Positions 1 through 34,024 of a DNA stretch of 34,024 nt are shown here, one piece after another. The stretch is from Promethearchaeia archaeon. Lineage in GTDB: Archaea > Asgardarchaeota > Lokiarchaeia > Sigyniarchaeales > SOKP01. The notes beneath the pieces are model-generated. The model worked only from the letters and a program-made list of their open reading frames with translations. It was not told the origin of the DNA and made no database searches. Location of the stretch: contig JAHQWJ010000065.1 of assembly GCA_029856125.1 (NCBI GenBank), positions 1-34,024 of the forward strand, given 5' to 3'. Made by a program: the position numbers and the translations under genes. Within the stretch, counting starts at the first letter, position 1; the number at the start of each line of letters is the position of its first letter.

Positions 1-111
1 AGCTAATTCCCCTTTAAATGGTGGATTTTTCCTACGAATTAAAATTATGTGATTTTCAGGGTATTTTATAACAGCGTCAACAGCTACTAGTGGAGTTATA
101 GGTTTTGGCAT
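1..111 (-). CDS. NUDIX hydrolase (ADP-ribose pyrophosphatase-like), N-terminal part; runs off the window
   Basis: Not in the ORF track. Hand translation from ATG at 111 gives MPKPITPLVAVDAVIKYPENHIILIRRKNPPFKGELA, the typical P-x-x-A-V-D-x-V-I...L-I-R-R-x-x-x-P-F-K-G segment preceding LPGG and the Nudix box. The start lies 2 nt after the stop of the upstream gene. Confidence 0.8.
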   Translation of the reverse strand, partial: MPKPITPLVAVDAVIKYPENHIILIRRKNPPFKGELA

Positions 112-113
112 TA

Positions 114-920
114 TTAATCATCCCACACAACTGAGCTCAATAGATGTTCTATACGCGTTCGACGCGGCCTTACAAATTTTGTACGCCCTAACTTTCGTTC
201 TAAAAGCAGATGCCTTTCGAGGTTTGTAGAATTTACCATATATACTTCAAGATCACCTTCATTCAAAATAATGTGATTGAAGCTAGGACTATCGTCTGCT
301 CTAACTTTATTGGAAGTAGATGTGCCACAGTAGAGGAATGTTGTTGGTCCGATTACGTAAGCGTGTGGAACGTGTCTATGTCCCATTAAAACCAAATCTA
401 ACTCAAATAGTTGGGTAAATTCGAGAATTTCTCCAGCGTCTCTTACGGTTGTGAATTTTTGTCCAGAAAGAGGTACGGGGATTAAGTGATGGTGCAATGC
501 CATTATTCTATTTTCGAGGTTTTTGTTAAATTGGCGACCGACCCAATCCAATTGTTCATCTCCGCATTCTCCATGACTTATATCGTCTCTAGCGCTGCAA
601 ATACCGACGATTAGAGTGTCCTTATCTTCTAGGATTAATCTTGATCTTCTTGGACCAATAAGTCTTTCGAAAAAGATTATTCCACTATTCTTTACGTCGT
701 GATTCCCAGGCACCGCTAAGAATCTTGTAGCTTCTCGAATTCTATTTATATAGGGTAAAATCCCTTTAAATTGAGTTATTCTTCCTTTATGTATTAGATC
801 TCCAGTGCATATTACAGCATCAGGAGAATTATATTCAATATATTTGATAACATTTTCCATATATTCAGGTACAAACTCAGAACCATAATGTAAATCGCTT
901 ATTTGTATGAGATTAACCAT
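114..920 (-). CDS. Calcineurin-like metallophosphoesterase (CpdA/Icc-like)
   Basis: All five family motifs are present in order: SDLH, TGD, GNHD, LHHH, GHRH. Confidence 0.9.
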   Translation of the reverse strand: MVNLIQISDLHYGSEFVPEYMENVIKYIEYNSPDAVICTGDLIHKGRITQFKGILPYINRIREATRFLAVPGNHDVKNSGIIFFERLIGPRRSRLILEDKDTLIVGICSARDDISHGECGDEQLDWVGRQFNKNLENRIMALHHHLIPVPLSGQKFTTVRDAGEILEFTQLFELDLVLMGHRHVPHAYVIGPTTFLYCGTSTSNKVRADDSPSFNHIILNEGDLEVYMVNSTNLERHLLLERKLGRTKFVRPRRTRIEHLLSSVVWDD

Positions 921-1094
921 TTGAGAACATCCACTCTTGTACGAAATATTATGTATATTAGGTGTTTTAATACATATTAAATTTTAACCTACAATAAAGA
1001 ATGTTAATTTTCACTTAGAAAAATTTTACTAATAAGTCGCTACAAAAAAAATAACTCTCAAAATGAGTTTAAAAGACCATAATTTGTCCATTTC

Positions 1095-1271
1095 TTATGC
1101 ACATAATTGCTCATTAAAAACATGTTGCTCTTTTCTAGATTGAGATATTTTATCCAAAAACAATTTATCTTTACAATCTACGCACATATTTTTAACCTTT
1201 AGCCACCTAATTTGGCCGCATTCAGGGCATATAAATTCTTGATATACTAATTTCATGTTAATTTTCACCAT
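1095..1271 (-). CDS. Small zinc-ribbon protein (53-58 aa)
   Basis: Below the ORF-track cutoff. (MVKIN)MKLVYQEFICPECGQIRWLKVKNMCVDCKDKLFLDKISQSRKEQHVFNEQLCA has CPxCG and CxxC. ATG at 1271 overlaps the upstream TAA; an alternative ATG at 1256 follows GGTGA. Confidence 0.7.
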   Translation of the reverse strand: MVKINMKLVYQEFICPECGQIRWLKVKNMCVDCKDKLFLDKISQSRKEQHVFNEQLCA

Positions 1272-1441
1272 TATATTCTATTATATTTTAAGATTTTAAC
1301 AATATCGAGATTAAGCCGGTCTATCATATTGTCAATAGATTTCTCAAGCGGTGTTTCTGTTAGATTTCTGCTGAGTTTTAAATAATCTACCTTTTTTTCT
1401 GTTAAATCTTCTGATATTACTTCAAACATATTTAATCTCAT
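1271..1441 (-). CDS. Small hypothetical protein (52-56 aa)
   Basis: Hand translation: MRLNMFEVISEDLTEKKVDYLKLSRNLTETPLEKSIDNMIDRLNLDIVKILKYNRI. Its stop overlaps the next ATG (TAATG). Confidence 0.45.
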   Translation of the reverse strand: MRLNMFEVISEDLTEKKVDYLKLSRNLTETPLEKSIDNMIDRLNLDIVKILKYNRI

Positions 1442-1623
1442 ATTTTCTTTTTCATCTTAATTAAAATAAGATTATTGCTCGATTTAAACGATTTCGACGT
1501 AGTATATAGAATCTATATAGATAGAAAATATAAGTAGAAGTTAGAAGAAAGTAAATTTTGCATGATATTATGAAAAAATATATATTGCATTATTAAAAAT
1601 TTCTATTGGATCGTGTGGATAGT

Positions 1624-4581
1624 TTAACTCTTTATTAATTTCTCTTTAATATGATTTACCAGATCGTCAACCTTTAATTCCTTATCCCCAATAAACACTT
1701 GTCCATAATCAACCTTGCCACCACCCTTACCTTTATATCTCGAAGCGATGGTCTTAACAAAATTTCCCATGTTAAAGTTGGATCTTTTTAAAAGTCCTTT
1801 TCCTACCATTCCAATTATAGTAATGCCTTTCTTGTCTTTATTGATAAAAATTGTGCTTAAATCTTCAGATTTACGGAGAACTTTCACGCTTAGGTTCTTA
1901 AGATCGTTTGGAGAAAGATTTTCGAAGGATCTAAGAATCATTTTAGAATCGTATAATGAAAAAGCTGATTTTATAAGAGTTTCGACGAATTTTTCGTCAA
2001 GTAAGTTTTCCACTTCTTTTAATTTTGCCTTAGCACCGTTCCATTCGTCATATAATTTTTTTACTTTCGAGTAAATATCTTCTTTTTTAGTATTTAGAAT
2101 TCGAGATAATTCCGTTAAGATTTCCACTTCACTTATATTACTTGAATTCAACACCATATCCGTTTCATCAAGTTTTCCATTCTGTAATGCTTTGTTCAAG
2201 TTTTTCCACTTGTTTAGTAATTCTTCAACTCGACCTACAATTTTATTCTGGGGAATTTCCAATAATGATTGTAATTGGGTTAAGCTTAGAGATTCTTCGG
2301 CTTCAAGTTCTTTAGTGGCAGATCCTGCAGTAAATGTCAATCTCACGATACCATCCTGAATTTTTTGAGTTTTAATTATTTTAATTCTTCCGGTCTCTGA
2401 AGTATTATTCAAGTGCGTACCACCACAAGCTTCTACATCTACACCCGGAATCTCAACGATTCTAATGTTTTTTCCAGGAACAGCACCCCCTTGGTAAATT
2501 GCCATACCATATTTTTGTTCAGCTTCAGAGCGGGGTAAAAAAAATAGGTTCATATCAATTGCTTTATCAACTATTTCATTTGCTTTTTTTTCTATTTTTA
2601 AAAGATTTTCTCGAGAAATTTGTTCGTAATGAGTAATATCCAAATTGGAATGTTTCATAGTCTTCTTAGCTCCAGCTTGATTAATGTGGGCTCCTAATAC
2701 AAAGCGAGTAGCAGCATTTACAATATGAGTTGCAGTATGATGTTGAGAAAGTTGAATACGCCAGTTTTTATCAACTTCAACTTTTACCATCTCTCCTTCT
2801 TTGAATTTAGGTTTTTCAGATAAAACATGAATAACATGGTTACCCTGTTTAATCACACTATTGAATTTTTGACCTTCTATTGTTCCAATATCGTGTAATT
2901 GACCACCTGAAGTAGGATAAGCAACTGATTGATCAAGGATTACATTGTTTCCAACTAGTTTTAAAACTCTAGCATCATTAGATGTTTCAGTATAATCGTA
3001 ATAGTAAAGAGGTTTGGTTTCTAAAACATTACTTAAATCTATTTTGATTTCGTTTAATGTAGCGTCGATTTTTTCTCTATTTTCGTGTCTTTCAACTACT
3101 AGACTATAAAAATTGTCAGGAATTTTGATTTTTTTACCAAATTTGGTCGCAGCGTCTTTAACCATCTCTGGATTTATTCCTCTAGAATCATAAATTTCTA
3201 TCAATGTTTCGGTCGAAATATCTCCTTCAGCAAGTAGTTTTTCTAACATTTTACTCGCTTTTCGTTTTGTAGTATAATACTTTTCTTTTTCAACGCTTAA
3301 AATCTTCTTTATTTCATCTAACCGTCCAGAAACTTCCGGAAATAATTCCTCTAGTTCTTTCGCATGCCAAATGCATACATCGGAAATTTCAATGTCCCAC
3401 CCAAATTTATCGATAAAGTTTAGAGCACGTCTTAAAATAACTCTAAGATTATATCCTCCACCTACATTAGAAGGGAGTTTTCCATCGTTAATTGCAAATA
3501 GTAAAGTTCTAGCGTGATCAGCAATAGAATATATCGCTGTCATAGGTAAAATTTTTTGTTTTAACTCATTTACATCTATTTTAAGCTCAATTCCTACTTT
3601 CTCCCAGGCAGCATCCATGTCGTCTACTTCATCAATGTTTAAATAAGCCGAATATCGTGAAAAATCGTTATATAACTCAAAATGTGTTTTAACTTTGGTT
3701 ATATCTTTTAATTTAGAGATTACTTGCGGAAATGTTGCTTCGTAAATGTTTGGGGTTCCTTGGGAGAACCATGCTACACGCTCTTGACCTAACCCCATAT
3801 CTAACACTTTTAAACTCAGTTCTCGAGGACCATCTGGAGTTTGCTCAAACATGGTATACACTTGATTGAACAATTCAACACCTCTACTAAAAAATTCAAG
3901 ACTGCAACCAAAAGACCCACCCCCTGCCCAACTGTCTTCGTGAATCGTGATTTCTTCCTTTGGTAAACCTACACCTTCGTGGATAAAAGCATGAATATCT
4001 AAAAAGAGTTCTCCTTGATCCCACTCTTCAGGTGGCACGAAAACATGTTGTCCTATCATTATAAAACCTGTGTTATGTGAACCAGTCAATCCTACATTTT
4101 CAATATCGTTAAATCTTAAACAGAACTGAGGTATTATTAATTTTTTTGCAGGTGGTTCAACTTCACCAGTAATAACATAAGGTTGAAAAGCAGAGATTGA
4201 AGCGATAGTGAATTCTGAAGTAGGGTTCCATCTTGCTACGCACGGGTACCTTTTAATAGGGACATATCCCCGAGGCTCTAGTATCTCAACAATCTTTTTC
4301 CATACACCAATATAGGAGAGTTTCACTTTTGCAGGATTATTAACGGTGACTTGAAACCCCCCAGAACAAACAGGATCTCCACAAACCTTTCTATCATGGA
4401 TGGTTGTCCAGAAATAAGCGCCACAACATTCACATTGCCTCCTAGTGTAACCTAAATCTTTCAGTTCCTCGGTTGGAAAAAATTCGTCGGGATTCTTTGA
4501 TGCGATTAATTTAAATATTTTTTTGAGCTCCTTATCGTTAGTAGCGCCTTTTAATTGCGTTCTATCTTCGTCGGATAACAT
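1624..4581 (-). CDS. alaS: Alanine--tRNA ligase, archaeal type
   Basis: N-terminal CxxC...C...C, FTIASIS..QP, QFCLRFNDIENVGLTG-H, DMGLGQER, IADHART, PSNVGGGYNLR, editing-domain QHHTATH and EACGGTH, C-Ala GKGGGK. Start taken at ATG 4581 (ORF track opens at 4611). Confidence 0.97.
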   Translation of the reverse strand: MLSDEDRTQLKGATNDKELKKIFKLIASKNPDEFFPTEELKDLGYTRRQCECCGAYFWTTIHDRKVCGDPVCSGGFQVTVNNPAKVKLSYIGVWKKIVEILEPRGYVPIKRYPCVARWNPTSEFTIASISAFQPYVITGEVEPPAKKLIIPQFCLRFNDIENVGLTGSHNTGFIMIGQHVFVPPEEWDQGELFLDIHAFIHEGVGLPKEEITIHEDSWAGGGSFGCSLEFFSRGVELFNQVYTMFEQTPDGPRELSLKVLDMGLGQERVAWFSQGTPNIYEATFPQVISKLKDITKVKTHFELYNDFSRYSAYLNIDEVDDMDAAWEKVGIELKIDVNELKQKILPMTAIYSIADHARTLLFAINDGKLPSNVGGGYNLRVILRRALNFIDKFGWDIEISDVCIWHAKELEELFPEVSGRLDEIKKILSVEKEKYYTTKRKASKMLEKLLAEGDISTETLIEIYDSRGINPEMVKDAATKFGKKIKIPDNFYSLVVERHENREKIDATLNEIKIDLSNVLETKPLYYYDYTETSNDARVLKLVGNNVILDQSVAYPTSGGQLHDIGTIEGQKFNSVIKQGNHVIHVLSEKPKFKEGEMVKVEVDKNWRIQLSQHHTATHIVNAATRFVLGAHINQAGAKKTMKHSNLDITHYEQISRENLLKIEKKANEIVDKAIDMNLFFLPRSEAEQKYGMAIYQGGAVPGKNIRIVEIPGVDVEACGGTHLNNTSETGRIKIIKTQKIQDGIVRLTFTAGSATKELEAEESLSLTQLQSLLEIPQNKIVGRVEELLNKWKNLNKALQNGKLDETDMVLNSSNISEVEILTELSRILNTKKEDIYSKVKKLYDEWNGAKAKLKEVENLLDEKFVETLIKSAFSLYDSKMILRSFENLSPNDLKNLSVKVLRKSEDLSTIFINKDKKGITIIGMVGKGLLKRSNFNMGNFVKTIASRYKGKGGGKVDYGQVFIGDKELKVDDLVNHIKEKLIKS

Positions 4582-4837
4582 GTTAATCAAAAGCGAAGTA
4601 TTGATGATCATCTGATATTATTAATTTATACAATTAATGTTTTCCTAAAATCTTTTTCTCAAAATTTAGGACGTCAAATTTGAAAGTAGGTATAATATAA
4701 CCGCAAAGTTTTTTTCAAGACCAATTTGAATATGTTATTTTTTGACGGAATTGTTAAGGTTTTAATAGAAAACGATCATAATATTTCTTAACATTTCGAA
4801 TCCAAGATTAGAAAATATTTAGAAAGGTGAAAATAAT

Positions 4838-5146
4838 ATGGTAAAAATTATGATGGTTGCAAAATACCCTCCTCATAAGGCAAACGAGTTATTGAAAGTA
4901 TATATGTCAACTGACAAGCCTGCATACCCTGACTTCTTGAAAAAAGTAGAACATTGGGTCCCACAAATAACTGATGAAAAATATAAAACATACGCAGTAT
5001 ACGAGTGTCCAGATGATAAAATAATCGAAAGTATGGCAGCTTTATCTAAAAGATTTGGCTTTTATGCTTCTATAGAGGGATATACTTTTAAAATTGAGAT
5101 ACTTATGAATGCAGAAGATGCCATTAAATATACATTAGGGAAATAG
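4838..5146 (+). CDS. Hypothetical protein, possibly a dimeric alpha/beta-barrel (ferredoxin-like) fold
   Basis: Clean 102-aa ORF with GGTGA upstream of ATG and a T-run downstream. The fold guess rests on the alternating strand/helix pattern only. Confidence 0.6.
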   Translation: MVKIMMVAKYPPHKANELLKVYMSTDKPAYPDFLKKVEHWVPQITDEKYKTYAVYECPDDKIIESMAALSKRFGFYASIEGYTFKIEILMNAEDAIKYTLGK

Positions 5147-5193
5147 ATCTTTAAAAATAATACATATTTCTTTTTTTTAGTTTGGTTTAAACC

Positions 5194-5631
5194 TTATAGA
5201 TCTAAAATTTGAAGTCGAGAATATCCATCTTTTACGAAATCGTAATCGAGAAGCTCGATCTTCTCTGGAATGATCTTCAAGAGGAGTTTTCTCCTTCCAC
5301 GCACTATTTTTTGAGCTTCGTCAAAGCCTTTATCCCCTTCCCTTAAAAGGATCAGTCTTTCTTTCCTGGATGCTGTAATTTGCATGCCCTGTATTTTACC
5401 AGTGTCCATTGGTGTATATATTCCAACACTGATATTAGGATTTTCTTCAATATTTTTTACCTTTCTCCCAGGAGCAGGTCCTACATATATATTGAAATCA
5501 GTAGATTTCTTATCCATATAAAAATCCATAGGTGTTGCGCGAGGTGTATTGTCCGAGCAAGTACAAAGTACGAGTATTTTTCTTTTATTTAAAAAATCTT
5601 GAATTGCTTTTTTTAAATCAGCTTCTGGCAT
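5194..5631 (-). CDS. Pyridoxamine 5'-phosphate oxidase-like FMN/F420-binding split-barrel protein
   Basis: VLCTCSDNTPRATPM...GRKVKNIEENPNISVGI...GMQI, the characteristic PNPOx-family pattern. Confidence 0.85.
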   Translation of the reverse strand: MPEADLKKAIQDFLNKRKILVLCTCSDNTPRATPMDFYMDKKSTDFNIYVGPAPGRKVKNIEENPNISVGIYTPMDTGKIQGMQITASRKERLILLREGDKGFDEAQKIVRGRRKLLLKIIPEKIELLDYDFVKDGYSRLQILDL

Positions 5632-5751
5632 TTTATTTCCTATGATAGATTCACCTTAATGCTATTGCTATTAGTTATAAGAGTTTTTTTAAAAAAAGGT
5701 TATGGAAGGATGAAAATTGATTATTAAATACTGATATTATATTGAATATCA

Positions 5752-6894
5752 TTAAAGTTGGTTAATGTTAGAGTGTGGAAATTCAGTTCCATCTATTGCC
5801 GCTTGAACATATGGCGAAATTGGGCCTCGACCTAACGCCATAATCCTAATTTTAGAGCCTAGGGCTGGATTTAAGGATGTTCCGAATTTAAGAGACGCTG
5901 TATCTGGGATTTCGCTGGAAATTGTTGAGATAATCTTGTCTATCTTAGATAATGATAATTGATGATCGCCAGAAACGGAAACTATGCATTTATCAACTTT
6001 TTTTGTGTCCGGTTCTAAAAGAGGATTGTGTATTGCTAGTTTAGCCTTTTTTATTAAATCAAATTCTTCTCCTAAAGATTCTGTAATACCGATTAGCCCA
6101 GAAGGATAATTTCCCTTTTTTTCTAGCACTTTTCTAACATCTGCGTAATCGATATTAATCAAACCACAGTTATTTATCAGATTTATTATTTCTTTAATGG
6201 ATCGAATTAATACTTCATCCATTATTTTAAAACCAGCTAGAACGGGAAGTTTTTGGTTAAAACGGAGAAGGTTATCGTTTGGAATAGGGATTAAAGTATC
6301 AGTATATTTCATGAGTTCCTCAAGACCTTTTCTTGCTATTAAACTTCGTTCGACTCCTTCAGATCTAAAAGGAACTGAACAAAACGACACAACCGTGGCA
6401 TTATTTTTTTTCGCTTCCCTAGCAATAATAGGTGCTGCTCCAGTGCCGGTGCCACCACCCAAGCCAAAAGTAAGGAAAACTACGTCAGCATTTAACGCTT
6501 GAGAAAGACGATCTACATCTTCTTCAGCAGCCGCACTACCAATGCTGGGATCGTTACCAGACCCTAATCCGTTGCAAATTTCTTTTCCAATTAAAAGTTT
6601 TTTGTTAGAATTTGAGTAATATAAATCGTGAGCATCCGTATTAATAGTGAGAGTCTCGATCCAATCAGAGTCAATATCGAGCATTCTTGATACGGTGTTA
6701 TTCCCAGCTCCACCGACCCCAATAACTAAAGACTTAATTTTTAAAACTTTTAGCAGATCTGCTAGATAAGTGTCGTCATCTAGATTTGAAGATTTGGTAG
6801 AATTTATATTGTGGTTGGCAATTTCTCTAAATCGGGATCTAACAGATTCTCTCGATTTTACAATATCGCTTAGATCAAATTCGTCGTTTTTCAT
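5752..6894 (-). CDS. ftsZ: Cell division GTPase FtsZ
   Basis: IGVGGAGNN, INTD, tubulin signature GLGGGTGTGAAP, PF-x-x-EG, T7 loop GLINIDYADV. Confidence 0.93.
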   Translation of the reverse strand: MKNDEFDLSDIVKSRESVRSRFREIANHNINSTKSSNLDDDTYLADLLKVLKIKSLVIGVGGAGNNTVSRMLDIDSDWIETLTINTDAHDLYYSNSNKKLLIGKEICNGLGSGNDPSIGSAAAEEDVDRLSQALNADVVFLTFGLGGGTGTGAAPIIAREAKKNNATVVSFCSVPFRSEGVERSLIARKGLEELMKYTDTLIPIPNDNLLRFNQKLPVLAGFKIMDEVLIRSIKEIINLINNCGLINIDYADVRKVLEKKGNYPSGLIGITESLGEEFDLIKKAKLAIHNPLLEPDTKKVDKCIVSVSGDHQLSLSKIDKIISTISSEIPDTASLKFGTSLNPALGSKIRIMALGRGPISPYVQAAIDGTEFPHSNINQL

Positions 6895-7092
6895 TAATCA
6901 TTACCATAATATGGAGTAATTAGCTATATAATACGCTAATAATACATATCAAAATTTATATTATTAATATAGGTGTTATTTGGGTAATATATTTGAAATA
7001 CGTCAAATTTCCGCTTGGTTGCGTGATAAAAAGGATAAATCTTGAAGTGAATAAATTTAAAAGGTTGTAATTTATGTGTTATATGCTCGGGG

Positions 7093-7341
7093 TTGATTAA
7101 AACGGAAATTGAAATGAATAAGAATGCAACTGAACAAACTTTTGATAGTCCAGAAATGGAGGACATAATTAATGTTCGAGCGATTATTAGCTGTCCCTCC
7201 GGAGATTATCAAAAAAAGTTTAAGAATAAATTCTCAAGAAAAGATGTGGAACTTCAAGTTGTTGCACTTAAGATATTCGATTTTTTAACTTGCTCTAAGT
7301 GCGGAGAACTTTTAGATCTTAATTTAGAATTTGAAATATAG
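7093..7341 (+). CDS. Small protein with a zinc-ribbon-like Cys pattern
   Basis: CPSG...CSKCG; divergent from ftsZ. The real start may be ATG 7114. Confidence 0.6.
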   Translation: MIKTEIEMNKNATEQTFDSPEMEDIINVRAIISCPSGDYQKKFKNKFSRKDVELQVVALKIFDFLTCSKCGELLDLNLEFEI

Positions 7342-7564
7342 CAGATTTAACATACATCACCAGATCGCAATCATAGAGAAATCGCACACATAAATACGGA
7401 ACATTCTCTTTTTTCTCAAACTCTAAATTAAATTTTAAAAGTAACTAGCGATATTATATAAACAATTAATTTGATGAAAATAGAGTTTAATATAAAAATT
7501 ATAGAATTTTTTAAAAATTATAAATTTTTATTTATATTGTAATTAAAAATTAAAGTGATTATTA

Positions 7565-7738
7565 ATGAAATTTAGGATATTTAGAAGGAAAATTTCAAAA
7601 ACCAATTCAAAAGAAAATATGAATAATTTAAGTGCTGGTGACCTTCTTGAAGAAGCTGCTGATAATAGTAATGATGGGGCTAATGGTAGTGGTATATCTG
7701 GAGGATCCTATGATGATGGATCAAAACCAGAAAATTAA
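7565..7738 (+). CDS. Putative 57-aa peptide with a basic N-terminus and acidic/Gly-Ser-rich C-terminus
   Basis: Not in the track. MKFRIFRRKISKTNSKENMNNLSAGDLLEEAADNSNDGANGSGISGGSYDDGSKPEN; GTGA upstream; visibly G-richer than the AT-rich flanks. Confidence 0.45.
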   Translation: MKFRIFRRKISKTNSKENMNNLSAGDLLEEAADNSNDGANGSGISGGSYDDGSKPEN

Positions 7739-7929
7739 AGAAATACAATAATTTTAATTAATTTTGACTCATCGTTAGTATCTATTTTGCTTTTTTCTAT
7801 AGATGGTGGATTTTCTGAGGGGATTTTTACAATTTCCTGATGGGATTCACTATCAAAATTTAACAGAGAAAGGCTAGCGCATTACAATCCAATATGAACG
7901 AGTATTTCAATTAAAAACATTCATATATA

Positions 7930-7991
7930 TTCCAATTTATTTCTGCAAAAATTTCCAGTCTATTAAGAAAAAATTCCAGTTTATTATGGAA
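7930..7991. repeat. Three imperfect direct repeats TTCCA(A/G)T(T/C)TATT; the last forms TTCCA-N8-TGGAA
   Basis: Copies start at 7930, 7953 and 7974 (spacing 23 and 21 nt). Confidence 0.4.
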
Positions 7992-8040
7992 AACAGTTTG
8001 CTTTTCTTTTTAACAAGAAGTAAAATTAAACTTTGGAAAG

Positions 8041-9351
8041 TTATATTTCGAGTTGAATTTGCCCATAAGTTCCTCCTCCACCAGGAGTGTATTCAACTTT
8101 ATTATTTCTTATTGCTTCGATAACCGTGGCAATATTCTCGTCAAATTTTTTGATTTCTTCAATTTCTTTATCAATTAAAATATCAAATTCGGTGCCTAGT
8201 TCATTTACCATTTTATCATATGATTTTAAAACTGTAACACTATTAGTGCTCTTAATTTTTTTAACCGCTCGAATTATATCCATTAAAGGAACTGCATTGA
8301 CGTATGGAGGCCTATGATTTGGATGTATTGTTTCGGCTGAAGTAGAAATAACATCTATTCTTTCACTGACTCCTAACTTTATTTTGATGTTTTTGTTAAT
8401 TTTTTCTTTACAAGCAGGACACACAATTTTCCCCTTGGATACGTTGTTAATATATGCTTTTCTCGCATTTAAGGGATTTTCTGACACTATTTTTATGAAT
8501 TCTTCTGAAATAGTATATTCATTAAAAAGTGTATCTTTAGTTTTTTCTGATTTACCGAACATTATTCTTCTTCTACATTTGTTGCAGAACATGTTATAAT
8601 ATTTTCCTAGCTTCGGGTGAAGTCCTACATTTAGTTCAATCTTGCGTTGATTTTTTCTTTCTAAGGCTAGTGCTAGTTCATAAAACGAAGGGTTTTCCAT
8701 CCTAATTTTGTTAAATTCTCTTCCTAAAGAGCGAGGACTTTCAGAATGTGCATCGCTATTGCTCAGAAAAGATATGTTTTTAAGAGAATCTAATTTATCA
8801 GCTAAATCTGTATTAGCTGAAAGTCCTAATTCTAAAAATTTCACTTTTTTAACGGCATCCTGATAGCATTGTTCGAGAGTTGCGTACTTATTTTGGCGAA
8901 AAATTGCTCTAAATGGAGTAAAAGCATGAGCAGGACCTATCATAGCTCCAAAATCTGTGATGATGTCAACTAGTTCTGCAGGAGGTAAATTTACCCTTGG
9001 GCGACCCCCCCATTCACCCAAAATATTTTTTGAATACGGTTTAAATTTTTTTTGGACTTCTCTTACGGTTGAAAAATCAGGAAAAAAAACCACTTCGTGA
9101 ATACTATCTTGATCTTCTATTTCGGTTTGTAAAATGAAAAAGAGATCCTTATACGAGAATGTCCCATTGTCGTCTTTTTTCAAATTCTTTTCTAAATACT
9201 TTAACCAATCCGGTTGCAACACATCTCCTGTTCCAAGGATATGAAGCCCTTTTTTCTTACCGGTTTCGACCATTGTATCTAAATTAAGTTTTTTAGATAC
9301 TGCAATTGAATGAGGTGAGTGGATGTGTAAGTCAGCATTAAATGAATCCAT
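8041..9351 (-). CDS. Endonuclease Q family protein (PHP domain + zinc finger + helical domain)
   Basis: ADLHIHS, GTGD, PAHAFTP, ELGLS, NSDAHS, LGREFN, GKY, CxxC...CxxC, GVSERI, HRPPY, terminal PGGGGTYG. Confidence 0.88.
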   Translation of the reverse strand: MDSFNADLHIHSPHSIAVSKKLNLDTMVETGKKKGLHILGTGDVLQPDWLKYLEKNLKKDDNGTFSYKDLFFILQTEIEDQDSIHEVVFFPDFSTVREVQKKFKPYSKNILGEWGGRPRVNLPPAELVDIITDFGAMIGPAHAFTPFRAIFRQNKYATLEQCYQDAVKKVKFLELGLSANTDLADKLDSLKNISFLSNSDAHSESPRSLGREFNKIRMENPSFYELALALERKNQRKIELNVGLHPKLGKYYNMFCNKCRRRIMFGKSEKTKDTLFNEYTISEEFIKIVSENPLNARKAYINNVSKGKIVCPACKEKINKNIKIKLGVSERIDVISTSAETIHPNHRPPYVNAVPLMDIIRAVKKIKSTNSVTVLKSYDKMVNELGTEFDILIDKEIEEIKKFDENIATVIEAIRNNKVEYTPGGGGTYGQIQLEI

Positions 9352-9375
9352 TAGTAAATTTAAAACTAGAATTGA

Positions 9376-10449
9376 TTAATAATCATTTGCTTTTAATTTG
9401 GATCCCAATTCATTCCATTCTTTAGCTTTTTCAAAATTCCCTAGTTTTTCATGACAAAATACAGCGGATTCCCAAAAATCTAATTCAGATGGATCCAGAG
9501 CGACGATCTGATTAAATATGTTTATTGCTTCTTTATAATTTTTTCTCACATCGCAATAAATTCGGCCTAATTTCTTAAGCGCGTTGATATTCTCAGGATC
9601 GATTCTAATAGTGTTTTGATAATACATAATTGCATTATCAAAATCATTTAAAGCACTACAGCTAAACGCTAAATTTTCATAAAGTATAGGGTCGTCAGAC
9701 TGCAAACTTAGTGCTTCTTCATAGCACTTGATAGAATTTTCAAATTTTTCAGTAAAAGTGTAGGATAACCCCAAATTATTCCATGCTTCAATGAATTGAG
9801 GGTTAAGCTCAGTTGCTTTTTTATAACAGTTTATTGCTAATTCATAATCGTTTTGTTCATATGCAACATCACCTAAATCAAACCATAATTCAGCATTGTT
9901 GGGATTTATATCAATAGCTTTCTTATAAAACTTTATTGCTTCATCGAAGTTCTGGATATCGTAATAGATGATAGCTAGATTGATGTATAACATCTGCTCA
10001 TCTGGGTTGATTTTTATCGCTTTTTTGTAGCAATTTATTGCCTTGTCATATTGATCGTTTTCTCTATAAATTAAAGCAATGTTATTCCACACATCTGTAT
10101 AGCTTGGTTCATATTCTAGTGCGATCTTGTAAAATTTTAAGGCATTATCGTAATCTTCTAAATCCTCATATGCAAATCCCATGTTATAGTAAGAAATTGC
10201 GTCGTCAGGTTCGATTTTAAGCGCTTCTTGATAGCATTCTATAGCTTCTCCGAACTGATTTATCATACTGAACGTTAGACCTAAATTATTCCATACTTCC
10301 GAGAAAAAAGGATTAAGTTCAATTGATTTCTTATATGCTTTTATTGCCTCATCAAAAATTTTTTCGTCGTAATAGGCATCCCCGAGGTTAATCCACGCGT
10401 CAGCGTCTTTCGGGTCTAAATCAACTGATTTTTTGTATCGTTCAATCAT
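9376..10449 (-). CDS. Tetratricopeptide repeat protein (about 10 TPRs)
   Basis: 34-aa periodic W-x-N-L-G...A-I-x-x-Y-x-K-A-x-x-I-N-P units along the whole length. Confidence 0.95.
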   Translation of the reverse strand: MIERYKKSVDLDPKDADAWINLGDAYYDEKIFDEAIKAYKKSIELNPFFSEVWNNLGLTFSMINQFGEAIECYQEALKIEPDDAISYYNMGFAYEDLEDYDNALKFYKIALEYEPSYTDVWNNIALIYRENDQYDKAINCYKKAIKINPDEQMLYINLAIIYYDIQNFDEAIKFYKKAIDINPNNAELWFDLGDVAYEQNDYELAINCYKKATELNPQFIEAWNNLGLSYTFTEKFENSIKCYEEALSLQSDDPILYENLAFSCSALNDFDNAIMYYQNTIRIDPENINALKKLGRIYCDVRKNYKEAINIFNQIVALDPSELDFWESAVFCHEKLGNFEKAKEWNELGSKLKANDY

Positions 10450-10552
10450 ATTCTAAATCAGATAGTTATGAACTAATTAAATTGTGTATACCTATTATTT
10501 TTTTTGTTTTCGGAAAAAAAGCGTTTCTTTATGTTTAGTAAGATAGTTAAAG

Positions 10553-11590
10553 CTATATTACGCAAAAAATATCTTGAGTTTGATCTGTAAGTAAAATTCT
10601 TAAATGTTTTTCGCTTCCTTTGAAAATTACTTCTTCTAGTTTTCCTTTAGCTAACACGATTTCTCCATCCTTAGCGTGTTCACAAAATCTACCGCGAAAT
10701 GAGTTGATTTCAGTAATGTCTTTTAAGTTTATTCTATTTAGTATGAAGTTTTTATCCACGATTTCTATACCTTTAATTTTATAAGAGCAGGGAGTAAAAA
10801 TGGAATCGGTTGAATCTACAATCTTTGCTTTTATTTCAATCCTTCCTAAATTCTTGAATTTGTAATCGTAAAAATTTCCTTTCCAATCCTCCGGGCTTTT
10901 GATGTACCGAATAAAAAAATCGGTTCCATTGAATTTTCCTTGATGCAGCTTTCTTTTTTCACTTTTAAGAAAATTCTCAAAGCTAAAGCTAGATCCTCCA
11001 AATCTCCAATCGTAGTGAGTTCTATATTCTTGCATATTATATTTCCTTAAACTCTTTGATACGCCGAAGGTTTTTTTTAAATTATCTTGAAATTCTAAAC
11101 TTTCGCGAGTACCGTATATTAAAATATCTAAATCAGACTTCTCTTTATTTAGTCCGACCATGGGTGACCCAGATATTCCTATTGAGTTTTCAGGCACTAA
11201 ACATTTCTTGTTAAACAATTCACACAATTGTACTAAAGCCAATTCGCAATCTTCTAATTGGTTCTTCATTGTGAGGGCATCGTAATAATCCCTTGGGGTG
11301 TATATTTTTTTAATATCTCCGATTTTAACGCCTTGAAGTTCTAAATCAAGCTGGTTCGAAAAAAATAGATATTGTGGGTATTCCTCCCTCACTTTCAAAT
11401 ATCGTTCATCCAGGGAATAGACTTTTTTATATCTTTTTCCTTCCTTTATTCTTTCCCCATTTTGATCTGGATAAAATCTTAAAAAACAAATTTTTCGGTC
11501 TTGAGGGTGGTGATAACCTTTTATATCGAAAAATAGGTGGTTTTCTTTTGTTTCAAGGTAATCCCCTTCAATTCCTTTTGGAATCTTCAT
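10553..11590 (-). CDS. Archaeal predicted nucleotidyltransferase (Pol-beta superfamily, COG1665-like)
   Basis: GISGS-x10-SDLDILIYG motif, N-terminal F-x-x-KG-x-x-HP...FLR-x-YP, C-terminal FTPCSY...SFRGRFCE...GKLE. Confidence 0.8.
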   Translation of the reverse strand: MKIPKGIEGDYLETKENHLFFDIKGYHHPQDRKICFLRFYPDQNGERIKEGKRYKKVYSLDERYLKVREEYPQYLFFSNQLDLELQGVKIGDIKKIYTPRDYYDALTMKNQLEDCELALVQLCELFNKKCLVPENSIGISGSPMVGLNKEKSDLDILIYGTRESLEFQDNLKKTFGVSKSLRKYNMQEYRTHYDWRFGGSSFSFENFLKSEKRKLHQGKFNGTDFFIRYIKSPEDWKGNFYDYKFKNLGRIEIKAKIVDSTDSIFTPCSYKIKGIEIVDKNFILNRINLKDITEINSFRGRFCEHAKDGEIVLAKGKLEEVIFKGSEKHLRILLTDQTQDIFCVI

Positions 11591-11610
11591 AATTCCCCCA
11601 ACTTTACTGG

Positions 11611-12714
11611 CTAATATCTCGAAGGCGTTTTTGATTTGATTTTATATTTTGGTATTTCTTTTGTCTTTTTTAATTCTTTTTCAAAATCTCTTTTTTCTTT
11701 AAGAAATCTCTCTTTATCACTATCTAATCTTTGCCTCTCCTTTCTAATTGAAAATTTTGCATCCTCTATTTTCAATTTTTCCTTTTCCAATTTTTTTATT
11801 TCATCTTTTAAACTTTTCAATTTATTTTCTAAATTGCGAATTTTGTGTTCTAGTGAAAAATAAGTATTTTCAGCTTTAGGTACTTTCCTATCTAATTCTT
11901 TTAATCTTGTTTCTTGCCCTTTTTTCTTTCTTTCTAAATCTCTTACATCGTGATCTACATTCTCTTTAAATTTTCCCAATTTCTCTTTTTTTTTCTCAAT
12001 ATCACGAGCTTGAAGACCTAAATCCTTTTTCTTATAGCGAACCTTTTCTTTTTCATCTTTTAATCGCCTCTTCTCGTCAACAATTCGATTTTTTTCATCT
12101 ACTATCTCTCTTCTCAAACTATTGATTTCTTTGCTTAAATTATCTCTTTCTCTCGTTAAACTCTTAGATTCGTTTCTTAAATCCATTAAATTGTTTTCCA
12201 ACTTTTCAATTGTTCTCTCTAACGCACTCTCTCTCCGTTCCATTCCGGGCAACTTGGTTTTAATTTCTTTAATTCTTTCTGTTGCTTTTTCTTTTTCTCT
12301 TTTTATGTATTTCTTCTCACTTTCTAATTCGTCTCTTAATCCTTCTAATCTCTCTTGATATCGCTCTAGGTCAGCATTTTTCTGATCTAACTCCCTTTCT
12401 TTTTCATAGAGATTATTTTTACTTTCTTTTATTTCGTTTCTCATATTGTCTAATTTGTCTTTTAATTGTTCGTGTTGGTTTTGAAGGCCCCTTACTTGAA
12501 GTTCTTTTTCTTTTCTTTTTTTTTCTAAATCTTGAATGTTATCTTGATAGCCATCAATTTTATTGATAATTCGCTCCCATTCAGTTTTTTCTCTATTTAA
12601 TTTAATTCTTTCTTCCTTAATTTTTTTGAGTAATTTCGCATTAGGGATGGTATCTAGTTGCTCTTCTGGCGTTTTTTCTCGAATTTGATACTTTGGAATA
12701 GGCTTATCTTTCAT
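11611..12714 (-). CDS. Long coiled-coil protein (367 aa)
   Basis: Almost continuous K/E/R-rich heptad pattern; a near-identical IPKY-x-I-x-x-KTP motif at both termini. Confidence 0.85.
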   Translation of the reverse strand: MKDKPIPKYQIREKTPEEQLDTIPNAKLLKKIKEERIKLNREKTEWERIINKIDGYQDNIQDLEKKRKEKELQVRGLQNQHEQLKDKLDNMRNEIKESKNNLYEKERELDQKNADLERYQERLEGLRDELESEKKYIKREKEKATERIKEIKTKLPGMERRESALERTIEKLENNLMDLRNESKSLTRERDNLSKEINSLRREIVDEKNRIVDEKRRLKDEKEKVRYKKKDLGLQARDIEKKKEKLGKFKENVDHDVRDLERKKKGQETRLKELDRKVPKAENTYFSLEHKIRNLENKLKSLKDEIKKLEKEKLKIEDAKFSIRKERQRLDSDKERFLKEKRDFEKELKKTKEIPKYKIKSKTPSRY

Positions 12715-12893
12715 GGCGGTTCTTAACCTTACGTAAATTATTAATAATATTATATTGACTCAAATTCTAAAGTGTTTGTAATTTCAATTTGAGAAATTCT
12801 TTTGTTTTGTGAAGTCTATTTATATAACATAAATTTCATTATTTTTTAAAAGAAATATAAAATTAAGTAATCTCTATTTATGGTGTTAATCTA

Positions 12894-13280
12894 ATGGATG
12901 AAGATGGGTTTGACGAAGAATTTGATGAGGATTTTGATGAAAACTTGGAGGAAGATTATGACGAGCGCTCTACAAAGCACCCTACGAAAGATTTTAGAGC
13001 CAAGACCCCAGAACACAAAACCTCTTCTGAAGGAAAAAAGATCTCAGTTTTTTTTCTATCCACTATAGGCCCAGGGGAGAAAAAACAAAAATTGCTTGTA
13101 TTCACAGGGAATAAAGTTGGAGACATCAAAGAAACTGTAGCAAATTTATTTGCTTTAGACCCATCTGATTTTTACCTTAGTTCTGGAGGTGTAACTATGG
13201 ATGAGAATAACCAGTTAAATGATTACGATGTAGTTGACGGAGATGACATTTTATTAATTCCAGCTAGCATTGCTGGTTGA
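12894..13280 (+). CDS. Ubiquitin-fold modifier, paralogue A (acidic N-terminal tail, ends in a free Gly: IPASIAG)
   Basis: Beta-grasp pattern ISVFF...KLLV...VGDIKETVANLF.LDP.DFYL..GG..MDEN.QLNDY.V.DGDDILLI; about 70% identical by hand count (56/81) to the core of 17280..17609. Confidence 0.85.
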   Translation: MDEDGFDEEFDEDFDENLEEDYDERSTKHPTKDFRAKTPEHKTSSEGKKISVFFLSTIGPGEKKQKLLVFTGNKVGDIKETVANLFALDPSDFYLSSGGVTMDENNQLNDYDVVDGDDILLIPASIAG

Positions 13281-13377
13281 ATATATTTAAGAAAATCACA
13301 ATTAAAAAGAACCTCAATTTATGTTTTACTAAATTAAAGAATTACATTTTATTATATTAAATAATATATTATTTGAA

Positions 13378-14391
13378 GTGAATATTATGGTTGAATTCGA
13401 TATATGGAAACTTTATAAAATGATGTTGCGTAGTCGTCTTTTTGAGAATGCTGTGATGAAACTATGGGAAGAAGGATTGATTACGGGTGAAATGCACCTT
13501 GGAATCGGGGAGGAAGCAATTGTAGCGGGAGTCGTTTCACAATTAGAGGCCGGTGATGCTGTGGCGGTTACTCATAGAGGAACCTCCCAATTCTTAATGA
13601 GGGGGGTAGATCCCGTTTTATTATTACTAGAATTTTTTGGTCATCCTAAAGGCCTCTGCAAAGGACAAGGTGGTCATATGCATCTCTTTTCAAAAGAACA
13701 TTTAATGGCAGCATCAGGAATCGTAGGCTCGTCAGGGCCAGCAGCAACCGGTTTTGCACTAGCTTTAAGTTATAAAAAACAAAAAAAAATTGCCGTTGCG
13801 TTCTTCGGAGAAGGAGCAATAAATCAGGGGATGATGCTTGAATCTATGAATTTAGCGTCAGTTTGGAACTTGCCCGTTCTTTTTGTCTGCTGTGATAATA
13901 ATTGGGCAATTACGACGACTGCGAATAATAGTTTTGGAGGTACGATGCTTGATAGAGCTAAAGGTTTCGGAATTGAAGGATATAGTGTCAATGGAACAGA
14001 CATAGAAGCAGTTTGGAAAGTGGCAAACGAAGCAGTATCAAAGATACGTAATAGTAGTAGCCCTCAATTTATTCACGCAACTTGTACGCATTTGGAGGGT
14101 CATCTTCTTGGAGATTTGCTACTCAGGAATAATCGAGACCCTGCCTTGATGGCTGAAACTGCGGATTCTCTCAAACAATATGCTGGAGAAAGTTTAGATG
14201 AAGTGCTTTTGCTTTTGCGCAAAATTGGAGGACAAACTAAAAAAAAGGGAGATCCAATAGTTTTTATTAAAAAGAAGTTAAAAGACGAAGCGGATCGCCT
14301 TAAACAGATAGAGGAAGAAGTAGCCAAAGATATTGAACAAATAGTTAATAAAGCATTAGAAATTTCTAAAGGAGGGATGAAAAATGACTAA
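13378..14391 (+). CDS. 2-oxoacid/acetoin dehydrogenase E1 alpha subunit (TPP-dependent)
   Basis: GEMHLGIGEEA, THRG, GQGGHMH, TPP motif FGEGAINQG...NN. Start may be ATG 13387. Substrate cannot be assigned. Confidence 0.92.
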   Translation: MNIMVEFDIWKLYKMMLRSRLFENAVMKLWEEGLITGEMHLGIGEEAIVAGVVSQLEAGDAVAVTHRGTSQFLMRGVDPVLLLLEFFGHPKGLCKGQGGHMHLFSKEHLMAASGIVGSSGPAATGFALALSYKKQKKIAVAFFGEGAINQGMMLESMNLASVWNLPVLFVCCDNNWAITTTANNSFGGTMLDRAKGFGIEGYSVNGTDIEAVWKVANEAVSKIRNSSSPQFIHATCTHLEGHLLGDLLLRNNRDPALMAETADSLKQYAGESLDEVLLLLRKIGGQTKKKGDPIVFIKKKLKDEADRLKQIEEEVAKDIEQIVNKALEISKGGMKND

Positions 14392-15397
14392 AATGAACTT
14401 TGATCAAGCCATTGAAAGCGCGCTCGCACAAGCTATGGAAGAGGATGATAATATTATTATTATGGGAGAAGATGTGCACACTATACGATTAAATCTTTTT
14501 GCCCGATTCGGTAAGGAAAGAGTGAAATACACGCCTATAAGCGAGAGTGGATTTGTTGGTGCTGCAGTTACCGCTGCTATGGCTGGTTTACGACCTATTG
14601 CGGAAGTTATGCTTGCTGATTTTCTTGCTGTTACAATGGACGCTATTCTCAATCATGCAGCGAAAATTGCATTCTTTTCGGGTGATAAATGGAATGTTCC
14701 TCTCGTTATCAGAACCGCGTGTGGTGGTGGGTATGGCGATGCTGGACAGCACGAACAGAGTTTATGGGGTTGGTTAGCTCACATACCAGGATTATCAATT
14801 GTTGTTCCATCAAATCCTGCAGATGCAGGTGGATTAATGCTCTCTTCTATCTACGAAGATAATCCTGTAATTTATTTCGAACATAAATTATTATCTGATT
14901 TTTGGATGGAAAATATGGCTATAGGAGGGAGAACCACTGTTTCTTTTGAAGTGCCAGAACAAGGAGCAGAAGGAGAGGTACCAGATAAATGGAATCCAAT
15001 TCCTTTAGGATTACTCAATCGCATGAAAGAAGGAAACGATATTACGTTAGTGAGTCTTGGAGTGAGCGTACATCGATGCATGGAAGCTGCTAAAATCTTA
15101 GAAAGGAAAGGAATATCTGCCGAAGTCTTGGATTTAAGAACTGTAATACCACTGGATTTAGAAAATATAAAAAAATCCGTTGAAAAAACTGGAGTTTTAA
15201 TAGTTGTTGATGAAGATTATATGCAATTCGGACTTTCTGGTGAAATTTCGGCTCTGCTTTTAGAAGAGTGTTTATCTTTTAAATATGGTCGTGTTTGTAC
15301 CGAAAATACCATACCTTATTCTATAGATTTAGAATTGCAAGCACTCCCAAATACAGAGAGAATCGTGAATAAGGCTCTTAAAATTTTAAATAAGTAG
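14384..15397 (+). CDS. 2-oxoacid/acetoin dehydrogenase E1 beta subunit
   Basis: MGEDV, TPISESGFVG, GLRPIAE, QHEQS, PSNPADA, NPVIYFEHK, EVLDLRT..PLD; overlaps the alpha gene by 8 nt. Confidence 0.92.
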   Translation: MTKMNFDQAIESALAQAMEEDDNIIIMGEDVHTIRLNLFARFGKERVKYTPISESGFVGAAVTAAMAGLRPIAEVMLADFLAVTMDAILNHAAKIAFFSGDKWNVPLVIRTACGGGYGDAGQHEQSLWGWLAHIPGLSIVVPSNPADAGGLMLSSIYEDNPVIYFEHKLLSDFWMENMAIGGRTTVSFEVPEQGAEGEVPDKWNPIPLGLLNRMKEGNDITLVSLGVSVHRCMEAAKILERKGISAEVLDLRTVIPLDLENIKKSVEKTGVLIVVDEDYMQFGLSGEISALLLEECLSFKYGRVCTENTIPYSIDLELQALPNTERIVNKALKILNK

Positions 15398-15408
15398 TGC
15401 TCTATCAC

Positions 15409-15424
15409 ATTTTTCTTTTTTTTT
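15409..15424 (+). terminator. Oligo-T terminator after the E1 beta gene
   Basis: Long T-runs starting about 12 nt after the stop, between convergent genes. Confidence 0.4.
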
Positions 15425-15466
15425 ATATCGTACATTGGATAATTAATGGAGAGGAAATTTTGGATT

Positions 15467-16255
15467 TTATTTTTTTCTCGATGGAATCAAAGCAATTTCG
15501 TCATCATCATCAATAAAATAGTCCTTTATTTGCTTAGTTTCATCTAATATTATACCACCTGTGGAAAGGAGAAAATCTTCTAAACCATAATCAAATAGAA
15601 TTCCTACTTGTTCCTTGATTATATCTATGAATTCGGAGGTTTCAATAATGATGATTTTAGTTCTCTCCCCCGGTTCGACTAACGATCTTACATAAACCCG
15701 AACTTTATCATCCATTCCAATTGTGGTTAATGGAGGGTGGTATGTTATCTGTTCATCAGTTAAATCTTTATTTTTCCAAATATCATCAATAAGTTGCTTT
15801 CTCTCATCAGCATCAAAATACAACATCTCTCTGATAAAAAAGATTTTATCCATTTTTGAAAACCCTAACAAATCGATTTTATCTAATACTTCCTGAGTGA
15901 AAAATGTAAAAATATAATCATCGATTGACTCTATGTTTTCAAAGGATTCATCAGTATCAGCGTATTGATCTATTAATGGCATAGCTTCGATGTAATCCTC
16001 AACCAGATCGCGTGATATCCTTTTGACAGATTTTGGGTTTTGATAATATTTTTCTTTTTTTATCCTCTTTCCTGGGCTGCTTTTAGATTGAACAACGGTA
16101 TAAATCGTGCCTGTAGATAATACAGCAACGCTTCCAATAGTTAGAAAAAGAAATAAAGGTAAACTCTCTATTTGTAATAGGAAGAAAATCAAATAGATTA
16201 AAGCGAAAACAACATAAAGAGTAATAATATTTAAAACTCTGTATTTTTTCTTCAT
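15467..16255 (-). CDS. Membrane protein with two N-terminal TM helices and a C-terminal ubiquitin-fold domain (paralogue B, no terminal Gly)
   Basis: Two hydrophobic segments in the first 55 aa. The C-terminal VRVYVRSLVEPGERTK...DIIKEQVGILF....DFLLSTGGIILDETKQIKDY..DDDDEIALIPSRKK aligns by eye with the two soluble UBLs. Confidence 0.8.
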   Translation of the reverse strand: MKKKYRVLNIITLYVVFALIYLIFFLLQIESLPLFLFLTIGSVAVLSTGTIYTVVQSKSSPGKRIKKEKYYQNPKSVKRISRDLVEDYIEAMPLIDQYADTDESFENIESIDDYIFTFFTQEVLDKIDLLGFSKMDKIFFIREMLYFDADERKQLIDDIWKNKDLTDEQITYHPPLTTIGMDDKVRVYVRSLVEPGERTKIIIIETSEFIDIIKEQVGILFDYGLEDFLLSTGGIILDETKQIKDYFIDDDDEIALIPSRKK

Positions 16256-16271
16256 GATTTTTTGATTAAAG

Positions 16272-16304
16272 TATTATCTAATTTTCTAATTATTATCTAA
16301 TTTT
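16272..16304. repeat. 14-bp perfect direct repeat TATTATCTAATTTT (period 19)
   Basis: Copies at 16272-16285 and 16291-16304, immediately upstream of the membrane-UBL gene. Confidence 0.5.
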
Positions 16305-16340
16305 ATAAATTCAATTGGTATAAATTCGTAATTTTTATAA

Positions 16341-17018
16341 TTACCCATCAATAATTGACTTCCTAATATTTTCATATTTCTCTAGGTCTAATCGATATAG
16401 AACTCTTTTTTTATTTTTTTCAATTTTTATTATTTTGAGATTTCTTAATATTTCAAGATATTTCTTTACAGTATTGTAATTTCTTTTTAAATTTGCAGCT
16501 ATTTCCGTGATTTTAAAGGCATTATGTTCTTTTTTCAGAAGGTTGATAATATCTCGTACGATATCTTGTTTTAAATAGTAATACCACTCATCTAGATCGG
16601 AATTAGATTCGTATTCAAAAATCATTCTTTGATTATCGATTTTTTTTGATCGTGTAAATCTAAATTTTTCTAAACAGGATAAATGCCAAAGAGCTTGGTT
16701 GCTTCCAATATTGATTGCTTTCATTATATCATTAATGTTCGATGGATTTTTTCTTACATAATTATAGATTTCATTTCTTATTGGATGCTCAATGATGTTA
16801 TTTTTCATTAATTTAGTTCCAGGGATAAGAATTCTTTTTTTTATGAGATTTTTAATAATGAGTTCAATGCTGTTCCTATTTAAATTAGGATTCGATCTCA
16901 CTCTATTAGCGATGAACACGACAATATCTTCTATCGAAAAGAAAGGTTTCTTTTTTAGATATTCCTTTATCAGATTACAAACAATAGATTGAAGGTTATC
17001 CGGAGTGTTCATAAGCAA
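16341..17018 (-). CDS. Winged-helix transcriptional regulator with tandem ArsR-like HTH domains
   Basis: RNEIYNYVRKNP...INDIMKAINIGSNQALWHL..LEK and IINLL...ITEIAANLKRNYNTVKKYLEIL..LKII, plus an additional N-terminal helical/wH-like region. Confidence 0.82.
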   Translation of the reverse strand: MLMNTPDNLQSIVCNLIKEYLKKKPFFSIEDIVVFIANRVRSNPNLNRNSIELIIKNLIKKRILIPGTKLMKNNIIEHPIRNEIYNYVRKNPSNINDIMKAINIGSNQALWHLSCLEKFRFTRSKKIDNQRMIFEYESNSDLDEWYYYLKQDIVRDIINLLKKEHNAFKITEIAANLKRNYNTVKKYLEILRNLKIIKIEKNKKRVLYRLDLEKYENIRKSIIDG

Positions 17019-17265
17019 TTTATTTTAAAGGGTTGAATTATTTGATTTCTATAATCAAATCTTCGCTCTAAAACGATATTTTCCAAATTATATATATTGA
17101 TAGACATTCATTTAATTTATAAATATAAGATATTAGGTTTTTTAATGCAAATACTTACATTTTAACCAAAATTCAAAAAACTTCAAAATCATACCAATGG
17201 GTTATTTAATGTAAGTACATCATCAAATTATTAAGTTTTAAAAAAAAACTTAAATTAAAAAAATA

Positions 17266-17274
17266 AAGGAGTGA
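17266..17274 (+). promoter_or_regulatory. Ribosome-binding site of the UBL operon leader gene
   Basis: AAGGAGTGA ending 5 nt before ATG 17280. Confidence 0.6.
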
Positions 17275-17279
17275 TTTGA

Positions 17280-17609
17280 ATGAGTTTTGAAGAAGATTTT
17301 GATGAGGAATTAGAGCCAGTTAACTCTAAAACCCCATCAAGCAAAGTACCCTCAACAGGCAAGAAATTGACATTATATTTCATGTCAACTATTGGTCCTG
17401 GTGAAAAGAAGGAAAAATTGACTGTAAACGACGCTAATGAAGTAAGTGATATCAAACAAACGCTAGGAAATCTATTTGGACTTGATCCAGACGATTTTCA
17501 TATTTCATCCGGAGGAGTAACAATGGATGAGAATAGCCAGTTAAAAGACTATAGTGTTAATAATGGCGACGACATTCTTTTAATCCCAGCGAGTACAGCT
17601 GGTAAATAA
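17280..17609 (+). CDS. Ubiquitin-fold modifier, paralogue C (pro-form, ends IPASTAG-K)
   Basis: Beta-grasp pattern with ubiquitin-like QLKDY; first gene of the E1-E2-JAMM-RING operon; single penultimate Gly, no di-Gly. Confidence 0.88.
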   Translation: MSFEEDFDEELEPVNSKTPSSKVPSTGKKLTLYFMSTIGPGEKKEKLTVNDANEVSDIKQTLGNLFGLDPDDFHISSGGVTMDENSQLKDYSVNNGDDILLIPASTAGK

Positions 17610-17703
17610 AAGCTGGATACTTTTAAATAATTCTTTTCATAAAATATAATATATAATAAGGGCACTAAGCCCTTCAATTTTTTTATTTTTTTGATTAATA
17701 TTA

Positions 17704-18939
17704 ATGGTGATAATAATGGGTAAAGATTCAGATTTTTTTGCAAAAGGAATGTCAGAGGAAGAGAGAGACTTATACGATCGCCAATTTCGTTTAGAAGGAT
17801 GGTCCCAAAAATTAGTTAAGAATTCAAGAGTGTTAATAGCGGGTGTAGGGGGTTTGGGATGTGAAATTGCTAAAAATTTGGCTATGTTAGGTGTAGGTCA
17901 TATAGATCTTGTTGATATTGATATAATTGAACATTCTAATCTGAACCGTCAAATTCTCTTTGCTGGAGCAAAGTTAGGAGAACCTAAAGCATTTATTGCT
18001 GCTAGAAAATTGACTGAAATTAACCCCAATATTATTGTTAAAGGGTATCATACATCCTTAGAAAGATTAAATCCAGCACTCTATCACGCTTCAGATGTTG
18101 TAATTGGAGGTCTTGATTCGATGAATGCAAGGTTGAACTTAAACGCTCAATGCATTAGATTTAAAAAACCTTTGGTAGATGGGGGGGTTTCTGGTTATTA
18201 TGGTCACATATATACGATATTTCCATATCAAAATGCATGTTATGAATGTAATCCATTACCAGACATCAAGAATGATGATATGGCAGCTTGTACAGTAGTT
18301 GGAATCCCTCGAAAAAGAATTCATTGTGTTTTTAAAGGAGATATGGCCTTTAAAGAGAAATTTGACAAAGATCCGAATCCTAAAAATATCGAGGATATCA
18401 AATTTATTCAAAAAGTTGCAAATGAATACGTAGTAAAACACAATTTCTTACCTGAATATACTGAAGATGATGTCGTAAAAATTATTGATCGCCACGATCC
18501 AGGGATCATTACGATTAACGCAACTATTTCAGCATTACAATCTCACGAAGTGGTTAAAATCCTTCATTGGGAAAAAGGTCACAAGGGTTTAGGTGAGCCC
18601 ATCAAAAATTACATTATATTTAATGCAGTGACTATGAAATTACACCACATTGAAAAGAAGAGAAATCCAGAATGTTCTCAATGTGGTAAAAGTGCAAGAC
18701 GAGTTTCCATTAAAATGAGAGATATTTCACCTTGCGTAAATATAATTAAAACACTAGAAAGAAATGGATTTGAATTGGATTCTGAATTTGAACCGATAAT
18801 AACTCTATTGGATTTTAATGATATTATTGTTTTAGATTTAGAGCAAAATCCAACTCAAAACGGTTTAAGGAATTACGAATTTCTAACTGTTGCGGGGTTT
18901 AAAGGTGGAGAAATTTACGTAACCTTAAAAATTAAATAA
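17704..18939 (+). CDS. Ubiquitin-like activating enzyme E1 (ThiF/MoeB adenylation domain + UBA2/UBA3-type catalytic Cys domain + putative C-terminal ubiquitin-fold domain)
   Basis: YDRQFRL, GVGGLGCEIAKNL, D-x-D-x-IEHSNLNRQ-x-LF, LDS-x-x-AR, Zn ligands CYEC and CSQC, catalytic segment ACTVVGIPR-x-x-IHC. Confidence 0.93.
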   Translation: MVIIMGKDSDFFAKGMSEEERDLYDRQFRLEGWSQKLVKNSRVLIAGVGGLGCEIAKNLAMLGVGHIDLVDIDIIEHSNLNRQILFAGAKLGEPKAFIAARKLTEINPNIIVKGYHTSLERLNPALYHASDVVIGGLDSMNARLNLNAQCIRFKKPLVDGGVSGYYGHIYTIFPYQNACYECNPLPDIKNDDMAACTVVGIPRKRIHCVFKGDMAFKEKFDKDPNPKNIEDIKFIQKVANEYVVKHNFLPEYTEDDVVKIIDRHDPGIITINATISALQSHEVVKILHWEKGHKGLGEPIKNYIIFNAVTMKLHHIEKKRNPECSQCGKSARRVSIKMRDISPCVNIIKTLERNGFELDSEFEPIITLLDFNDIIVLDLEQNPTQNGLRNYEFLTVAGFKGGEIYVTLKIK

Positions 18940-18996
18940 AAATTTAATCAAAAATATAATTTTAAAATATAATAATAAAAAAACGGGGTTAAGAAT

Positions 18997-19524
18997 ATGA
19001 GTATAAGAAGTAGTCGAGTTTCCCGAGATTTTGCGGGACTAAAAAAGTTGCTAAAGCAGGGTACTATTATTCAATTGAAGCCATTTAATCCAAAAAAGAA
19101 GAGCATCGATCACTTAGCTTTATTGATTAAAGGTCCTAAAGGTACTGCCTATGCTGGGGGATTGTTTAAATTAGAAATGAAGTTTCCAGTTCAATATCCT
19201 AAACAACCTCCTTTTGTCCGATTGCATACTCCTATATGGCATCCAAATTTTTGGCCAAAACCAAGTGAGTATAAAGGACAAAGAAATATTTGCTTAGCTT
19301 TAGTAGATCCATCTCTAGTTGGAAAAAAAGGGGGATGGAGTCCTTCAAAAACAGCAGTTACAGTCGTTCAATCAATTATTGCTATGTTAAACACTCATGG
19401 AAAATATGTTAATCCAACTGATGTGTTTAATAAAAAAGCAGCTATAGAAATGATGAAAAATCCGAAATTTTTTGATAAAAAAGTAAAAACTTTAGTAAAG
19501 AAGTATGCCAAGGATAAATGGTGA
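18997..19524 (+). CDS. Ubiquitin-conjugating enzyme E2 (UBC fold)
   Basis: GP-x-GT-x-Y-x-GGLF-x-L...FP..YP..PP...TPIWHPN...ICL...WSP...VVQSIIAML. Confidence 0.95.
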   Translation: MSIRSSRVSRDFAGLKKLLKQGTIIQLKPFNPKKKSIDHLALLIKGPKGTAYAGGLFKLEMKFPVQYPKQPPFVRLHTPIWHPNFWPKPSEYKGQRNICLALVDPSLVGKKGGWSPSKTAVTVVQSIIAMLNTHGKYVNPTDVFNKKAAIEMMKNPKFFDKKVKTLVKKYAKDKW

Positions 19525-19531
19525 ACCTAGA

Positions 19532-20335
19532 ATGAATTTCGATGAAAAGAATAGCGATTCTATCAGAGATGCTATAAAACAAAGAATTAAAGAGAAAATT
19601 AAAAAAGAATTACTTGAAGAAGTATACACAGAATTACAATTAGAAGAATTACAAGAAGAATTAACAACAGAAATTATCAAGGCGAAACCTATAGTTCATT
19701 CAAAAGAATTCAAAGCAAAACTTGAACCCATCCCGATGGAACCAGTAAAAACTACAGCTAGCAATGACAGAACTAAAGCTAAAATAGCTATCACTTCAAC
19801 AGCAATTCTTAAAATCGCGAGTCATTCATTAAAATATGCTAATTCTAAAATACATAGAGATGATTGGGTGGAAGTAATAGGTTTACTAGCAGGGAACTTT
19901 GATAGTTCTAAAGGAATCCTAAATCTGGAAGATGCTTATCCAATGGGACATGGAACAGCGGTCTATGCTGAAATAAAGGATTATAAGAATTATGTTAGAG
20001 CTTACAGAGATATTAAAAAAAAGGGACTGTTTATATGTGGTTGGTATCATTCTCATCCTTCTTATGGATGCTTCATGTCAAGAGAAGATTTAGGAACTCA
20101 AGCAAGATATCAAAAATTGTGGAATAAAGCTGTAGCACTCGTCATCGATCCATATCAAATTAACGGGAAATCGTTTGGTTTTGAAATTTATCGTGCAAAT
20201 TTTAAGACCAGGAAATGGTTCTCAGTGCCTTTTGATATTAAGGGGCATTTAGATGTGATGATGTTACCCGAAATTTTAGAATTCATGAACCCAATAATTG
20301 ATGGCAAACCAGTATATTTAGAATATGATGAATAA
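19532..20335 (+). CDS. JAMM/MPN+ metallo-isopeptidase (Rpn11/CSN5-like) with an N-terminal helical extension
   Basis: EVIGLLAG, GWYHSHP-x-YG-x-x-x-S-x-x-D-x-x-TQ, VALVIDP. ATG 19532 follows GGTGA (the track opens at 19505). Confidence 0.93.
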   Translation: MNFDEKNSDSIRDAIKQRIKEKIKKELLEEVYTELQLEELQEELTTEIIKAKPIVHSKEFKAKLEPIPMEPVKTTASNDRTKAKIAITSTAILKIASHSLKYANSKIHRDDWVEVIGLLAGNFDSSKGILNLEDAYPMGHGTAVYAEIKDYKNYVRAYRDIKKKGLFICGWYHSHPSYGCFMSREDLGTQARYQKLWNKAVALVIDPYQINGKSFGFEIYRANFKTRKWFSVPFDIKGHLDVMMLPEILEFMNPIIDGKPVYLEYDE

Positions 20336-20368
20336 AAAGATAAAAAACATCTTAGGTGATATCAAACC

Positions 20369-21493
20369 ATGGCAAGAAATAAAACTACACCAATAATATT
20401 TACTATTTTTCTAATAATTGGTGCAATCCATGGGTTACTCTCCTATTCTTTTTCTAATTTTGCGACTTGGTTATTAATTGGGTTATGGTTAATTTTTACA
20501 TTAAAGATATTTGGAAACATAAAACGTCACCGTGAGTTTAATTCACCGCATAATACTGCATTTTTTGTCATCGTTCCATTAGGTATTGGAATTTTTTATT
20601 CTATATGGGGATTTTATACTGGCATTTTAGGAGAAAACCTTCTTGGAGGAGTATATTTTAGTTTATGGAGCCTAATTTTTGCCTTTCCTTACGTATTATT
20701 TGGTTCTTACTCTTTATATCGTTGTTTTAAGAAATACAATGTAATATATTTTGGAACAAAAGCAGTAAAAGCTAGAGCGTTGGGATATATCCTATCATTT
20801 TCAGTTCTAATTTTTATTTTAGCCTATTGGATAAGTTTCTATAGTGGTATTGAGAGTATTCCATTGGATCTTAATCTCTTACTGCTATTAATAGCTACGA
20901 TTTTAATAGTTATAATTTTTGGGTTTACTAATACACGCTCATCATTACCAGCAATAACTCGTGATTACATTGCAAACCGTACTAGAACGATTAATAATTT
21001 AACCACACCTACAACACAGAGACAACGTGTACGGACAACGAGGGTAACTAACCCAACTCCATCTACTAGAACAACTACGCGCACAACAAGATCAAGAACT
21101 CAATCATCAAGGGCAACACCCACATCTCGTAAGCAAACTAATAGATCTAAAACATCAAATGTAACTCGTACCACTAGAGTCAAACCGACTCCAAAAATTC
21201 GAGATATTAATAAGTTTAAACCAAGAGCATCATATTTATCATTAGAGGATTTTAAGTGCATCTTTTGTTTTAAATTACCAAAACTTCCTGAAGATAGAGG
21301 ACGAGGAGTAGTTGTGTGTCCGAATTGTAGGTATCCTTCTCACGCTGACGAATTTAAAGATTGGATGCGAACTTCAAACCTTTGTTCACGCTGTAGTGCA
21401 TCTATTCCATCTAGTTTTAGGCGTAATCCAAGAGTAATAAGCATAAAAAATTATGTGATAATCTATAAACAATTTTTAAAGAAAAAAGCGTAG
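20369..21493 (+). CDS. Polytopic membrane protein with a C-terminal RING-like zinc finger (putative membrane E3 ligase)
   Basis: About six hydrophobic helices, a Thr/Arg/Ser-rich linker, then C-x2-C-x16-C-x2-C-x4-H-x2-E-x3-W-x6-C-x2-C; last gene of the E1/E2/JAMM operon. Confidence 0.8.
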   Translation: MARNKTTPIIFTIFLIIGAIHGLLSYSFSNFATWLLIGLWLIFTLKIFGNIKRHREFNSPHNTAFFVIVPLGIGIFYSIWGFYTGILGENLLGGVYFSLWSLIFAFPYVLFGSYSLYRCFKKYNVIYFGTKAVKARALGYILSFSVLIFILAYWISFYSGIESIPLDLNLLLLLIATILIVIIFGFTNTRSSLPAITRDYIANRTRTINNLTTPTTQRQRVRTTRVTNPTPSTRTTTRTTRSRTQSSRATPTSRKQTNRSKTSNVTRTTRVKPTPKIRDINKFKPRASYLSLEDFKCIFCFKLPKLPEDRGRGVVVCPNCRYPSHADEFKDWMRTSNLCSRCSASIPSSFRRNPRVISIKNYVIIYKQFLKKKA

Positions 21494-21527
21494 TCATAAA
21501 GATAGATCTTGTAGATTTAGGAATTAT

Positions 21528-21546
21528 ACTCTCAAGAGTTTTTTTT
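21528..21546 (+). terminator. Possible terminator of the UBL operon
   Basis: Short stem ACTC-TCAA-GAGT running into an oligo-T tract about 35 nt after the RING gene stop. Confidence 0.3.
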
Positions 21547-21641
21547 ATTCTTTAAAAGCGATTTTTATCGATTTCTAGTATTTATTTATAGTTTCCTAAA
21601 TTTATAGAAATAATAATTAAAAAAGAGGATATGCGAGAAAA

Positions 21642-22199
21642 ATGAATAACGAAAGAGTACAAGAACTTATAACACATCTTATTAAAGAAATTGAGGGAAA
21701 TGATCATTTACGACCAGCAACGAAAGAAACTCCAAAACGAGTAGCTAACGCTTATAACGAAATATTTGAAGGTTATCAACAAGATTTAGATAAGGATATA
21801 AAAATTTTTAAAGCGCAATATAGTGAAATTATTGTATCGAGAGGTATTCAATTTTATAGCATGTGTGAACACCACATCTTACCCTTTTATGGTACAGTTG
21901 ATATTGTATATATGCCTGGAGAATTTCTTTTAGGTATATCAAAATTCGTTAGAGTAGTTAATTATTTTACACATAGGTTAAATGTTCAAGAAAAAATGAC
22001 CGATGATATTGCTAATTATTTAATGAACTGCATTTTAAAACCAAGAGGAGTAATGGTTATAGTCAAAGGAACTCACTTGTGTGAGATAATGAGAGGTGTA
22101 AAACAATCTAACCCAATAATGGTTACCTCGGCTATAAAAGGAATATTTAAAACAAACCCTACGAGCAGATCAGAGGCATTGGAACTTCTAAAGATCTAG
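21642..22199 (+). CDS. folE: GTP cyclohydrolase I (type IA)
   Basis: ETPKRVA, FYSMCEHHILPFYG, GISKF, RLNVQEKMT, HLCEIMRGV. Confidence 0.95.
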   Translation: MNNERVQELITHLIKEIEGNDHLRPATKETPKRVANAYNEIFEGYQQDLDKDIKIFKAQYSEIIVSRGIQFYSMCEHHILPFYGTVDIVYMPGEFLLGISKFVRVVNYFTHRLNVQEKMTDDIANYLMNCILKPRGVMVIVKGTHLCEIMRGVKQSNPIMVTSAIKGIFKTNPTSRSEALELLKI

Positions 22200-22263
22200 A
22201 AACATCGTAATATCTTAATTGTAAAATTTTTAAATTAAAAAAGAAAAAACTTCTGAGCGTCTT

Positions 22264-23433
22264 ATGCCTAGAACGATCATTTACAGCGATTATGGTTTGA
22301 TTGGAGACGAATTGGAACTAAAAACGAATGTTTCGATAGAAATAGATAAAAATGGAAAGATCGCTAAACTTGTTTATGATAATATTCGAGATGATATTAC
22401 TTACTCGAATCAACCAAATTACATTATGATTCCAGGGCTAATAAATTCCCATATTCATATTTGCGATAGTTTTGCTAAAGAACAGGGTTTTAATAAAGAT
22501 TTATTAGAAGTTGTTGCTCCTCCAGATGGGTTAAAGCACAAATTGTTAGGAAGTATCTCAAAAGAGATTAAAACGCAAGGAATAAGAGAAGCAGCTTCAG
22601 AAATGCTAGCGAATGGTATAACTTCGTTTGTAGATTTTAGAGAAAATGGATTAACGGGTATAAATCTTTTAAAAGAGGCTTTAGATAATTCTCCAATTAA
22701 TTATCGTATTTTGGGAAGATATAACAATTCGGAAGATGCGAAATCCGTTCTGAAAAACGCTGATGGATTAGGTTTTGCGAGTTATGATCAACTTCCTCCT
22801 AAACATAAAGAAAATTTAGTTTTATTGAAAGAACAAAATTTAGAGAAAACTATTGCGTGTCATGATGCTGAGCTCTCGAGGGATGAGTTCCTGTTTAATA
22901 AAATAATAGATGACAAATTAATAGATGTCATTATACATGGAACGCAGTACACAATAGAAGATTTAAAAAGAATTAAGGAGAATAATATATCTTTGGTCTT
23001 ATGTCCTAGATGTAACGGTTATTTTGGAAGTGGATTTCCACCGATAAGCGAGATTACTAAGTTGGGAATCCCTATAAGTCTTGGTACTGATAATGTAATG
23101 GCAAACAATATTGATTTATTCGAAGAGATGCGTTATTTGTATAGAATTTCCCGTGTATTAGCAACCGGTAAGGAAGATAGTCATTTATCATCAAAAGAAT
23201 TACTAAAAATGGTTAGTGTTAATGCAGCTAAAAACATGGGATTGCATAAAGAGTTCGGGTCAATTTCAGAGGGCAAGTATGCAGATTTCTCTTTATTGAA
23301 TCTTTCTGATCCAAACTACTATACATATAAGATTGATAAAGAAAATATTTATAATATCATTGTTCAAAGAACAAAATCAGAAAACATAAAGAAGACATAT
23401 ATTAAAGGTGAGGTTGAATTTGAAAGGAATTGA
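22264..23433 (+). CDS. Metal-dependent amidohydrolase/deaminase (SsnA/chlorohydrolase-like)
   Basis: PGLINSHIH, G-x-T-x-FVDFRE, CHDAE, IHGT, VLCPR, LGTDN, GSI-x-x-GK-x-AD. Confidence 0.88.
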   Translation: MPRTIIYSDYGLIGDELELKTNVSIEIDKNGKIAKLVYDNIRDDITYSNQPNYIMIPGLINSHIHICDSFAKEQGFNKDLLEVVAPPDGLKHKLLGSISKEIKTQGIREAASEMLANGITSFVDFRENGLTGINLLKEALDNSPINYRILGRYNNSEDAKSVLKNADGLGFASYDQLPPKHKENLVLLKEQNLEKTIACHDAELSRDEFLFNKIIDDKLIDVIIHGTQYTIEDLKRIKENNISLVLCPRCNGYFGSGFPPISEITKLGIPISLGTDNVMANNIDLFEEMRYLYRISRVLATGKEDSHLSSKELLKMVSVNAAKNMGLHKEFGSISEGKYADFSLLNLSDPNYYTYKIDKENIYNIIVQRTKSENIKKTYIKGEVEFERN

Positions 23434-24088
23434 ACGCCCTTACGTAATTTTGAGTGCTGCGATGACAATTGATGGAAAAATTGCTTCTAAAACGGGTGAT
23501 CCAGATATTTCAGATGAAGAAGATTGGAAATTGGTTCATAAACTTCGAACTGAAGTAGATGCAATTATGGTTGGTAAAGGTTCAATTATATTGGATAACC
23601 CAAAACTACACATTAAATATTACGAGCACAAAGGTTATTATCGCGTTGTATTAGATAGCAATCTTTCAATACCAATTGGATCAAATGTGGTAACTTATAA
23701 ACCTGATATTTACCCCACTATTATAGTAACGACTGAAAATGCTCCTATCGAGAAGATTAAAGAATTCGAATCCAAAAAAGTTGAAATTATAAAGTCAGGT
23801 AAAGGGCGTAGAGTTGATGTAGTTGAATTAATGCCCATTTTGCATAATAAGGGAATAAAAAGGATTCTTTTAGAGGGCGGAGGTAATTTAAATTGGAGTT
23901 TTATTAAAAATAATTTAGTAGATGAGATTAGATTAGCAATTGCGCCTTGGATGGTTGGAGGTAAAAATGCCGTGAGTTTAGTGGAAGGAGATGGTTATGC
24001 AAAGATGCTTGAGAGTCCAAGATATTATTTATCTGATGTGAGTAGTAGAAATAACTATGTAACTCTTAACTATAAAAAAGAAAAATGA
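23408..24088 (+). CDS. 2,5-diamino-6-(ribosylamino)-4(3H)-pyrimidinone 5'-phosphate reductase (RibG/Rib7/ArfC-type, RibD C-terminal domain)
   Basis: RPYVILSAAMTIDGKIA, VHKLR..VDAIMVG, DNPKL, RVVLDS, LLEGGG.LNWSF..LVDEI. Start may be TTG 23420 after GGTGA. Confidence 0.88.
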   Translation: MRLNLKGIERPYVILSAAMTIDGKIASKTGDPDISDEEDWKLVHKLRTEVDAIMVGKGSIILDNPKLHIKYYEHKGYYRVVLDSNLSIPIGSNVVTYKPDIYPTIIVTTENAPIEKIKEFESKKVEIIKSGKGRRVDVVELMPILHNKGIKRILLEGGGNLNWSFIKNNLVDEIRLAIAPWMVGGKNAVSLVEGDGYAKMLESPRYYLSDVSSRNNYVTLNYKKEK

Positions 24089-25215
24089 TGAATCTTTCAC
24101 AGAAAGTAGAAGAACTGGAACATTTAACAATTAAAAAGTTAAAAGAAAAAATTAAAAACATTAAGAAGGAATTACCAAGAGAAGAACAAAACATAATCAC
24201 ATTTTCGAAGAACTTTACACTTTCCCTATCAAATTATTGTCAGAATCAATGTGGATATTGCTTCTATAACCAAACTATACCTAAAGAAAATAATGAACAA
24301 AATATTGTGTTAATTAAGAAGGATAAAATTAACGAATTAATTCAGACTGCAGTAAGGTATGGATGTACTGAAGCTTTATTAATGTCTGGCGAAGCTCCTG
24401 ATAATTTCAAAGTAGTTCAAGAAGAATTGAACAAAAGAAATTATCGTGATTTCTTCCAATTTGTTAGAAATTTAGGTGAATCTTTGTTAGATGTAAATCT
24501 TTTACCTCATACTAATATAGGTGTGCTCTCGTTTGCTCAATTAAAAAGCTTAAAGGAATTTAACGCTAGCATGGGATTAATGATTGAAAGTACTTGCGAA
24601 TCTCTTTCTAACCTTGGAGGAGTTCACGAAAATTCGCCCGGTAAAACACCAGAAAACCGAATTAAGCACATTACAAACGCAGGAAAATTAAAAATTCCTT
24701 TCACAACAGGTCTATTATTAGGGATCGGGGAGAAATTTCAAGATCGCGTAAAAGATCTTCTATTAATTAAAGAACTCCATCATAAATATGGTCATATCCA
24801 AGAAGTAATAATACAAAATTTTACAGAAAAAATAGGGATTCATTATCGCCCTAATAAGCCTATATCTATTGAAGAAACGCTCAAAACTGCAGGAATTGCA
24901 AAATTTATACTTGGAAATGACATTGCTATCCAAGTTCCACCTAATCTAATCCAAAATTACGAGAAAGAAGCCTTAAAAATGGGAATTGATGATTTTGGAG
25001 GTATATCTCCTTTTACTTTAGATTATATTAACCCGAAACACGCGTGGCCTAAAATTGACTTCTTAGATAAGATATGTGAAAGTAATGGATATAAACTTAT
25101 GGAAAGACTTCCTATATATAAGAAATATGTGAATAAAAAGGGTTTTTGTTCAGAAAAAATTAAAAAAACGATAAAGAATATTAACCACAATGTCGGAAGT
25201 AAAACAAATTCTTAG
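24085..25215 (+). CDS. cofG: FO synthase subunit 1 (radical SAM)
   Basis: ITFSKNF, CQNQCGYC, GCTEAL, LPHTN-x-G, NASMGLM-x-E, SPGK, PFTTGLLLGIGE, GHIQEVIIQNF, IQVPPNL, DDFGGISP...NP..AWP. Confidence 0.93.
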   Translation: MMNLSQKVEELEHLTIKKLKEKIKNIKKELPREEQNIITFSKNFTLSLSNYCQNQCGYCFYNQTIPKENNEQNIVLIKKDKINELIQTAVRYGCTEALLMSGEAPDNFKVVQEELNKRNYRDFFQFVRNLGESLLDVNLLPHTNIGVLSFAQLKSLKEFNASMGLMIESTCESLSNLGGVHENSPGKTPENRIKHITNAGKLKIPFTTGLLLGIGEKFQDRVKDLLLIKELHHKYGHIQEVIIQNFTEKIGIHYRPNKPISIEETLKTAGIAKFILGNDIAIQVPPNLIQNYEKEALKMGIDDFGGISPFTLDYINPKHAWPKIDFLDKICESNGYKLMERLPIYKKYVNKKGFCSEKIKKTIKNINHNVGSKTNS

Positions 25216-26290
25216 AAAAGCTGAAGATTCAGTTGAAATTAGCCCCGAAGAAGCTTTAACCCTTCTAAAACTAACGGGTAAAGATTTTGCACGTTTACAA
25301 AAAGTAGCTGATCAAATTTGTTTTGAGAAAAAAAATAATCTCGTGACCTTTGTCATTAATCGTAATATAAATTTTACAAATATTTGTTATCAAGGTTGTA
25401 AATTCTGCTCATTTAGCGTTACAAGTAAAGAAAAAGAGAGTTTCTTAAAAACTCTTGAAGAAATAAGAGAAGATGTTATTGACGCAAAAAATACCGGATG
25501 TACAGAAGTTTGTATCCAAGGAGGGATAAATCCAGAACTTAATTTTGATTATTACTTAGATATTCTGAAAAATGTAAAAAATATTGATTCAAACATGCAT
25601 ACACACGCTTTTTCTCCCCAAGAAGTATTTCATATGTCAAAAATATACGAAACTTCTATTAAAAATGTCTTAGAAGATTTAAAAAAAGCCGGTTTAGATT
25701 CTATGCCGGGAACTGCTGCTGAAATTTTGGTAGATGAAATTAGAAGAGTTATATGCCCAAATAAAATTACAACATCTCAATGGATTGATGTGATAAAATC
25801 TGCCCATAATTTAGGCATTCCTACAACTTCAACTATGATGTATGGGCACATTGAAGACTTACATGATAGAATAGAACATCTTGAAGTGTTGAGAAATATT
25901 CAGAAAGAAACGTCAGGTTTTACCGAATTTGTTCCTTTATCATTCGTTAGTGAAAAACCACTTTTATCTAAGTTATCAAAATACCCTTTAAAACCCAGTT
26001 ATGGAATGGCAGATTTAAAATTATTTTCTGTAGCACGAATTTTTTTTAATAATTACATTGATAATATTCAATGTTCTTGGGTAAAATTGGGTCCGAAATT
26101 TGCTCAAGTTTCTCTTAATTACGGAGTAAACGATTTTTCTGGGACACTAATGGAAGAAAATATATCAAAAAGTGCAGGTGCGGAATTTGGAGAATATTTA
26201 TCTCCAGAGGAAATAATTGAAATTATTAAAGCTGCAGGAAAACGCCCAGCACAGAGAGATACAATATATAAAATCTTAAAATTTTACTAA
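25190..26290 (+). CDS. cofH: FO synthase subunit 2 (radical SAM)
   Basis: VTFVINRNINFTNICYQGCKFCSF, TEVCIQGG, HAFSP, GLDSMPGTAAEIL, GFTEFVPL, NIQCSWVKLG, NDFSGTLMEENI; overlaps cofG. Confidence 0.93.
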   Translation: MSEVKQILRKAEDSVEISPEEALTLLKLTGKDFARLQKVADQICFEKKNNLVTFVINRNINFTNICYQGCKFCSFSVTSKEKESFLKTLEEIREDVIDAKNTGCTEVCIQGGINPELNFDYYLDILKNVKNIDSNMHTHAFSPQEVFHMSKIYETSIKNVLEDLKKAGLDSMPGTAAEILVDEIRRVICPNKITTSQWIDVIKSAHNLGIPTTSTMMYGHIEDLHDRIEHLEVLRNIQKETSGFTEFVPLSFVSEKPLLSKLSKYPLKPSYGMADLKLFSVARIFFNNYIDNIQCSWVKLGPKFAQVSLNYGVNDFSGTLMEENISKSAGAEFGEYLSPEEIIEIIKAAGKRPAQRDTIYKILKFY

Positions 26291-28149
26291 ACTCTGTGAT
26301 CTTGTAAAAGACTTAAAACATAACGTTGTGTAATTAAATCTGAACTTACTTTTCCTAAAACCTTTCCGTCCTTAACAACTGGCATAGCAGAAATTTGATA
26401 TTGCTCTAATTCACGTACAATGTCCAACATCGTATAGTCTGGAGAGGCTGTAATAACATCCTTAGTCATAATTCTATCAAGTTTAACATCACAACTATTA
26501 GAGGAAACTGCTTCTGTTATATCCCAATCAGTTGCAACTCCTATAAGTTTACCTTCAGAGAGAACGGCAACTATACCACTATTTTTATCTATCATTAACT
26601 TTGCAGCATCTTGTATGCTACTATGCACATCTATAGTTGGAATCGAAACCAGTATATCTTTAGCAGTTCTTTGGCTTTCTTTTGCGGAAAGTCTTTGGAT
26701 GCTAACGCGCTGAGCAGCTGTACAAGGTAGCATGTCTGGGTTAGCTGCTAATAAATCAACTAGCTCAATCATGTTATGGTGAATAACATTTTCTCTATAT
26801 TCCTCTCCGGCTATTAGGCGTTGTCTCGATAGTTCAGTGAAGTCACCTTCGTGGCTCTTTAGCCATTTTTCAACTGCTTCCCTATTTCCTAACATTTCTT
26901 CCGGTATTTGAAGGTTTTCAGGTGTACTGATAATATGTTCTTGAGCAGCAAAGATTACTCCCCCCGAATTAACTAAATAATCGTTAGCTATCATTACGCC
27001 TTTCTCCCCATACACTATTTGTTCCATACGAGTTCTAGCTGCCTTTCTATTTGGATCTGGAGAGTATGTATTTGCCCCTTCAATAATTACGGACCATTTT
27101 CCCATTCGATCGACTAACATAGATGCCTTATCAGAAGAACGTACGCCTAAGTAATTAAATATTGGAGCAGCAGGCACCATACAGAAAGCGTTCTCAAGGA
27201 GCAAGTTATTAGCGTTTGTAGAAAATTTGGCCGGGTGTTTATATCCCTCGGGTGCAATCTTATCATTAAAATAGGTATTAGTAACTAAGCCAAAATTTTT
27301 CCACAAACCGAAAAGTTCTTCAATTGGAAGCCCATTTTCATTATATAAATAACCTTCTAAATCACTTATACCTATTACTTTAGCTTCAGAGATTCGTTCT
27401 TTTAGTATACGTGAAGCATGTGCTCCAACAGCTCCAAAACCTTGAATGATTACCGTAAGATCATTCTCTTCTGGTATTTCTAAATTAGCAAATTGAGGTA
27501 GAACTCTCAATCGTGGCAGAATTTTTAGCAAAGTTTGCAAAGCAATCACAACTCCTCCAGCTGCAGCCCCTAGTTCATCTATTCGATTACCACCCATATC
27601 AGCTGGTTTAGATACGGCGCTATCCAATCCATTTTCTATAGCAACTAATTTCATGTCAGCATCTTTAGTTCCAACATCCGGACCTGGAACATAAATATCT
27701 TTATATTTTCGTATCAAACGGGCAAAACCACTAACAATTTTGTCGTGTTCTTCATGAGAGATAGTCCACTCAGCCACAATACCAGATTTTCCACCCCCAT
27801 AAGGAAGATTAGCTGCTGCGTTTTTTAGGGTCATGCCTCGCGCTAAATTATGTATGTCAGCAGGGGTTATGTCTGGTAACATTCGAATTCCTCCCATAGA
27901 TGGCTTTCCCATAGAAAGGTTATCGACTACTAAATACCCACCAATTTCTAATTGTGAGCGCTCATCCCATATACAGGCTACAAGTTGAGGGCCGAGTCTA
28001 TCGCTTACTATTCCCAACCTTGATAAAAGATGCTCGTCAGCATTGGTAAATTCTAAATAACATCTCCCGTTATCTTTTTTAAGTCTATTTTTTAGAGTAA
28101 CTTCCGGAAGGTGCTCGCGAAGATAAATGTCCATCTTTTTTGGAATCAT
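26287..28149 (-). CDS. Glu/Leu/Phe/Val dehydrogenase family protein fused to a C-terminal CBS pair
   Basis: GGIRM, LARGMTLKNA, GGGKSG, PGPDVGT, QGFGAVG, IEGAN, DYLVNSGGV. The last roughly 125 aa form two CBS domains (IMTKDVITASPD...ISAMPVV). Confidence 0.9.
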   Translation of the reverse strand: MIPKKMDIYLREHLPEVTLKNRLKKDNGRCYLEFTNADEHLLSRLGIVSDRLGPQLVACIWDERSQLEIGGYLVVDNLSMGKPSMGGIRMLPDITPADIHNLARGMTLKNAAANLPYGGGKSGIVAEWTISHEEHDKIVSGFARLIRKYKDIYVPGPDVGTKDADMKLVAIENGLDSAVSKPADMGGNRIDELGAAAGGVVIALQTLLKILPRLRVLPQFANLEIPEENDLTVIIQGFGAVGAHASRILKERISEAKVIGISDLEGYLYNENGLPIEELFGLWKNFGLVTNTYFNDKIAPEGYKHPAKFSTNANNLLLENAFCMVPAAPIFNYLGVRSSDKASMLVDRMGKWSVIIEGANTYSPDPNRKAARTRMEQIVYGEKGVMIANDYLVNSGGVIFAAQEHIISTPENLQIPEEMLGNREAVEKWLKSHEGDFTELSRQRLIAGEEYRENVIHHNMIELVDLLAANPDMLPCTAAQRVSIQRLSAKESQRTAKDILVSIPTIDVHSSIQDAAKLMIDKNSGIVAVLSEGKLIGVATDWDITEAVSSNSCDVKLDRIMTKDVITASPDYTMLDIVRELEQYQISAMPVVKDGKVLGKVSSDLITQRYVLSLLQDHRV

Positions 28150-28276
28150 GATTTCTTTCCTTCTATTTTCTTATATTTATTTAAGATAGATTTTGAGGTA
28201 TATTTAATTTAGGATACTTTTACTTATATGGATTTTTTACTTAAGTACTTAATTTAAAATTAGATGACGAGGTAAA

Positions 28277-28573
28277 ATGAAAATGGTAACAATCATAGCG
28301 ATAGTTGAAGTAAAAGAAGGAAAAATGGAAGAAGCAAAAGAAGTTTTAAAAGAAATGGCTTTACAAGTAAAAGCGTCTGAACAAGGAACTTTAGAATATA
28401 TCCCTCACACCGTTAAAGGCAAGGATAACAAAAACAAAATCTTATTCTACGAAAAATATGAAAGTGGGGAAGCAATGAAAACCCATATGGCTAATTTAGC
28501 AAAGACCGGCGCAAAACTAACTCCATTATTAGTCCCCGGCATGGATTTAAAGACATGCTTCGAGATCATTTAA
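28277..28573 (+). CDS. Antibiotic biosynthesis monooxygenase (ABM/YgiN-like) family protein
   Basis: IIA-x-x-x-VK-x-GK...SEQGTLEY...FYEKYES..A..TH; GAGGT ribosome-binding site. Confidence 0.85.
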   Translation: MKMVTIIAIVEVKEGKMEEAKEVLKEMALQVKASEQGTLEYIPHTVKGKDNKNKILFYEKYESGEAMKTHMANLAKTGAKLTPLLVPGMDLKTCFEII

Positions 28574-28606
28574 AAAATGCACTCTCTCTTTTTTTTTCAT
28601 ATATTA

Positions 28607-30181
28607 TTATTCGTCTTGGATAAAAGGTTTACCAAGGTTTAGGCATAATTCCGCCTTAGCTAAAGTTCTTCCCACATAGTTTATATGTTGCAGGTTTGTG
28701 GTTAAATTTAATTCAAGAACCTTTTTGCTAAGTGTTTCAGCGTTATTTCCTATTAATGTTTTGAGGAGATTATTATCATTAGAAAAAAATAATACGTAGA
28801 TTTCTTTAGTATAATAATTCACATAAAACTTAAAGTATCCATTTTTGTCTGGTACGTAATCAAAAACAGATTCCTTGATAGTTATTGCGTTCGATGTATC
28901 AATTTCTGGAAGGGTTTGACTCGTCTTACCTTTAGCTTTAAATACGCTAATTCCGTGATTTATTGGAGGTGTTTTTTTAAATTTTGAGATATAATTTAGT
29001 TTTACGCTCTCTTTAAGTTCGGCTACTCCACCCATTAATTTAGTGCTATGCTCAACGGTAAATAATATCCCCATATCTAACTCAATTGCGATGCTTGCTA
29101 ACAACCCATTTATTCCCACTGAATCTATATCCATAAGTTCTACTACGTTTGAGATACCAAAGAATAGAGGTAATTCCAATTTCTTATTTTCTTCTTTTAA
29201 GACTTGCTTTTTATATAAGAAATATGCTTCCAAAGAATTGCAAATTCCTGGAACGATCGGAGTTTCTAATAATGGATCGGCAATTAATTTTTTAAACCCT
29301 TCCTGTCTCAATTCTTGCGTTAATTTAAACAAATTTTTAACTCTTACTTCTGGTTCTTTAGGGAAATAAGCGGACTTGATATTTGTTGGTAATATTACAA
29401 TAGGTATATTTTTGGGAATATTTAAGAAATCCTTATAATTTCCAAGATCTAAACTTAGGATAATGTCAATGCCTTCATCAACAGCAACCAATATTTCACT
29501 TTTTTCCATCGAATCAATGCTGATTAAGATATCAAAATTCTTTCGGATAAGATGAATTATTTCTTTTATTCTATCCAAATATGGTTTGTTTGCGACGCAT
29601 CCAATATCAATTATGTCAGCACCAGATTCTATGTAATGTTTTACTTTTCTAAGTATTGCTTGGTTATTCTTTTCTGGGCAATTAACTATTTCGGCAATAA
29701 TCGGAGGCGGAAGATTAGGCCCGATCATTAGATTGGAGGTTTTTTCATTTAAAATGAATGTATTGGAATCTATGTTATCTTTAGCAATTTCTAACTGTTC
29801 TTTTAGAATTCCTTCAAATTCTTGTTCGCTTGAGAGTTCCAATATTTTATTTGCGGGAGTAGAATTAGAGAGTTTAAGAGTATCTATGTGTTTCAAAACC
29901 ATAGGAAGATCTGAAGCAAACTCTGGACCTTTTCTTATTGCGATTGAATTTAATTCCTCTAATTTTTTAGTATCCCACTGTATAAATCCAGGGAGTAAAA
30001 TTAAATCATAGTCTTGAATAGTTATTTCTTTAATTATATTCTTAACTATGGTTTCTGAAATAAAGGCAGAAATTGTTACTGGAGCTTTATATACTTTTAT
30101 CTTGTGATCTTTAATAGGAGAAATAACTTTTTCTATAATTGGATAACTACTTTGACCAGTTATAATTAAAATGTTTTTAAT
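28607..30181 (-). CDS. Dihydropteroate synthase-like protein (archaeal methanopterin-pathway type), 524 aa, apparent ATT start
   Basis: Pterin-binding barrel (IIAEI, SGADIIDIG, ISIDS, IADP, PLFFGISNVVELMDIDS-x-G-x-N) and C-terminal D-x-x-GYF...H-x-x-Y-x-GR-x-L-x-KAE. The frame stays open 93 codons upstream of the track's ATG 29902 and encodes the family N-terminus (ILIITG...YDLILLPG...KGP....DLP). Confidence 0.85.
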   Translation of the reverse strand: MKNILIITGQSSYPIIEKVISPIKDHKIKVYKAPVTISAFISETIVKNIIKEITIQDYDLILLPGFIQWDTKKLEELNSIAIRKGPEFASDLPMVLKHIDTLKLSNSTPANKILELSSEQEFEGILKEQLEIAKDNIDSNTFILNEKTSNLMIGPNLPPPIIAEIVNCPEKNNQAILRKVKHYIESGADIIDIGCVANKPYLDRIKEIIHLIRKNFDILISIDSMEKSEILVAVDEGIDIILSLDLGNYKDFLNIPKNIPIVILPTNIKSAYFPKEPEVRVKNLFKLTQELRQEGFKKLIADPLLETPIVPGICNSLEAYFLYKKQVLKEENKKLELPLFFGISNVVELMDIDSVGINGLLASIAIELDMGILFTVEHSTKLMGGVAELKESVKLNYISKFKKTPPINHGISVFKAKGKTSQTLPEIDTSNAITIKESVFDYVPDKNGYFKFYVNYYTKEIYVLFFSNDNNLLKTLIGNNAETLSKKVLELNLTTNLQHINYVGRTLAKAELCLNLGKPFIQDE

Positions 30182-31268
30182 TTAAATCACTCAATAATTT
30201 GTTTTTATCAAAAGAAATGTATATATCGTCTAAAACTGAACCCTTAGCTTCTTTAATTTTCAGATTATTTACGATAGGCCCAAATTCTCCCCCAAGAAGT
30301 CCATTAGCAATAAAAGCTGCTCCTTGAGCTGCGTGTTTTGAAATGCTACCATAGTTTTGCATCATTTCAACGGTAAAGAAACCTTCTAAACTGTTAGTAA
30401 TTTCGTCTTTAATAACGTGATTATCTGCACCTCGTCCAGCTAATAGAATCTCAGTTATTTGATCTTTATTCGAAAAAGAGGATGATATAGCATAAATTGC
30501 CTTGATTAAGTCTGATATGTAAGCGTGAAAAGCCAACTTCGTTTGGTGGTCATTATTAACTAATTTTGTAAATTGGTTTAAGGTTAAATCTTTATGCCCT
30601 GAAATTGAGGACAATCCTCCTCCATATATGATGTTTTTCTTAATATTTTTAATTAAATAAGCTAATTCTCCATCGAGACTTCCGCAAGCTCTAAAACCCA
30701 TAATGTTAGAACCCCCAATCCCATCGATCACTTGCCCGTTTTCTATTGCTAAAACTGCTGTGAAACCAAATCCAAGTTCAACCATAATGAAATTAGTGTT
30801 TATAGGTTGTATTTTTAAACGGTCTATTTGATCTCTAATTCCCGTAACGACAGTACAAAGCTTATCTGCCGTTCCCATATCGATTTTGTTTATTTTCCGA
30901 TATCGAGGGATTGTAGGTAGATGTTTAACTCCCGGAACAATGATTCCAGGAAGATTTTCTGCTTTCATTAAGCGAAGAACTTCCCCTAATCCTACTAATT
31001 GTTCCCTCTCCTTCTTGTCAAATTTTAGAAGTGTTAAAAAAATATCTTTTTCGGTAATATCCTTAACATTTTTTAGCGGTAATCCAAAACCGCTTGGTGC
31101 TACGATTAAATCAAGATTTTTTAATGATTTTATGATCGAAATCGCTTTTAAAGGTTCTTCTATCACTTCTTTTGTAGAAATTGAAATATCTAAGATAACT
31201 TGCTTACCTTTTAAAGCGAAAAAATCCCAGGTTAATGAGCCAGGGTCGATTCCTAATACCTTAATCAA
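30177..31268 (-). CDS. DUF1464 family ASKHA-superfamily protein (predicted butyrate-kinase-like)
   Basis: VLGIDPGS, APSGFGLP, PGV-x-HLPT-x-P-x-x-RK-x-N-x-IDMGTADK, VELGFGFTA, DG-x-GG, LDGELAY, K-x-AAQGAA-x-IANGL. Confidence 0.85.
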   Translation of the reverse strand: MIKVLGIDPGSLTWDFFALKGKQVILDISISTKEVIEEPLKAISIIKSLKNLDLIVAPSGFGLPLKNVKDITEKDIFLTLLKFDKKEREQLVGLGEVLRLMKAENLPGIIVPGVKHLPTIPRYRKINKIDMGTADKLCTVVTGIRDQIDRLKIQPINTNFIMVELGFGFTAVLAIENGQVIDGIGGSNIMGFRACGSLDGELAYLIKNIKKNIIYGGGLSSISGHKDLTLNQFTKLVNNDHQTKLAFHAYISDLIKAIYAISSSFSNKDQITEILLAGRGADNHVIKDEITNSLEGFFTVEMMQNYGSISKHAAQGAAFIANGLLGGEFGPIVNNLKIKEAKGSVLDDIYISFDKNKLLSDLN

Positions 31269-31394
31269 TGAAAATCAAGCTCTAGTTGTTTTGCTTATAA
31301 TTAAAGTTCAACAATTCTTTTTATTTTTATTAATTTTTAATGCTTCTTGTTCGAGATATAAATATGATTAAATTTTTATAAAATATTAAAGAGC

Positions 31395-32162
31395 TTGGAT
31401 ATATTCTTACTTATAATGTCCACCAATTTTCAAGTAGACCTTACATCTATAGGTCTGAAAAGGAATTATTTATATGAAGTTTTAGCTACAACATATTCTT
31501 TAAAGAATAATAAAATAGTTCCAAACACTGCCGCAATGGGTATAAGGTTGTTGGAAAATAATACTATAAAAATTTGGCCCTTCCCAAATACGACTACATA
31601 TAAAAATCTCGACAGCACTAAATTAATTATTTTAAATTTTGTTGACGACATCTTTCTATATGCTATAGCGTCTTTAAAAGGTAATTATAATTCTAGCAAT
31701 ATTGAAACTTCGGAACAATATTATAGTTATTTTCCATTTGAGGTGAAAAACGAGCATAAAGCAATTTTTAAAGGAATTTCACCGGATAATTTAATTAATT
31801 TGCCATATTTAAATCAAGCCTGGGCGATTATCTCATGCGTAGCAACGAATAAAAATCAAACCGTAAAGAGAGATAGTTTAGGACAGGTGGAGTTAGTTGA
31901 AATAAGTTTATCTGCAATTTTTTACGAAAAATTTAAAGAATCATTTAAGCTATATAATAGAGCAGAAAATCTAACCTTGGAAACTATCATTTTAGCTACA
32001 AAATTGTATGTCGCCAAAGAAAAAAAAGATAAAGCCTTATTCAATAAGATTAAGCTTAAAATTGAAGAAAATATCAATGATATACTAAGATTTGGAAAAA
32101 ACGCAAGCGCTTTGAAAACAATTGAATATGTTAAGGACTACGTTAGTATGTTAAGGATTTAG
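31395..32162 (+). CDS. DUF447 family protein (split-barrel, associated with tetrahydromethanopterin gene clusters)
   Basis: YEVLATT...PNTAAMGI...TTTYKNL...LNFVDD...NRAENLTLETIILAT. Start may be ATG 31416. Confidence 0.78.
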   Translation: MDIFLLIMSTNFQVDLTSIGLKRNYLYEVLATTYSLKNNKIVPNTAAMGIRLLENNTIKIWPFPNTTTYKNLDSTKLIILNFVDDIFLYAIASLKGNYNSSNIETSEQYYSYFPFEVKNEHKAIFKGISPDNLINLPYLNQAWAIISCVATNKNQTVKRDSLGQVELVEISLSAIFYEKFKESFKLYNRAENLTLETIILATKLYVAKEKKDKALFNKIKLKIEENINDILRFGKNASALKTIEYVKDYVSMLRI

Positions 32163-32554
32163 GCTTTGTTTGATATTTTCTCAATAAACATCAACGGGTA
32201 TTTGAGTTCTTCAATCCATTCTACTTTTGCTATAATTTCTACAGATTTGAACTCCAGAACAACTTTAGCTTCAATATGTTTTCCGGTAATTTCATCGTAT
32301 TCAAATTCAGAAGACTTATCTCCCTGAATTTGTTTACGATTAATATTAACTTTAACAAATTTAACATATGGTTGGCATGAAATGGACGCTTCGATACCTT
32401 TTTCAATAGAATCAATAATACTAGAATTCGAGGAAATTGGCATCCCACATAAAATATGATAAAGAGCTCCTAACTTTATACCAATTTCAAAGCACGCTCT
32501 TTCTCCATCACTTAAATTAGGAGGAAAATAAGAGTTTTCTTTATTATCAGACAT
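32159..32554 (-). CDS. mptD: Archaeal dihydroneopterin aldolase
   Basis: LSD-x-ERACFE-x-GIKLGALYH, IE-x-x-IE-x-SI-x-x-QPYV, terminal ELKYPLMFI; coupled (TAATG) to the RFA-P synthase gene. Confidence 0.88.
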   Translation of the reverse strand: MSDNKENSYFPPNLSDGERACFEIGIKLGALYHILCGMPISSNSSIIDSIEKGIEASISCQPYVKFVKVNINRKQIQGDKSSEFEYDEITGKHIEAKVVLEFKSVEIIAKVEWIEELKYPLMFIEKISNKA

Positions 32555-33570
32555 TAAAATTCATCTACAATTTCTATTTTTGCTCCGTGATTATTAGGTT
32601 TGCATAGGTAAATGTGTCCTCCAAATCCGTTTACACGCCGCTGAGCGGCTTTTAAAAGGTCATTTGCTTCATCGTCAGATTCTACGATTCCTACGACGCT
32701 AGGCCCAAAGGAAGACATCCCGTAAGCTTTAATCCCATAGTCTTCAAAAAATGTTAGAACGTCTTTTACAATTTCATGTTGGAGAGAGATTTCAATTTTT
32801 TTAAACCCTATATTCTGTATTCTCTTTAGTCCTTCACCAAAGCTCACTAAATCTTTTCGAATAATTCCTGGAACTAATTTCATTAGAATTTGGTGCGATA
32901 CTTCGTTCACTTCCTCTCTTGGGATAGGAGCATGTTTCTGAAAAATACTAACTTCTTCGTCTCCATAGGCTCCTTTCTTTACATTTGGGATTACTAATAC
33001 AAATCTCCAGTGTTCAGGAATCTGGTATCGTAAAATAGTAAGCGCTGGATTAGCGGATTTTGAAGCTGAAGAAGGGAGAAAAGTTTCTTTTTCTTTACCT
33101 TTTCCAAATTCATGACCAGCATCAACAATAAAACCACCTTTTTCAAATCCTCTCCAACCAATTCCTGAAGTTCCGCCTCTATTTACGAGTTTTGTCAGTT
33201 CTTCTATAGAAATGTTATCAATATCTTTTAATTTAGTTATTGCTACTGCTATGGCTAATGAAAGTTGGGTTTTAGATCCTAATCCTACATGGTTTGGAAA
33301 GTATCTCTTTAATTTGAAGTGGAAGTTCTTATTATTTATGTTATATGCTTTGAAAACCTTTGAGGCTTGCTCATTAATGACTTCAATCGATTCGCGATAG
33401 TATTTATGAGCTTCAATTTTAAACTCTTCCGCATTATTAGAAGCTTCGAATATTACATTAGGTCTATCTAACATAAGACCGATCCCACCATCAACACGAC
33501 CAATATATCCGTTTTCATCGATTAAAGAAAGATGGATCCTACATGGCGTTGTAATTCTACATTTTACCAT
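32554..33570 (-). CDS. mptG: Beta-ribofuranosylaminobenzene 5'-phosphate (RFA-P) synthase, GHMP family
   Basis: TPCRIHLSLID-x-NG-x-x-GRVDGGIG, HVGLGSKTQ, RGGTSGIG, GGFIVDAGH, FLPSSAS, GMSSFGP, N-x-GA. Confidence 0.92.
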   Translation of the reverse strand: MVKCRITTPCRIHLSLIDENGYIGRVDGGIGLMLDRPNVIFEASNNAEEFKIEAHKYYRESIEVINEQASKVFKAYNINNKNFHFKLKRYFPNHVGLGSKTQLSLAIAVAITKLKDIDNISIEELTKLVNRGGTSGIGWRGFEKGGFIVDAGHEFGKGKEKETFLPSSASKSANPALTILRYQIPEHWRFVLVIPNVKKGAYGDEEVSIFQKHAPIPREEVNEVSHQILMKLVPGIIRKDLVSFGEGLKRIQNIGFKKIEISLQHEIVKDVLTFFEDYGIKAYGMSSFGPSVVGIVESDDEANDLLKAAQRRVNGFGGHIYLCKPNNHGAKIEIVDEF

Positions 33571-33664
33571 TTTGCTTCAAGATTATAAAAAAATTTGGAG
33601 CTATGGATAAGAATTTTTAAAATAATTTAAATATAATATAATTAAGATTTTAGTAATAATCGTT

Positions 33665-34024
33665 TTAGAAGCTTGTTAATATTAGAAATCCAAAATTGAT
33701 AACACCGCCAATCAGTAAGGCTATAAATATCTCTAAAAGAGATATCTGAATAGCATATTTCCAACTAGTGTGTTTTGCAAGAATAATAACAGTTGCAAAA
33801 CAGGGTACGTAAAGCATTGAAACCATCGAAAATACTATCATCTGAATTGGAGTTAATAATTCTAGAAGGGTAATATTTAAAGAATTAGCTAAAATCGACA
33901 AGAGAACCAAGGTTAACTCTTTCCTTAAAATTCCATATATTAAGAACACGCCAGTTATAGCTGGTAGCCCTAACCATAATACCGTGACAGGGCTCAAAAT
34001 AACATTTATCGGCTCTAAAGCGTT
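33665..34024 (-). CDS. feoB: Ferrous iron transporter FeoB, C-terminal membrane part (5' end outside the window)
   Basis: LIYGILRKE and VF-x-x-x-x-x-LYVPCFAT gate-domain motifs; the frame is open to the window edge. Confidence 0.82.
   Translation of the reverse strand, partial: NALEPINVILSPVTVLWLGLPAITGVFLIYGILRKELTLVLLSILANSLNITLLELLTPIQMIVFSMVSMLYVPCFATVIILAKHTSWKYAIQISLLEIFIALLIGGVINFGFLILTSF

What the first reader, a model, noticed from the sequence alone, without database searches (positions are those of the whole stretch)
12894..17609. One UBL family in three forms: pre-matured, pro-form and membrane-tethered non-conjugatable
Seen: three genes within 5 kb share the core S-x-x-x-PGE...DF-x-x-S-x-GG-x-x-x-DE-x-x-Q-x-x-DY...D-x-I-x-LIP. 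Paralogue A ends IPASIAG-stop (exposed Gly). Paralogue C ends IPASTAG-K (one residue to remove). Paralogue B is fused behind two TM helices and ends IPSRKK (no Gly). A and C are about 70% identical with many synonymous codon differences, consistent with an old duplication under selection. Inference: A bypasses JAMM maturation, C is protease-gated, and B is a membrane adaptor or decoy recruiting UBL-binding partners, analogous in concept to eukaryotic integral UBL-domain membrane proteins such as HERP/Usa1/TMUB.
Basis: partly seen in the sequence, partly recalled or inferred. Interest (0 to 1): 0.82.

Follow-up and report, generated by a model that had tools for sequence, protein, structure and literature searches.

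The report
Lokiarchaeal ubiquitin-like paralogues, one membrane-anchored
A Lokiarchaeal ubiquitin gene cluster carries two near-equivalent conjugatable ubiquitin-like modifiers plus a conserved membrane-anchored copy that cannot be conjugated and is always co-transcribed with a DNA-binding regulator, but the proposed "ready-made versus protease-gated" split between the two free copies is not conserved.

Summary
A (12894-13280), C (17280-17609) and the C-terminal domain of B (15467-16255, minus strand) are paralogues: A/C are 65% identical (E 3e-45) and B matches A and C at about 35% (E 1e-17). They lie in a block conserved in at least 20 related Lokiarchaeal genomes: A> <B <wHTH | C> E1> E2> JAMM> 6-TM RING-like.

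A's exposed Gly is conserved (105 of 120 relatives). C's extra Lys is not: 14 of 20 C orthologues also stop at ...AG, and short caps occur sporadically in both types. Assigned by synteny, A and C differ at 5 of 83 core positions, share the PASxAG tail, and differ mainly in the length of the acidic N-tail.

B is a conserved family of about 420 proteins: a 2-TM hairpin, a helical module, and a ubiquitin-fold domain with a basic tail lacking Gly in 119 of the 120 closest relatives. It is under purifying selection. New points here:
- The helical module recurs on cytoplasmic tails of large receptor-like proteins of the same archaeal family.
- wHTH>B is a bicistron in all 21 clusters, and 5 of 18 such receptor genes have a paralogous wHTH upstream.
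- Tri-UBL precursors exist in the family.
- The RING-TM protein predates B.

B's partners remain untested. Earlier notes of this scan described B-type proteins in other genomes.

The parts
12894..13280 (+). UBL paralogue A. It has an acidic (FDE)n disordered N-tail (aa 1-45), a beta-grasp core (aa 46-123) and the tail P-A-S-I-A-G followed by stop.
   Evidence: ORF. Pfam ubiquitin 18.6 bits, below the cut-off. 879 relatives; 105 of the 120 best end at AG-stop. Convergent neighbour of B in at least 18 other genomes.
13378..15397 (+). Two genes for 2-oxoacid dehydrogenase E1 alpha and beta, lying between A and B. This is a local insertion and not part of the UBL system.
   Evidence: Pfam E1_dh and Transket_pyr/Transketolase_C. 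In the other clusters compared, where A was located (18 of 20), A and B lie about 20-60 bp apart or overlap.
15467..16255 (-). B: a membrane-anchored protein with a non-conjugatable UBL domain (262 aa).
   Evidence: ORF. About 420 relatives of about 262 aa in Lokiarchaeota/Promethearchaeota. dN/dS is 0.09-0.14 in every module. UBL domains of B form one clade, support 100/99.
16091..16237 (-). B's TM hairpin: TM1 aa 7-28 and TM2 aa 32-55. TM2 is S/T-rich and nearly invariant. The predicted topology is N-in/C-in.
   Evidence: Hydropathy and flanking K/R, AF2 helices, conservation. The topology is inferred from the positive-inside rule.
15767..15931 (-). B's helical tail module (aa 109-163, four short helices), shared with the cytoplasmic tails of large receptor-like proteins of the same archaeal family.
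   Evidence: AF2 pLDDT 85-89. Profile search hits the C-termini of proteins of 270-2080 aa. Found in 21 of 25 genomes of family f1 and 1 of 125 elsewhere in the phylum sample. No known fold or family could be assigned.
15482..15706 (-). B's ubiquitin-fold domain (aa 184-258), followed by the Gly-less tail S-R-K-K (15470-15481).
   Evidence: AF2 pLDDT 75-84. Foldseek matches ISG15, ubiquitin, NEDD8 and Caldiarchaeum Ub at TM 0.8-0.92, rmsd about 1.5 A. 41 of 42 family members hit Pfam ubiquitin, best E 2e-7. Tail statistics.
16341..17018 (-). wHTH (ArsR/HTH_24-type) regulator, directly upstream of B on the same strand (gap 85 bp).
   Evidence: Pfam HTH_5 and others, atlas neighbours. Present in the same position in 20 of 20 other clusters. 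It is the only strong member of its subfamily in this genome.
17019..17279 (.). Divergent intergenic region with blocks conserved across two genera: paired TATA-like elements, a block of about 30 nt near 17175-17209, and a GGAGTGAT ribosome-binding site before C.
   Evidence: Alignment of 10 genomes with 77% mean column identity. A promoter or operator function is inferred.
17280..17609 (+). UBL paralogue C, first gene of the operon. It has a short acidic N-tail (aa 1-25), a beta-grasp core and the tail P-A-S-T-A-G plus one Lys.
   Evidence: ORF. Pfam ubiquitin 25.0-25.6 bits, at the cut-off. The family profile hits ubiquitin in the PDB. Orthologue tails.
17704..18939 (+). E1-like activating enzyme (ThiF family).
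   Evidence: Pfam ThiF 1.7e-57. Syntenic in 16 of 17 genomes.
18997..19524 (+). E2-like conjugating enzyme (UBC fold).
   Evidence: Pfam UQ_con 2e-25. Syntenic in 16 of 17 genomes.
19505..20335 (+). JAMM/MPN+ metalloprotease with an intact HxH-x7-S-xx-D motif. It is the candidate processing and deconjugating enzyme.
   Evidence: Pfam JAB 5e-14, motif read, syntenic in 16 of 17 genomes. The processing role is inferred from Caldiarchaeum Rpn11 (PMC5654768, PMC6043591).
20369..21493 (+). Polytopic membrane protein with a T/R/S-rich linker and a C-terminal C4-H-(D/E)-C2 RING-like finger.
   Evidence: Sequence. Invariant C297, C300, C317, C320, H325, D327/E328, W332, C339, C342. Present in 65 of 81 genomes of the order, including genera without B.

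Best explanation
The region is a lineage-specific elaboration of the archaeal, eukaryote-type ubiquitylation cassette of a Lokiarchaeal genome.

C heads the operon C-E1-E2-JAMM-(6-TM RING-like). A is a second, free-standing copy, and D on another contig is a third. All three are conjugation-competent ubiquitin-type modifiers. Their terminal Gly aligns with ubiquitin G76, they share the same P-A-S-x-A-G tail, and their cores are nearly the same. They are therefore most likely charged by the same E1 and E2.

A and C differ consistently only in the length of a disordered acidic, Phe-studded N-tail and in gene context (own promoter versus operon). I read them as sub-functionalised by expression or by tail-dependent partners, and not by maturation state. 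They are presumably trimmed by the operon JAMM protease, the activity that must also cut the head-to-tail tri-UBL precursors found in relatives.

B is an N-in/C-in hairpin membrane protein. Its cytoplasmic part is a family-specific helical module followed by a ubiquitin-fold domain whose conserved basic, Gly-less end rules out E1 activation, so B acts non-covalently. B is always co-transcribed with a wHTH regulator, divergently from the ubiquitin operon. Paralogous wHTH genes precede some receptor-like proteins carrying the same module. The most likely role of B is therefore a membrane-resident accessory: a docking or regulatory unit working with its wHTH partner that presents a ubiquitin-like surface to components of this system at the membrane.

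Shown: homology, fold, synteny, selection and tail conservation. Inferred: E1 sharing, JAMM trimming, topology, and every binding partner of B.
For: - Cassette: ThiF, UQ_con and JAB domains plus a RING-like finger. The block A> <B <wHTH | C-E1-E2-JAMM-RING is conserved in at least 20 genomes for the left half and 16 of 17 for the operon.
- Modifier identity: the family profile's best PDB hits are ubiquitins, and the alignment extended to the end places the terminal Gly at Ub G76. B's domain has the ubiquitin fold.
- A and C nearly equivalent: 5 of 83 type-specific core positions, identical tail, N-tail medians 50 aa with 22 D/E versus 25 aa with 7 D/E. dN/dS about 0.14.
- Caps are unstable. 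Tri-UBL precursors with ...STAG junctions and FF or FI caps require a protease that cuts after AG.
- Caldiarchaeum precedent: pro-Ub is refractory to E1 until the Rpn11 homologue cleaves it (PMC5654768; PMC6043591).
- B: conserved over its full length; the tail lacks Gly in 119 of the 120 closest relatives and in all 18 syntenic clusters; purifying selection in all modules; single origin.
- wHTH>B in 21 of 21 clusters. 5 of 18 module-bearing receptor-like genes have a strong wHTH paralogue directly upstream, against one such gene among 3,466 ORFs of at least 100 aa in this genome.
- Single-UBL genomes keep the UBL in the C position, so A and B are later additions.
Against: - No biochemical or expression data exist for any of these genes.
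- No partner of B has been identified.
- The RING-TM protein and the operon occur without B in several genera, so B is dispensable for the core reaction.
- 13 of 18 module-bearing genes lack an upstream wHTH, so the module-wHTH link is not general.
- The helical module matches no known ubiquitin-, E2- or DNA-binding-protein-interacting fold.
- A second E1/E2 pair exists in the genome, so exclusive use of the operon E1 by A, C and D is not proven.
- Here A and B are separated by 2.2 kb, which shows their adjacency is not essential.
Confidence: 0.45

Rival explanations
1. One reading: a conserved division of labour by maturation state. A is made ready for E1 and bypasses the protease, and C is a pro-form whose use is gated by JAMM cleavage.
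For: In this genome A ends at Gly and C carries one extra Lys. An uncleaved archaeal pro-ubiquitin is refractory to its E1 (PMC5654768). A-type genes end at Gly in 105 of 120 relatives.
Against: 14 of 20 syntenic C orthologues also end at Gly. Caps vary between genomes of the same genus and also occur on A-type genes. D, a C-like copy, has a different cap. The A and C cores and tails are nearly identical.
Confidence: 0.08
2. B is a decoy or competitive inhibitor. Its dead-end ubiquitin-fold domain occupies the UBL-binding site of E1, E2 or JAMM at the membrane and damps the cascade. It is co-expressed with the operon's regulator.
For: B keeps many family-invariant surface motifs shared with A and C (PGEK, DF-LS-GG, DY, LIP) but cannot be adenylated. 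It is transcribed divergently from the operon together with a regulator.
Against: A decoy needs no membrane anchor, no conserved polar TM2 and no conserved helical module. 17 core or tail positions are conserved in B but differ from A and C, including the whole tail, which argues for a distinct partner surface.
Confidence: 0.15
3. B is a dedicated membrane-anchored acceptor. Chains of A or C are built on lysines of its ubiquitin-fold domain, giving a membrane-fixed poly-UBL signal, comparable to ubiquitin-fusion substrates.
For: The lysines of the PGEK loop and the alpha-1 'IK' are conserved in A, B and C. A membrane RING-like E3 is encoded in the same cluster.
Against: The conserved 'IK' Lys aligns with the buried Ub K27, so it is probably structural. 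There is no evidence that this family forms chains. B is absent from many genomes that have the operon.
Confidence: 0.08
4. B's ubiquitin-fold domain has nothing to do with the ubiquitylation enzymes. B belongs to a family-specific 'TM + helical tail module' signalling system paired with wHTH regulators, and the beta-grasp is just an interaction or stability domain recruited by duplication of a neighbouring gene.
For: The module occurs on many receptor-like proteins without any UBL. wHTH pairing is shared with some of them. Beta-grasp domains are common generic adaptors (general knowledge).
Against: B has kept its place inside the ubiquitin cluster across at least four genera. B's UBL is the most constrained part of the protein (dN/dS 0.087). 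In many relatives the same module follows a Cys/His finger with weak RING or B-box similarity, which again ties it to ubiquitin-type chemistry.
Confidence: 0.12

Closest known systems
Archaeal eukaryote-type ubiquitylation operon (Caldiarchaeum subterraneum Ub-E1-E2-srfp RING plus Rpn11 homologue; also reported in Asgard archaea; PMC5654768, PMC6043591)
   Same: Clustered modifier, ThiF-type E1, UBC-fold E2, JAMM protease and RING-like protein. Some copies have a C-terminal extension beyond Gly. B's domain superposes on Caldiarchaeum Ub (6fno_D).
   Different: The tail is Ala-Gly and not Gly-Gly. Caps are 0-6 residues and unstable, whereas Caldiarchaeum has a 9-residue propeptide. The modifier carries an acidic disordered N-tail. 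There are three conjugatable paralogues plus a membrane-anchored dead-end copy. The RING-like protein is a polytopic membrane protein and not a small soluble finger.
HERP (HERPUD1) / yeast Usa1 / TMUB1: integral UBL-domain membrane proteins of ER-associated degradation (general knowledge)
   Same: A membrane hairpin or TM segments plus a cytoplasmic, non-conjugatable ubiquitin-fold domain. B is encoded beside a membrane RING-type protein, as those proteins work with Hrd1 or gp78.
   Different: No sequence relationship was detected beyond the generic ubiquitin fold. The domain order is reversed relative to HERP and Usa1 (UBL at the C-terminus). B has a helical module with no counterpart and is paired with a wHTH regulator. 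No binding to the RING protein has been shown, and that protein occurs without B in many genomes.
MUB / UBL3: membrane-anchored ubiquitin-fold proteins of eukaryotes (general knowledge)
   Same: A ubiquitin fold fixed to the cytoplasmic face of a membrane with its C-terminal Gly replaced, so it acts non-covalently. MUBs dock E2 enzymes.
   Different: MUBs are anchored by prenylation of a C-terminal CAAX box. B has no Cys near its end and is anchored by an N-terminal TM hairpin. E2 binding was not tested.
Eukaryotic ubiquitin precursors (polyubiquitin with one or a few cap residues after the last Gly; general knowledge)
   Same: Relatives of this family include head-to-tail tri-UBL proteins capped by two residues.
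   Different: Each repeat includes the acidic N-tail and linker. The window itself has only single-unit genes. The processing enzyme would be a JAMM protease, since papain-type DUBs are not known in archaea (PMC6043591).
UFM1
   Different: The Pfam Ufm1 model finds nothing in this genome even at E up to 1. The family profile's 60 best PDB matches include ubiquitins, designed ubiquitin variants, HUB1, FAT10 and Caldiarchaeum Ubl, but no UFM1. The E2 is a canonical UBC-fold protein.

Membership tests
Ubiquitin family (Pfam PF00240), conjugatable modifiers | Sequence match to the family model at or above the curated cut-off | tested here: inconclusive
   C scores 25.0 bits (cut-off 25.4; 25.6 with neighbouring stretches). 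A scores 18.6-19.3, D 21.5 and B 14.6-17.1, all below the cut-off. The family profile hits ubiquitin chains in the PDB at E 1e-5 for di-Ub and about 0.03 for mono-Ub.
Ubiquitin family (Pfam PF00240), conjugatable modifiers | Beta-grasp fold of the ubiquitin type | tested here: met
   B's domain: AF2 pLDDT 75-84 with a beta-beta-alpha-beta-beta-beta order; Foldseek TM 0.8-0.92 and rmsd 1.4-1.6 A to ISG15, Ub and NEDD8. A and C were not modelled. They are 35% identical to B's domain.
Ubiquitin family (Pfam PF00240), conjugatable modifiers | C-terminal Gly available for adenylation by an E1 | tested here: met
   A ends ...AG-stop. C and D have AG plus 1-2 residues. Not met for B, whose last Gly is the internal S-x-GG motif and which ends SRKK.
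Ubiquitin family (Pfam PF00240), conjugatable modifiers | Covalent attachment to substrates through E1 and E2 | not testable with these tools
   Needs biochemistry. Only the gene neighbourhood supports it.
Archaeal eukaryote-type ubiquitylation operon | Clustered modifier, E1 (ThiF), E2 (UBC) and JAMM protease | tested here: met
   Pfam ThiF 1.7e-57, UQ_con 2e-25, JAB 5e-14. JAMM motif intact. The order is conserved in 16 of 17 genomes.
Archaeal eukaryote-type ubiquitylation operon | RING-type E3 component | tested here: inconclusive
   The finger C-x2-C-x16-C-x2-C-x4-H-x-D/E-x10-C-x2-C with an invariant Trp is conserved. Pfam gives only a weak Zn_ribbon_15 hit, E 0.069. No fold was computed.
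HERP / Usa1 / TMUB integral UBL-domain membrane proteins | TM segment(s) plus a cytoplasmic, non-conjugatable ubiquitin-fold domain | tested here: met
   The topology is inferred from charge distribution.
HERP / Usa1 / TMUB integral UBL-domain membrane proteins | Sequence homology to those families outside the generic UBL | tested here: not met
   Pfam scans of B and 41 relatives list no HERP/Usa1/TMUB-specific model. Apart from generic UBL-type models, the other weak hits are mostly to small membrane-protein models (DUF2614, TRAP-gamma). The atlas finds only B's own cluster.
HERP / Usa1 / TMUB integral UBL-domain membrane proteins | Physical association with a membrane RING E3 | not testable with these tools
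   No usable result was obtained here. It needs pull-down or co-purification. Phyletically the RING-TM protein does not depend on B.
MUB / UBL3 | C-terminal CAAX prenylation box | tested here: not met
   B ends ...IPSRKK with no Cys. The family tails are all basic.
UFM1 | Match to the Ufm1 family model | tested here: not met
   PF03671 has no match in the whole genome at E up to 1.

The most novel reading that the evidence does not exclude
B, its wHTH partner and the 6-TM RING-like ligase form an archaeal membrane-proximal ubiquitin signalling unit. The helical tail module tethers the wHTH regulator at the membrane. The dead-end ubiquitin-fold domain recruits the E2/RING or JAMM machinery, which then controls release or turnover of the regulator. 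The same logic would operate in the receptor-like 'ectodomain-TM-finger-module' proteins of this family. This would be a prokaryotic forerunner of ubiquitin-controlled, membrane-tethered transcription factor activation and of ERAD-type UBL scaffolds.
Probability: 0.12. Interest if true: 0.85.

Novelty: new variant of a known kind. Interest (0 to 1): 0.55.

Why it matters
Asgard ubiquitin systems are the best available models for how eukaryotic ubiquitin signalling began. This cluster shows that one Lokiarchaeal family had already diversified its modifier. It has several conjugatable paralogues with disordered acidic tails, polyubiquitin-like precursors in relatives, and a genetically membrane-anchored copy that cannot be conjugated. 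Such integral UBL-domain membrane proteins were otherwise known only from eukaryotes. The link between that copy, a private wHTH regulator and a family-specific tail module shared with receptor-like finger proteins gives a concrete hypothesis that recombinant proteins can test: membrane events may be coupled to the ubiquitin operon. The work also corrects an attractive but unsupported idea, that the paralogues differ by maturation state.

Tried and rejected
1. Complex prediction of B with the 6-TM RING-like protein, both given as alignments: score 0.01, no verdict. It is not used for or against binding.
2. Identity of B's helical module: Foldseek against the PDB found nothing at E below 3. The VIA wide search gave a best Z of 4.8 to generic three-helix bundles. 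The PDB sequence profile gave nothing below E 0.18. Pfam gave only sub-threshold hits (Cue1_U7BR E 0.14-0.44, FliG_N 2e-4; RING, B-box and IBR at 0.025-0.43 for the adjacent finger). No family is assigned.
3. UFM1 relationship: no Pfam Ufm1 hit in the genome.
4. Dedicated second E1 for A: the 527-aa E1 on contig C128 is present in 80 of 81 genomes of the order, whether or not A or B is present, so there is no co-variation.
5. B as an obligate partner of the RING-TM protein: the RING-TM protein is found in 65 of 81 genomes, including genera without B.
6. 'K-x-K-T-P' as a shared docking motif of the UBL linkers and the neighbouring coiled-coil protein: 15 occurrences observed against 14.6 +/- 3.4 expected genome-wide, so it is not enriched.
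7. The PDB entries 8HM1-3 hit by the UBL profile are Bacteroides ubiquitin homologues, not archaeal.
8. P0244, an apparent UBL-E1 fusion, reads like a read-through or gene-calling artefact.
9. Literature searches found no description of an Asgard membrane-anchored UBL or of poly-UBL precursors. The library is incomplete, so this is weak evidence of novelty.

Full report
**What is there.**
- A: 12894-13280, plus strand, 128 aa, ends ...IPASIAG-stop.
- C: 17280-17609, plus strand, 109 aa, ends ...IPASTAGK-stop.
- B: 15467-16255, minus strand, 262 aa, ends ...LIPSRKK-stop.

A and C are 65% identical over 95 residues (E 3e-45). B's last 80 residues or so match C at 35% (E 1e-17) and A at E 5e-17. 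B starts with two hydrophobic segments (aa 7-28 and 32-55) flanked by Lys/Arg-rich stretches at the N-terminus and after TM2. By the positive-inside rule both ends are cytoplasmic.

**Context.** C is followed by a ThiF-type E1, a UBC-fold E2, a JAMM protease with an intact HxH-x7-S-xx-D motif, and a polytopic membrane protein ending in a conserved C4-H-(D/E)-C2 finger. This is the known archaeal eukaryote-type ubiquitylation cassette, which was reconstituted for Caldiarchaeum (PMC5654768; PMC6043591). Upstream of B on the same strand lies a wHTH regulator gene (16341-17018). Between A and B lie two 2-oxoacid dehydrogenase E1 genes.

**Conservation of the arrangement.**
- A search of 81 genomes of the order found the family in 65 of them. 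Full-length B occurs only in genera g1, g2, g6 and g7 of one family.
- Fetching 20 clusters showed the block A> <B <wHTH C> in two genera and beyond. A and B converge within about 20-60 bp or overlap. The 2.2-kb gap in this window is a local insertion.
- The wHTH gene is directly upstream of B in 20 of 20 other clusters.
- C-E1-E2-JAMM-RING is intact in 16 of 17.
- Genomes with a single UBL keep it immediately upstream of the E1. C's position is therefore ancestral, and A and B are later additions.
- In a tree of the core domains, B forms one clade (support 100/99) on a long branch. C and D cluster together among A-type sequences.

**Testing the 'three forms' reading.**
- A-type relatives end exactly at ...IPAS[I/V/T]AG in 105 of the 120 best hits. 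The exposed Gly of A is conserved.
- Of 20 syntenic C orthologues, 14 also stop at ...IPASTAG. The other six carry K, TFK, LN, KLI, YF, YE or KV.
- Two A-type genes carry CYIERI or YF.
- Caps differ between genomes of the same genus.
- With types assigned by synteny in 18 genomes, only 5 of 83 core positions are type-specific, all conservative changes. The P-A-S-x-A-G tail is shared. The robust difference is the disordered acidic N-tail: median 50 aa with 22 Asp/Glu and 4 Phe in A, against 25 aa with 7 and 2 in C.
- dN/dS for A vs C is at most about 0.14, with synonymous sites near saturation. D vs C is likewise old.

The paralogues are therefore old and selected, but maturation state is not what separates them.

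**Why trimming still matters.** The length class 'longer' revealed tri-UBL proteins (P0242, P0243). In these, complete units (acidic tail, linker, beta-grasp...STAG) follow each other head to tail and end with FF or FI. The same search found N-terminal fusions that keep an AG end. Such precursors need a protease that cuts after AG. By analogy with Caldiarchaeum Rpn11, the operon JAMM is the candidate. In this genome A needs no trimming, and C and D need removal of one or two residues. This is a sequence-level statement, not a demonstrated regulatory switch.

**What kind of modifier.**
- The family profile hits ubiquitin itself in the PDB. The matched stretch runs to Ub L67, and extending it without gaps to the C-terminus puts the terminal Gly at Ub G76 and the preceding Ala at G75. 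The family's invariant Ser falls at Ub I44.
- No Ufm1-family match exists anywhere in the genome.
- The genome also holds D (contig C145).
- It holds a fifth, more canonical ubiquitin-family ORF ending QAGG (contig C56).
- There is a second E1/E2 pair on contig C128 and there are six JAB-domain matches in the genome.
- The second E1 is present in 80 of 81 genomes, whatever their A and B content. Nothing ties it to A.

**B in detail.**
- About 420 relatives, nearly all about 262 aa, come from Lokiarchaeota/Promethearchaeota metagenomes.
- Tails are IPSRKK, IPSRKEKN and similar. They are basic, and 119 of the 120 closest relatives have no Gly there.
- The whole protein is conserved, including a polar, almost invariant TM2. 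Every module is under purifying selection, and the UBL most strongly (dN/dS 0.087).
- AF2 gives a confident beta-grasp (pLDDT 75-84) that superposes on ISG15, ubiquitin, NEDD8 and Caldiarchaeum Ub (TM up to 0.92).
- The nearest Gly to the end is the internal S-x-GG motif, so no processing could expose a conjugatable end without destroying the fold.

**A new lead on B's middle region.**
- A profile of B's non-UBL part, searched against 1.84 billion representatives, hit 109 proteins. Beyond B-type proteins, positions 73-165 (often with the preceding TM) match the extreme C-terminus of proteins of 270-2,080 aa.
- Those proteins carry extracellular-type domains (NosD/beta-helix, LamG plus TSP3, beta-propeller) and a single TM before the tail. 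The named ones come from Lokiarchaeota, Hodarchaeota and Promethearchaeota MAGs.
- Many have a Cys/His finger (C-x2-H...C-P-x-C...C-x2-C...C-W-S-C) just before the module. Others have two modules in tandem.
- Modelled alone, the module is a compact helical bundle (pLDDT 85-89). It has no convincing structural or sequence relative.
- It is confined to this archaeal family: 21 of 25 genomes against 1 of 125 elsewhere in the phylum sample. It is expanded to 5-14 copies in a genus that lacks B. In this genome only B has it.

**The wHTH link.** Earlier notes of this scan on other genomes claimed that such module proteins each travel with their own DNA-binding partner. I tested this.
- Among 18 module-bearing genes in relatives, 5 have a full-length paralogue of B's wHTH partner (E 1e-50 to 1e-66) directly upstream on the same strand.
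- In this genome only one of 3,466 ORFs of at least 100 aa, B's own partner, reaches even E 1e-20.
- The other 13 have unrelated upstream genes.

The pairing is real but not universal. The divergent region between wHTH and C (17019-17279) contains blocks conserved across two genera, as expected for regulated promoters.

**B and the membrane RING-like protein.** The RING-TM protein is found in 65 of 81 genomes, including genera and families without B. It predates B and functions without it. B is an accessory, not a core subunit.

**Conclusion.** The finding describes a real, conserved and apparently undescribed elaboration of the Asgard ubiquitin cassette. Its most eye-catching inference, ready-made versus protease-gated paralogues, does not survive comparison with orthologues. 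The membrane-anchored dead-end UBL does survive, and it gains a firmer outline:
- a hairpin anchor;
- a family-specific helical tail module;
- a ubiquitin fold with a basic, Gly-less end;
- a strict bicistron with a wHTH regulator.

How it works is inferred, not shown. I favour a docking or regulatory accessory acting with its wHTH partner (confidence 0.45). The rivals are a decoy, an acceptor, or a role unrelated to the ubiquitin enzymes.

Noticed in passing
G000 contig C145, L004:1519-1851 (+): A fourth paralogue, D (110 aa, 83% identical to C, ends ...IPASTAG-IL), lies next to a small antitoxin-like ORF and a RelE/ParE-like ORF. Synonymous sites against C are saturated (pS 0.70), so it is not a recent copy.
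   Followed up: partly
G000 contig C56, L044:2820-3073 (+): A fifth ubiquitin-family ORF scores above Pfam's cut-off (38.6 bits) and has a canonical exposed ...ATQAGG end followed by two stops. Its only in-frame ATG is followed immediately by TGA (ATG-TGA-AAA-GAC...), so the start is unclear. This could be a sequencing error, a non-canonical start or recoding.
   Followed up: no
G000 contig C128, L025:4515-6098 (+) and 7828-8337 (-): A second E1 (527 aa, with a long insertion) and a second UBC-fold E2 (169 aa) have no UBL gene beside them. They lie next to a coiled-coil or repeat protein of more than 1,400 aa. This E1 is present in 80 of 81 genomes of the order.
   Followed up: partly
window 13378-15397 (+): The 2-oxoacid dehydrogenase E1 alpha and beta genes sit between A and B only in this genome among the 21 clusters compared. 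In the others where A was located (18 of 20), A and B converge within about 20-60 bp or overlap.
   Followed up: yes
proteins P0242 and P0243 (metagenomic relatives, short contigs): Head-to-tail tri-UBL precursors of this family. Each unit includes the acidic tail and K-S-K-T-P linker and ends ...STAG, with a final FF or FI cap. This is an archaeal counterpart of polyubiquitin genes.
   Followed up: partly
proteins P0274, P0276, P0284, P0291, P0302, P0305 and others (relatives); loci L045-L062: Large receptor-like proteins have the order ectodomain, one TM, Cys/His finger (C-x2-H...C-P-x-C...C-x2-C...C-W-S-C), then B-type helical module. Others carry two modules in tandem. The finger has only sub-threshold RING, B-box or IBR similarity.
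   Followed up: partly
window 17019-17279: Conserved non-coding blocks lie between the wHTH-B bicistron and the C operon: two TATA-like elements flanking TAGACATTCAT, a block of about 30 nt (CTTCAAAATCAT.CCAATGGGTT) near 17175-17209, and a GGAGTGAT ribosome-binding site.
   Followed up: partly
window 11611-12714 (-): A coiled-coil protein divergent from A has ...KYQIREKTP near its N-terminus and ...KYKIKSKTP at its C-terminus, recalling the K-x-K-T-P linker of the UBLs. The motif is not enriched genome-wide (15 observed against 14.6 expected), so this may be coincidence.
   Followed up: partly
L053:4668-5225 (-) and L059-L062: Some module-bearing genes without a wHTH partner are preceded instead by a Ras-like small GTPase gene (L053). 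Four others are preceded by a conserved secreted protein of about 342 aa with an Asp-rich N-terminal region.
   Followed up: no
window 5752-6894 (-), 1624-4611 (-), 21642-26290 (+): Other genes in the window include a tubulin/FtsZ-family protein and alanyl-tRNA synthetase. A run of genes follows the operon: GTP cyclohydrolase I, an amidohydrolase, a RibD C-terminal reductase and two radical-SAM genes (CofH-like).
   Followed up: no

Follow-up and report, generated by a model that had tools for sequence, protein, structure and literature searches.

Does the stretch from 17280 to 21493 of this Asgard (Loki-type) archaeon encode a complete ubiquitin-like conjugation cycle, and is that cycle a pathway of its own, acting at the membrane? 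The window (the whole stretch of DNA analysed, 34,024 nt) carries here five co-directional ORFs on the + strand, of 109, 411, 175, 276 and 374 residues, with gaps of 94, 57, −20 (an overlap) and 33 nt. They encode, in order, a modifier, an E1, an E2, a JAMM protease and a RING-like protein with six transmembrane helices (TM-RING). The products were assigned from Pfam, from profile matches to the PDB and, for the six-TM protein, from an AlphaFold model and Foldseek. Pfam gave ubiquitin (borderline), ThiF, UQ_con and JAB for the first four; the fifth matched RING/U-box folds. The clustering of the five genes is far above chance and, judged from sequence, the operon is a complete modifier/E1/E2/JAMM/RING-like set. 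This agrees with the original observation of closely spaced genes (gaps below 100 nt) for every step of the cycle. Upstream lies an AT-rich intergenic region of 261 nt (17019..17279), the presumed promoter region; we read GGAGTGA 5 nt before the modifier ATG. Across it, a two-winged-helix ArsR/SdpR-like protein (16341..17018, − strand; HTH_5, HrcA_DNA-bdg; HTH_metalloreg 7e-11) is transcribed divergently from the operon. Its position is kept in loci L003 and L004 and it is a candidate operon regulator.

The modifier, UBL_C (17280..17609, + strand, 109 residues), consists of an acidic N-terminal tail, an SKTP/SKVP motif and a beta-grasp core; its C-terminus reads LLIPASTAG plus one Lys. The terminus, IPASTAG-K-stop, has a single Gly, with Ala-Gly instead of Gly-Gly, and the expectation that the modifier would not be di-Gly was correct. 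The length of the tail is that of ubiquitin, but its last residues are Ala-Gly. Across 16 orthologues K17, T18, P19, L100-L101-I102-P103, S105, A107 and G108 are invariant and T106 nearly so. UBL_C scores 25.0 bits against PF00240, just under the 25.4 cut-off, and is thus borderline. The family profile (A3) matches ubiquitin, the Asgard ubiquitin entries 8hm1-3 (‘putative ubiquitin’) and ISG15 in the PDB, with no UFM1, SUMO or NEDD8 chain among its best 60 matches; the named Atlas neighbours are ubiquitin-family clusters. By these sequence comparisons the modifier is a ubiquitin relative.

The window holds a paralogous modifier, UBL_A (12894..13280, + strand, 128 residues; phmmer 1e-37 to UBL_C), found at the equivalent position in both L003 and L004. 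Its acidic tail is longer, a KTP motif is present, and the sequence stops right at IPASIAG, so that the protein is already mature. A further gene (15467..16255, − strand) encodes a membrane-anchored protein whose C-terminal part is a UBL domain (phmmer 5e-13 to the UBLs; PF00240 E 0.028). This domain ends IPSRKK without a terminal Gly and is therefore not conjugatable. The N-terminus of the protein gives a weak SLATT-like match (5.5e-5), and the protein was seen only in L003 and L004, the two compared loci of its own GTDB family (f1).

The E1 (17704..18939, + strand, 411 residues; ThiF 194.7 bits) comprises one ThiF adenylation domain, a Zn site (the two CxxC motifs), a catalytic-type cysteine, Cys196, and a C-terminal ubiquitin-fold-like domain. 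Its motifs (GxGGxG at 47, CxxC at 179 and 324, and AAC196T...IHC) are kept in 13 orthologues; Cys196 sits within AACTVVGIPRKRIHC. An activating enzyme with a catalytic Cys had been noted and is in place. A particular resemblance to the SUMO/NEDD8 E1s, also put forward, is not supported: there is little to choose in score (9e-37 to 1e-34) between the best PDB matches, UBA2, Uba1 and UBA3. On sequence similarity this is a single-chain E1 of canonical type, equally near to Uba1, UBA2 and UBA3. The UBC-fold E2 (18997..19524, + strand, 175 residues; UQ_con 89.5 bits) has the expected HPN (HPN82) and Cys (Cys99, its sole cysteine), both invariant in orthologues, with loop insertions between HPN and Cys and past Cys. 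It matches Ubc15, UBE2R and UBE2T at 1e-16 to 1e-13. The protease (19505..20335, + strand, 276 residues; JAB 52.5 bits) is an Rpn11-like JAMM/MPN+ metalloenzyme with an N-terminal helical extension. Its nearest PDB entries are the Caldiarchaeum Rpn11-like 6fjv (3e-16) and yeast Rpn11 (4e-16). The E...HxH...S..D motif is intact, as anticipated (E123, H182-x-H184, S192, D195), and invariant across orthologues. About two thirds of the compared modifier orthologues stop exactly at the terminal Gly, so JAMM trimming, originally cast as a core step, does not appear to be one; here only one of the two paralogues needs it.

These enzymes bear on the idea that the locus is an archaeal UFM1-type system, a forerunner of UFMylation at the ER membrane. 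Eukaryotic UFMylation does take place at a membrane, and the IP-x4-G tail of the modifier with its single Gly recalls that of UFM1, a lead only. According to a 2026 paper, nine Asgard clades have Ufm1 homologues, recognised by structure, that have disordered termini and occur within larger proteins (PMC12962969), a description that would suit the modifier family. However, Pfam Ufm1 has no match in the modifier, in the genome or in 400 Asgard genomes, and UFC1 likewise gave none. The E2 is of the HPN type, a JAMM stands in place of a UFSP as protease, and the E1 matches UBA5 at 6e-14 against 9e-37 for UBA2. Together with the ubiquitin and ISG15 matches of the modifier profile and its Atlas neighbours, this makes a UFM1-type system very improbable. 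It also speaks against the suggested link to the ancestry of the UFM1, SUMO and NEDD8 systems.

The same five-gene set was found clustered at 17 loci of distantly related Asgard families with differing flanking genes; the genes therefore belong together. At least 12 GTDB families of the Asgard phylum have the module. The five-gene grouping is kept in f1, f3, f4, f7, f13, f15, f16, f17, f28 and f29, while short f5 and f15 contigs captured only JAMM-TMRING. The f13 module is rearranged (E2-JAMM-TMRING ... UBL-E1) with the adjacency of TM-RING retained. Matches to the TM-RING protein occur in 237 of the 400 Asgard genomes; within its own family, 118 of 134 genomes have one, at a fixed place among housekeeping genes, including riboflavin/F420 genes. 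A role in antiviral defence, which had been floated, would make the operon a module of the Bil or CBASS-Cap2/Cap3 kind. Bacterial Ubl/E1/E2/JAB defence operons do exist (PMC10557695). The one defence-family match is that of the E1 adenylation domain to PADLOC E1-E2 (Cap2) models (about 1e-15), apart from a weak JAMM match to JAB models. PADLOC gave no match for the modifier, the E2 or TM-RING, however, and no effector gene is present. Given core-genome conservation of this kind, and an E2 highly conserved across Asgard classes, we regard defence as the least credible of the readings considered.

Elsewhere in the genome there is a second E1/E2 pair (contig C128) and a Gly-Gly ubiquitin (contig C56) that scores better than the modifier. 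The operon therefore seems to be separate and is probably, as originally proposed, a pathway apart from the other ubiquitin components of the genome. A discrete ‘Ub region’ (Ub, E1, E2, DUB) in Lokiarchaeota has been published (PMC9192718), and may well be the cluster of this operon. The gene cluster as such is thus not new; for the membrane RING and the Ala-Gly tail we found no description in the literature. If the operon were this catalogued, general ubiquitin system of Lokiarchaea, the membrane protein would be one E3 of many, adjacent by happenstance. The closeness of the modifier to ubiquitin fits such an arrangement, as do some ten further RING-variant proteins in the genome that could use the same E2. 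Against it stand the second set of components, the joint conservation across classes of Ala-Gly tail, acidic KTP tail and TM-RING, and the adjacency of TM-RING even in rearranged f13. We therefore consider a general system improbable and a separate pathway the better reading.

What, then, might place this pathway at a membrane? The product of the last gene (20369..21493, + strand, 374 residues) is the candidate E3, and its AlphaFold model (pLDDT 85) has six helices (2-25, 28-56, 64-80, 99-121, 135-160 and 168-187) with a RING-like domain at the C-terminus. The E3 candidate is, as first supposed, polytopic. The Lys and Arg residues put the loops at 46-63 and 120-134, the N-terminus and the RING on one and the same side of the membrane, by prediction the cytoplasmic one. 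The full protein matches no Pfam family above cut-off. Its family counts 115 cluster representatives in 1.84 billion proteins, and all named homologues are labelled hypothetical. Between membrane domain and RING runs a disordered Ser/Thr/Pro/Arg-rich basic linker (21017..21220, + strand; pLDDT below 50 for 217-275), 68 residues long with 20 K/R against one D/E. This character is kept in 45 orthologues (mean 17.8 K/R against 3.4 D/E).

The RING-like zinc domain (residues 285-374; 21221..21490, + strand) has the pattern C297-x2-C300-x16-C317-P-x-C320-x4-H325-x2-E328-x3-W332-x6-C339-x-R-C342, invariant in 45 diverse homologues. Seven of the ligands are Cys or His; the sixth position is occupied by Glu328 (Ala in one orthologue, L040). 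The spacing is that of the other RING variants of the genome. RING families dominate the Pfam matches (Prok-RING_1 in 21 of 21 domains tested, zf-RING_16 in 17 of 21), all of which score under the gathering cut-offs. Nearly all top Foldseek matches are RING/U-box domains, the HRD1 RING among them (E-values weak, 7.5e-3 at best, probability 1.0), and this is the sole defined fold family found; VIA Z values are 7.6 to 3lrq and 7.0 to Ring1b, all below 8. It is conceivable, though unlikely, that the cascade is real and the six-TM protein not a ligase, the zinc domain serving as a non-catalytic docking or assembly module, a membrane receptor for the modifier, the E2 or a partner, while the E2 modifies targets directly. 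Ubc9 can modify targets directly at a consensus motif, and the E2 might recognise the conserved lysine motif [ST]K[TVI]P in this way. The sixth ligand is neither Cys nor His. In the PDB the domain profile matches best, by sequence, the zinc domain at the C-terminus of IFT144/WDR19 (3.4e-4, further such matches to 0.04), with identical spacing, and the fold matches include IFT-A and GATOR2 chains; RING-like domains of the IFT144/WDR19 and GATOR2 type are better known as assembly modules than as ligases. Nevertheless, classical E3 RING/U-box domains fill the fold lists, and the RING-H2 hallmarks, a hydrophobic residue (Ile298) past the first Cys and Trp332, are kept. In all families examined this gene keeps the last place in the operon, and the small RING protein of Caldiarchaeum stimulates its own E2 (PMC5654768). 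A membrane ligase is accordingly the reading we prefer.

The [ST]K[TVI]P (KTP) motif is invariant within an otherwise variable acidic modifier tail. A coiled-coil protein of 367 residues (11611..12714, − strand), divergent from UBL_A and with only generic coiled-coil Pfam matches, carries IPKYxIxxKTP at both termini, the motif lying at residues 14-16 and 362-364. The extended motif has 24 matches in the whole six-frame genome, four of them in the UBLs and the coiled-coil protein. In L040, L041, L043 and L046 the modifier gene has a neighbour that encodes a homologue with KTP-bearing ends; L042 and L045 also have a homologue there (ends not listed). The sharing of this motif between modifier tail and coiled-coil protein is a new observation and, by motif co-occurrence only, makes the coiled-coil protein a candidate substrate or partner.

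Taken together, gene content, motifs and the predicted topology make it rather likely that this is a self-contained ubiquitin-family conjugation system, typical of Asgard archaea and acting at the membrane through a RING-like E3. The E1 would adenylate the modifier, one paralogue of which would be made mature and the other with one extra Lys, at the C-terminal Gly of its Ala-Gly tail. The modifier would pass to Cys196 and on to Cys99 of the HPN-type E2, and the charged E2 would be received by the RING-like domain of the six-helix protein. As this domain is predicted to face the cytoplasm on a long basic tether, lysines would be modified on the cytoplasmic side of the cell membrane. The Rpn11-like JAMM would mainly remove tags and also trim short extensions where present. 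Candidate targets or partners are [ST]-K-[TVI]-P proteins, namely the modifier's own tail (giving chains) and both ends of the coiled-coil protein. Homologous cascades from Caldiarchaeum and Helarchaeia work in vitro (PMC5654768, PMC6043591, bioRxiv 10.1101/2023.07.25.550441). Since an operon widely conserved in Asgard archaea combines an Ala-Gly tag with a six-helix membrane protein that is a probable ligase, ubiquitin-type tagging at membranes is probably older than eukaryotes.

Known systems resemble parts of this one. The zinc domains of IFT144/WDR19 and GATOR2/SEA share the CPxCx[FY]P[AS] core and a 22-residue spacing to the last CxxC, but they end beta-propeller/solenoid proteins, IFT144 is without the His and there is no operon context; for a Cys-rich domain, moreover, the match is of marginal E-value. 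What defines the Prok-RING families of Pfam is that their genes neighbour those for Ubl, E1, E2 and JAB; some of these families are membrane-associated. Prok-RING_1 (PF14446) matches the domain at 6.5e-5 at best, with scores below 29.1 bits, whereas the six-TM domain and basic linker are specific to this Asgard family. Hrd1, Doa10/MARCH6 and the RNF family likewise place a cytoplasmic RING-H2-like domain after a multi-pass membrane domain and use a soluble E2. No likeness of our membrane domain to any solved structure was found and no Derlin, Cdc48 adaptor or retrotranslocation partner in the window locus; the comparison is one of architecture. The ESCRT-linked system of Helarchaeia and the Lokiarchaeal Ub region (PMC9192718) are of the same phylum and use the same enzyme families. 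The Helarchaeia E1, E2 and RING act on UEV-Vps23 (bioRxiv 10.1101/2023.07.25.550441). In that system, which lies beside ESCRT genes, the pro-ubiquitin is of the Gly-Gly type and the RING, which has an N-loop, is soluble; the window operon, without an ESCRT neighbour, has Ala-Gly and a membrane RING and shares its genome with a Gly-Gly ubiquitin and a second pair of E1 and E2. The operon of Candidatus Caldiarchaeum subterraneum (pro-Ub, E1-like, E2-like, small RING finger and Rpn11-like JAMM; PMC3082918, PMC5654768, PMC6043591) clusters the same five functions, and is alike in its single-chain E1 with catalytic Cys, HPN/Cys E2, ubiquitin-family modifier and JAMM, the last being the nearest solved relative (6fjv, 3e-16). 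Its tag is Gly-Gly and its RING small and soluble, whereas the window tag is Ala-Gly, mostly made mature, with an acidic KTP-bearing N-terminal tail, the RING, with Glu as its sixth ligand, forms the C-terminal part of a six-TM protein, and the operon, unlike that of Caldiarchaeum, is Asgard-wide.

The five-gene ubiquitin-like conjugation operon of the original prediction was confirmed as five forward-strand open reading frames, four of which received Pfam assignments, with the catalytic features intact. In order, they encode the modifier UBL_C (17280-17609, 109 residues; Pfam ubiquitin PF00240, 25.0 bits, just under the cut-off of 25.4), an E1 (17704-18939, 411 residues; ThiF, 194.7 bits), an E2 (18997-19524, 175 residues; UQ_con, 89.5 bits), a JAMM protein (19505-20335, 276 residues; JAB, 52.5 bits) and a six-TM protein, TM-RING (20369-21493, 374 residues), which gave weak zinc-finger matches only. 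The intergenic gaps are 94, 57, -20 and 33 nt. Beyond the modifier gene is a T-rich tract, and the last gene is followed by T8; together these would fit a single transcription unit with surplus modifier transcript. The window is contig C65 of a genome of 3.69 Mb (31% G+C), and close protein relatives go under Lokiarchaeota or Promethearchaeota metagenome-bin names.

The C-terminus of UBL_C reads ...LLIPASTAG-K-stop; once the tag is mature, its last Lys is 20 residues from the end. An alignment of 16 orthologues taken from distant families shows no variation at L100-L101-I102-P103, S105, A107 and G108, and hardly any at T106. The modifier family profile covers residues 11-70 of ubiquitin; six tail positions remain after the aligned part, the same number as in ubiquitin, thus Ala-107 is assigned to the position of Gly-75 and Gly-108 to that of Gly-76. 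The invariant Ala-Gly end, in place of Gly-Gly, bears out the earlier claim that the modifier lacks di-Gly. Compared with the PDB, the profile matched single ubiquitin chains (1e-4 to 2e-8) and the Asgard 'putative ubiquitin' entries 8hm1-3 (around 1e-6), with ISG15 and FAT10 also among the best matches; no UFM1, SUMO or NEDD8 chain appears among the best 60. The named Atlas neighbours are ubiquitin-family PF00240 clusters. Judged by these profile matches, the modifier is a beta-grasp protein of the ubiquitin family.

The JAMM protein has the catalytic residues E123, H182, H184, S192 and D195 of a putative MPN+ isopeptidase, and its nearest relatives are the Rpn11-like protein of Caldiarchaeum (CsRpn11) and Rpn11. 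Around two thirds of the orthologous modifiers already end exactly at Gly, the rest having one to six further residues. Trimming is therefore better regarded as an accessory job of the JAMM protein than as the core step proposed originally, and deconjugation is the likelier main role.

The E1 contains GxGGxG at residue 47, CxxC at 179 and 324, and Cys-196 in AACTVVGIPRKRIHC; the adenylation domain is thus accompanied by a catalytic Cys after the crossover loop, within a conserved stretch (AAC196TVVGIPRKRIHC). Its PDB matches are UBA2 (9e-37), Uba1 (7e-36), UBA3 (1e-34, aligned over 300 residues, 35-334) and UBA5 (6e-14). Since UBA2, Uba1 and UBA3 score alike, the resemblance to SUMO and NEDD8 E1s that had been suggested is not specific, and by sequence the protein is a generic canonical-type E1. 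With a single adenylation domain, it probably works as a homodimer. The E2 has a UBC fold with HPN82 and its sole cysteine, Cys-99, both invariant. It is nearest to the loop-bearing E2s Ubc15, UBE2R and UBE2T, without specific orthology, and Ubc9 and UBE2F rank under these three. The proposed affinity with SUMO or NEDD8 is not supported, given the unspecific E1, the low rank of Ubc9 and UBE2F and a Rad60-SLD match at only E 0.024.

An ancestral tie to UFM1 had also been raised. A 2026 structural survey places Ufm1 homologues in nine Asgard clades, with no accessions in the text (PMC12962969); its family may or may not be that of the window modifier. At E<=1, Pfam Ufm1 (PF03671) matched neither the modifier nor anything else in the genome, and a search of 400 Asgard genomes at E<=0.001 gave nothing either; the genome also lacks UFC1 (PF08694). 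The operon enzymes are likewise not of the UBA5 and UFC1 types, given the scores for UBA5 (6e-14) versus UBA2 (9e-37) and the presence of HPN in the E2. A ThiF-like gene on contig C152 of the same genome has neither an E2 nor a Ubl neighbour. On this sequence evidence we regard the UFM1 reading as unlikely, and prefer a ubiquitin-family modifier with a canonical-type E1.

An AlphaFold model of TM-RING built on 45 diverse homologues (pLDDT 85) places six long helices within residues 2-187, followed by a juxtamembrane helix, a disordered segment (217-275) and a folded domain from around residue 285. The predicted six-TM architecture agrees with the polytopic membrane E3 candidate proposed originally. 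Lys/Arg clusters are found at the N-terminus, at 46-63, at 120-134 and after helix 6, with none in the other loops; the positive-inside rule thus puts the N-terminus, the C-terminus and the zinc domain in the cytoplasm in the predicted topology. The linker has 20 Lys/Arg versus 1 Asp/Glu over 68 residues, a basic character that is kept in orthologues. It is the electrostatic opposite of the acidic N-terminal tail of the modifier (7 Asp/Glu and no Lys/Arg in 15 residues), which is suggestive only. As regards a membrane domain homologous to that of ERAD-type E3s (Hrd1/Doa10), searches of Foldseek pdb and VIA wide with the full-length model returned generic helical rows (Z < 8) and no specific match for residues 1-190; neither yielded a solved structure recognisable as a relative of the membrane domain. 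The family is small, with 115 representatives in 1.84 billion proteins, and all its named members are labelled 'hypothetical'.

The C-terminal domain of TM-RING (window 21221-21490) has C297, C300, C317, C320, H325, E328, W332, C339 and C342 invariant in 45/45 homologues. A cross-brace RING finger has eight zinc ligands in four pairs; here seven Cys/His residues are conserved in this way, with Glu-328 at the sixth ligand position (Ala in one orthologue, from locus L040 of another Asgard genome). The pattern is that of a RING variant, CxxC...CxxC-x4-H-x2-C...W...CxxC, with Glu in place of the sixth ligand. Prok-RING_1 matches all 21 zinc domains searched (best 6.5e-5), zf-RING_16 matches 17 of the 21 (best 4.4e-5) and zf-RING_2 reaches 7e-4 at best; in the full Pfam listing for the window's own zinc domain every RING family falls under its gathering cut-off. 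The model of the domain (pLDDT 84) returned a Foldseek list of mainly RING/U-box structures (best E 7.5e-3 at probability 1.0), including TRIM32, RNF4, Ring1b, RNF8, HRD1 and CHIP. VIA gave Z 7.6 to 3lrq (rmsd 4.4, 75 aligned) and Z 7.0 to Ring1b, modest scores for a small domain. The predicted fold is thus of the RING/U-box type and we read the domain as a member of the RING superfamily; ligase activity of this candidate E3 is plausible but unproven. By sequence, the zinc-domain profile is matched best in the PDB by the zinc domain at the C-terminus of IFT144/WDR19 (3.4e-4 to 0.04 over four entries), which has an identical CPxCx[FY]P[AS] core and spacing. This match could be a link to the protocoatomer RING-like domains or a chance match between Cys-rich sequences.

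Of 400 Asgard genomes, 237 have a match to TM-RING; within its own GTDB family the figure is 118 of 134. We read 17 loci from other genomes, belonging to GTDB families f1 (that of the window), f3, f4, f5, f7, f13, f15, f16, f17, f28 and f29. Wherever contig extent allowed, the modifier, E1, E2, JAMM and TM-RING genes occur together; many of the loci have a second modifier paralogue, and the genes outside the module vary. The five genes co-locate while their flanking genes change, which is strong evidence that they are functionally linked. Family f13 has the rearranged order E2-JAMM-TMRING ... UBL-E1. We also observed proteins with TPR repeats near the operon (9376-10449 on the reverse strand of the window; L046:10190-10957, L050:5638-7677 and L052:9034-10329 in three distant loci); as TPR matches are promiscuous, their link with the operon is uncertain.

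Antiviral defence had been suggested as one role for the operon. For the bacterial Ubl defence systems (Bil, CBASS Cap2/Cap3), PADLOC gave partial E1 adenylation-domain and weak JAB matches only. The locus is steadily present among housekeeping genes, in a core-genome position, which argues against a defence island, and the suggestion is unlikely. A sulfur-carrier function was set aside on gene content, as E2, JAMM and RING are present and a rhodanese domain is not; SAMP/MoaD-like genes and a MoeB-type E1 are moreover located elsewhere.

Other ubiquitin components are found in the same genome. A second E1 (527 residues, C128:11496-13094) and a second E2 (C128:14830-15342, reverse strand) lie within C128:6300-15342 on another contig, where they lie beside a 1641-residue repetitive helical protein and do not form one operon; no modifier gene is near them. 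On a further contig, the open frame at C56:9316-9570 (forward strand) is ubiquitin-like, with QAGG at its end and a PF00240 score of 38.6 bits, higher than any other in the genome; it has no ATG, the only start codon considered. It adjoins a 449-residue protein of helix-turn-helix-like appearance. There are five additional JAB proteins. Another copy of the Ala-Gly modifier (C145:1752-2081, forward strand; 2e-58 to UBL_C), with STAG-IL as its end, is found by itself on a contig of 14 kb. Either a genuine third paralogue or a strain duplicate could account for it, the bin having 6% contamination. Given these further E1, E2, ubiquitin, JAB and modifier copies, the separate UBL pathway of the original prediction is a fair reading. 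Taken overall, that prediction stood in its gene set, its tag without di-Gly, its candidate membrane RING and its probable separate pathway, and was not supported in the SUMO/NEDD8/UFM1 tie, the defence role and trimming as a core step. We also note around ten further RING-variant proteins (CxxC...CxxC-x3-5-H-x2-[CHED]...CxxC) on C9, C19, C36, C42, C53, C84, C135 and C140, among them a small RING protein of 109 residues at C140:36135-36461, a sizeable E3 repertoire for an archaeon.

Upstream of the operon are UBL_A, a mature modifier paralogue (12894-13280), a protein with two winged-helix domains (16341-17018, reverse strand) and a membrane-anchored two-TM protein (15467-16255, reverse strand) that ends in a UBL domain without the terminal Gly (IPSRKK). 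The N-terminal part of the last has a weak SLATT-type match (PADLOC 5.5e-5; NCBIfam SLATT_5, E 0.33), and the protein might serve the pathway as a receptor, or else as a decoy. A coiled-coil protein that is also upstream and is transcribed divergently (11611-12714, reverse strand) has IPKYQIREKTP at its start and IPKYKIKSKTP at its end, with the motif lysine codons at 12673-12675 and 11629-11631 (reverse strand). The same short KTP motif is present in the disordered tail of the modifier, as SKTP encoded at 17325-17336 in UBL_C; K-T-P is invariant there, usually as one or two [ST]K[TVI]P copies directly before the first strand. Six more distant loci likewise have a coiled-coil homologue next to the modifier gene in divergent orientation, and those with readable ends (L040, L041, L043 and L046) have one to three I-x-[ST]-KTP repeats there. 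In f15 and f16 the operon is also bordered by small proteins whose ends contain KTP or KIP. The longer pattern [IVLM]x[STE]KTP occurs 24 times in a six-frame translation of the genome, 4 of these being in the modifiers and the coiled-coil protein. The plain KTP tripeptide is not enriched genome-wide (413 observed versus 356 expected), and it is the longer motif, with where it sits, that alone stands out. From this co-occurrence we hypothesise that the motif lysine would serve as an acceptor, or that the motif would dock on the E2 or E3; the shared motif offers a first substrate candidate.

Two further features of the neighbourhood are recorded here. In another genome of the same family, the gene directly upstream of the coiled-coil gene beside the operon (L046:4139-4369, forward strand) encodes a small soluble protein of the RING-variant type, whose sixth ligand is Cys. 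Elsewhere in Asgard genomes, the modifier domain forms the C-terminal end of a HerA-like ATPase (ending SRAG) and of a vWA protein (STAG plus six residues), with such fusions adjoining the operon at L042:14075-15829 (reverse strand) and L045:2189-3961 (forward strand). As these fusions keep the terminal Gly, whole proteins might be conjugated via their own C-terminus.

In eukaryotes, ER-associated degradation, the quality control of organelles and the sorting of receptors are driven by RING ligases bound to membranes; we know of no characterised archaeal counterpart. Here, in many Asgard lineages, a polytopic RING gene consistently closes a ubiquitin-like operon, which raises the question of whether ubiquitin-type tagging at membranes is older than eukaryotes. 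The operon, predicted to tag proteins at the membrane, is of genuine interest for how membrane-associated ubiquitylation may have arisen. From the Ala-Gly tail and the second E1/E2 pair it would seem that ubiquitin-like pathways had already split into several orthogonal ones in Asgard archaea. A joint reading, which we regard as rather unlikely, would be a second ancient ubiquitin-family pathway at the Asgard cell membrane, beside Gly-Gly ubiquitin. The polytopic RING ligase would write the Ala-Gly modifier onto [ST]K[TVI]P lysines in the modifier's own tail, forming chains, and at both ends of the coiled-coil protein, giving a reversible membrane-proximal protein scaffold; among prokaryotic domains, the zinc domain of the ligase would be the one most closely related to the C-terminal RING-like domains of protocoatomer proteins such as IFT144. 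Were this true, membrane-coat architecture and membrane-bound ubiquitylation would share an origin in one Asgard system.

In the Asgard literature searched, outside which key older papers fall, no description was found of the membrane RING, the Ala-Gly tail, the KTP motif or the operon itself. A discrete Ub gene region has been catalogued in Lokiarchaeota by InterPro markers (PMC9192718), which would not see the TM-RING protein. The ubiquitylation operon of Caldiarchaeum (PMC5654768, PMC6043591) and a Helarchaeial E1/E2/RING cascade acting on UEV-Vps23 (bioRxiv 10.1101/2023.07.25.550441) have both been reconstituted. Those systems use a Gly-Gly pro-ubiquitin and soluble RING proteins, whereas the operon described here has an Ala-Gly tag and a membrane RING.

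Follow-up and report, generated by a model that had tools for sequence, protein, structure and literature searches.

The gene at positions 17704..18939 (+) of the window (the whole stretch of 34,024 nucleotides analysed here) is best read, with a probability of roughly 70%, as encoding an Asgard operon E1 that has the catalytic architecture of UBA3 and UBA2, carries its own R26 arginine-finger helix, forms a symmetric homodimer and passes a ubiquitin-like modifier (Ubl) to an E2 in a conjugation cycle. The reading frame is open, starts with ATG and specifies an E1 activating enzyme of 411 aa. Because many orthologues are 407 aa long, M5 (position 17716) may be an alternative start.

Assignment of the protein to the E1 family

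Pfam analysis identified a ThiF domain (PF00899; E 1.7e-57, 194.7 bits against a cut-off of 28.1), and the protein contains the GxGxxG, Asp and NLxRQ/K/D motifs of the ThiF/MoeB/E1 adenylyltransferase superfamily. Conservation was scored on an alignment of 41 sequences with a lowest identity of 28%. In this alignment G47/G49/G52, D71, D73, N79, Q83, K95, D138 and R143 were invariant, as were the cysteines C179, C182, C196, C324 and C327, while Y24, R26 and C208 were conserved in at least 90% of the sequences. The invariant glycines form the ATP-binding loop G47-x-G49-x-x-G52 (17842..17859, +).

All of the motifs reported in an earlier note on this DNA were located in the chain: Y24-D-R26-Q-F-R-L-x-x-W33-x-Q35, A-C179-Y-E-C182-N-P, A-C196-T-V-V-G-I-P-R-K-R-I-H-C208-V, P266-G-I-I-T-I-N-A-T-I-S-A-L, E282-V-V-K-I-L and R-N-P-E-C324-S-Q-C327-G, together with a short helical insertion (residues about 205-262) and a C-terminal domain of about 80 aa (331-411). 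Judged from the sequence, this agreement is far beyond chance. The features of the UBA2/UBA3 type (a Cys-containing crossover loop, a TxNA helix, two CxxC zinc pairs and a ubiquitin-fold domain, UFD) are real.

A sequence search of the PDB gave SAE2 (130 bits), the active domain of Uba1 (127 bits) and UBA3 (123 bits, aligned over residues 35-334) as the best matches, followed by MoeB (115 bits), UBA4 (68 bits), SAE1 (61 bits), UBA5 (55 bits) and ATG7 (39 bits). The structure model of the chain (pLDDT 88.8) retrieved UBA3 chains first in Foldseek (E 2.7e-31), with SAE2, Uba1 and MoeB next. Structural alignment (VIA) matched 381 residues of the model (18..411) to UBA3 with a Z score of 30.4, the match extending up to residue 411.

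Matches of at least 79% identity named as Loki-, Hod-, Thor-, Heimdall- and Odinarchaeota were at first read as 80% identity across all Asgard classes, a reading that was rejected. The genome survey revealed that identity of at least 77% is confined to one family, mainly to two genera, and that other families contain orthologues of 42-68% identity, or none at the threshold used. Since high identity is limited to one family, the matches reflect inconsistent MAG labels and not a hyper-conserved protein.

Predicted catalytic cysteine, zinc site and ubiquitin-fold domain

The crossover loop A-C196-T...P...H-C208 (18286..18327, +) contains the predicted catalytic (thioester) cysteine, the invariant C196. 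This residue aligns with C173 of SAE2 and with the cysteine of the "PMC-T" motif of UBA3 (index 208 in 1tt5_B; 237 in the 463-aa chain), and it matches C600 of Uba1 by alignment offset. The loop was modelled with a pLDDT below 50, as expected of a mobile loop. According to the secondary structure of the model, it leads into a small three-helix catalytic-Cys domain of roughly 57 aa (residues about 205-262; 18316..18489, +), with helices at 205-220, 229-245 and 254-261. This domain, which on its own gave only sub-threshold Pfam matches, is absent from the MoeB-like paralogue encoded in the same genome. The "C-T...P...H" catalytic-Cys loop and the inserted Cys domain of canonical E1s are both found in this chain.

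The zinc site consists of two invariant pairs, C179-x-x-C182 (18238..18249, +), which aligns to C158/C161 of SAE2, and C324-x-x-C327 (18673..18684, +). Between them lies the helix P-G-I-I-T-I-N-A-T-I-S-A-L (18499..18537, +), which corresponds to the eukaryotic P-A-x-x-x-T-N-A motif and aligns to IPAIATTNAVIAG of SAE2.

Residues 331-411 (18694..18936, +) were modelled as a UFD of the E2-binding type. In isolation this domain was folded with a pLDDT of 94.8, and its top PDB matches were almost all UFDs of UBA3 or UBA2 (3fn1_A: TM 0.72, rmsd 2.1 A), at modest Foldseek E-values of about 1e-3; the isolated sequence had no match in Pfam. The predicted fold is that of the UFD of canonical E1 catalytic subunits, and recruitment of an E2 is predicted on this basis.

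Phylogenetic position

A tree of 68 rows, labelled by architecture and Pfam domains and not by curated names, was calculated with IQ-TREE (LG+C20) and rooted on MoeB-like proteins. The enzyme was placed within a clade of 19 archaeal single-chain E1s (support 91/90), outside the eukaryotic UBA1-active/UBA2/UBA3 group (100/98), and the two groups were joined with 99/95 support. The expectation that it would not group with MoeB-like proteins was borne out in this tree, outside which lie UBA4, UBA5, ATG7, SAE1 and NAE1, none of them being among the best 150 representatives. An earlier tree, in which N-terminal halves of UBA1-like proteins stood in for inactive domains, collapsed into a polytomy with long branches and so did not show where the inactive-domain lineage arose; these domains are omitted from the more careful tree.

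The distribution of motifs was also analysed. The crossover motif CT..P..H[CT] was found only in the archaeal single-chain E1s and in UBA1/2/3-type proteins. The N-terminal YxRQ motif occurs in MoeB-like proteins, archaeal single-chain E1s and UBA1 inactive domains, and is missing from UBA2-like proteins.

The adenylation core of the model superposed best on MoeB/ThiF (VIA; Z 31, rmsd 1.6-1.8 A over about 230 residues of 30-35% identity, N-terminal helix included), and the top NCBIfam matches are ThiF/MoeB models, every one of them far below its cut-off. The protein might thus be mainly a MoeB/UbaA-like sulfur-carrier adenylyltransferase that serves molybdopterin, thiamine or tRNA thiolation through a Ubl thiocarboxylate, its conjugation-like features being vestigial or secondary, and the archaeal SAMP/UbaA systems, which combine sulfur-carrier and conjugation roles, offer a precedent. 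We consider this very unlikely. The same genome contains a separate, canonical MoeB/ThiF-like gene (246 aa), and the MoeB-like rows of the tree are split from the enzyme with 99/95 support. Moreover, the chain departs from the minimal MoeB/ThiF architecture (no Cys domain, no UFD, a sulfur-carrier partner): it has the crossover-loop cysteine, Cys domain and UFD that MoeB lacks, it has no rhodanese domain, and its operon also encodes a UBC-type E2 and a JAMM protease. Taken together, sequence, fold and tree assign the enzyme to the group of UBA3, UBA2 and the active UBA1 half and not to that of MoeB/ThiF.

Putative arginine finger and predicted dimerization

The N-terminal helix Y24-D-R26-Q-F-R-L (17773..17793, +) carries the putative arginine finger, R26. 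This residue is the equivalent of Arg14 of MoeB, according to the offset between the structurally aligned ranges (model 14..328, MoeB 2..248). The earlier note had taken YxRQ as a marker of SAE1/NAE1 and the chain as a mixture of both subunit types. The first of these claims is wrong, given the occurrence of the motif throughout ThiF/MoeB proteins, including MoeB-like proteins, archaeal single-chain E1s and the inactive domain of UBA1. As for the second, a YDRQ helix is indeed present in the same chain as the UBA2/UBA3-type features, but it is not derived from SAE1/NAE1: since YxRQ is general to the ThiF/MoeB fold, the helix is, on this distribution, an ancestral feature that has been kept and not the product of a merger of two subunits.

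Folding of two copies of the chain with ESMFold2 yielded an ipSAE of 0.82 (best of three controls, 0.00). Of 30 proteins whose solved structures are pairs of one chain, 20 reached this mark, as did 1 of 23 with single-chain structures. The value may represent recall of a known interface, since homologous dimers (MoeB, ThiF, UBA5, SAE1-SAE2 and NAE1-UBA3) have already been solved. The runs shared at least 91% of contacts, and the pLDDT of the partner was at least 83. The predicted interface comprises residues 22-31, 54-62, 77-88, 264-284 and 304-315, with the P-G-I-I-T-I-N-A-T-I-S-A-L helix, which lies within the stretch 264-284, at its core, and corresponds to the classical E1/MoeB interface. 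Residues 22-31, which include the YDRQ motif, fall within it. The homodimeric state proposed in the note is thus also predicted in silico.

It is conceivable that the two protomers of such a homodimer differ in function (half-of-sites), one of them serving as the scaffold during any given cycle; this would mimic the eukaryotic division of labour between active and inactive subunits without gene duplication. UBA4, an asymmetric homodimer, and UBA5, which uses a trans-binding mechanism, provide precedents (reviewed in PMC12355090), and steric clashes could arise between the paired mobile Cys domains and UFDs around one dimer core. However, the predicted dimer is symmetric, both copies giving identical interface lists, and nothing in the sequence separates two states, so that we regard half-of-sites behaviour as unlikely. 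Most likely, according to the models, the enzyme is a symmetric homodimer in which the ATP site of each protomer receives R26 from its partner, an arrangement known from MoeB/ThiF; the placement of R26 in trans is based on the interface lists and the alignment offsets. Whereas the motifs, fold, conservation, clade and operon are results of the analysis, we infer the dimer state, the trans arginine finger, the thioester chemistry and the substrate.

The operon and candidate partner subunits

The gene upstream of the E1 gene (17280..17609, +) encodes a Ubl of 109 aa ending in ...IPASTAG-K (Pfam ubiquitin, E 1.6e-5), whose PDB matches are to ubiquitin and weak. Alignment of its orthologues, which end in ...IPAS[TI]AG, revealed that the single-Gly "AG" C-terminus is conserved. 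An Asgard homologue of Ufm1 has been reported (PMC12962969); Pfam, the PDB sequence search and the Atlas features gave a generic ubiquitin-family signal and no Ufm1 signal for the Ubl of this operon. Between the Ubl and E1 genes, a consensus scan detected a stem-loop with a T-run behind it (17658..17684, +), which resembles a terminator or attenuator.

Downstream of the E1 gene are genes for a UBC-type E2 of 175 aa (18997..19524, +; Pfam UQ_con, E 2e-25), with an HPN motif and a catalytic cysteine that aligns with that of Ubc15, and for a JAB/MPN (JAMM) metalloprotease (19505..20335, +; Pfam JAB, E 5.1e-14), in which H-S-H-P-x7-S-x-x-D is present. They are followed by a gene (20369..21493, +) whose product appears from its sequence to be a multi-pass membrane protein; it carries a linker rich in Thr and Arg and, at the C terminus, a Cys/His zinc finger. 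The zinc finger gave only sub-threshold zinc-ribbon and RING matches in Pfam, and the protein is a candidate RING-like E3. The order of the five genes, Ubl-E1-E2-JAB-membrane zinc finger, is conserved in other Asgard genomes, the last gene also keeping its position.

Inspection of ORFs and Pfam matches showed no gene for an inactive domain or regulatory subunit in the operon, as the earlier note had claimed, and no inactive partner subunit was seen among the four ThiF-family genes of the genome. Canonical E1s need an inactive adenylation domain to obtain the arginine finger; here the chain has its own YDRQ helix and is predicted to pair with itself. By analogy with SAE1-UBA2 and NAE1-UBA3, the enzyme could work instead as a heterodimer, with either a 527-aa E1 (contig C128) or a 286-aa ThiF protein (contig C152) as partner. 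The former, a eukaryote-like paralogue, has the same whole architecture (36% identity) and co-occurs with the enzyme in most genomes of the genus. The latter was placed near the inactive domains in the tree that contained them, but on a very long branch and with a flagged risk of a long-branch artefact. Both candidates retain GxGxxG, Asp and NLxRQ, and therefore neither resembles a degenerate regulatory subunit. Neither is located in the operon, and the 527-aa E1 has its own E2 gene about 2 kb away. Furthermore, in two genomes that are 98-100% complete (G019 and G030) a 63%-identity orthologue was found with no second match at E <= 1e-40 using this query, and the arginine finger, lost from catalytic domains that have a dedicated partner, is retained in the enzyme. 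A heterodimer is consequently improbable, and a homodimer remains the preferred reading.

Proposed mechanism and its significance

In architecture the enzyme is closest to UBA3 and then to UBA2. It consists of a MoeB-type adenylation domain, the Cys196 crossover loop, the minimal three-helix Cys domain, a structural zinc site formed by C179/C182/C324/C327 and a UFD predicted to recruit the E2, and its R26 helix would replace reliance on SAE1, NAE1 or the inactive domain of UBA1. In the proposed mechanism, the trailing Lys of the Ubl would be removed first, probably by the JAMM protease. The C-terminal Gly would then be adenylated by the E1, and the Ubl would move onto Cys196 as a thioester before its transfer to the E2 docked on the UFD.

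In the origin of ubiquitin signalling, one step still open is the derivation of asymmetric eukaryotic E1s from bacterial dimers of the MoeB type, which are symmetric. The enzyme joins derived canonical features (the catalytic-Cys domain and UFD) with the ancestral features of a self-sufficient dimer. Its likeness to a pre-duplication ancestor, suggested in the earlier note, fits the tree and the logic of the motifs, although one extant protein cannot show ancestry. We propose tentatively, at somewhat less than even odds, that the family represents a living pre-split state, in which a symmetric homodimer would contain two active sites, both complete, along with a pair of mobile Cys domains and a pair of UFDs, and would activate an "AG" Ubl for a membrane-anchored zinc-finger ligase, with the fused tandem form present in sister Asgard lineages. 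If this is true, the active/inactive duplication is possibly older than eukaryotes, and the single-chain and tandem forms would allow the origin of E1 asymmetry to be reconstructed experimentally within Asgard archaea. Since the enzyme is small and is encoded in one operon with its cognate Ubl, E2 and protease, it is convenient for structural and mechanistic work.

Comparison with known systems

The family and its evolutionary position are already known from the literature, and the enzyme does not represent a new kind of system. Archaeal and Asgard E1-like enzymes with a Cys domain and a C-terminal UBL domain have been published (clusters I/II; Hennell James et al. 2017, PMC5654768), with the NEDD8 E1 as their closest structure, and the supplement of that study describes an E1 model with "inactive" and active Rossmann fold domains. 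A purified Asgard E1 works alone with its E2 and RING E3 (bioRxiv 10.1101/2023.07.25.550441), and the Caldiarchaeum and Helarchaeia E1s function as single purified polypeptides (PMC5654768; 10.1101/2023.07.25.550441). No explicit statement of a homodimer with a trans arginine finger was found in these two papers.

Set against the description in PMC5654768, the enzyme and its operon are of the Caldiarchaeum/Asgard type. The common features are a single chain of about 410-430 aa composed of ThiF, a Cys domain of roughly 60 aa and a UBL/UFD; an operon that also encodes a Ubl, a UBC-type E2, a protease of the JAB/Rpn11 type and a protein with a zinc finger or RING; and a position beside the eukaryotic E1s and not MoeB. 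The present family differs in branching separately, at about 30-40% identity with other archaeal single-chain E1s, in the single Gly ("AG") at the end of its Ubl where the Caldiarchaeum/Asgard systems have Gly-Gly, and in its putative E3, which, unlike theirs, is a multi-pass membrane protein.

UBA3 and UBA2/SAE2 contain, in the same order, the adenylation domain, the "C-T" Cys loop, the Cys domain, the TxNA helix, the second CxxC and the UFD, and they share the four-Cys zinc site. In contrast to the enzyme with its YDRQ, they lack the N-terminal YxRQ helix (as seen here for UBA2-like proteins), and their Cys domains are larger. UBA3 and UBA2 receive their arginine finger from NAE1 or SAE1. 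MoeB/ThiF resemble the enzyme in the N-terminal YxRQ helix, the two CxxC pairs and the dimer interface (predicted in the case of the E1), but lack the "C-T...P...H-C" catalytic cysteine, the Cys domain, the UFD and the E2 partner, all of which it has.

Related Asgard E1s with lengths of 730-880 aa consist of two halves fused in tandem. The N-terminal half keeps YARQ and lacks DxD and SNLxRQ in 17 of 21 such proteins, while the C-terminal half has no YxRQ and keeps every catalytic motif in all 21. These tandem E1s, UBA1 and bacterial BilD (a pseudo-dimer with two ThiF domains per chain) are like the enzyme in the features of the catalytic domain, and they follow the same logic, the arginine finger being supplied by a second ThiF domain. 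In them, however, this is a fused, degenerate and inactive domain, whereas the enzyme encoded at 17704-18939 has one ThiF domain with fully active motifs. This contrast with the tandem Asgard E1s, together with the sharper statement of a homodimer with R26 acting in trans, is what the present analysis adds.

Genetic organization of the E1 locus

The E1 gene lies on contig C65 (the window), part of an Asgard-archaeal assembly of 3.69 Mb, and its close homologs carry names such as Promethearchaeota, Loki-, Hodarchaeota and similar. The reading frame (17704–18939, plus strand) is open and encodes a 411-aa protein, in which every motif listed in an earlier note was found in its place. The gene is the second in a cluster of five sharing one direction (plus strand). 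It is preceded by a gene for a 109-aa ubiquitin-like protein (Ubl; 17280–17609). The three genes after it encode an E2 of the UBC type, in which an HPN motif and the catalytic Cys are present (18997–19524), a JAB/JAMM protease whose H-x-H...S-x-x-D motif is intact (19505–20335) and a multi-pass membrane protein that carries a Cys/His finger at its C terminus (20369–21493). The same gene content and order were identified in other Asgard genomes, one of them a closed 3.34-Mb chromosome. In the membrane protein, whose gene is kept at the same operon position in other genomes, a Thr/Arg/Ser-rich linker precedes the finger (C-x2-C...C-x2-C-x3-H...C-x2-C); Pfam analysis of this protein yielded zinc-ribbon and RING matches below threshold only.

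Between the Ubl and E1 genes, a GC-rich stem-loop precedes a T-run (17658–17684; consensus match only); judged from sequence, this element could keep expression of the Ubl high relative to that of the enzymes. The region 3′ of the operon (21642–25215) contains GTP cyclohydrolase I, amidohydrolase and radical-SAM genes, joined in orthologous loci by a RibD_C-like reductase gene. In two Hodarchaeota loci, L012 and L013, the operon likewise has this flavin/F420-type biosynthesis cluster as its neighbor.

The operon Ubl terminates with ...IPASTAG-K. Its orthologs, as well as a paralog encoded 4.4 kb upstream (12894–13280), share the ending ...IPAS[TI]AG, in which one Gly is exposed and Gly-Gly is absent. 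A Ufm1-like modifier, reported from Asgard archaea (PMC12962969), is a candidate identity for the Ubl. The C-terminal region of a 262-aa ORF (15467–16255, minus strand) is weakly ubiquitin-like (Pfam E 0.028).

Family assignment and predicted structure of the E1

The E1 matched ThiF in Pfam (E 1.7e-57) and scored far under the cut-offs of all the NCBIfam ThiF/MoeB/UbaA/Ube1 models. The highest-scoring PDB sequences were SAE2/UBA2 (130 bits), the active adenylation domain of Uba1 (127) and UBA3 (123; residues 35–334 of the E1 aligned), followed by MoeB (115), ThiF (89), UBA4 (68), SAE1 (61), UBA5 (55) and ATG7 (39 bits). In the AlphaFold2 model (pLDDT 88.8), low confidence is confined to the first 7 residues and the crossover loop 189–197. 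Foldseek gave the top rank to UBA3 chains, aligned over about 417 columns (E 2.7e-31), ahead of SAE2, Uba1 and MoeB. VIA-align superposed the adenylation core together with its N-terminal helix on MoeB and ThiF (1.6–1.8 Å, Z about 31); over the whole chain, 381 residues (18 to 411) were aligned with UBA3 (Z 30.4), and residues 25 to 411 with SAE2. The C-terminal 83 residues, modelled in isolation (pLDDT 94.8), found their best PDB matches, with few exceptions, in UFD/E2-binding domains from UBA3 and UBA2 (top 3fn1_A, TM 0.72, rmsd 2.1 Å; others 4w5v_B, 2lq7 and 1y8x_B), with modest E-values (about 1e-3). A sequence search of this domain against Pfam matched no UFD model.

C196, within A-A-C-T, aligned with SAE2 C173 and with the Cys of UBA3 P-M-C-T (index 208 in 1tt5_B, which a 29-residue offset between chains converts to 237 in the 463-aa chain), and its Uba1 counterpart, by offset, is C600; these three are the active-site cysteines of their enzymes. 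An alignment of 41 sequences (down to 28% identity) shows no variation at C196, at the zinc cysteines (all four) or at the ATP/Mg residues, and conservation of at least 90% at Y24, R26 and C208.

An exhaustive HMMER search (E≤1e-3) gave 28,634 matches, and the 150 best representatives were surveyed for motifs. Among these, the C-T...P...H[CT] crossover motif occurred only in archaeal single-chain E1s and UBA1-, UBA2- and UBA3-type proteins. UBA2-like proteins lacked an N-terminal YxRQ, which three other groups had: the MoeB-like proteins, the single-chain E1s of archaea and, in their N-terminal (inactive) half, the UBA1-like proteins. Since YxRQ is spread across these three groups, it represents the ancestral arginine-finger helix of the fold. 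The MoeB counterpart of R26 is Arg14 (structural-alignment offset); the equivalent Arg57 of UBA1 contacts the gamma-phosphate position as in MoeB (review PMC12355090). The earlier note had described a chain combining features of both SUMO/NEDD8 E1 subunits: its UBA3/UBA2 component is supported, but YDRQ does not mark SAE1/NAE1, as MoeB-like proteins and archaeal single-chain E1s have the same helix. The E1 is a UBA3/UBA2-type catalytic chain that still keeps the ancestral arginine finger.

Phylogeny and distribution

A tree (IQ-TREE, LG+C20+F+G4 PMSF; 68 rows, 402 columns) was rooted on five MoeB-like rows; the rows, labelled by architecture and Pfam domains, include no named UBA4, UBA5, ATG7, SAE1 or NAE1. 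Archaeal single-chain E1s and the eukaryotic catalytic-domain group form a joint clade (support 99/95), outside which the MoeB-like and mid-sized ThiF proteins fall. It comprises an archaeal group of 19 single-chain E1s including the present family (91/90), and a second group (100/98) in which the eukaryotic UBA1-active, UBA2 and UBA3 rows are joined by a single archaeal row. The grouping with MoeB, UBA4 or UBA5 that would have spoken against the earlier proposal was thus not observed, named UBA4 and UBA5 being absent from the tree. UBA1 N-terminal halves, added in a variant, formed a long branch inside an unresolved polytomy.

Across 121 genomes of the phylum (E≤1e-40), full-length orthologs of at least 77% identity were found only in two genera of the organism's own family, those of 56–68% in a third genus of this family and three other families, and those of 42–46% in three further families; many families yielded no ortholog at this threshold. 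The reading that the protein is extremely conserved throughout the Asgard classes was rejected, as it had arisen from inconsistent MAG names.

Predicted homodimer and search for a partner subunit

Two copies of the E1 were folded together with a multiple alignment in three runs, giving an ipSAE of 0.82 (best control 0.00); among proteins of solved structure, 20 of 30 same-chain pairs and 1 of 23 single chains attain this ipSAE mark. Contact agreement among the runs was at least 91%, and partner pLDDT at least 83. The predicted interface, the same on both copies (residues 22–31, 54–62, 77–88, 264–284 and 304–315), is the classical ThiF-fold dimer interface; in the model, the YDRQ helix of one copy faces the P-loop helix and the NLNR segment of the other. 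Because homologous dimers are already solved, this result indicates likeness and may reflect recognition of those known structures by the predictor. The homodimer proposed earlier is therefore predicted, and its score falls short of proof of dimerization.

The genome contains four ThiF-family genes, including those for a 246-aa MoeB-like protein, a 286-aa protein whose nucleotide-binding motif is intact and a second eukaryote-like E1 (E1b; 527 aa, contig C128, L003:1441–3024); by appearance, none of the four is a candidate degenerate regulatory subunit. E1b is 36% identical to the operon E1 and has a larger insertion (about 90 extra aa, helical) before the CxxC. Since a second UBC-type E2 is encoded about 2 kb from E1b (C128:14851–15285, minus strand; L005), the organism has two separate E1/E2 sets.

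Comparison with known E1 systems

Caldiarchaeum and Asgard E1-like proteins have a Cys domain of roughly 60 aa and a C-terminal UBL domain, have NEDD8 E1 as their nearest structure, adjoin eukaryotic E1s in trees and have been reconstituted with E2 and RING E3 (PMC5654768; review PMC11354881). A Helarchaeia E1/E2/RING cascade was functional with separately purified E1 (bioRxiv 10.1101/2023.07.25.550441). The present E1 belongs to this already described kind of enzyme. In the literature searched, neither a homodimer nor a trans arginine finger is explicitly described for these Caldiarchaeum and Asgard enzymes, and this refinement may be new, though incremental.

A natural comparison is provided by Asgard E1s with two ThiF domains in one chain, of which the literature searched made no mention. 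One of them, P0129 (800 aa; L014:1291–3693), is encoded downstream of a gene for an 85-aa ubiquitin, at a distance of about 700 nt. The family (P0129, P0299–P0318; named Lokiarchaeia, Sigyn-, Hodarchaeota and Promethearchaeota) comprises 21 clusters of 730–880 aa, one being a 549-aa fragment. In 17 of the 21, the N-half keeps Y-A-R-Q and GxGxxG and is missing DxD and SNLxRQ. The C-half lacks YxRQ and keeps DLD and SNLSRQ in all 21; it has two CxxC pairs (one in the fragment) and, in 19 clusters, the C-T...P...H-C motif. In a representative aligned in detail, CxxC and Cys domain are both missing from the N-half, and a UFD closes the C-half. By motif content, then, the N-half is degenerate apart from its YARQ arginine finger and GxGxxG, and the C-half, which has a Cys domain, is fully catalytic. 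The tandem C-half clusters with E1b (100/98). In chains carrying a fused second ThiF domain, the arginine finger of the catalytic domain has been lost, and in single chains like the present E1 it is kept, a motif pattern that would be expected if single-chain E1s self-complement as homodimers. The tandem proteins are an archaeal instance of an inactive-active arrangement like that of UBA1 or SAE1-UBA2.

Follow-up and report, generated by a model that had tools for sequence, protein, structure and literature searches.

The last gene of a ubiquitin operon from a Promethearchaeia archaeon (contig JAHQWJ010000065.1) codes for a predicted six-helix membrane protein that ends in a variant RING finger. 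We consider this gene, with a probability of about 65%, a candidate membrane-embedded RING-type E3, or at least an E2-recruiting subunit, of the Ubl-E1-E2-JAB cascade encoded upstream of it. A membrane-anchored E3 is the best reading because the finger belongs to the RING superfamily by profile and predicted fold, is predicted to be cytoplasmic and has a fixed place in the operon.

The ubiquitin operon and its last gene

The window, i.e. the whole stretch of 34,024 nucleotides that was analysed, has a G+C content of ~32% and contains five genes on the same (+) strand in the order Ubl, E1, E2, JAB and membrane RING ORF (Table 1). The Ubl matched the ubiquitin family PF00240 just under the cut-off (E = 1.6e-5), and the E2 carries the HPN motif as well as the NICL cysteine. 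The membrane RING ORF is a genuine gene and the T-run behind it is likely the end of the transcription unit. Downstream lies an unrelated GTP cyclohydrolase I gene, which is found in only 9 of 80 related loci; the rest of the window is made up of housekeeping, FtsZ, TPR, coiled-coil and pterin/F420-type genes, and a search of the window for Cdc48, proteasome and ESCRT genes revealed none. The initial annotation had placed the E2 adjacent to the membrane protein, which has to be corrected: the E2 gene is two genes away and the JAB gene lies in between.

Table 1 Genes, domains and signals of the operon, given as positions in the window
Feature	Position	Strand	Description
Ubl gene	17280..17609	+	109 aa; opens the operon; C-terminus ...PASTAGK
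E1-like activating enzyme, ThiF family	17704..18939	+	411 aa; PF00899 ThiF, E = 1.7e-57
E2-like conjugating enzyme	18997..19524	+	175 aa; PF00179 UQ_con, E = 2e-25
JAB/MPN metalloprotease	19505..20335	+	276 aa; PF01398 JAB, E = 5.1e-14; directly 5' of the membrane RING gene
Shine-Dalgarno-like GGTGA	20355..20359	+	9 nt before the ATG at 20369; read from the sequence
Membrane RING ORF	20369..21493	+	374 aa; ATG start, TAG stop
Six-TM domain, residues 1-187	20369..20929	+	predicted by hydropathy and AlphaFold
Disordered basic linker, residues 188-284	20930..21220	+	Thr/Arg/Ser-rich, lysine-poor; AlphaFold pLDDT <50
Variant RING domain, residues 285-374	21221..21490	+	predicted cytoplasmic; short N-terminal and long C-terminal flanking helices
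Glu328 codon, RING ligand position 6	21350..21352	+	by alignment to RNF24 and to a RING-H2 protein of the same genome
T-run of eight	21539..21546	+	46 nt past the stop codon; an AT-rich spacer comes next; read from the sequence

A protein search yielded 383 relatives, essentially all of them unnamed or "hypothetical". The one exception in annotation is a JGI record labelled membrane-protease-regulator, a label that is probably spurious. The family is covered by neither a Pfam nor an NCBIfam model, and NCBIfam gave no match on four members. Within the phylum, 163 of 301 sampled genomes had a match at E = 0.001 or better, many of the weaker ones restricted to the finger; full-length matches with 25-30% identity were present in families outside the class of the window, and one large family was without any match (0/76). 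The named records are, with one exception, from Asgard archaea (Promethearchaeota, Loki_b31/b32, Helarchaeota, Harpocratesius), and a distant branch is labelled Heimdallarchaeota or Heimdallarchaeaceae, the labels of these MAGs being the submitters' own. The only title from outside the Asgard archaea, Nanopelagicaceae bacterium, probably belongs to a mislabelled bin.

The gene order was fixed in Loki-type loci: the JAB gene was located directly upstream of the RING gene in 77/77, E2-JAB in 74/74 and E1-E2-JAB in 68/68, and the complete Ubl-E1-E2-JAB series preceded the RING gene in 63 of the 64 loci with enough flank. E2, JAB and RING genes were also contiguous in all 14 distant loci from other Asgard families, some of these loci belonging to the branch with relatives labelled Heimdallarchaeota. 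Since the genomes are kin, these counts show conservation and not independent events. The membrane RING gene is the fixed last member of the Ubl-E1-E2-JAB operon, and such conserved linkage to Ub, E1, E2 and JAB/Rpn11 is the trait that marks the E3 of an archaeal ubiquitin operon, a role like that of srfp (see below).

The membrane domain and its lysine-poor tether

A structure model was calculated with AlphaFold from an alignment of 71 sequences. It had an overall pLDDT of 82.6, with values above 90 in the finger and mostly above 90 in the transmembrane (TM) domain; an earlier input of 22 close relatives had given a pLDDT of only 52. Hydropathy and AlphaFold agreed on six TM helices (approximately residues 6-25, 28-48, 64-84, 91-113, 137-159 and 168-187), in line with the number given in the initial annotation. 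Lysine and arginine cluster in four places, namely the N-terminus, loop 2-3, loop 4-5 and the segment that follows TM6, and the remaining loops are short and acidic. This distribution follows the positive-inside rule, and K+R was higher on the proposed cytoplasmic loops in 71/71 aligned relatives. Because this pattern holds throughout, the topology is predicted to be N-in/C-in with a cytoplasmic finger, as the initial annotation had expected of a RING. The finger would then be on the same side of the membrane as E1, E2 and Ubl.

The TM domain has no match in Pfam, NCBIfam, PDB sequences or the ESM Atlas. When residues 1-204 were used as query in a full HMMER scan against 1.84 billion representatives, only 48 clusters were retrieved, all with the same architecture of ~340-450 aa or fragments of it, and in the searches run the domain was confined to Asgard-labelled records. 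As judged from these searches, the six-TM domain is family-specific, with relatives only within its own family. The whole AlphaFold model did not match any PDB entry at E = 0.001 or better in Foldseek, and an internal 3+3 repeat was not found in the TM domain (hhalign probability 1.2%). The best-kept residues of the domain are P107, F66, P70 and K122-Y123, the latter a K-Y pair after TM4, and a cytoplasmic R-x-x-N-S-P motif before TM3 (R55/N58-S59-P60) is also among the best conserved.

The linker had been described as a Thr/Arg/Ser-rich stretch of about 90 residues; it amounts to ~97 residues here and to 72-156 residues in the family, and the model has a pLDDT below 50 over its length. The 99-residue stretch counted contained 28 Thr, 18 Arg and 9 Ser, and the net charge of the linker was positive in all family members (+6 to +35). 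Arg is favoured over Lys, which is unexpected for an AT-rich genome: K/(K+R) was 0.25 in the tether, compared to 0.71 for the remaining window genes (binomial p = 4e-6), and no lysine occurs at all across residues 135-254. As a genome-wide control, 13 proteins of the same genome with a comparably polar and basic 97-residue segment were compared; with a K/(K+R) of 0.18 the segment of the membrane RING protein was the extreme of the set, the median of which was 0.82. The depletion is a property of the family, too: the pooled K/(K+R) of the tether was 0.29, and 69 of 71 relatives had a lower ratio in the tether than elsewhere in the protein. This lysine depletion of the tether is a new result. 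A "lysine desert" in disordered parts of ubiquitin-system proteins is described to limit self-ubiquitylation (PMC10169902, PMC10665810). By analogy, the depletion fits an avoidance of self-ubiquitylation, and since the tether matches the lysine-desert pattern it lends independent, indirect support to Ubl transfer beside the tether. Another possible reason for an Arg-rich tether may be Arg-specific binding of lipid head groups.

A conserved, family-specific bundle of six helices with cytoplasmic motifs exceeds the needs of a simple anchor, which would suit a protein whose main function resides in the TM domain, as a transporter, channel or sensor, with the finger making it a regulated target or a regulator, for example of its own turnover via auto-modification. 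We regard this as improbable: no transporter or channel family was matched, the TM domain is far less conserved than the finger across Asgard classes, and the avoidance of lysine in the tether and the neighbouring helices argues against self-modification as the purpose of the finger.

The variant RING finger

The finger has the sequence C297-x2-C300-x16-C317-P-x-C320-x4-H325-x2-E328-x3-W332-x6-C339-x-R341-C342, with C297, C300, C317, C320, H325, E328, C339 and C342 as putative ligands and W332 in the central helix. The initial annotation had read it as a C4-H-(E)-C2 finger with Glu at ligand position 6, a Trp three residues further on and a final CxxC, and all of these features are present. 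Measured against the RING pattern C-x2-C-x(9-39)-C-x(1-3)-[HC]-x(2-5)-[HC]-x2-C-x(4-48)-C-x2-C, seven canonical ligands were aligned and Glu328 took the place of ligand 6 as a non-canonical one.

Searches with the single sequence were weak: the RING of listerin was matched with E = 0.43, no Pfam family scored above its cut-off, and the best Pfam match, Zn_ribbon_15 (E = 0.005), was below cut-off as well. A word-based search for short relatives of the finger retrieved mostly fragments of the same family. Clear results came from profiles. A finger-only alignment of 21 diverse members, searched against 177,635 PDB sequences, matched human RNF24 (E = 4e-6), RNF4 (1.5e-4) and EL5 (1.7e-3), followed by ARK2C/RNF165, RNF38 and Arkadia (~1e-2) and, more weakly, the RINGs of HRD1, listerin and gp78. 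The same alignment was compared by hhalign with a canonical RING-H2 protein of the same genome, which passes PF13639 (zf-RING_2), and matched it with 93% probability and E = 3.5e-7. In both alignments, to RNF24 and to the RING-H2 protein, H325 coincided with ligand 5, E328 with the Cys of ligand 6 and W332 with the Trp of the RING. The Pfam models zf-RING_2, Prok-RING_1 and zf-RING_16 matched family members below their cut-offs, and none of the Pfam RING models reached its cut-off on any member. The structural matches to the predicted finger were RING/U-box domains that covered the whole domain.

A PHD fold, which had been named as one outcome that would speak against a RING, was rejected. PHD fingers are readers of histone tails with C4HC3 ligands and a Trp two residues before Cys7; here the Trp is six residues before Cys7, which is the RING position, and no PHD domain was present in the 50 best rows of Foldseek and of two VIA-align lists or among the profile matches. 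A plain zinc ribbon was rejected, too, in view of profile matches to RING E3s in full ligand register and of the structural matches to RING/U-box domains. This bears on a reading in which the finger acts outside the ubiquitin pathway, as a nucleic-acid- or lipid-binding zinc ribbon or other treble clef on a basic tail, its place in the operon being incidental. Such a role would agree with Zn_ribbon_15 as best single-sequence match and with an Arg-rich linker that could bind polyanions, but the profile matches to RING E3s include the Trp, the RING/U-box matches extend across the whole domain and the E2-JAB-RING order does not vary between Asgard classes; of all alternatives we give it the least credence. 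As judged from profiles and the predicted fold, the finger is a RING-superfamily domain, namely a variant with Glu as ligand 6.

To determine which positions are conserved, 219 full-length relatives were scanned with a pattern that fixed only the Cys pairs and left the other positions free. Ligand 5 was His, the helix residue corresponding to W332 was Trp and the residue before Cys8 (R341) was Arg in all 219 sequences. Ligand 6 was Glu in 218 and Ala in one (P0138), so that the Glu is not a chance feature. The first residue after Cys1 was Ile in 210, and the second was Phe or Ile in 215. E2-contact-type residues of RINGs, that is a hydrophobic residue after Cys1 and the Trp of the central helix, are thus part of the conserved pattern. 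The position after Cys8, which holds the linchpin, was occupied by S, N, D, G, A or E and never by K or R (n = 219), and S or A followed Cys7, with Pro in only 9/219. A linchpin Arg/Lys after Cys8 and a Pro after Cys7 are typical of active monomeric RING E3s, albeit not universal.

Zinc site 2 is most likely formed by C317, C320, C339 and C342, and site 1 most likely by C297, C300 and H325, with E328 as a fourth ligand whose role is deduced from the alignment. Since structural zinc sites seldom use Glu as a ligand, site 1 might bind zinc weakly or not at all. About 12% of the members have a His two residues past C320, at the ligand-4 position of RING-H2 fingers, which suggests that the finger may have descended from a RING-H2 that gained C317 and changed Cys6 to Glu.

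The missing linchpin leaves room for a weaker reading, in which the finger only docks the E2 or Ubl at the membrane and does not activate E2~Ubl discharge, transfer being carried out by other soluble RINGs or by the E2 alone. Such a dock would resemble Cue1, which anchors Ubc7 at the ER. The genome indeed encodes several canonical RING-H2 proteins that might work with this E2, too. By a rough hydropathy scan they appear soluble, and one has CPLCR; the membrane RING is therefore the operon-linked but not the sole candidate E3. These additional RINGs, the linchpin position that is never basic and the rarity of Pro after Cys7 speak against an E3, as do the possible weakness of zinc site 1, the scores below cut-off of all Pfam RING models and the non-significant Foldseek E-values of the whole model. 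Operon linkage and membrane location would suit a dock equally well. On the other hand, the E2-contact-type residues and the invariant Arg341 were kept in 219 members, seemingly beyond the needs of tethering, and the lysine-poor tether suggests active ubiquitin transfer nearby. We assign a docking function a minor but real chance and prefer the E3.

Proposed function and comparison with known systems

According to our model of the E3, the six TM helices would anchor the protein in the cytoplasmic membrane and leave both termini on the cytoplasmic side, and the disordered, strongly basic and lysine-poor tether of ~100 residues would allow the RING to scan the membrane from the inside. Two zinc ions would be bound in a cross-brace, one of them presumably with the help of the Glu, and the RING could dock the charged E2 of the operon via I298/F299 and W332. 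It may then promote the transfer of Ubl to lysines of proteins in or close to the membrane, substrates that the conserved TM domain probably selects. The JAB protease would mature the Ubl, which ends in AGK, and remove the tag again. Two ESCRT-III genes and five genes for Cdc48-like ATPases are present in the genome, none of them linked to the operon; both are conceivable downstream routes, and we make no choice between them.

The eukaryotic ubiquitin system is generally traced back to archaeal ubiquitin operons whose RING ligases are small and soluble. If the operon ligase of Loki- and Heimdall-type Asgard archaea is polytopic, tagging of membrane proteins may have been the main business of the ancestral system, and this, if true, bears on the origin of ERAD, of MARCH-type down-regulation and of ubiquitin-dependent ESCRT sorting. 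From the sequences compared here we infer that membrane-bound ubiquitin ligases probably predate eukaryotes, and the family described is a candidate E3 family relevant to the origin of membrane-protein ubiquitylation. With its five genes, the operon is compact and expressible and could serve to study a RING that has a putative Cys2-His-Glu zinc site and no canonical linchpin. A far-reaching extension, to which we give a small chance, would make the Glu-variant six-TM RING the ancestral operon E3 of Asgard archaea, predating the Loki/Heimdall split, with a TM bundle that selects or even extracts membrane proteins for Ubl tagging and passes them on to Cdc48/proteasome or ESCRT. On this view the protein would already work as a prokaryotic forerunner of ERAD or of endolysosomal quality control of membrane proteins, and Glu328 and Arg341 would constitute a new way of E2 activation.

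Archaeal ubiquitin operons whose RING E3 is small and soluble have been described and reconstituted (PMC5654768; bioRxiv 10.1101/2023.07.25.550441); in the literature, we found no paper on a transmembrane or six-TM RING in an Asgard ubiquitin operon. Like srfp of Candidatus Caldiarchaeum subterraneum (PMC5654768) and the soluble Helarchaeial RING E3, the finger is encoded together with Ub, E1, E2 and JAB/Rpn11. In srfp, I30 and W58 are required for activity and R69 is a functionally important linchpin (PMC5654768). The membrane protein retains both a hydrophobic residue near Cys1 and the Trp of the helix. However, srfp and the Helarchaeial E3 are small and soluble, with a canonical RING-H2 and a linchpin Arg, whereas the protein described here has 374 aa, six predicted TM helices and a disordered tether of ~100 aa. 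Its ligands 3-4 are C-P-x-C and its ligand 6 is Glu, a basic linchpin is missing, and an invariant Arg precedes the last Cys.

Prok-RING_1 (PF14446; Burroughs, Iyer and Aravind 2011) comprises prokaryotic RINGs encoded beside Ub, E1, E2 and JAB genes, as is the case here. Bacterial versions are said in the Pfam entry to carry TM helices and would be a conceptual precedent. The model matched 11 of 44 family members with a best E of 1e-4, but the window protein scored only 9.9-12.1 bits against a cut-off of 29.1 bits, and a search of its own genome (E 0.1) missed the RING gene and found another protein above cut-off. Membership in Prok-RING_1 was rejected since no member reached 29.1 bits.

A local C-P-x-C-x-[FY]-P-A motif is shared with the C-terminal zinc fingers of IFT-A proteins (IFT144, WDR19, IFT121) and with GATOR2 RINGs, and WDR19 has a Glu at the same place as the finger described here. 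The profile E-values for IFT-A/GATOR2 ranged from 5e-4 to 1.2e-3, the top Foldseek row was an IFT-A chain, and Zf_2nd_IFT121 of Pfam weakly matched 8 of 44 members. These fingers are tails of large soluble, coat-like proteins, lack the His and the Trp and are, to our knowledge, not E2-activating ligases. The similarity is short and may be convergent.

The combination of a multi-TM domain with a cytoplasmic RING is known from Hrd1/gp78 (RING-H2) and from MARCH/Doa10 (RING-CH, C4HC3); human transmembrane RNFs are the subject of an overview (PMC4021871). The C4-H-x-C2 order of the ligands resembles RING-CH and listerin-type fingers. In MARCH/Doa10, though, the finger is usually N-terminal to the TM helices and not C-terminal as here, and RINGv was not among the 25 listed of the 34 Pfam families matched by 44 members (E 0.1). 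To Hrd1/gp78, the TM domain has no detectable homology, and structural similarity to HRD1 is at noise level. Membership in the Hrd1 or RINGv families was set aside. A true Hrd1-type relative, with a TM bundle homologous to the retrotranslocation domain of Hrd1 that extracts membrane or secreted proteins for degradation by Cdc48/proteasome, would share the order of multi-TM domain and RING, but with a TM domain found only in its own family and no credible similarity to Hrd1 it is highly improbable. Of the ERAD-type analogy drawn in the initial annotation, the multi-TM-then-RING architecture stands; anything specific for ERAD, relatives of the TM domain outside the family and linked Cdc48, proteasome or ESCRT genes were not found. 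The analogy stays architectural, and the caution that homology had not been shown was justified. Compared to the eukaryotic polytopic E3s, the membrane RING protein differs in the Glu that replaces ligand 6 and in its location, which would be the prokaryotic cell membrane and not the ER.

Genes around the ubiquitin operon and its Ubl and E2

Downstream of the membrane RING gene lies a pterin/F420-type cluster, but it follows the RING gene in just 9 of 80 related loci and, therefore, the cluster was placed outside the ubiquitin unit. Upstream of the operon, three sizeable ORFs without a Pfam match adjoin genes for a TPR protein, a coiled-coil protein (367 aa) and a double winged-helix regulator.

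The Ubl carries an acidic N-terminal extension of ~25 aa and ends in ...PASTAGK, thus with one Gly followed by one Lys, not with Gly-Gly. The E2 contains Q-Y-P-K-Q-P-P in the loop preceding the HPN motif. In UbcH5-type E2s, the Phe following Y-P touches RINGs. Lys/Gln after Y-P in the E2, combined with the finger's invariant Arg341, may be a sign of a co-adapted, non-canonical E2-RING interface.

Features in the window and in related genomes
Feature	Position	Strand	Details
ORFs without Pfam match	8041-9351, 10553-11590, 15467-16255	minus	436, 345, 262 aa
Ubl	17280-17609
E2	18997-19524
Finger core, compared with IFT-A fingers	21317-21400		profile search, Foldseek, Pfam
Cluster downstream of membrane RING gene	21642-26290		GTP cyclohydrolase I, amidohydrolase, RibD_C reductase, two radical-SAM CofG/CofH-like genes
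Linker-finger genes, related genomes	G210:C6:374753-375292; G279:C341:30458-31039; protein P0193		P0193: 188 aa, 45-kb contig
Further RING-type genes, same genome (G000)	contigs C8, C140, C36, C84, C135, C9, C42		loci L055-L062

Other RING-type proteins, and relatives of the membrane RING protein

At least three seemingly soluble proteins of the same genome pass Pfam zf-RING_2. Their lengths are 191 aa, 105 aa and 512 aa or more, and the 191-aa protein has CPLCR with a linchpin Arg. Two paralogues of ~390-400 aa, also from this genome, combine zinc ribbons with a Prok-RING_1-type finger. Therefore, the six-TM protein is not the sole E3 candidate. Some related genomes encode a second gene product of ~190-226 aa whose similarity, 41-43% identity to residues 187-372 of the membrane RING protein, is confined to linker and finger; by its sequence it looks like a paralogue without the TM part.

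Distant orthologues of the membrane RING gene from other Asgard families (loci L021, L023, L028, L031, L033, L034 and L035-L054) were examined for their start. In most of them no ATG lies close to the conserved N-terminus, and translation seems to begin at TTG or GTG (N-termini such as LELNN or LVGRN), unlike the gene in the window, which starts with ATG.

Likeness of the finger to IFT-A zinc fingers and GATOR2 RINGs

The finger profile also picked up IFT-A subunits, namely the zinc fingers at the C-termini of IFT144 and WDR19, with E-values of 5e-4 to 1.2e-3. Foldseek returned an IFT-A chain first, with GATOR2 RINGs next, and the Pfam model Zf_2nd_IFT121 weakly matched 8 of 44 members of the membrane RING family. 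The motif C-P-x-C-x-[FY]-P-A is common to the membrane RING finger and the fingers of IFT144 and WDR19, and the Glu of the former is also present in WDR19. This resemblance to the RING-like tails of coat proteins possibly reflects a link between them, or else convergence.
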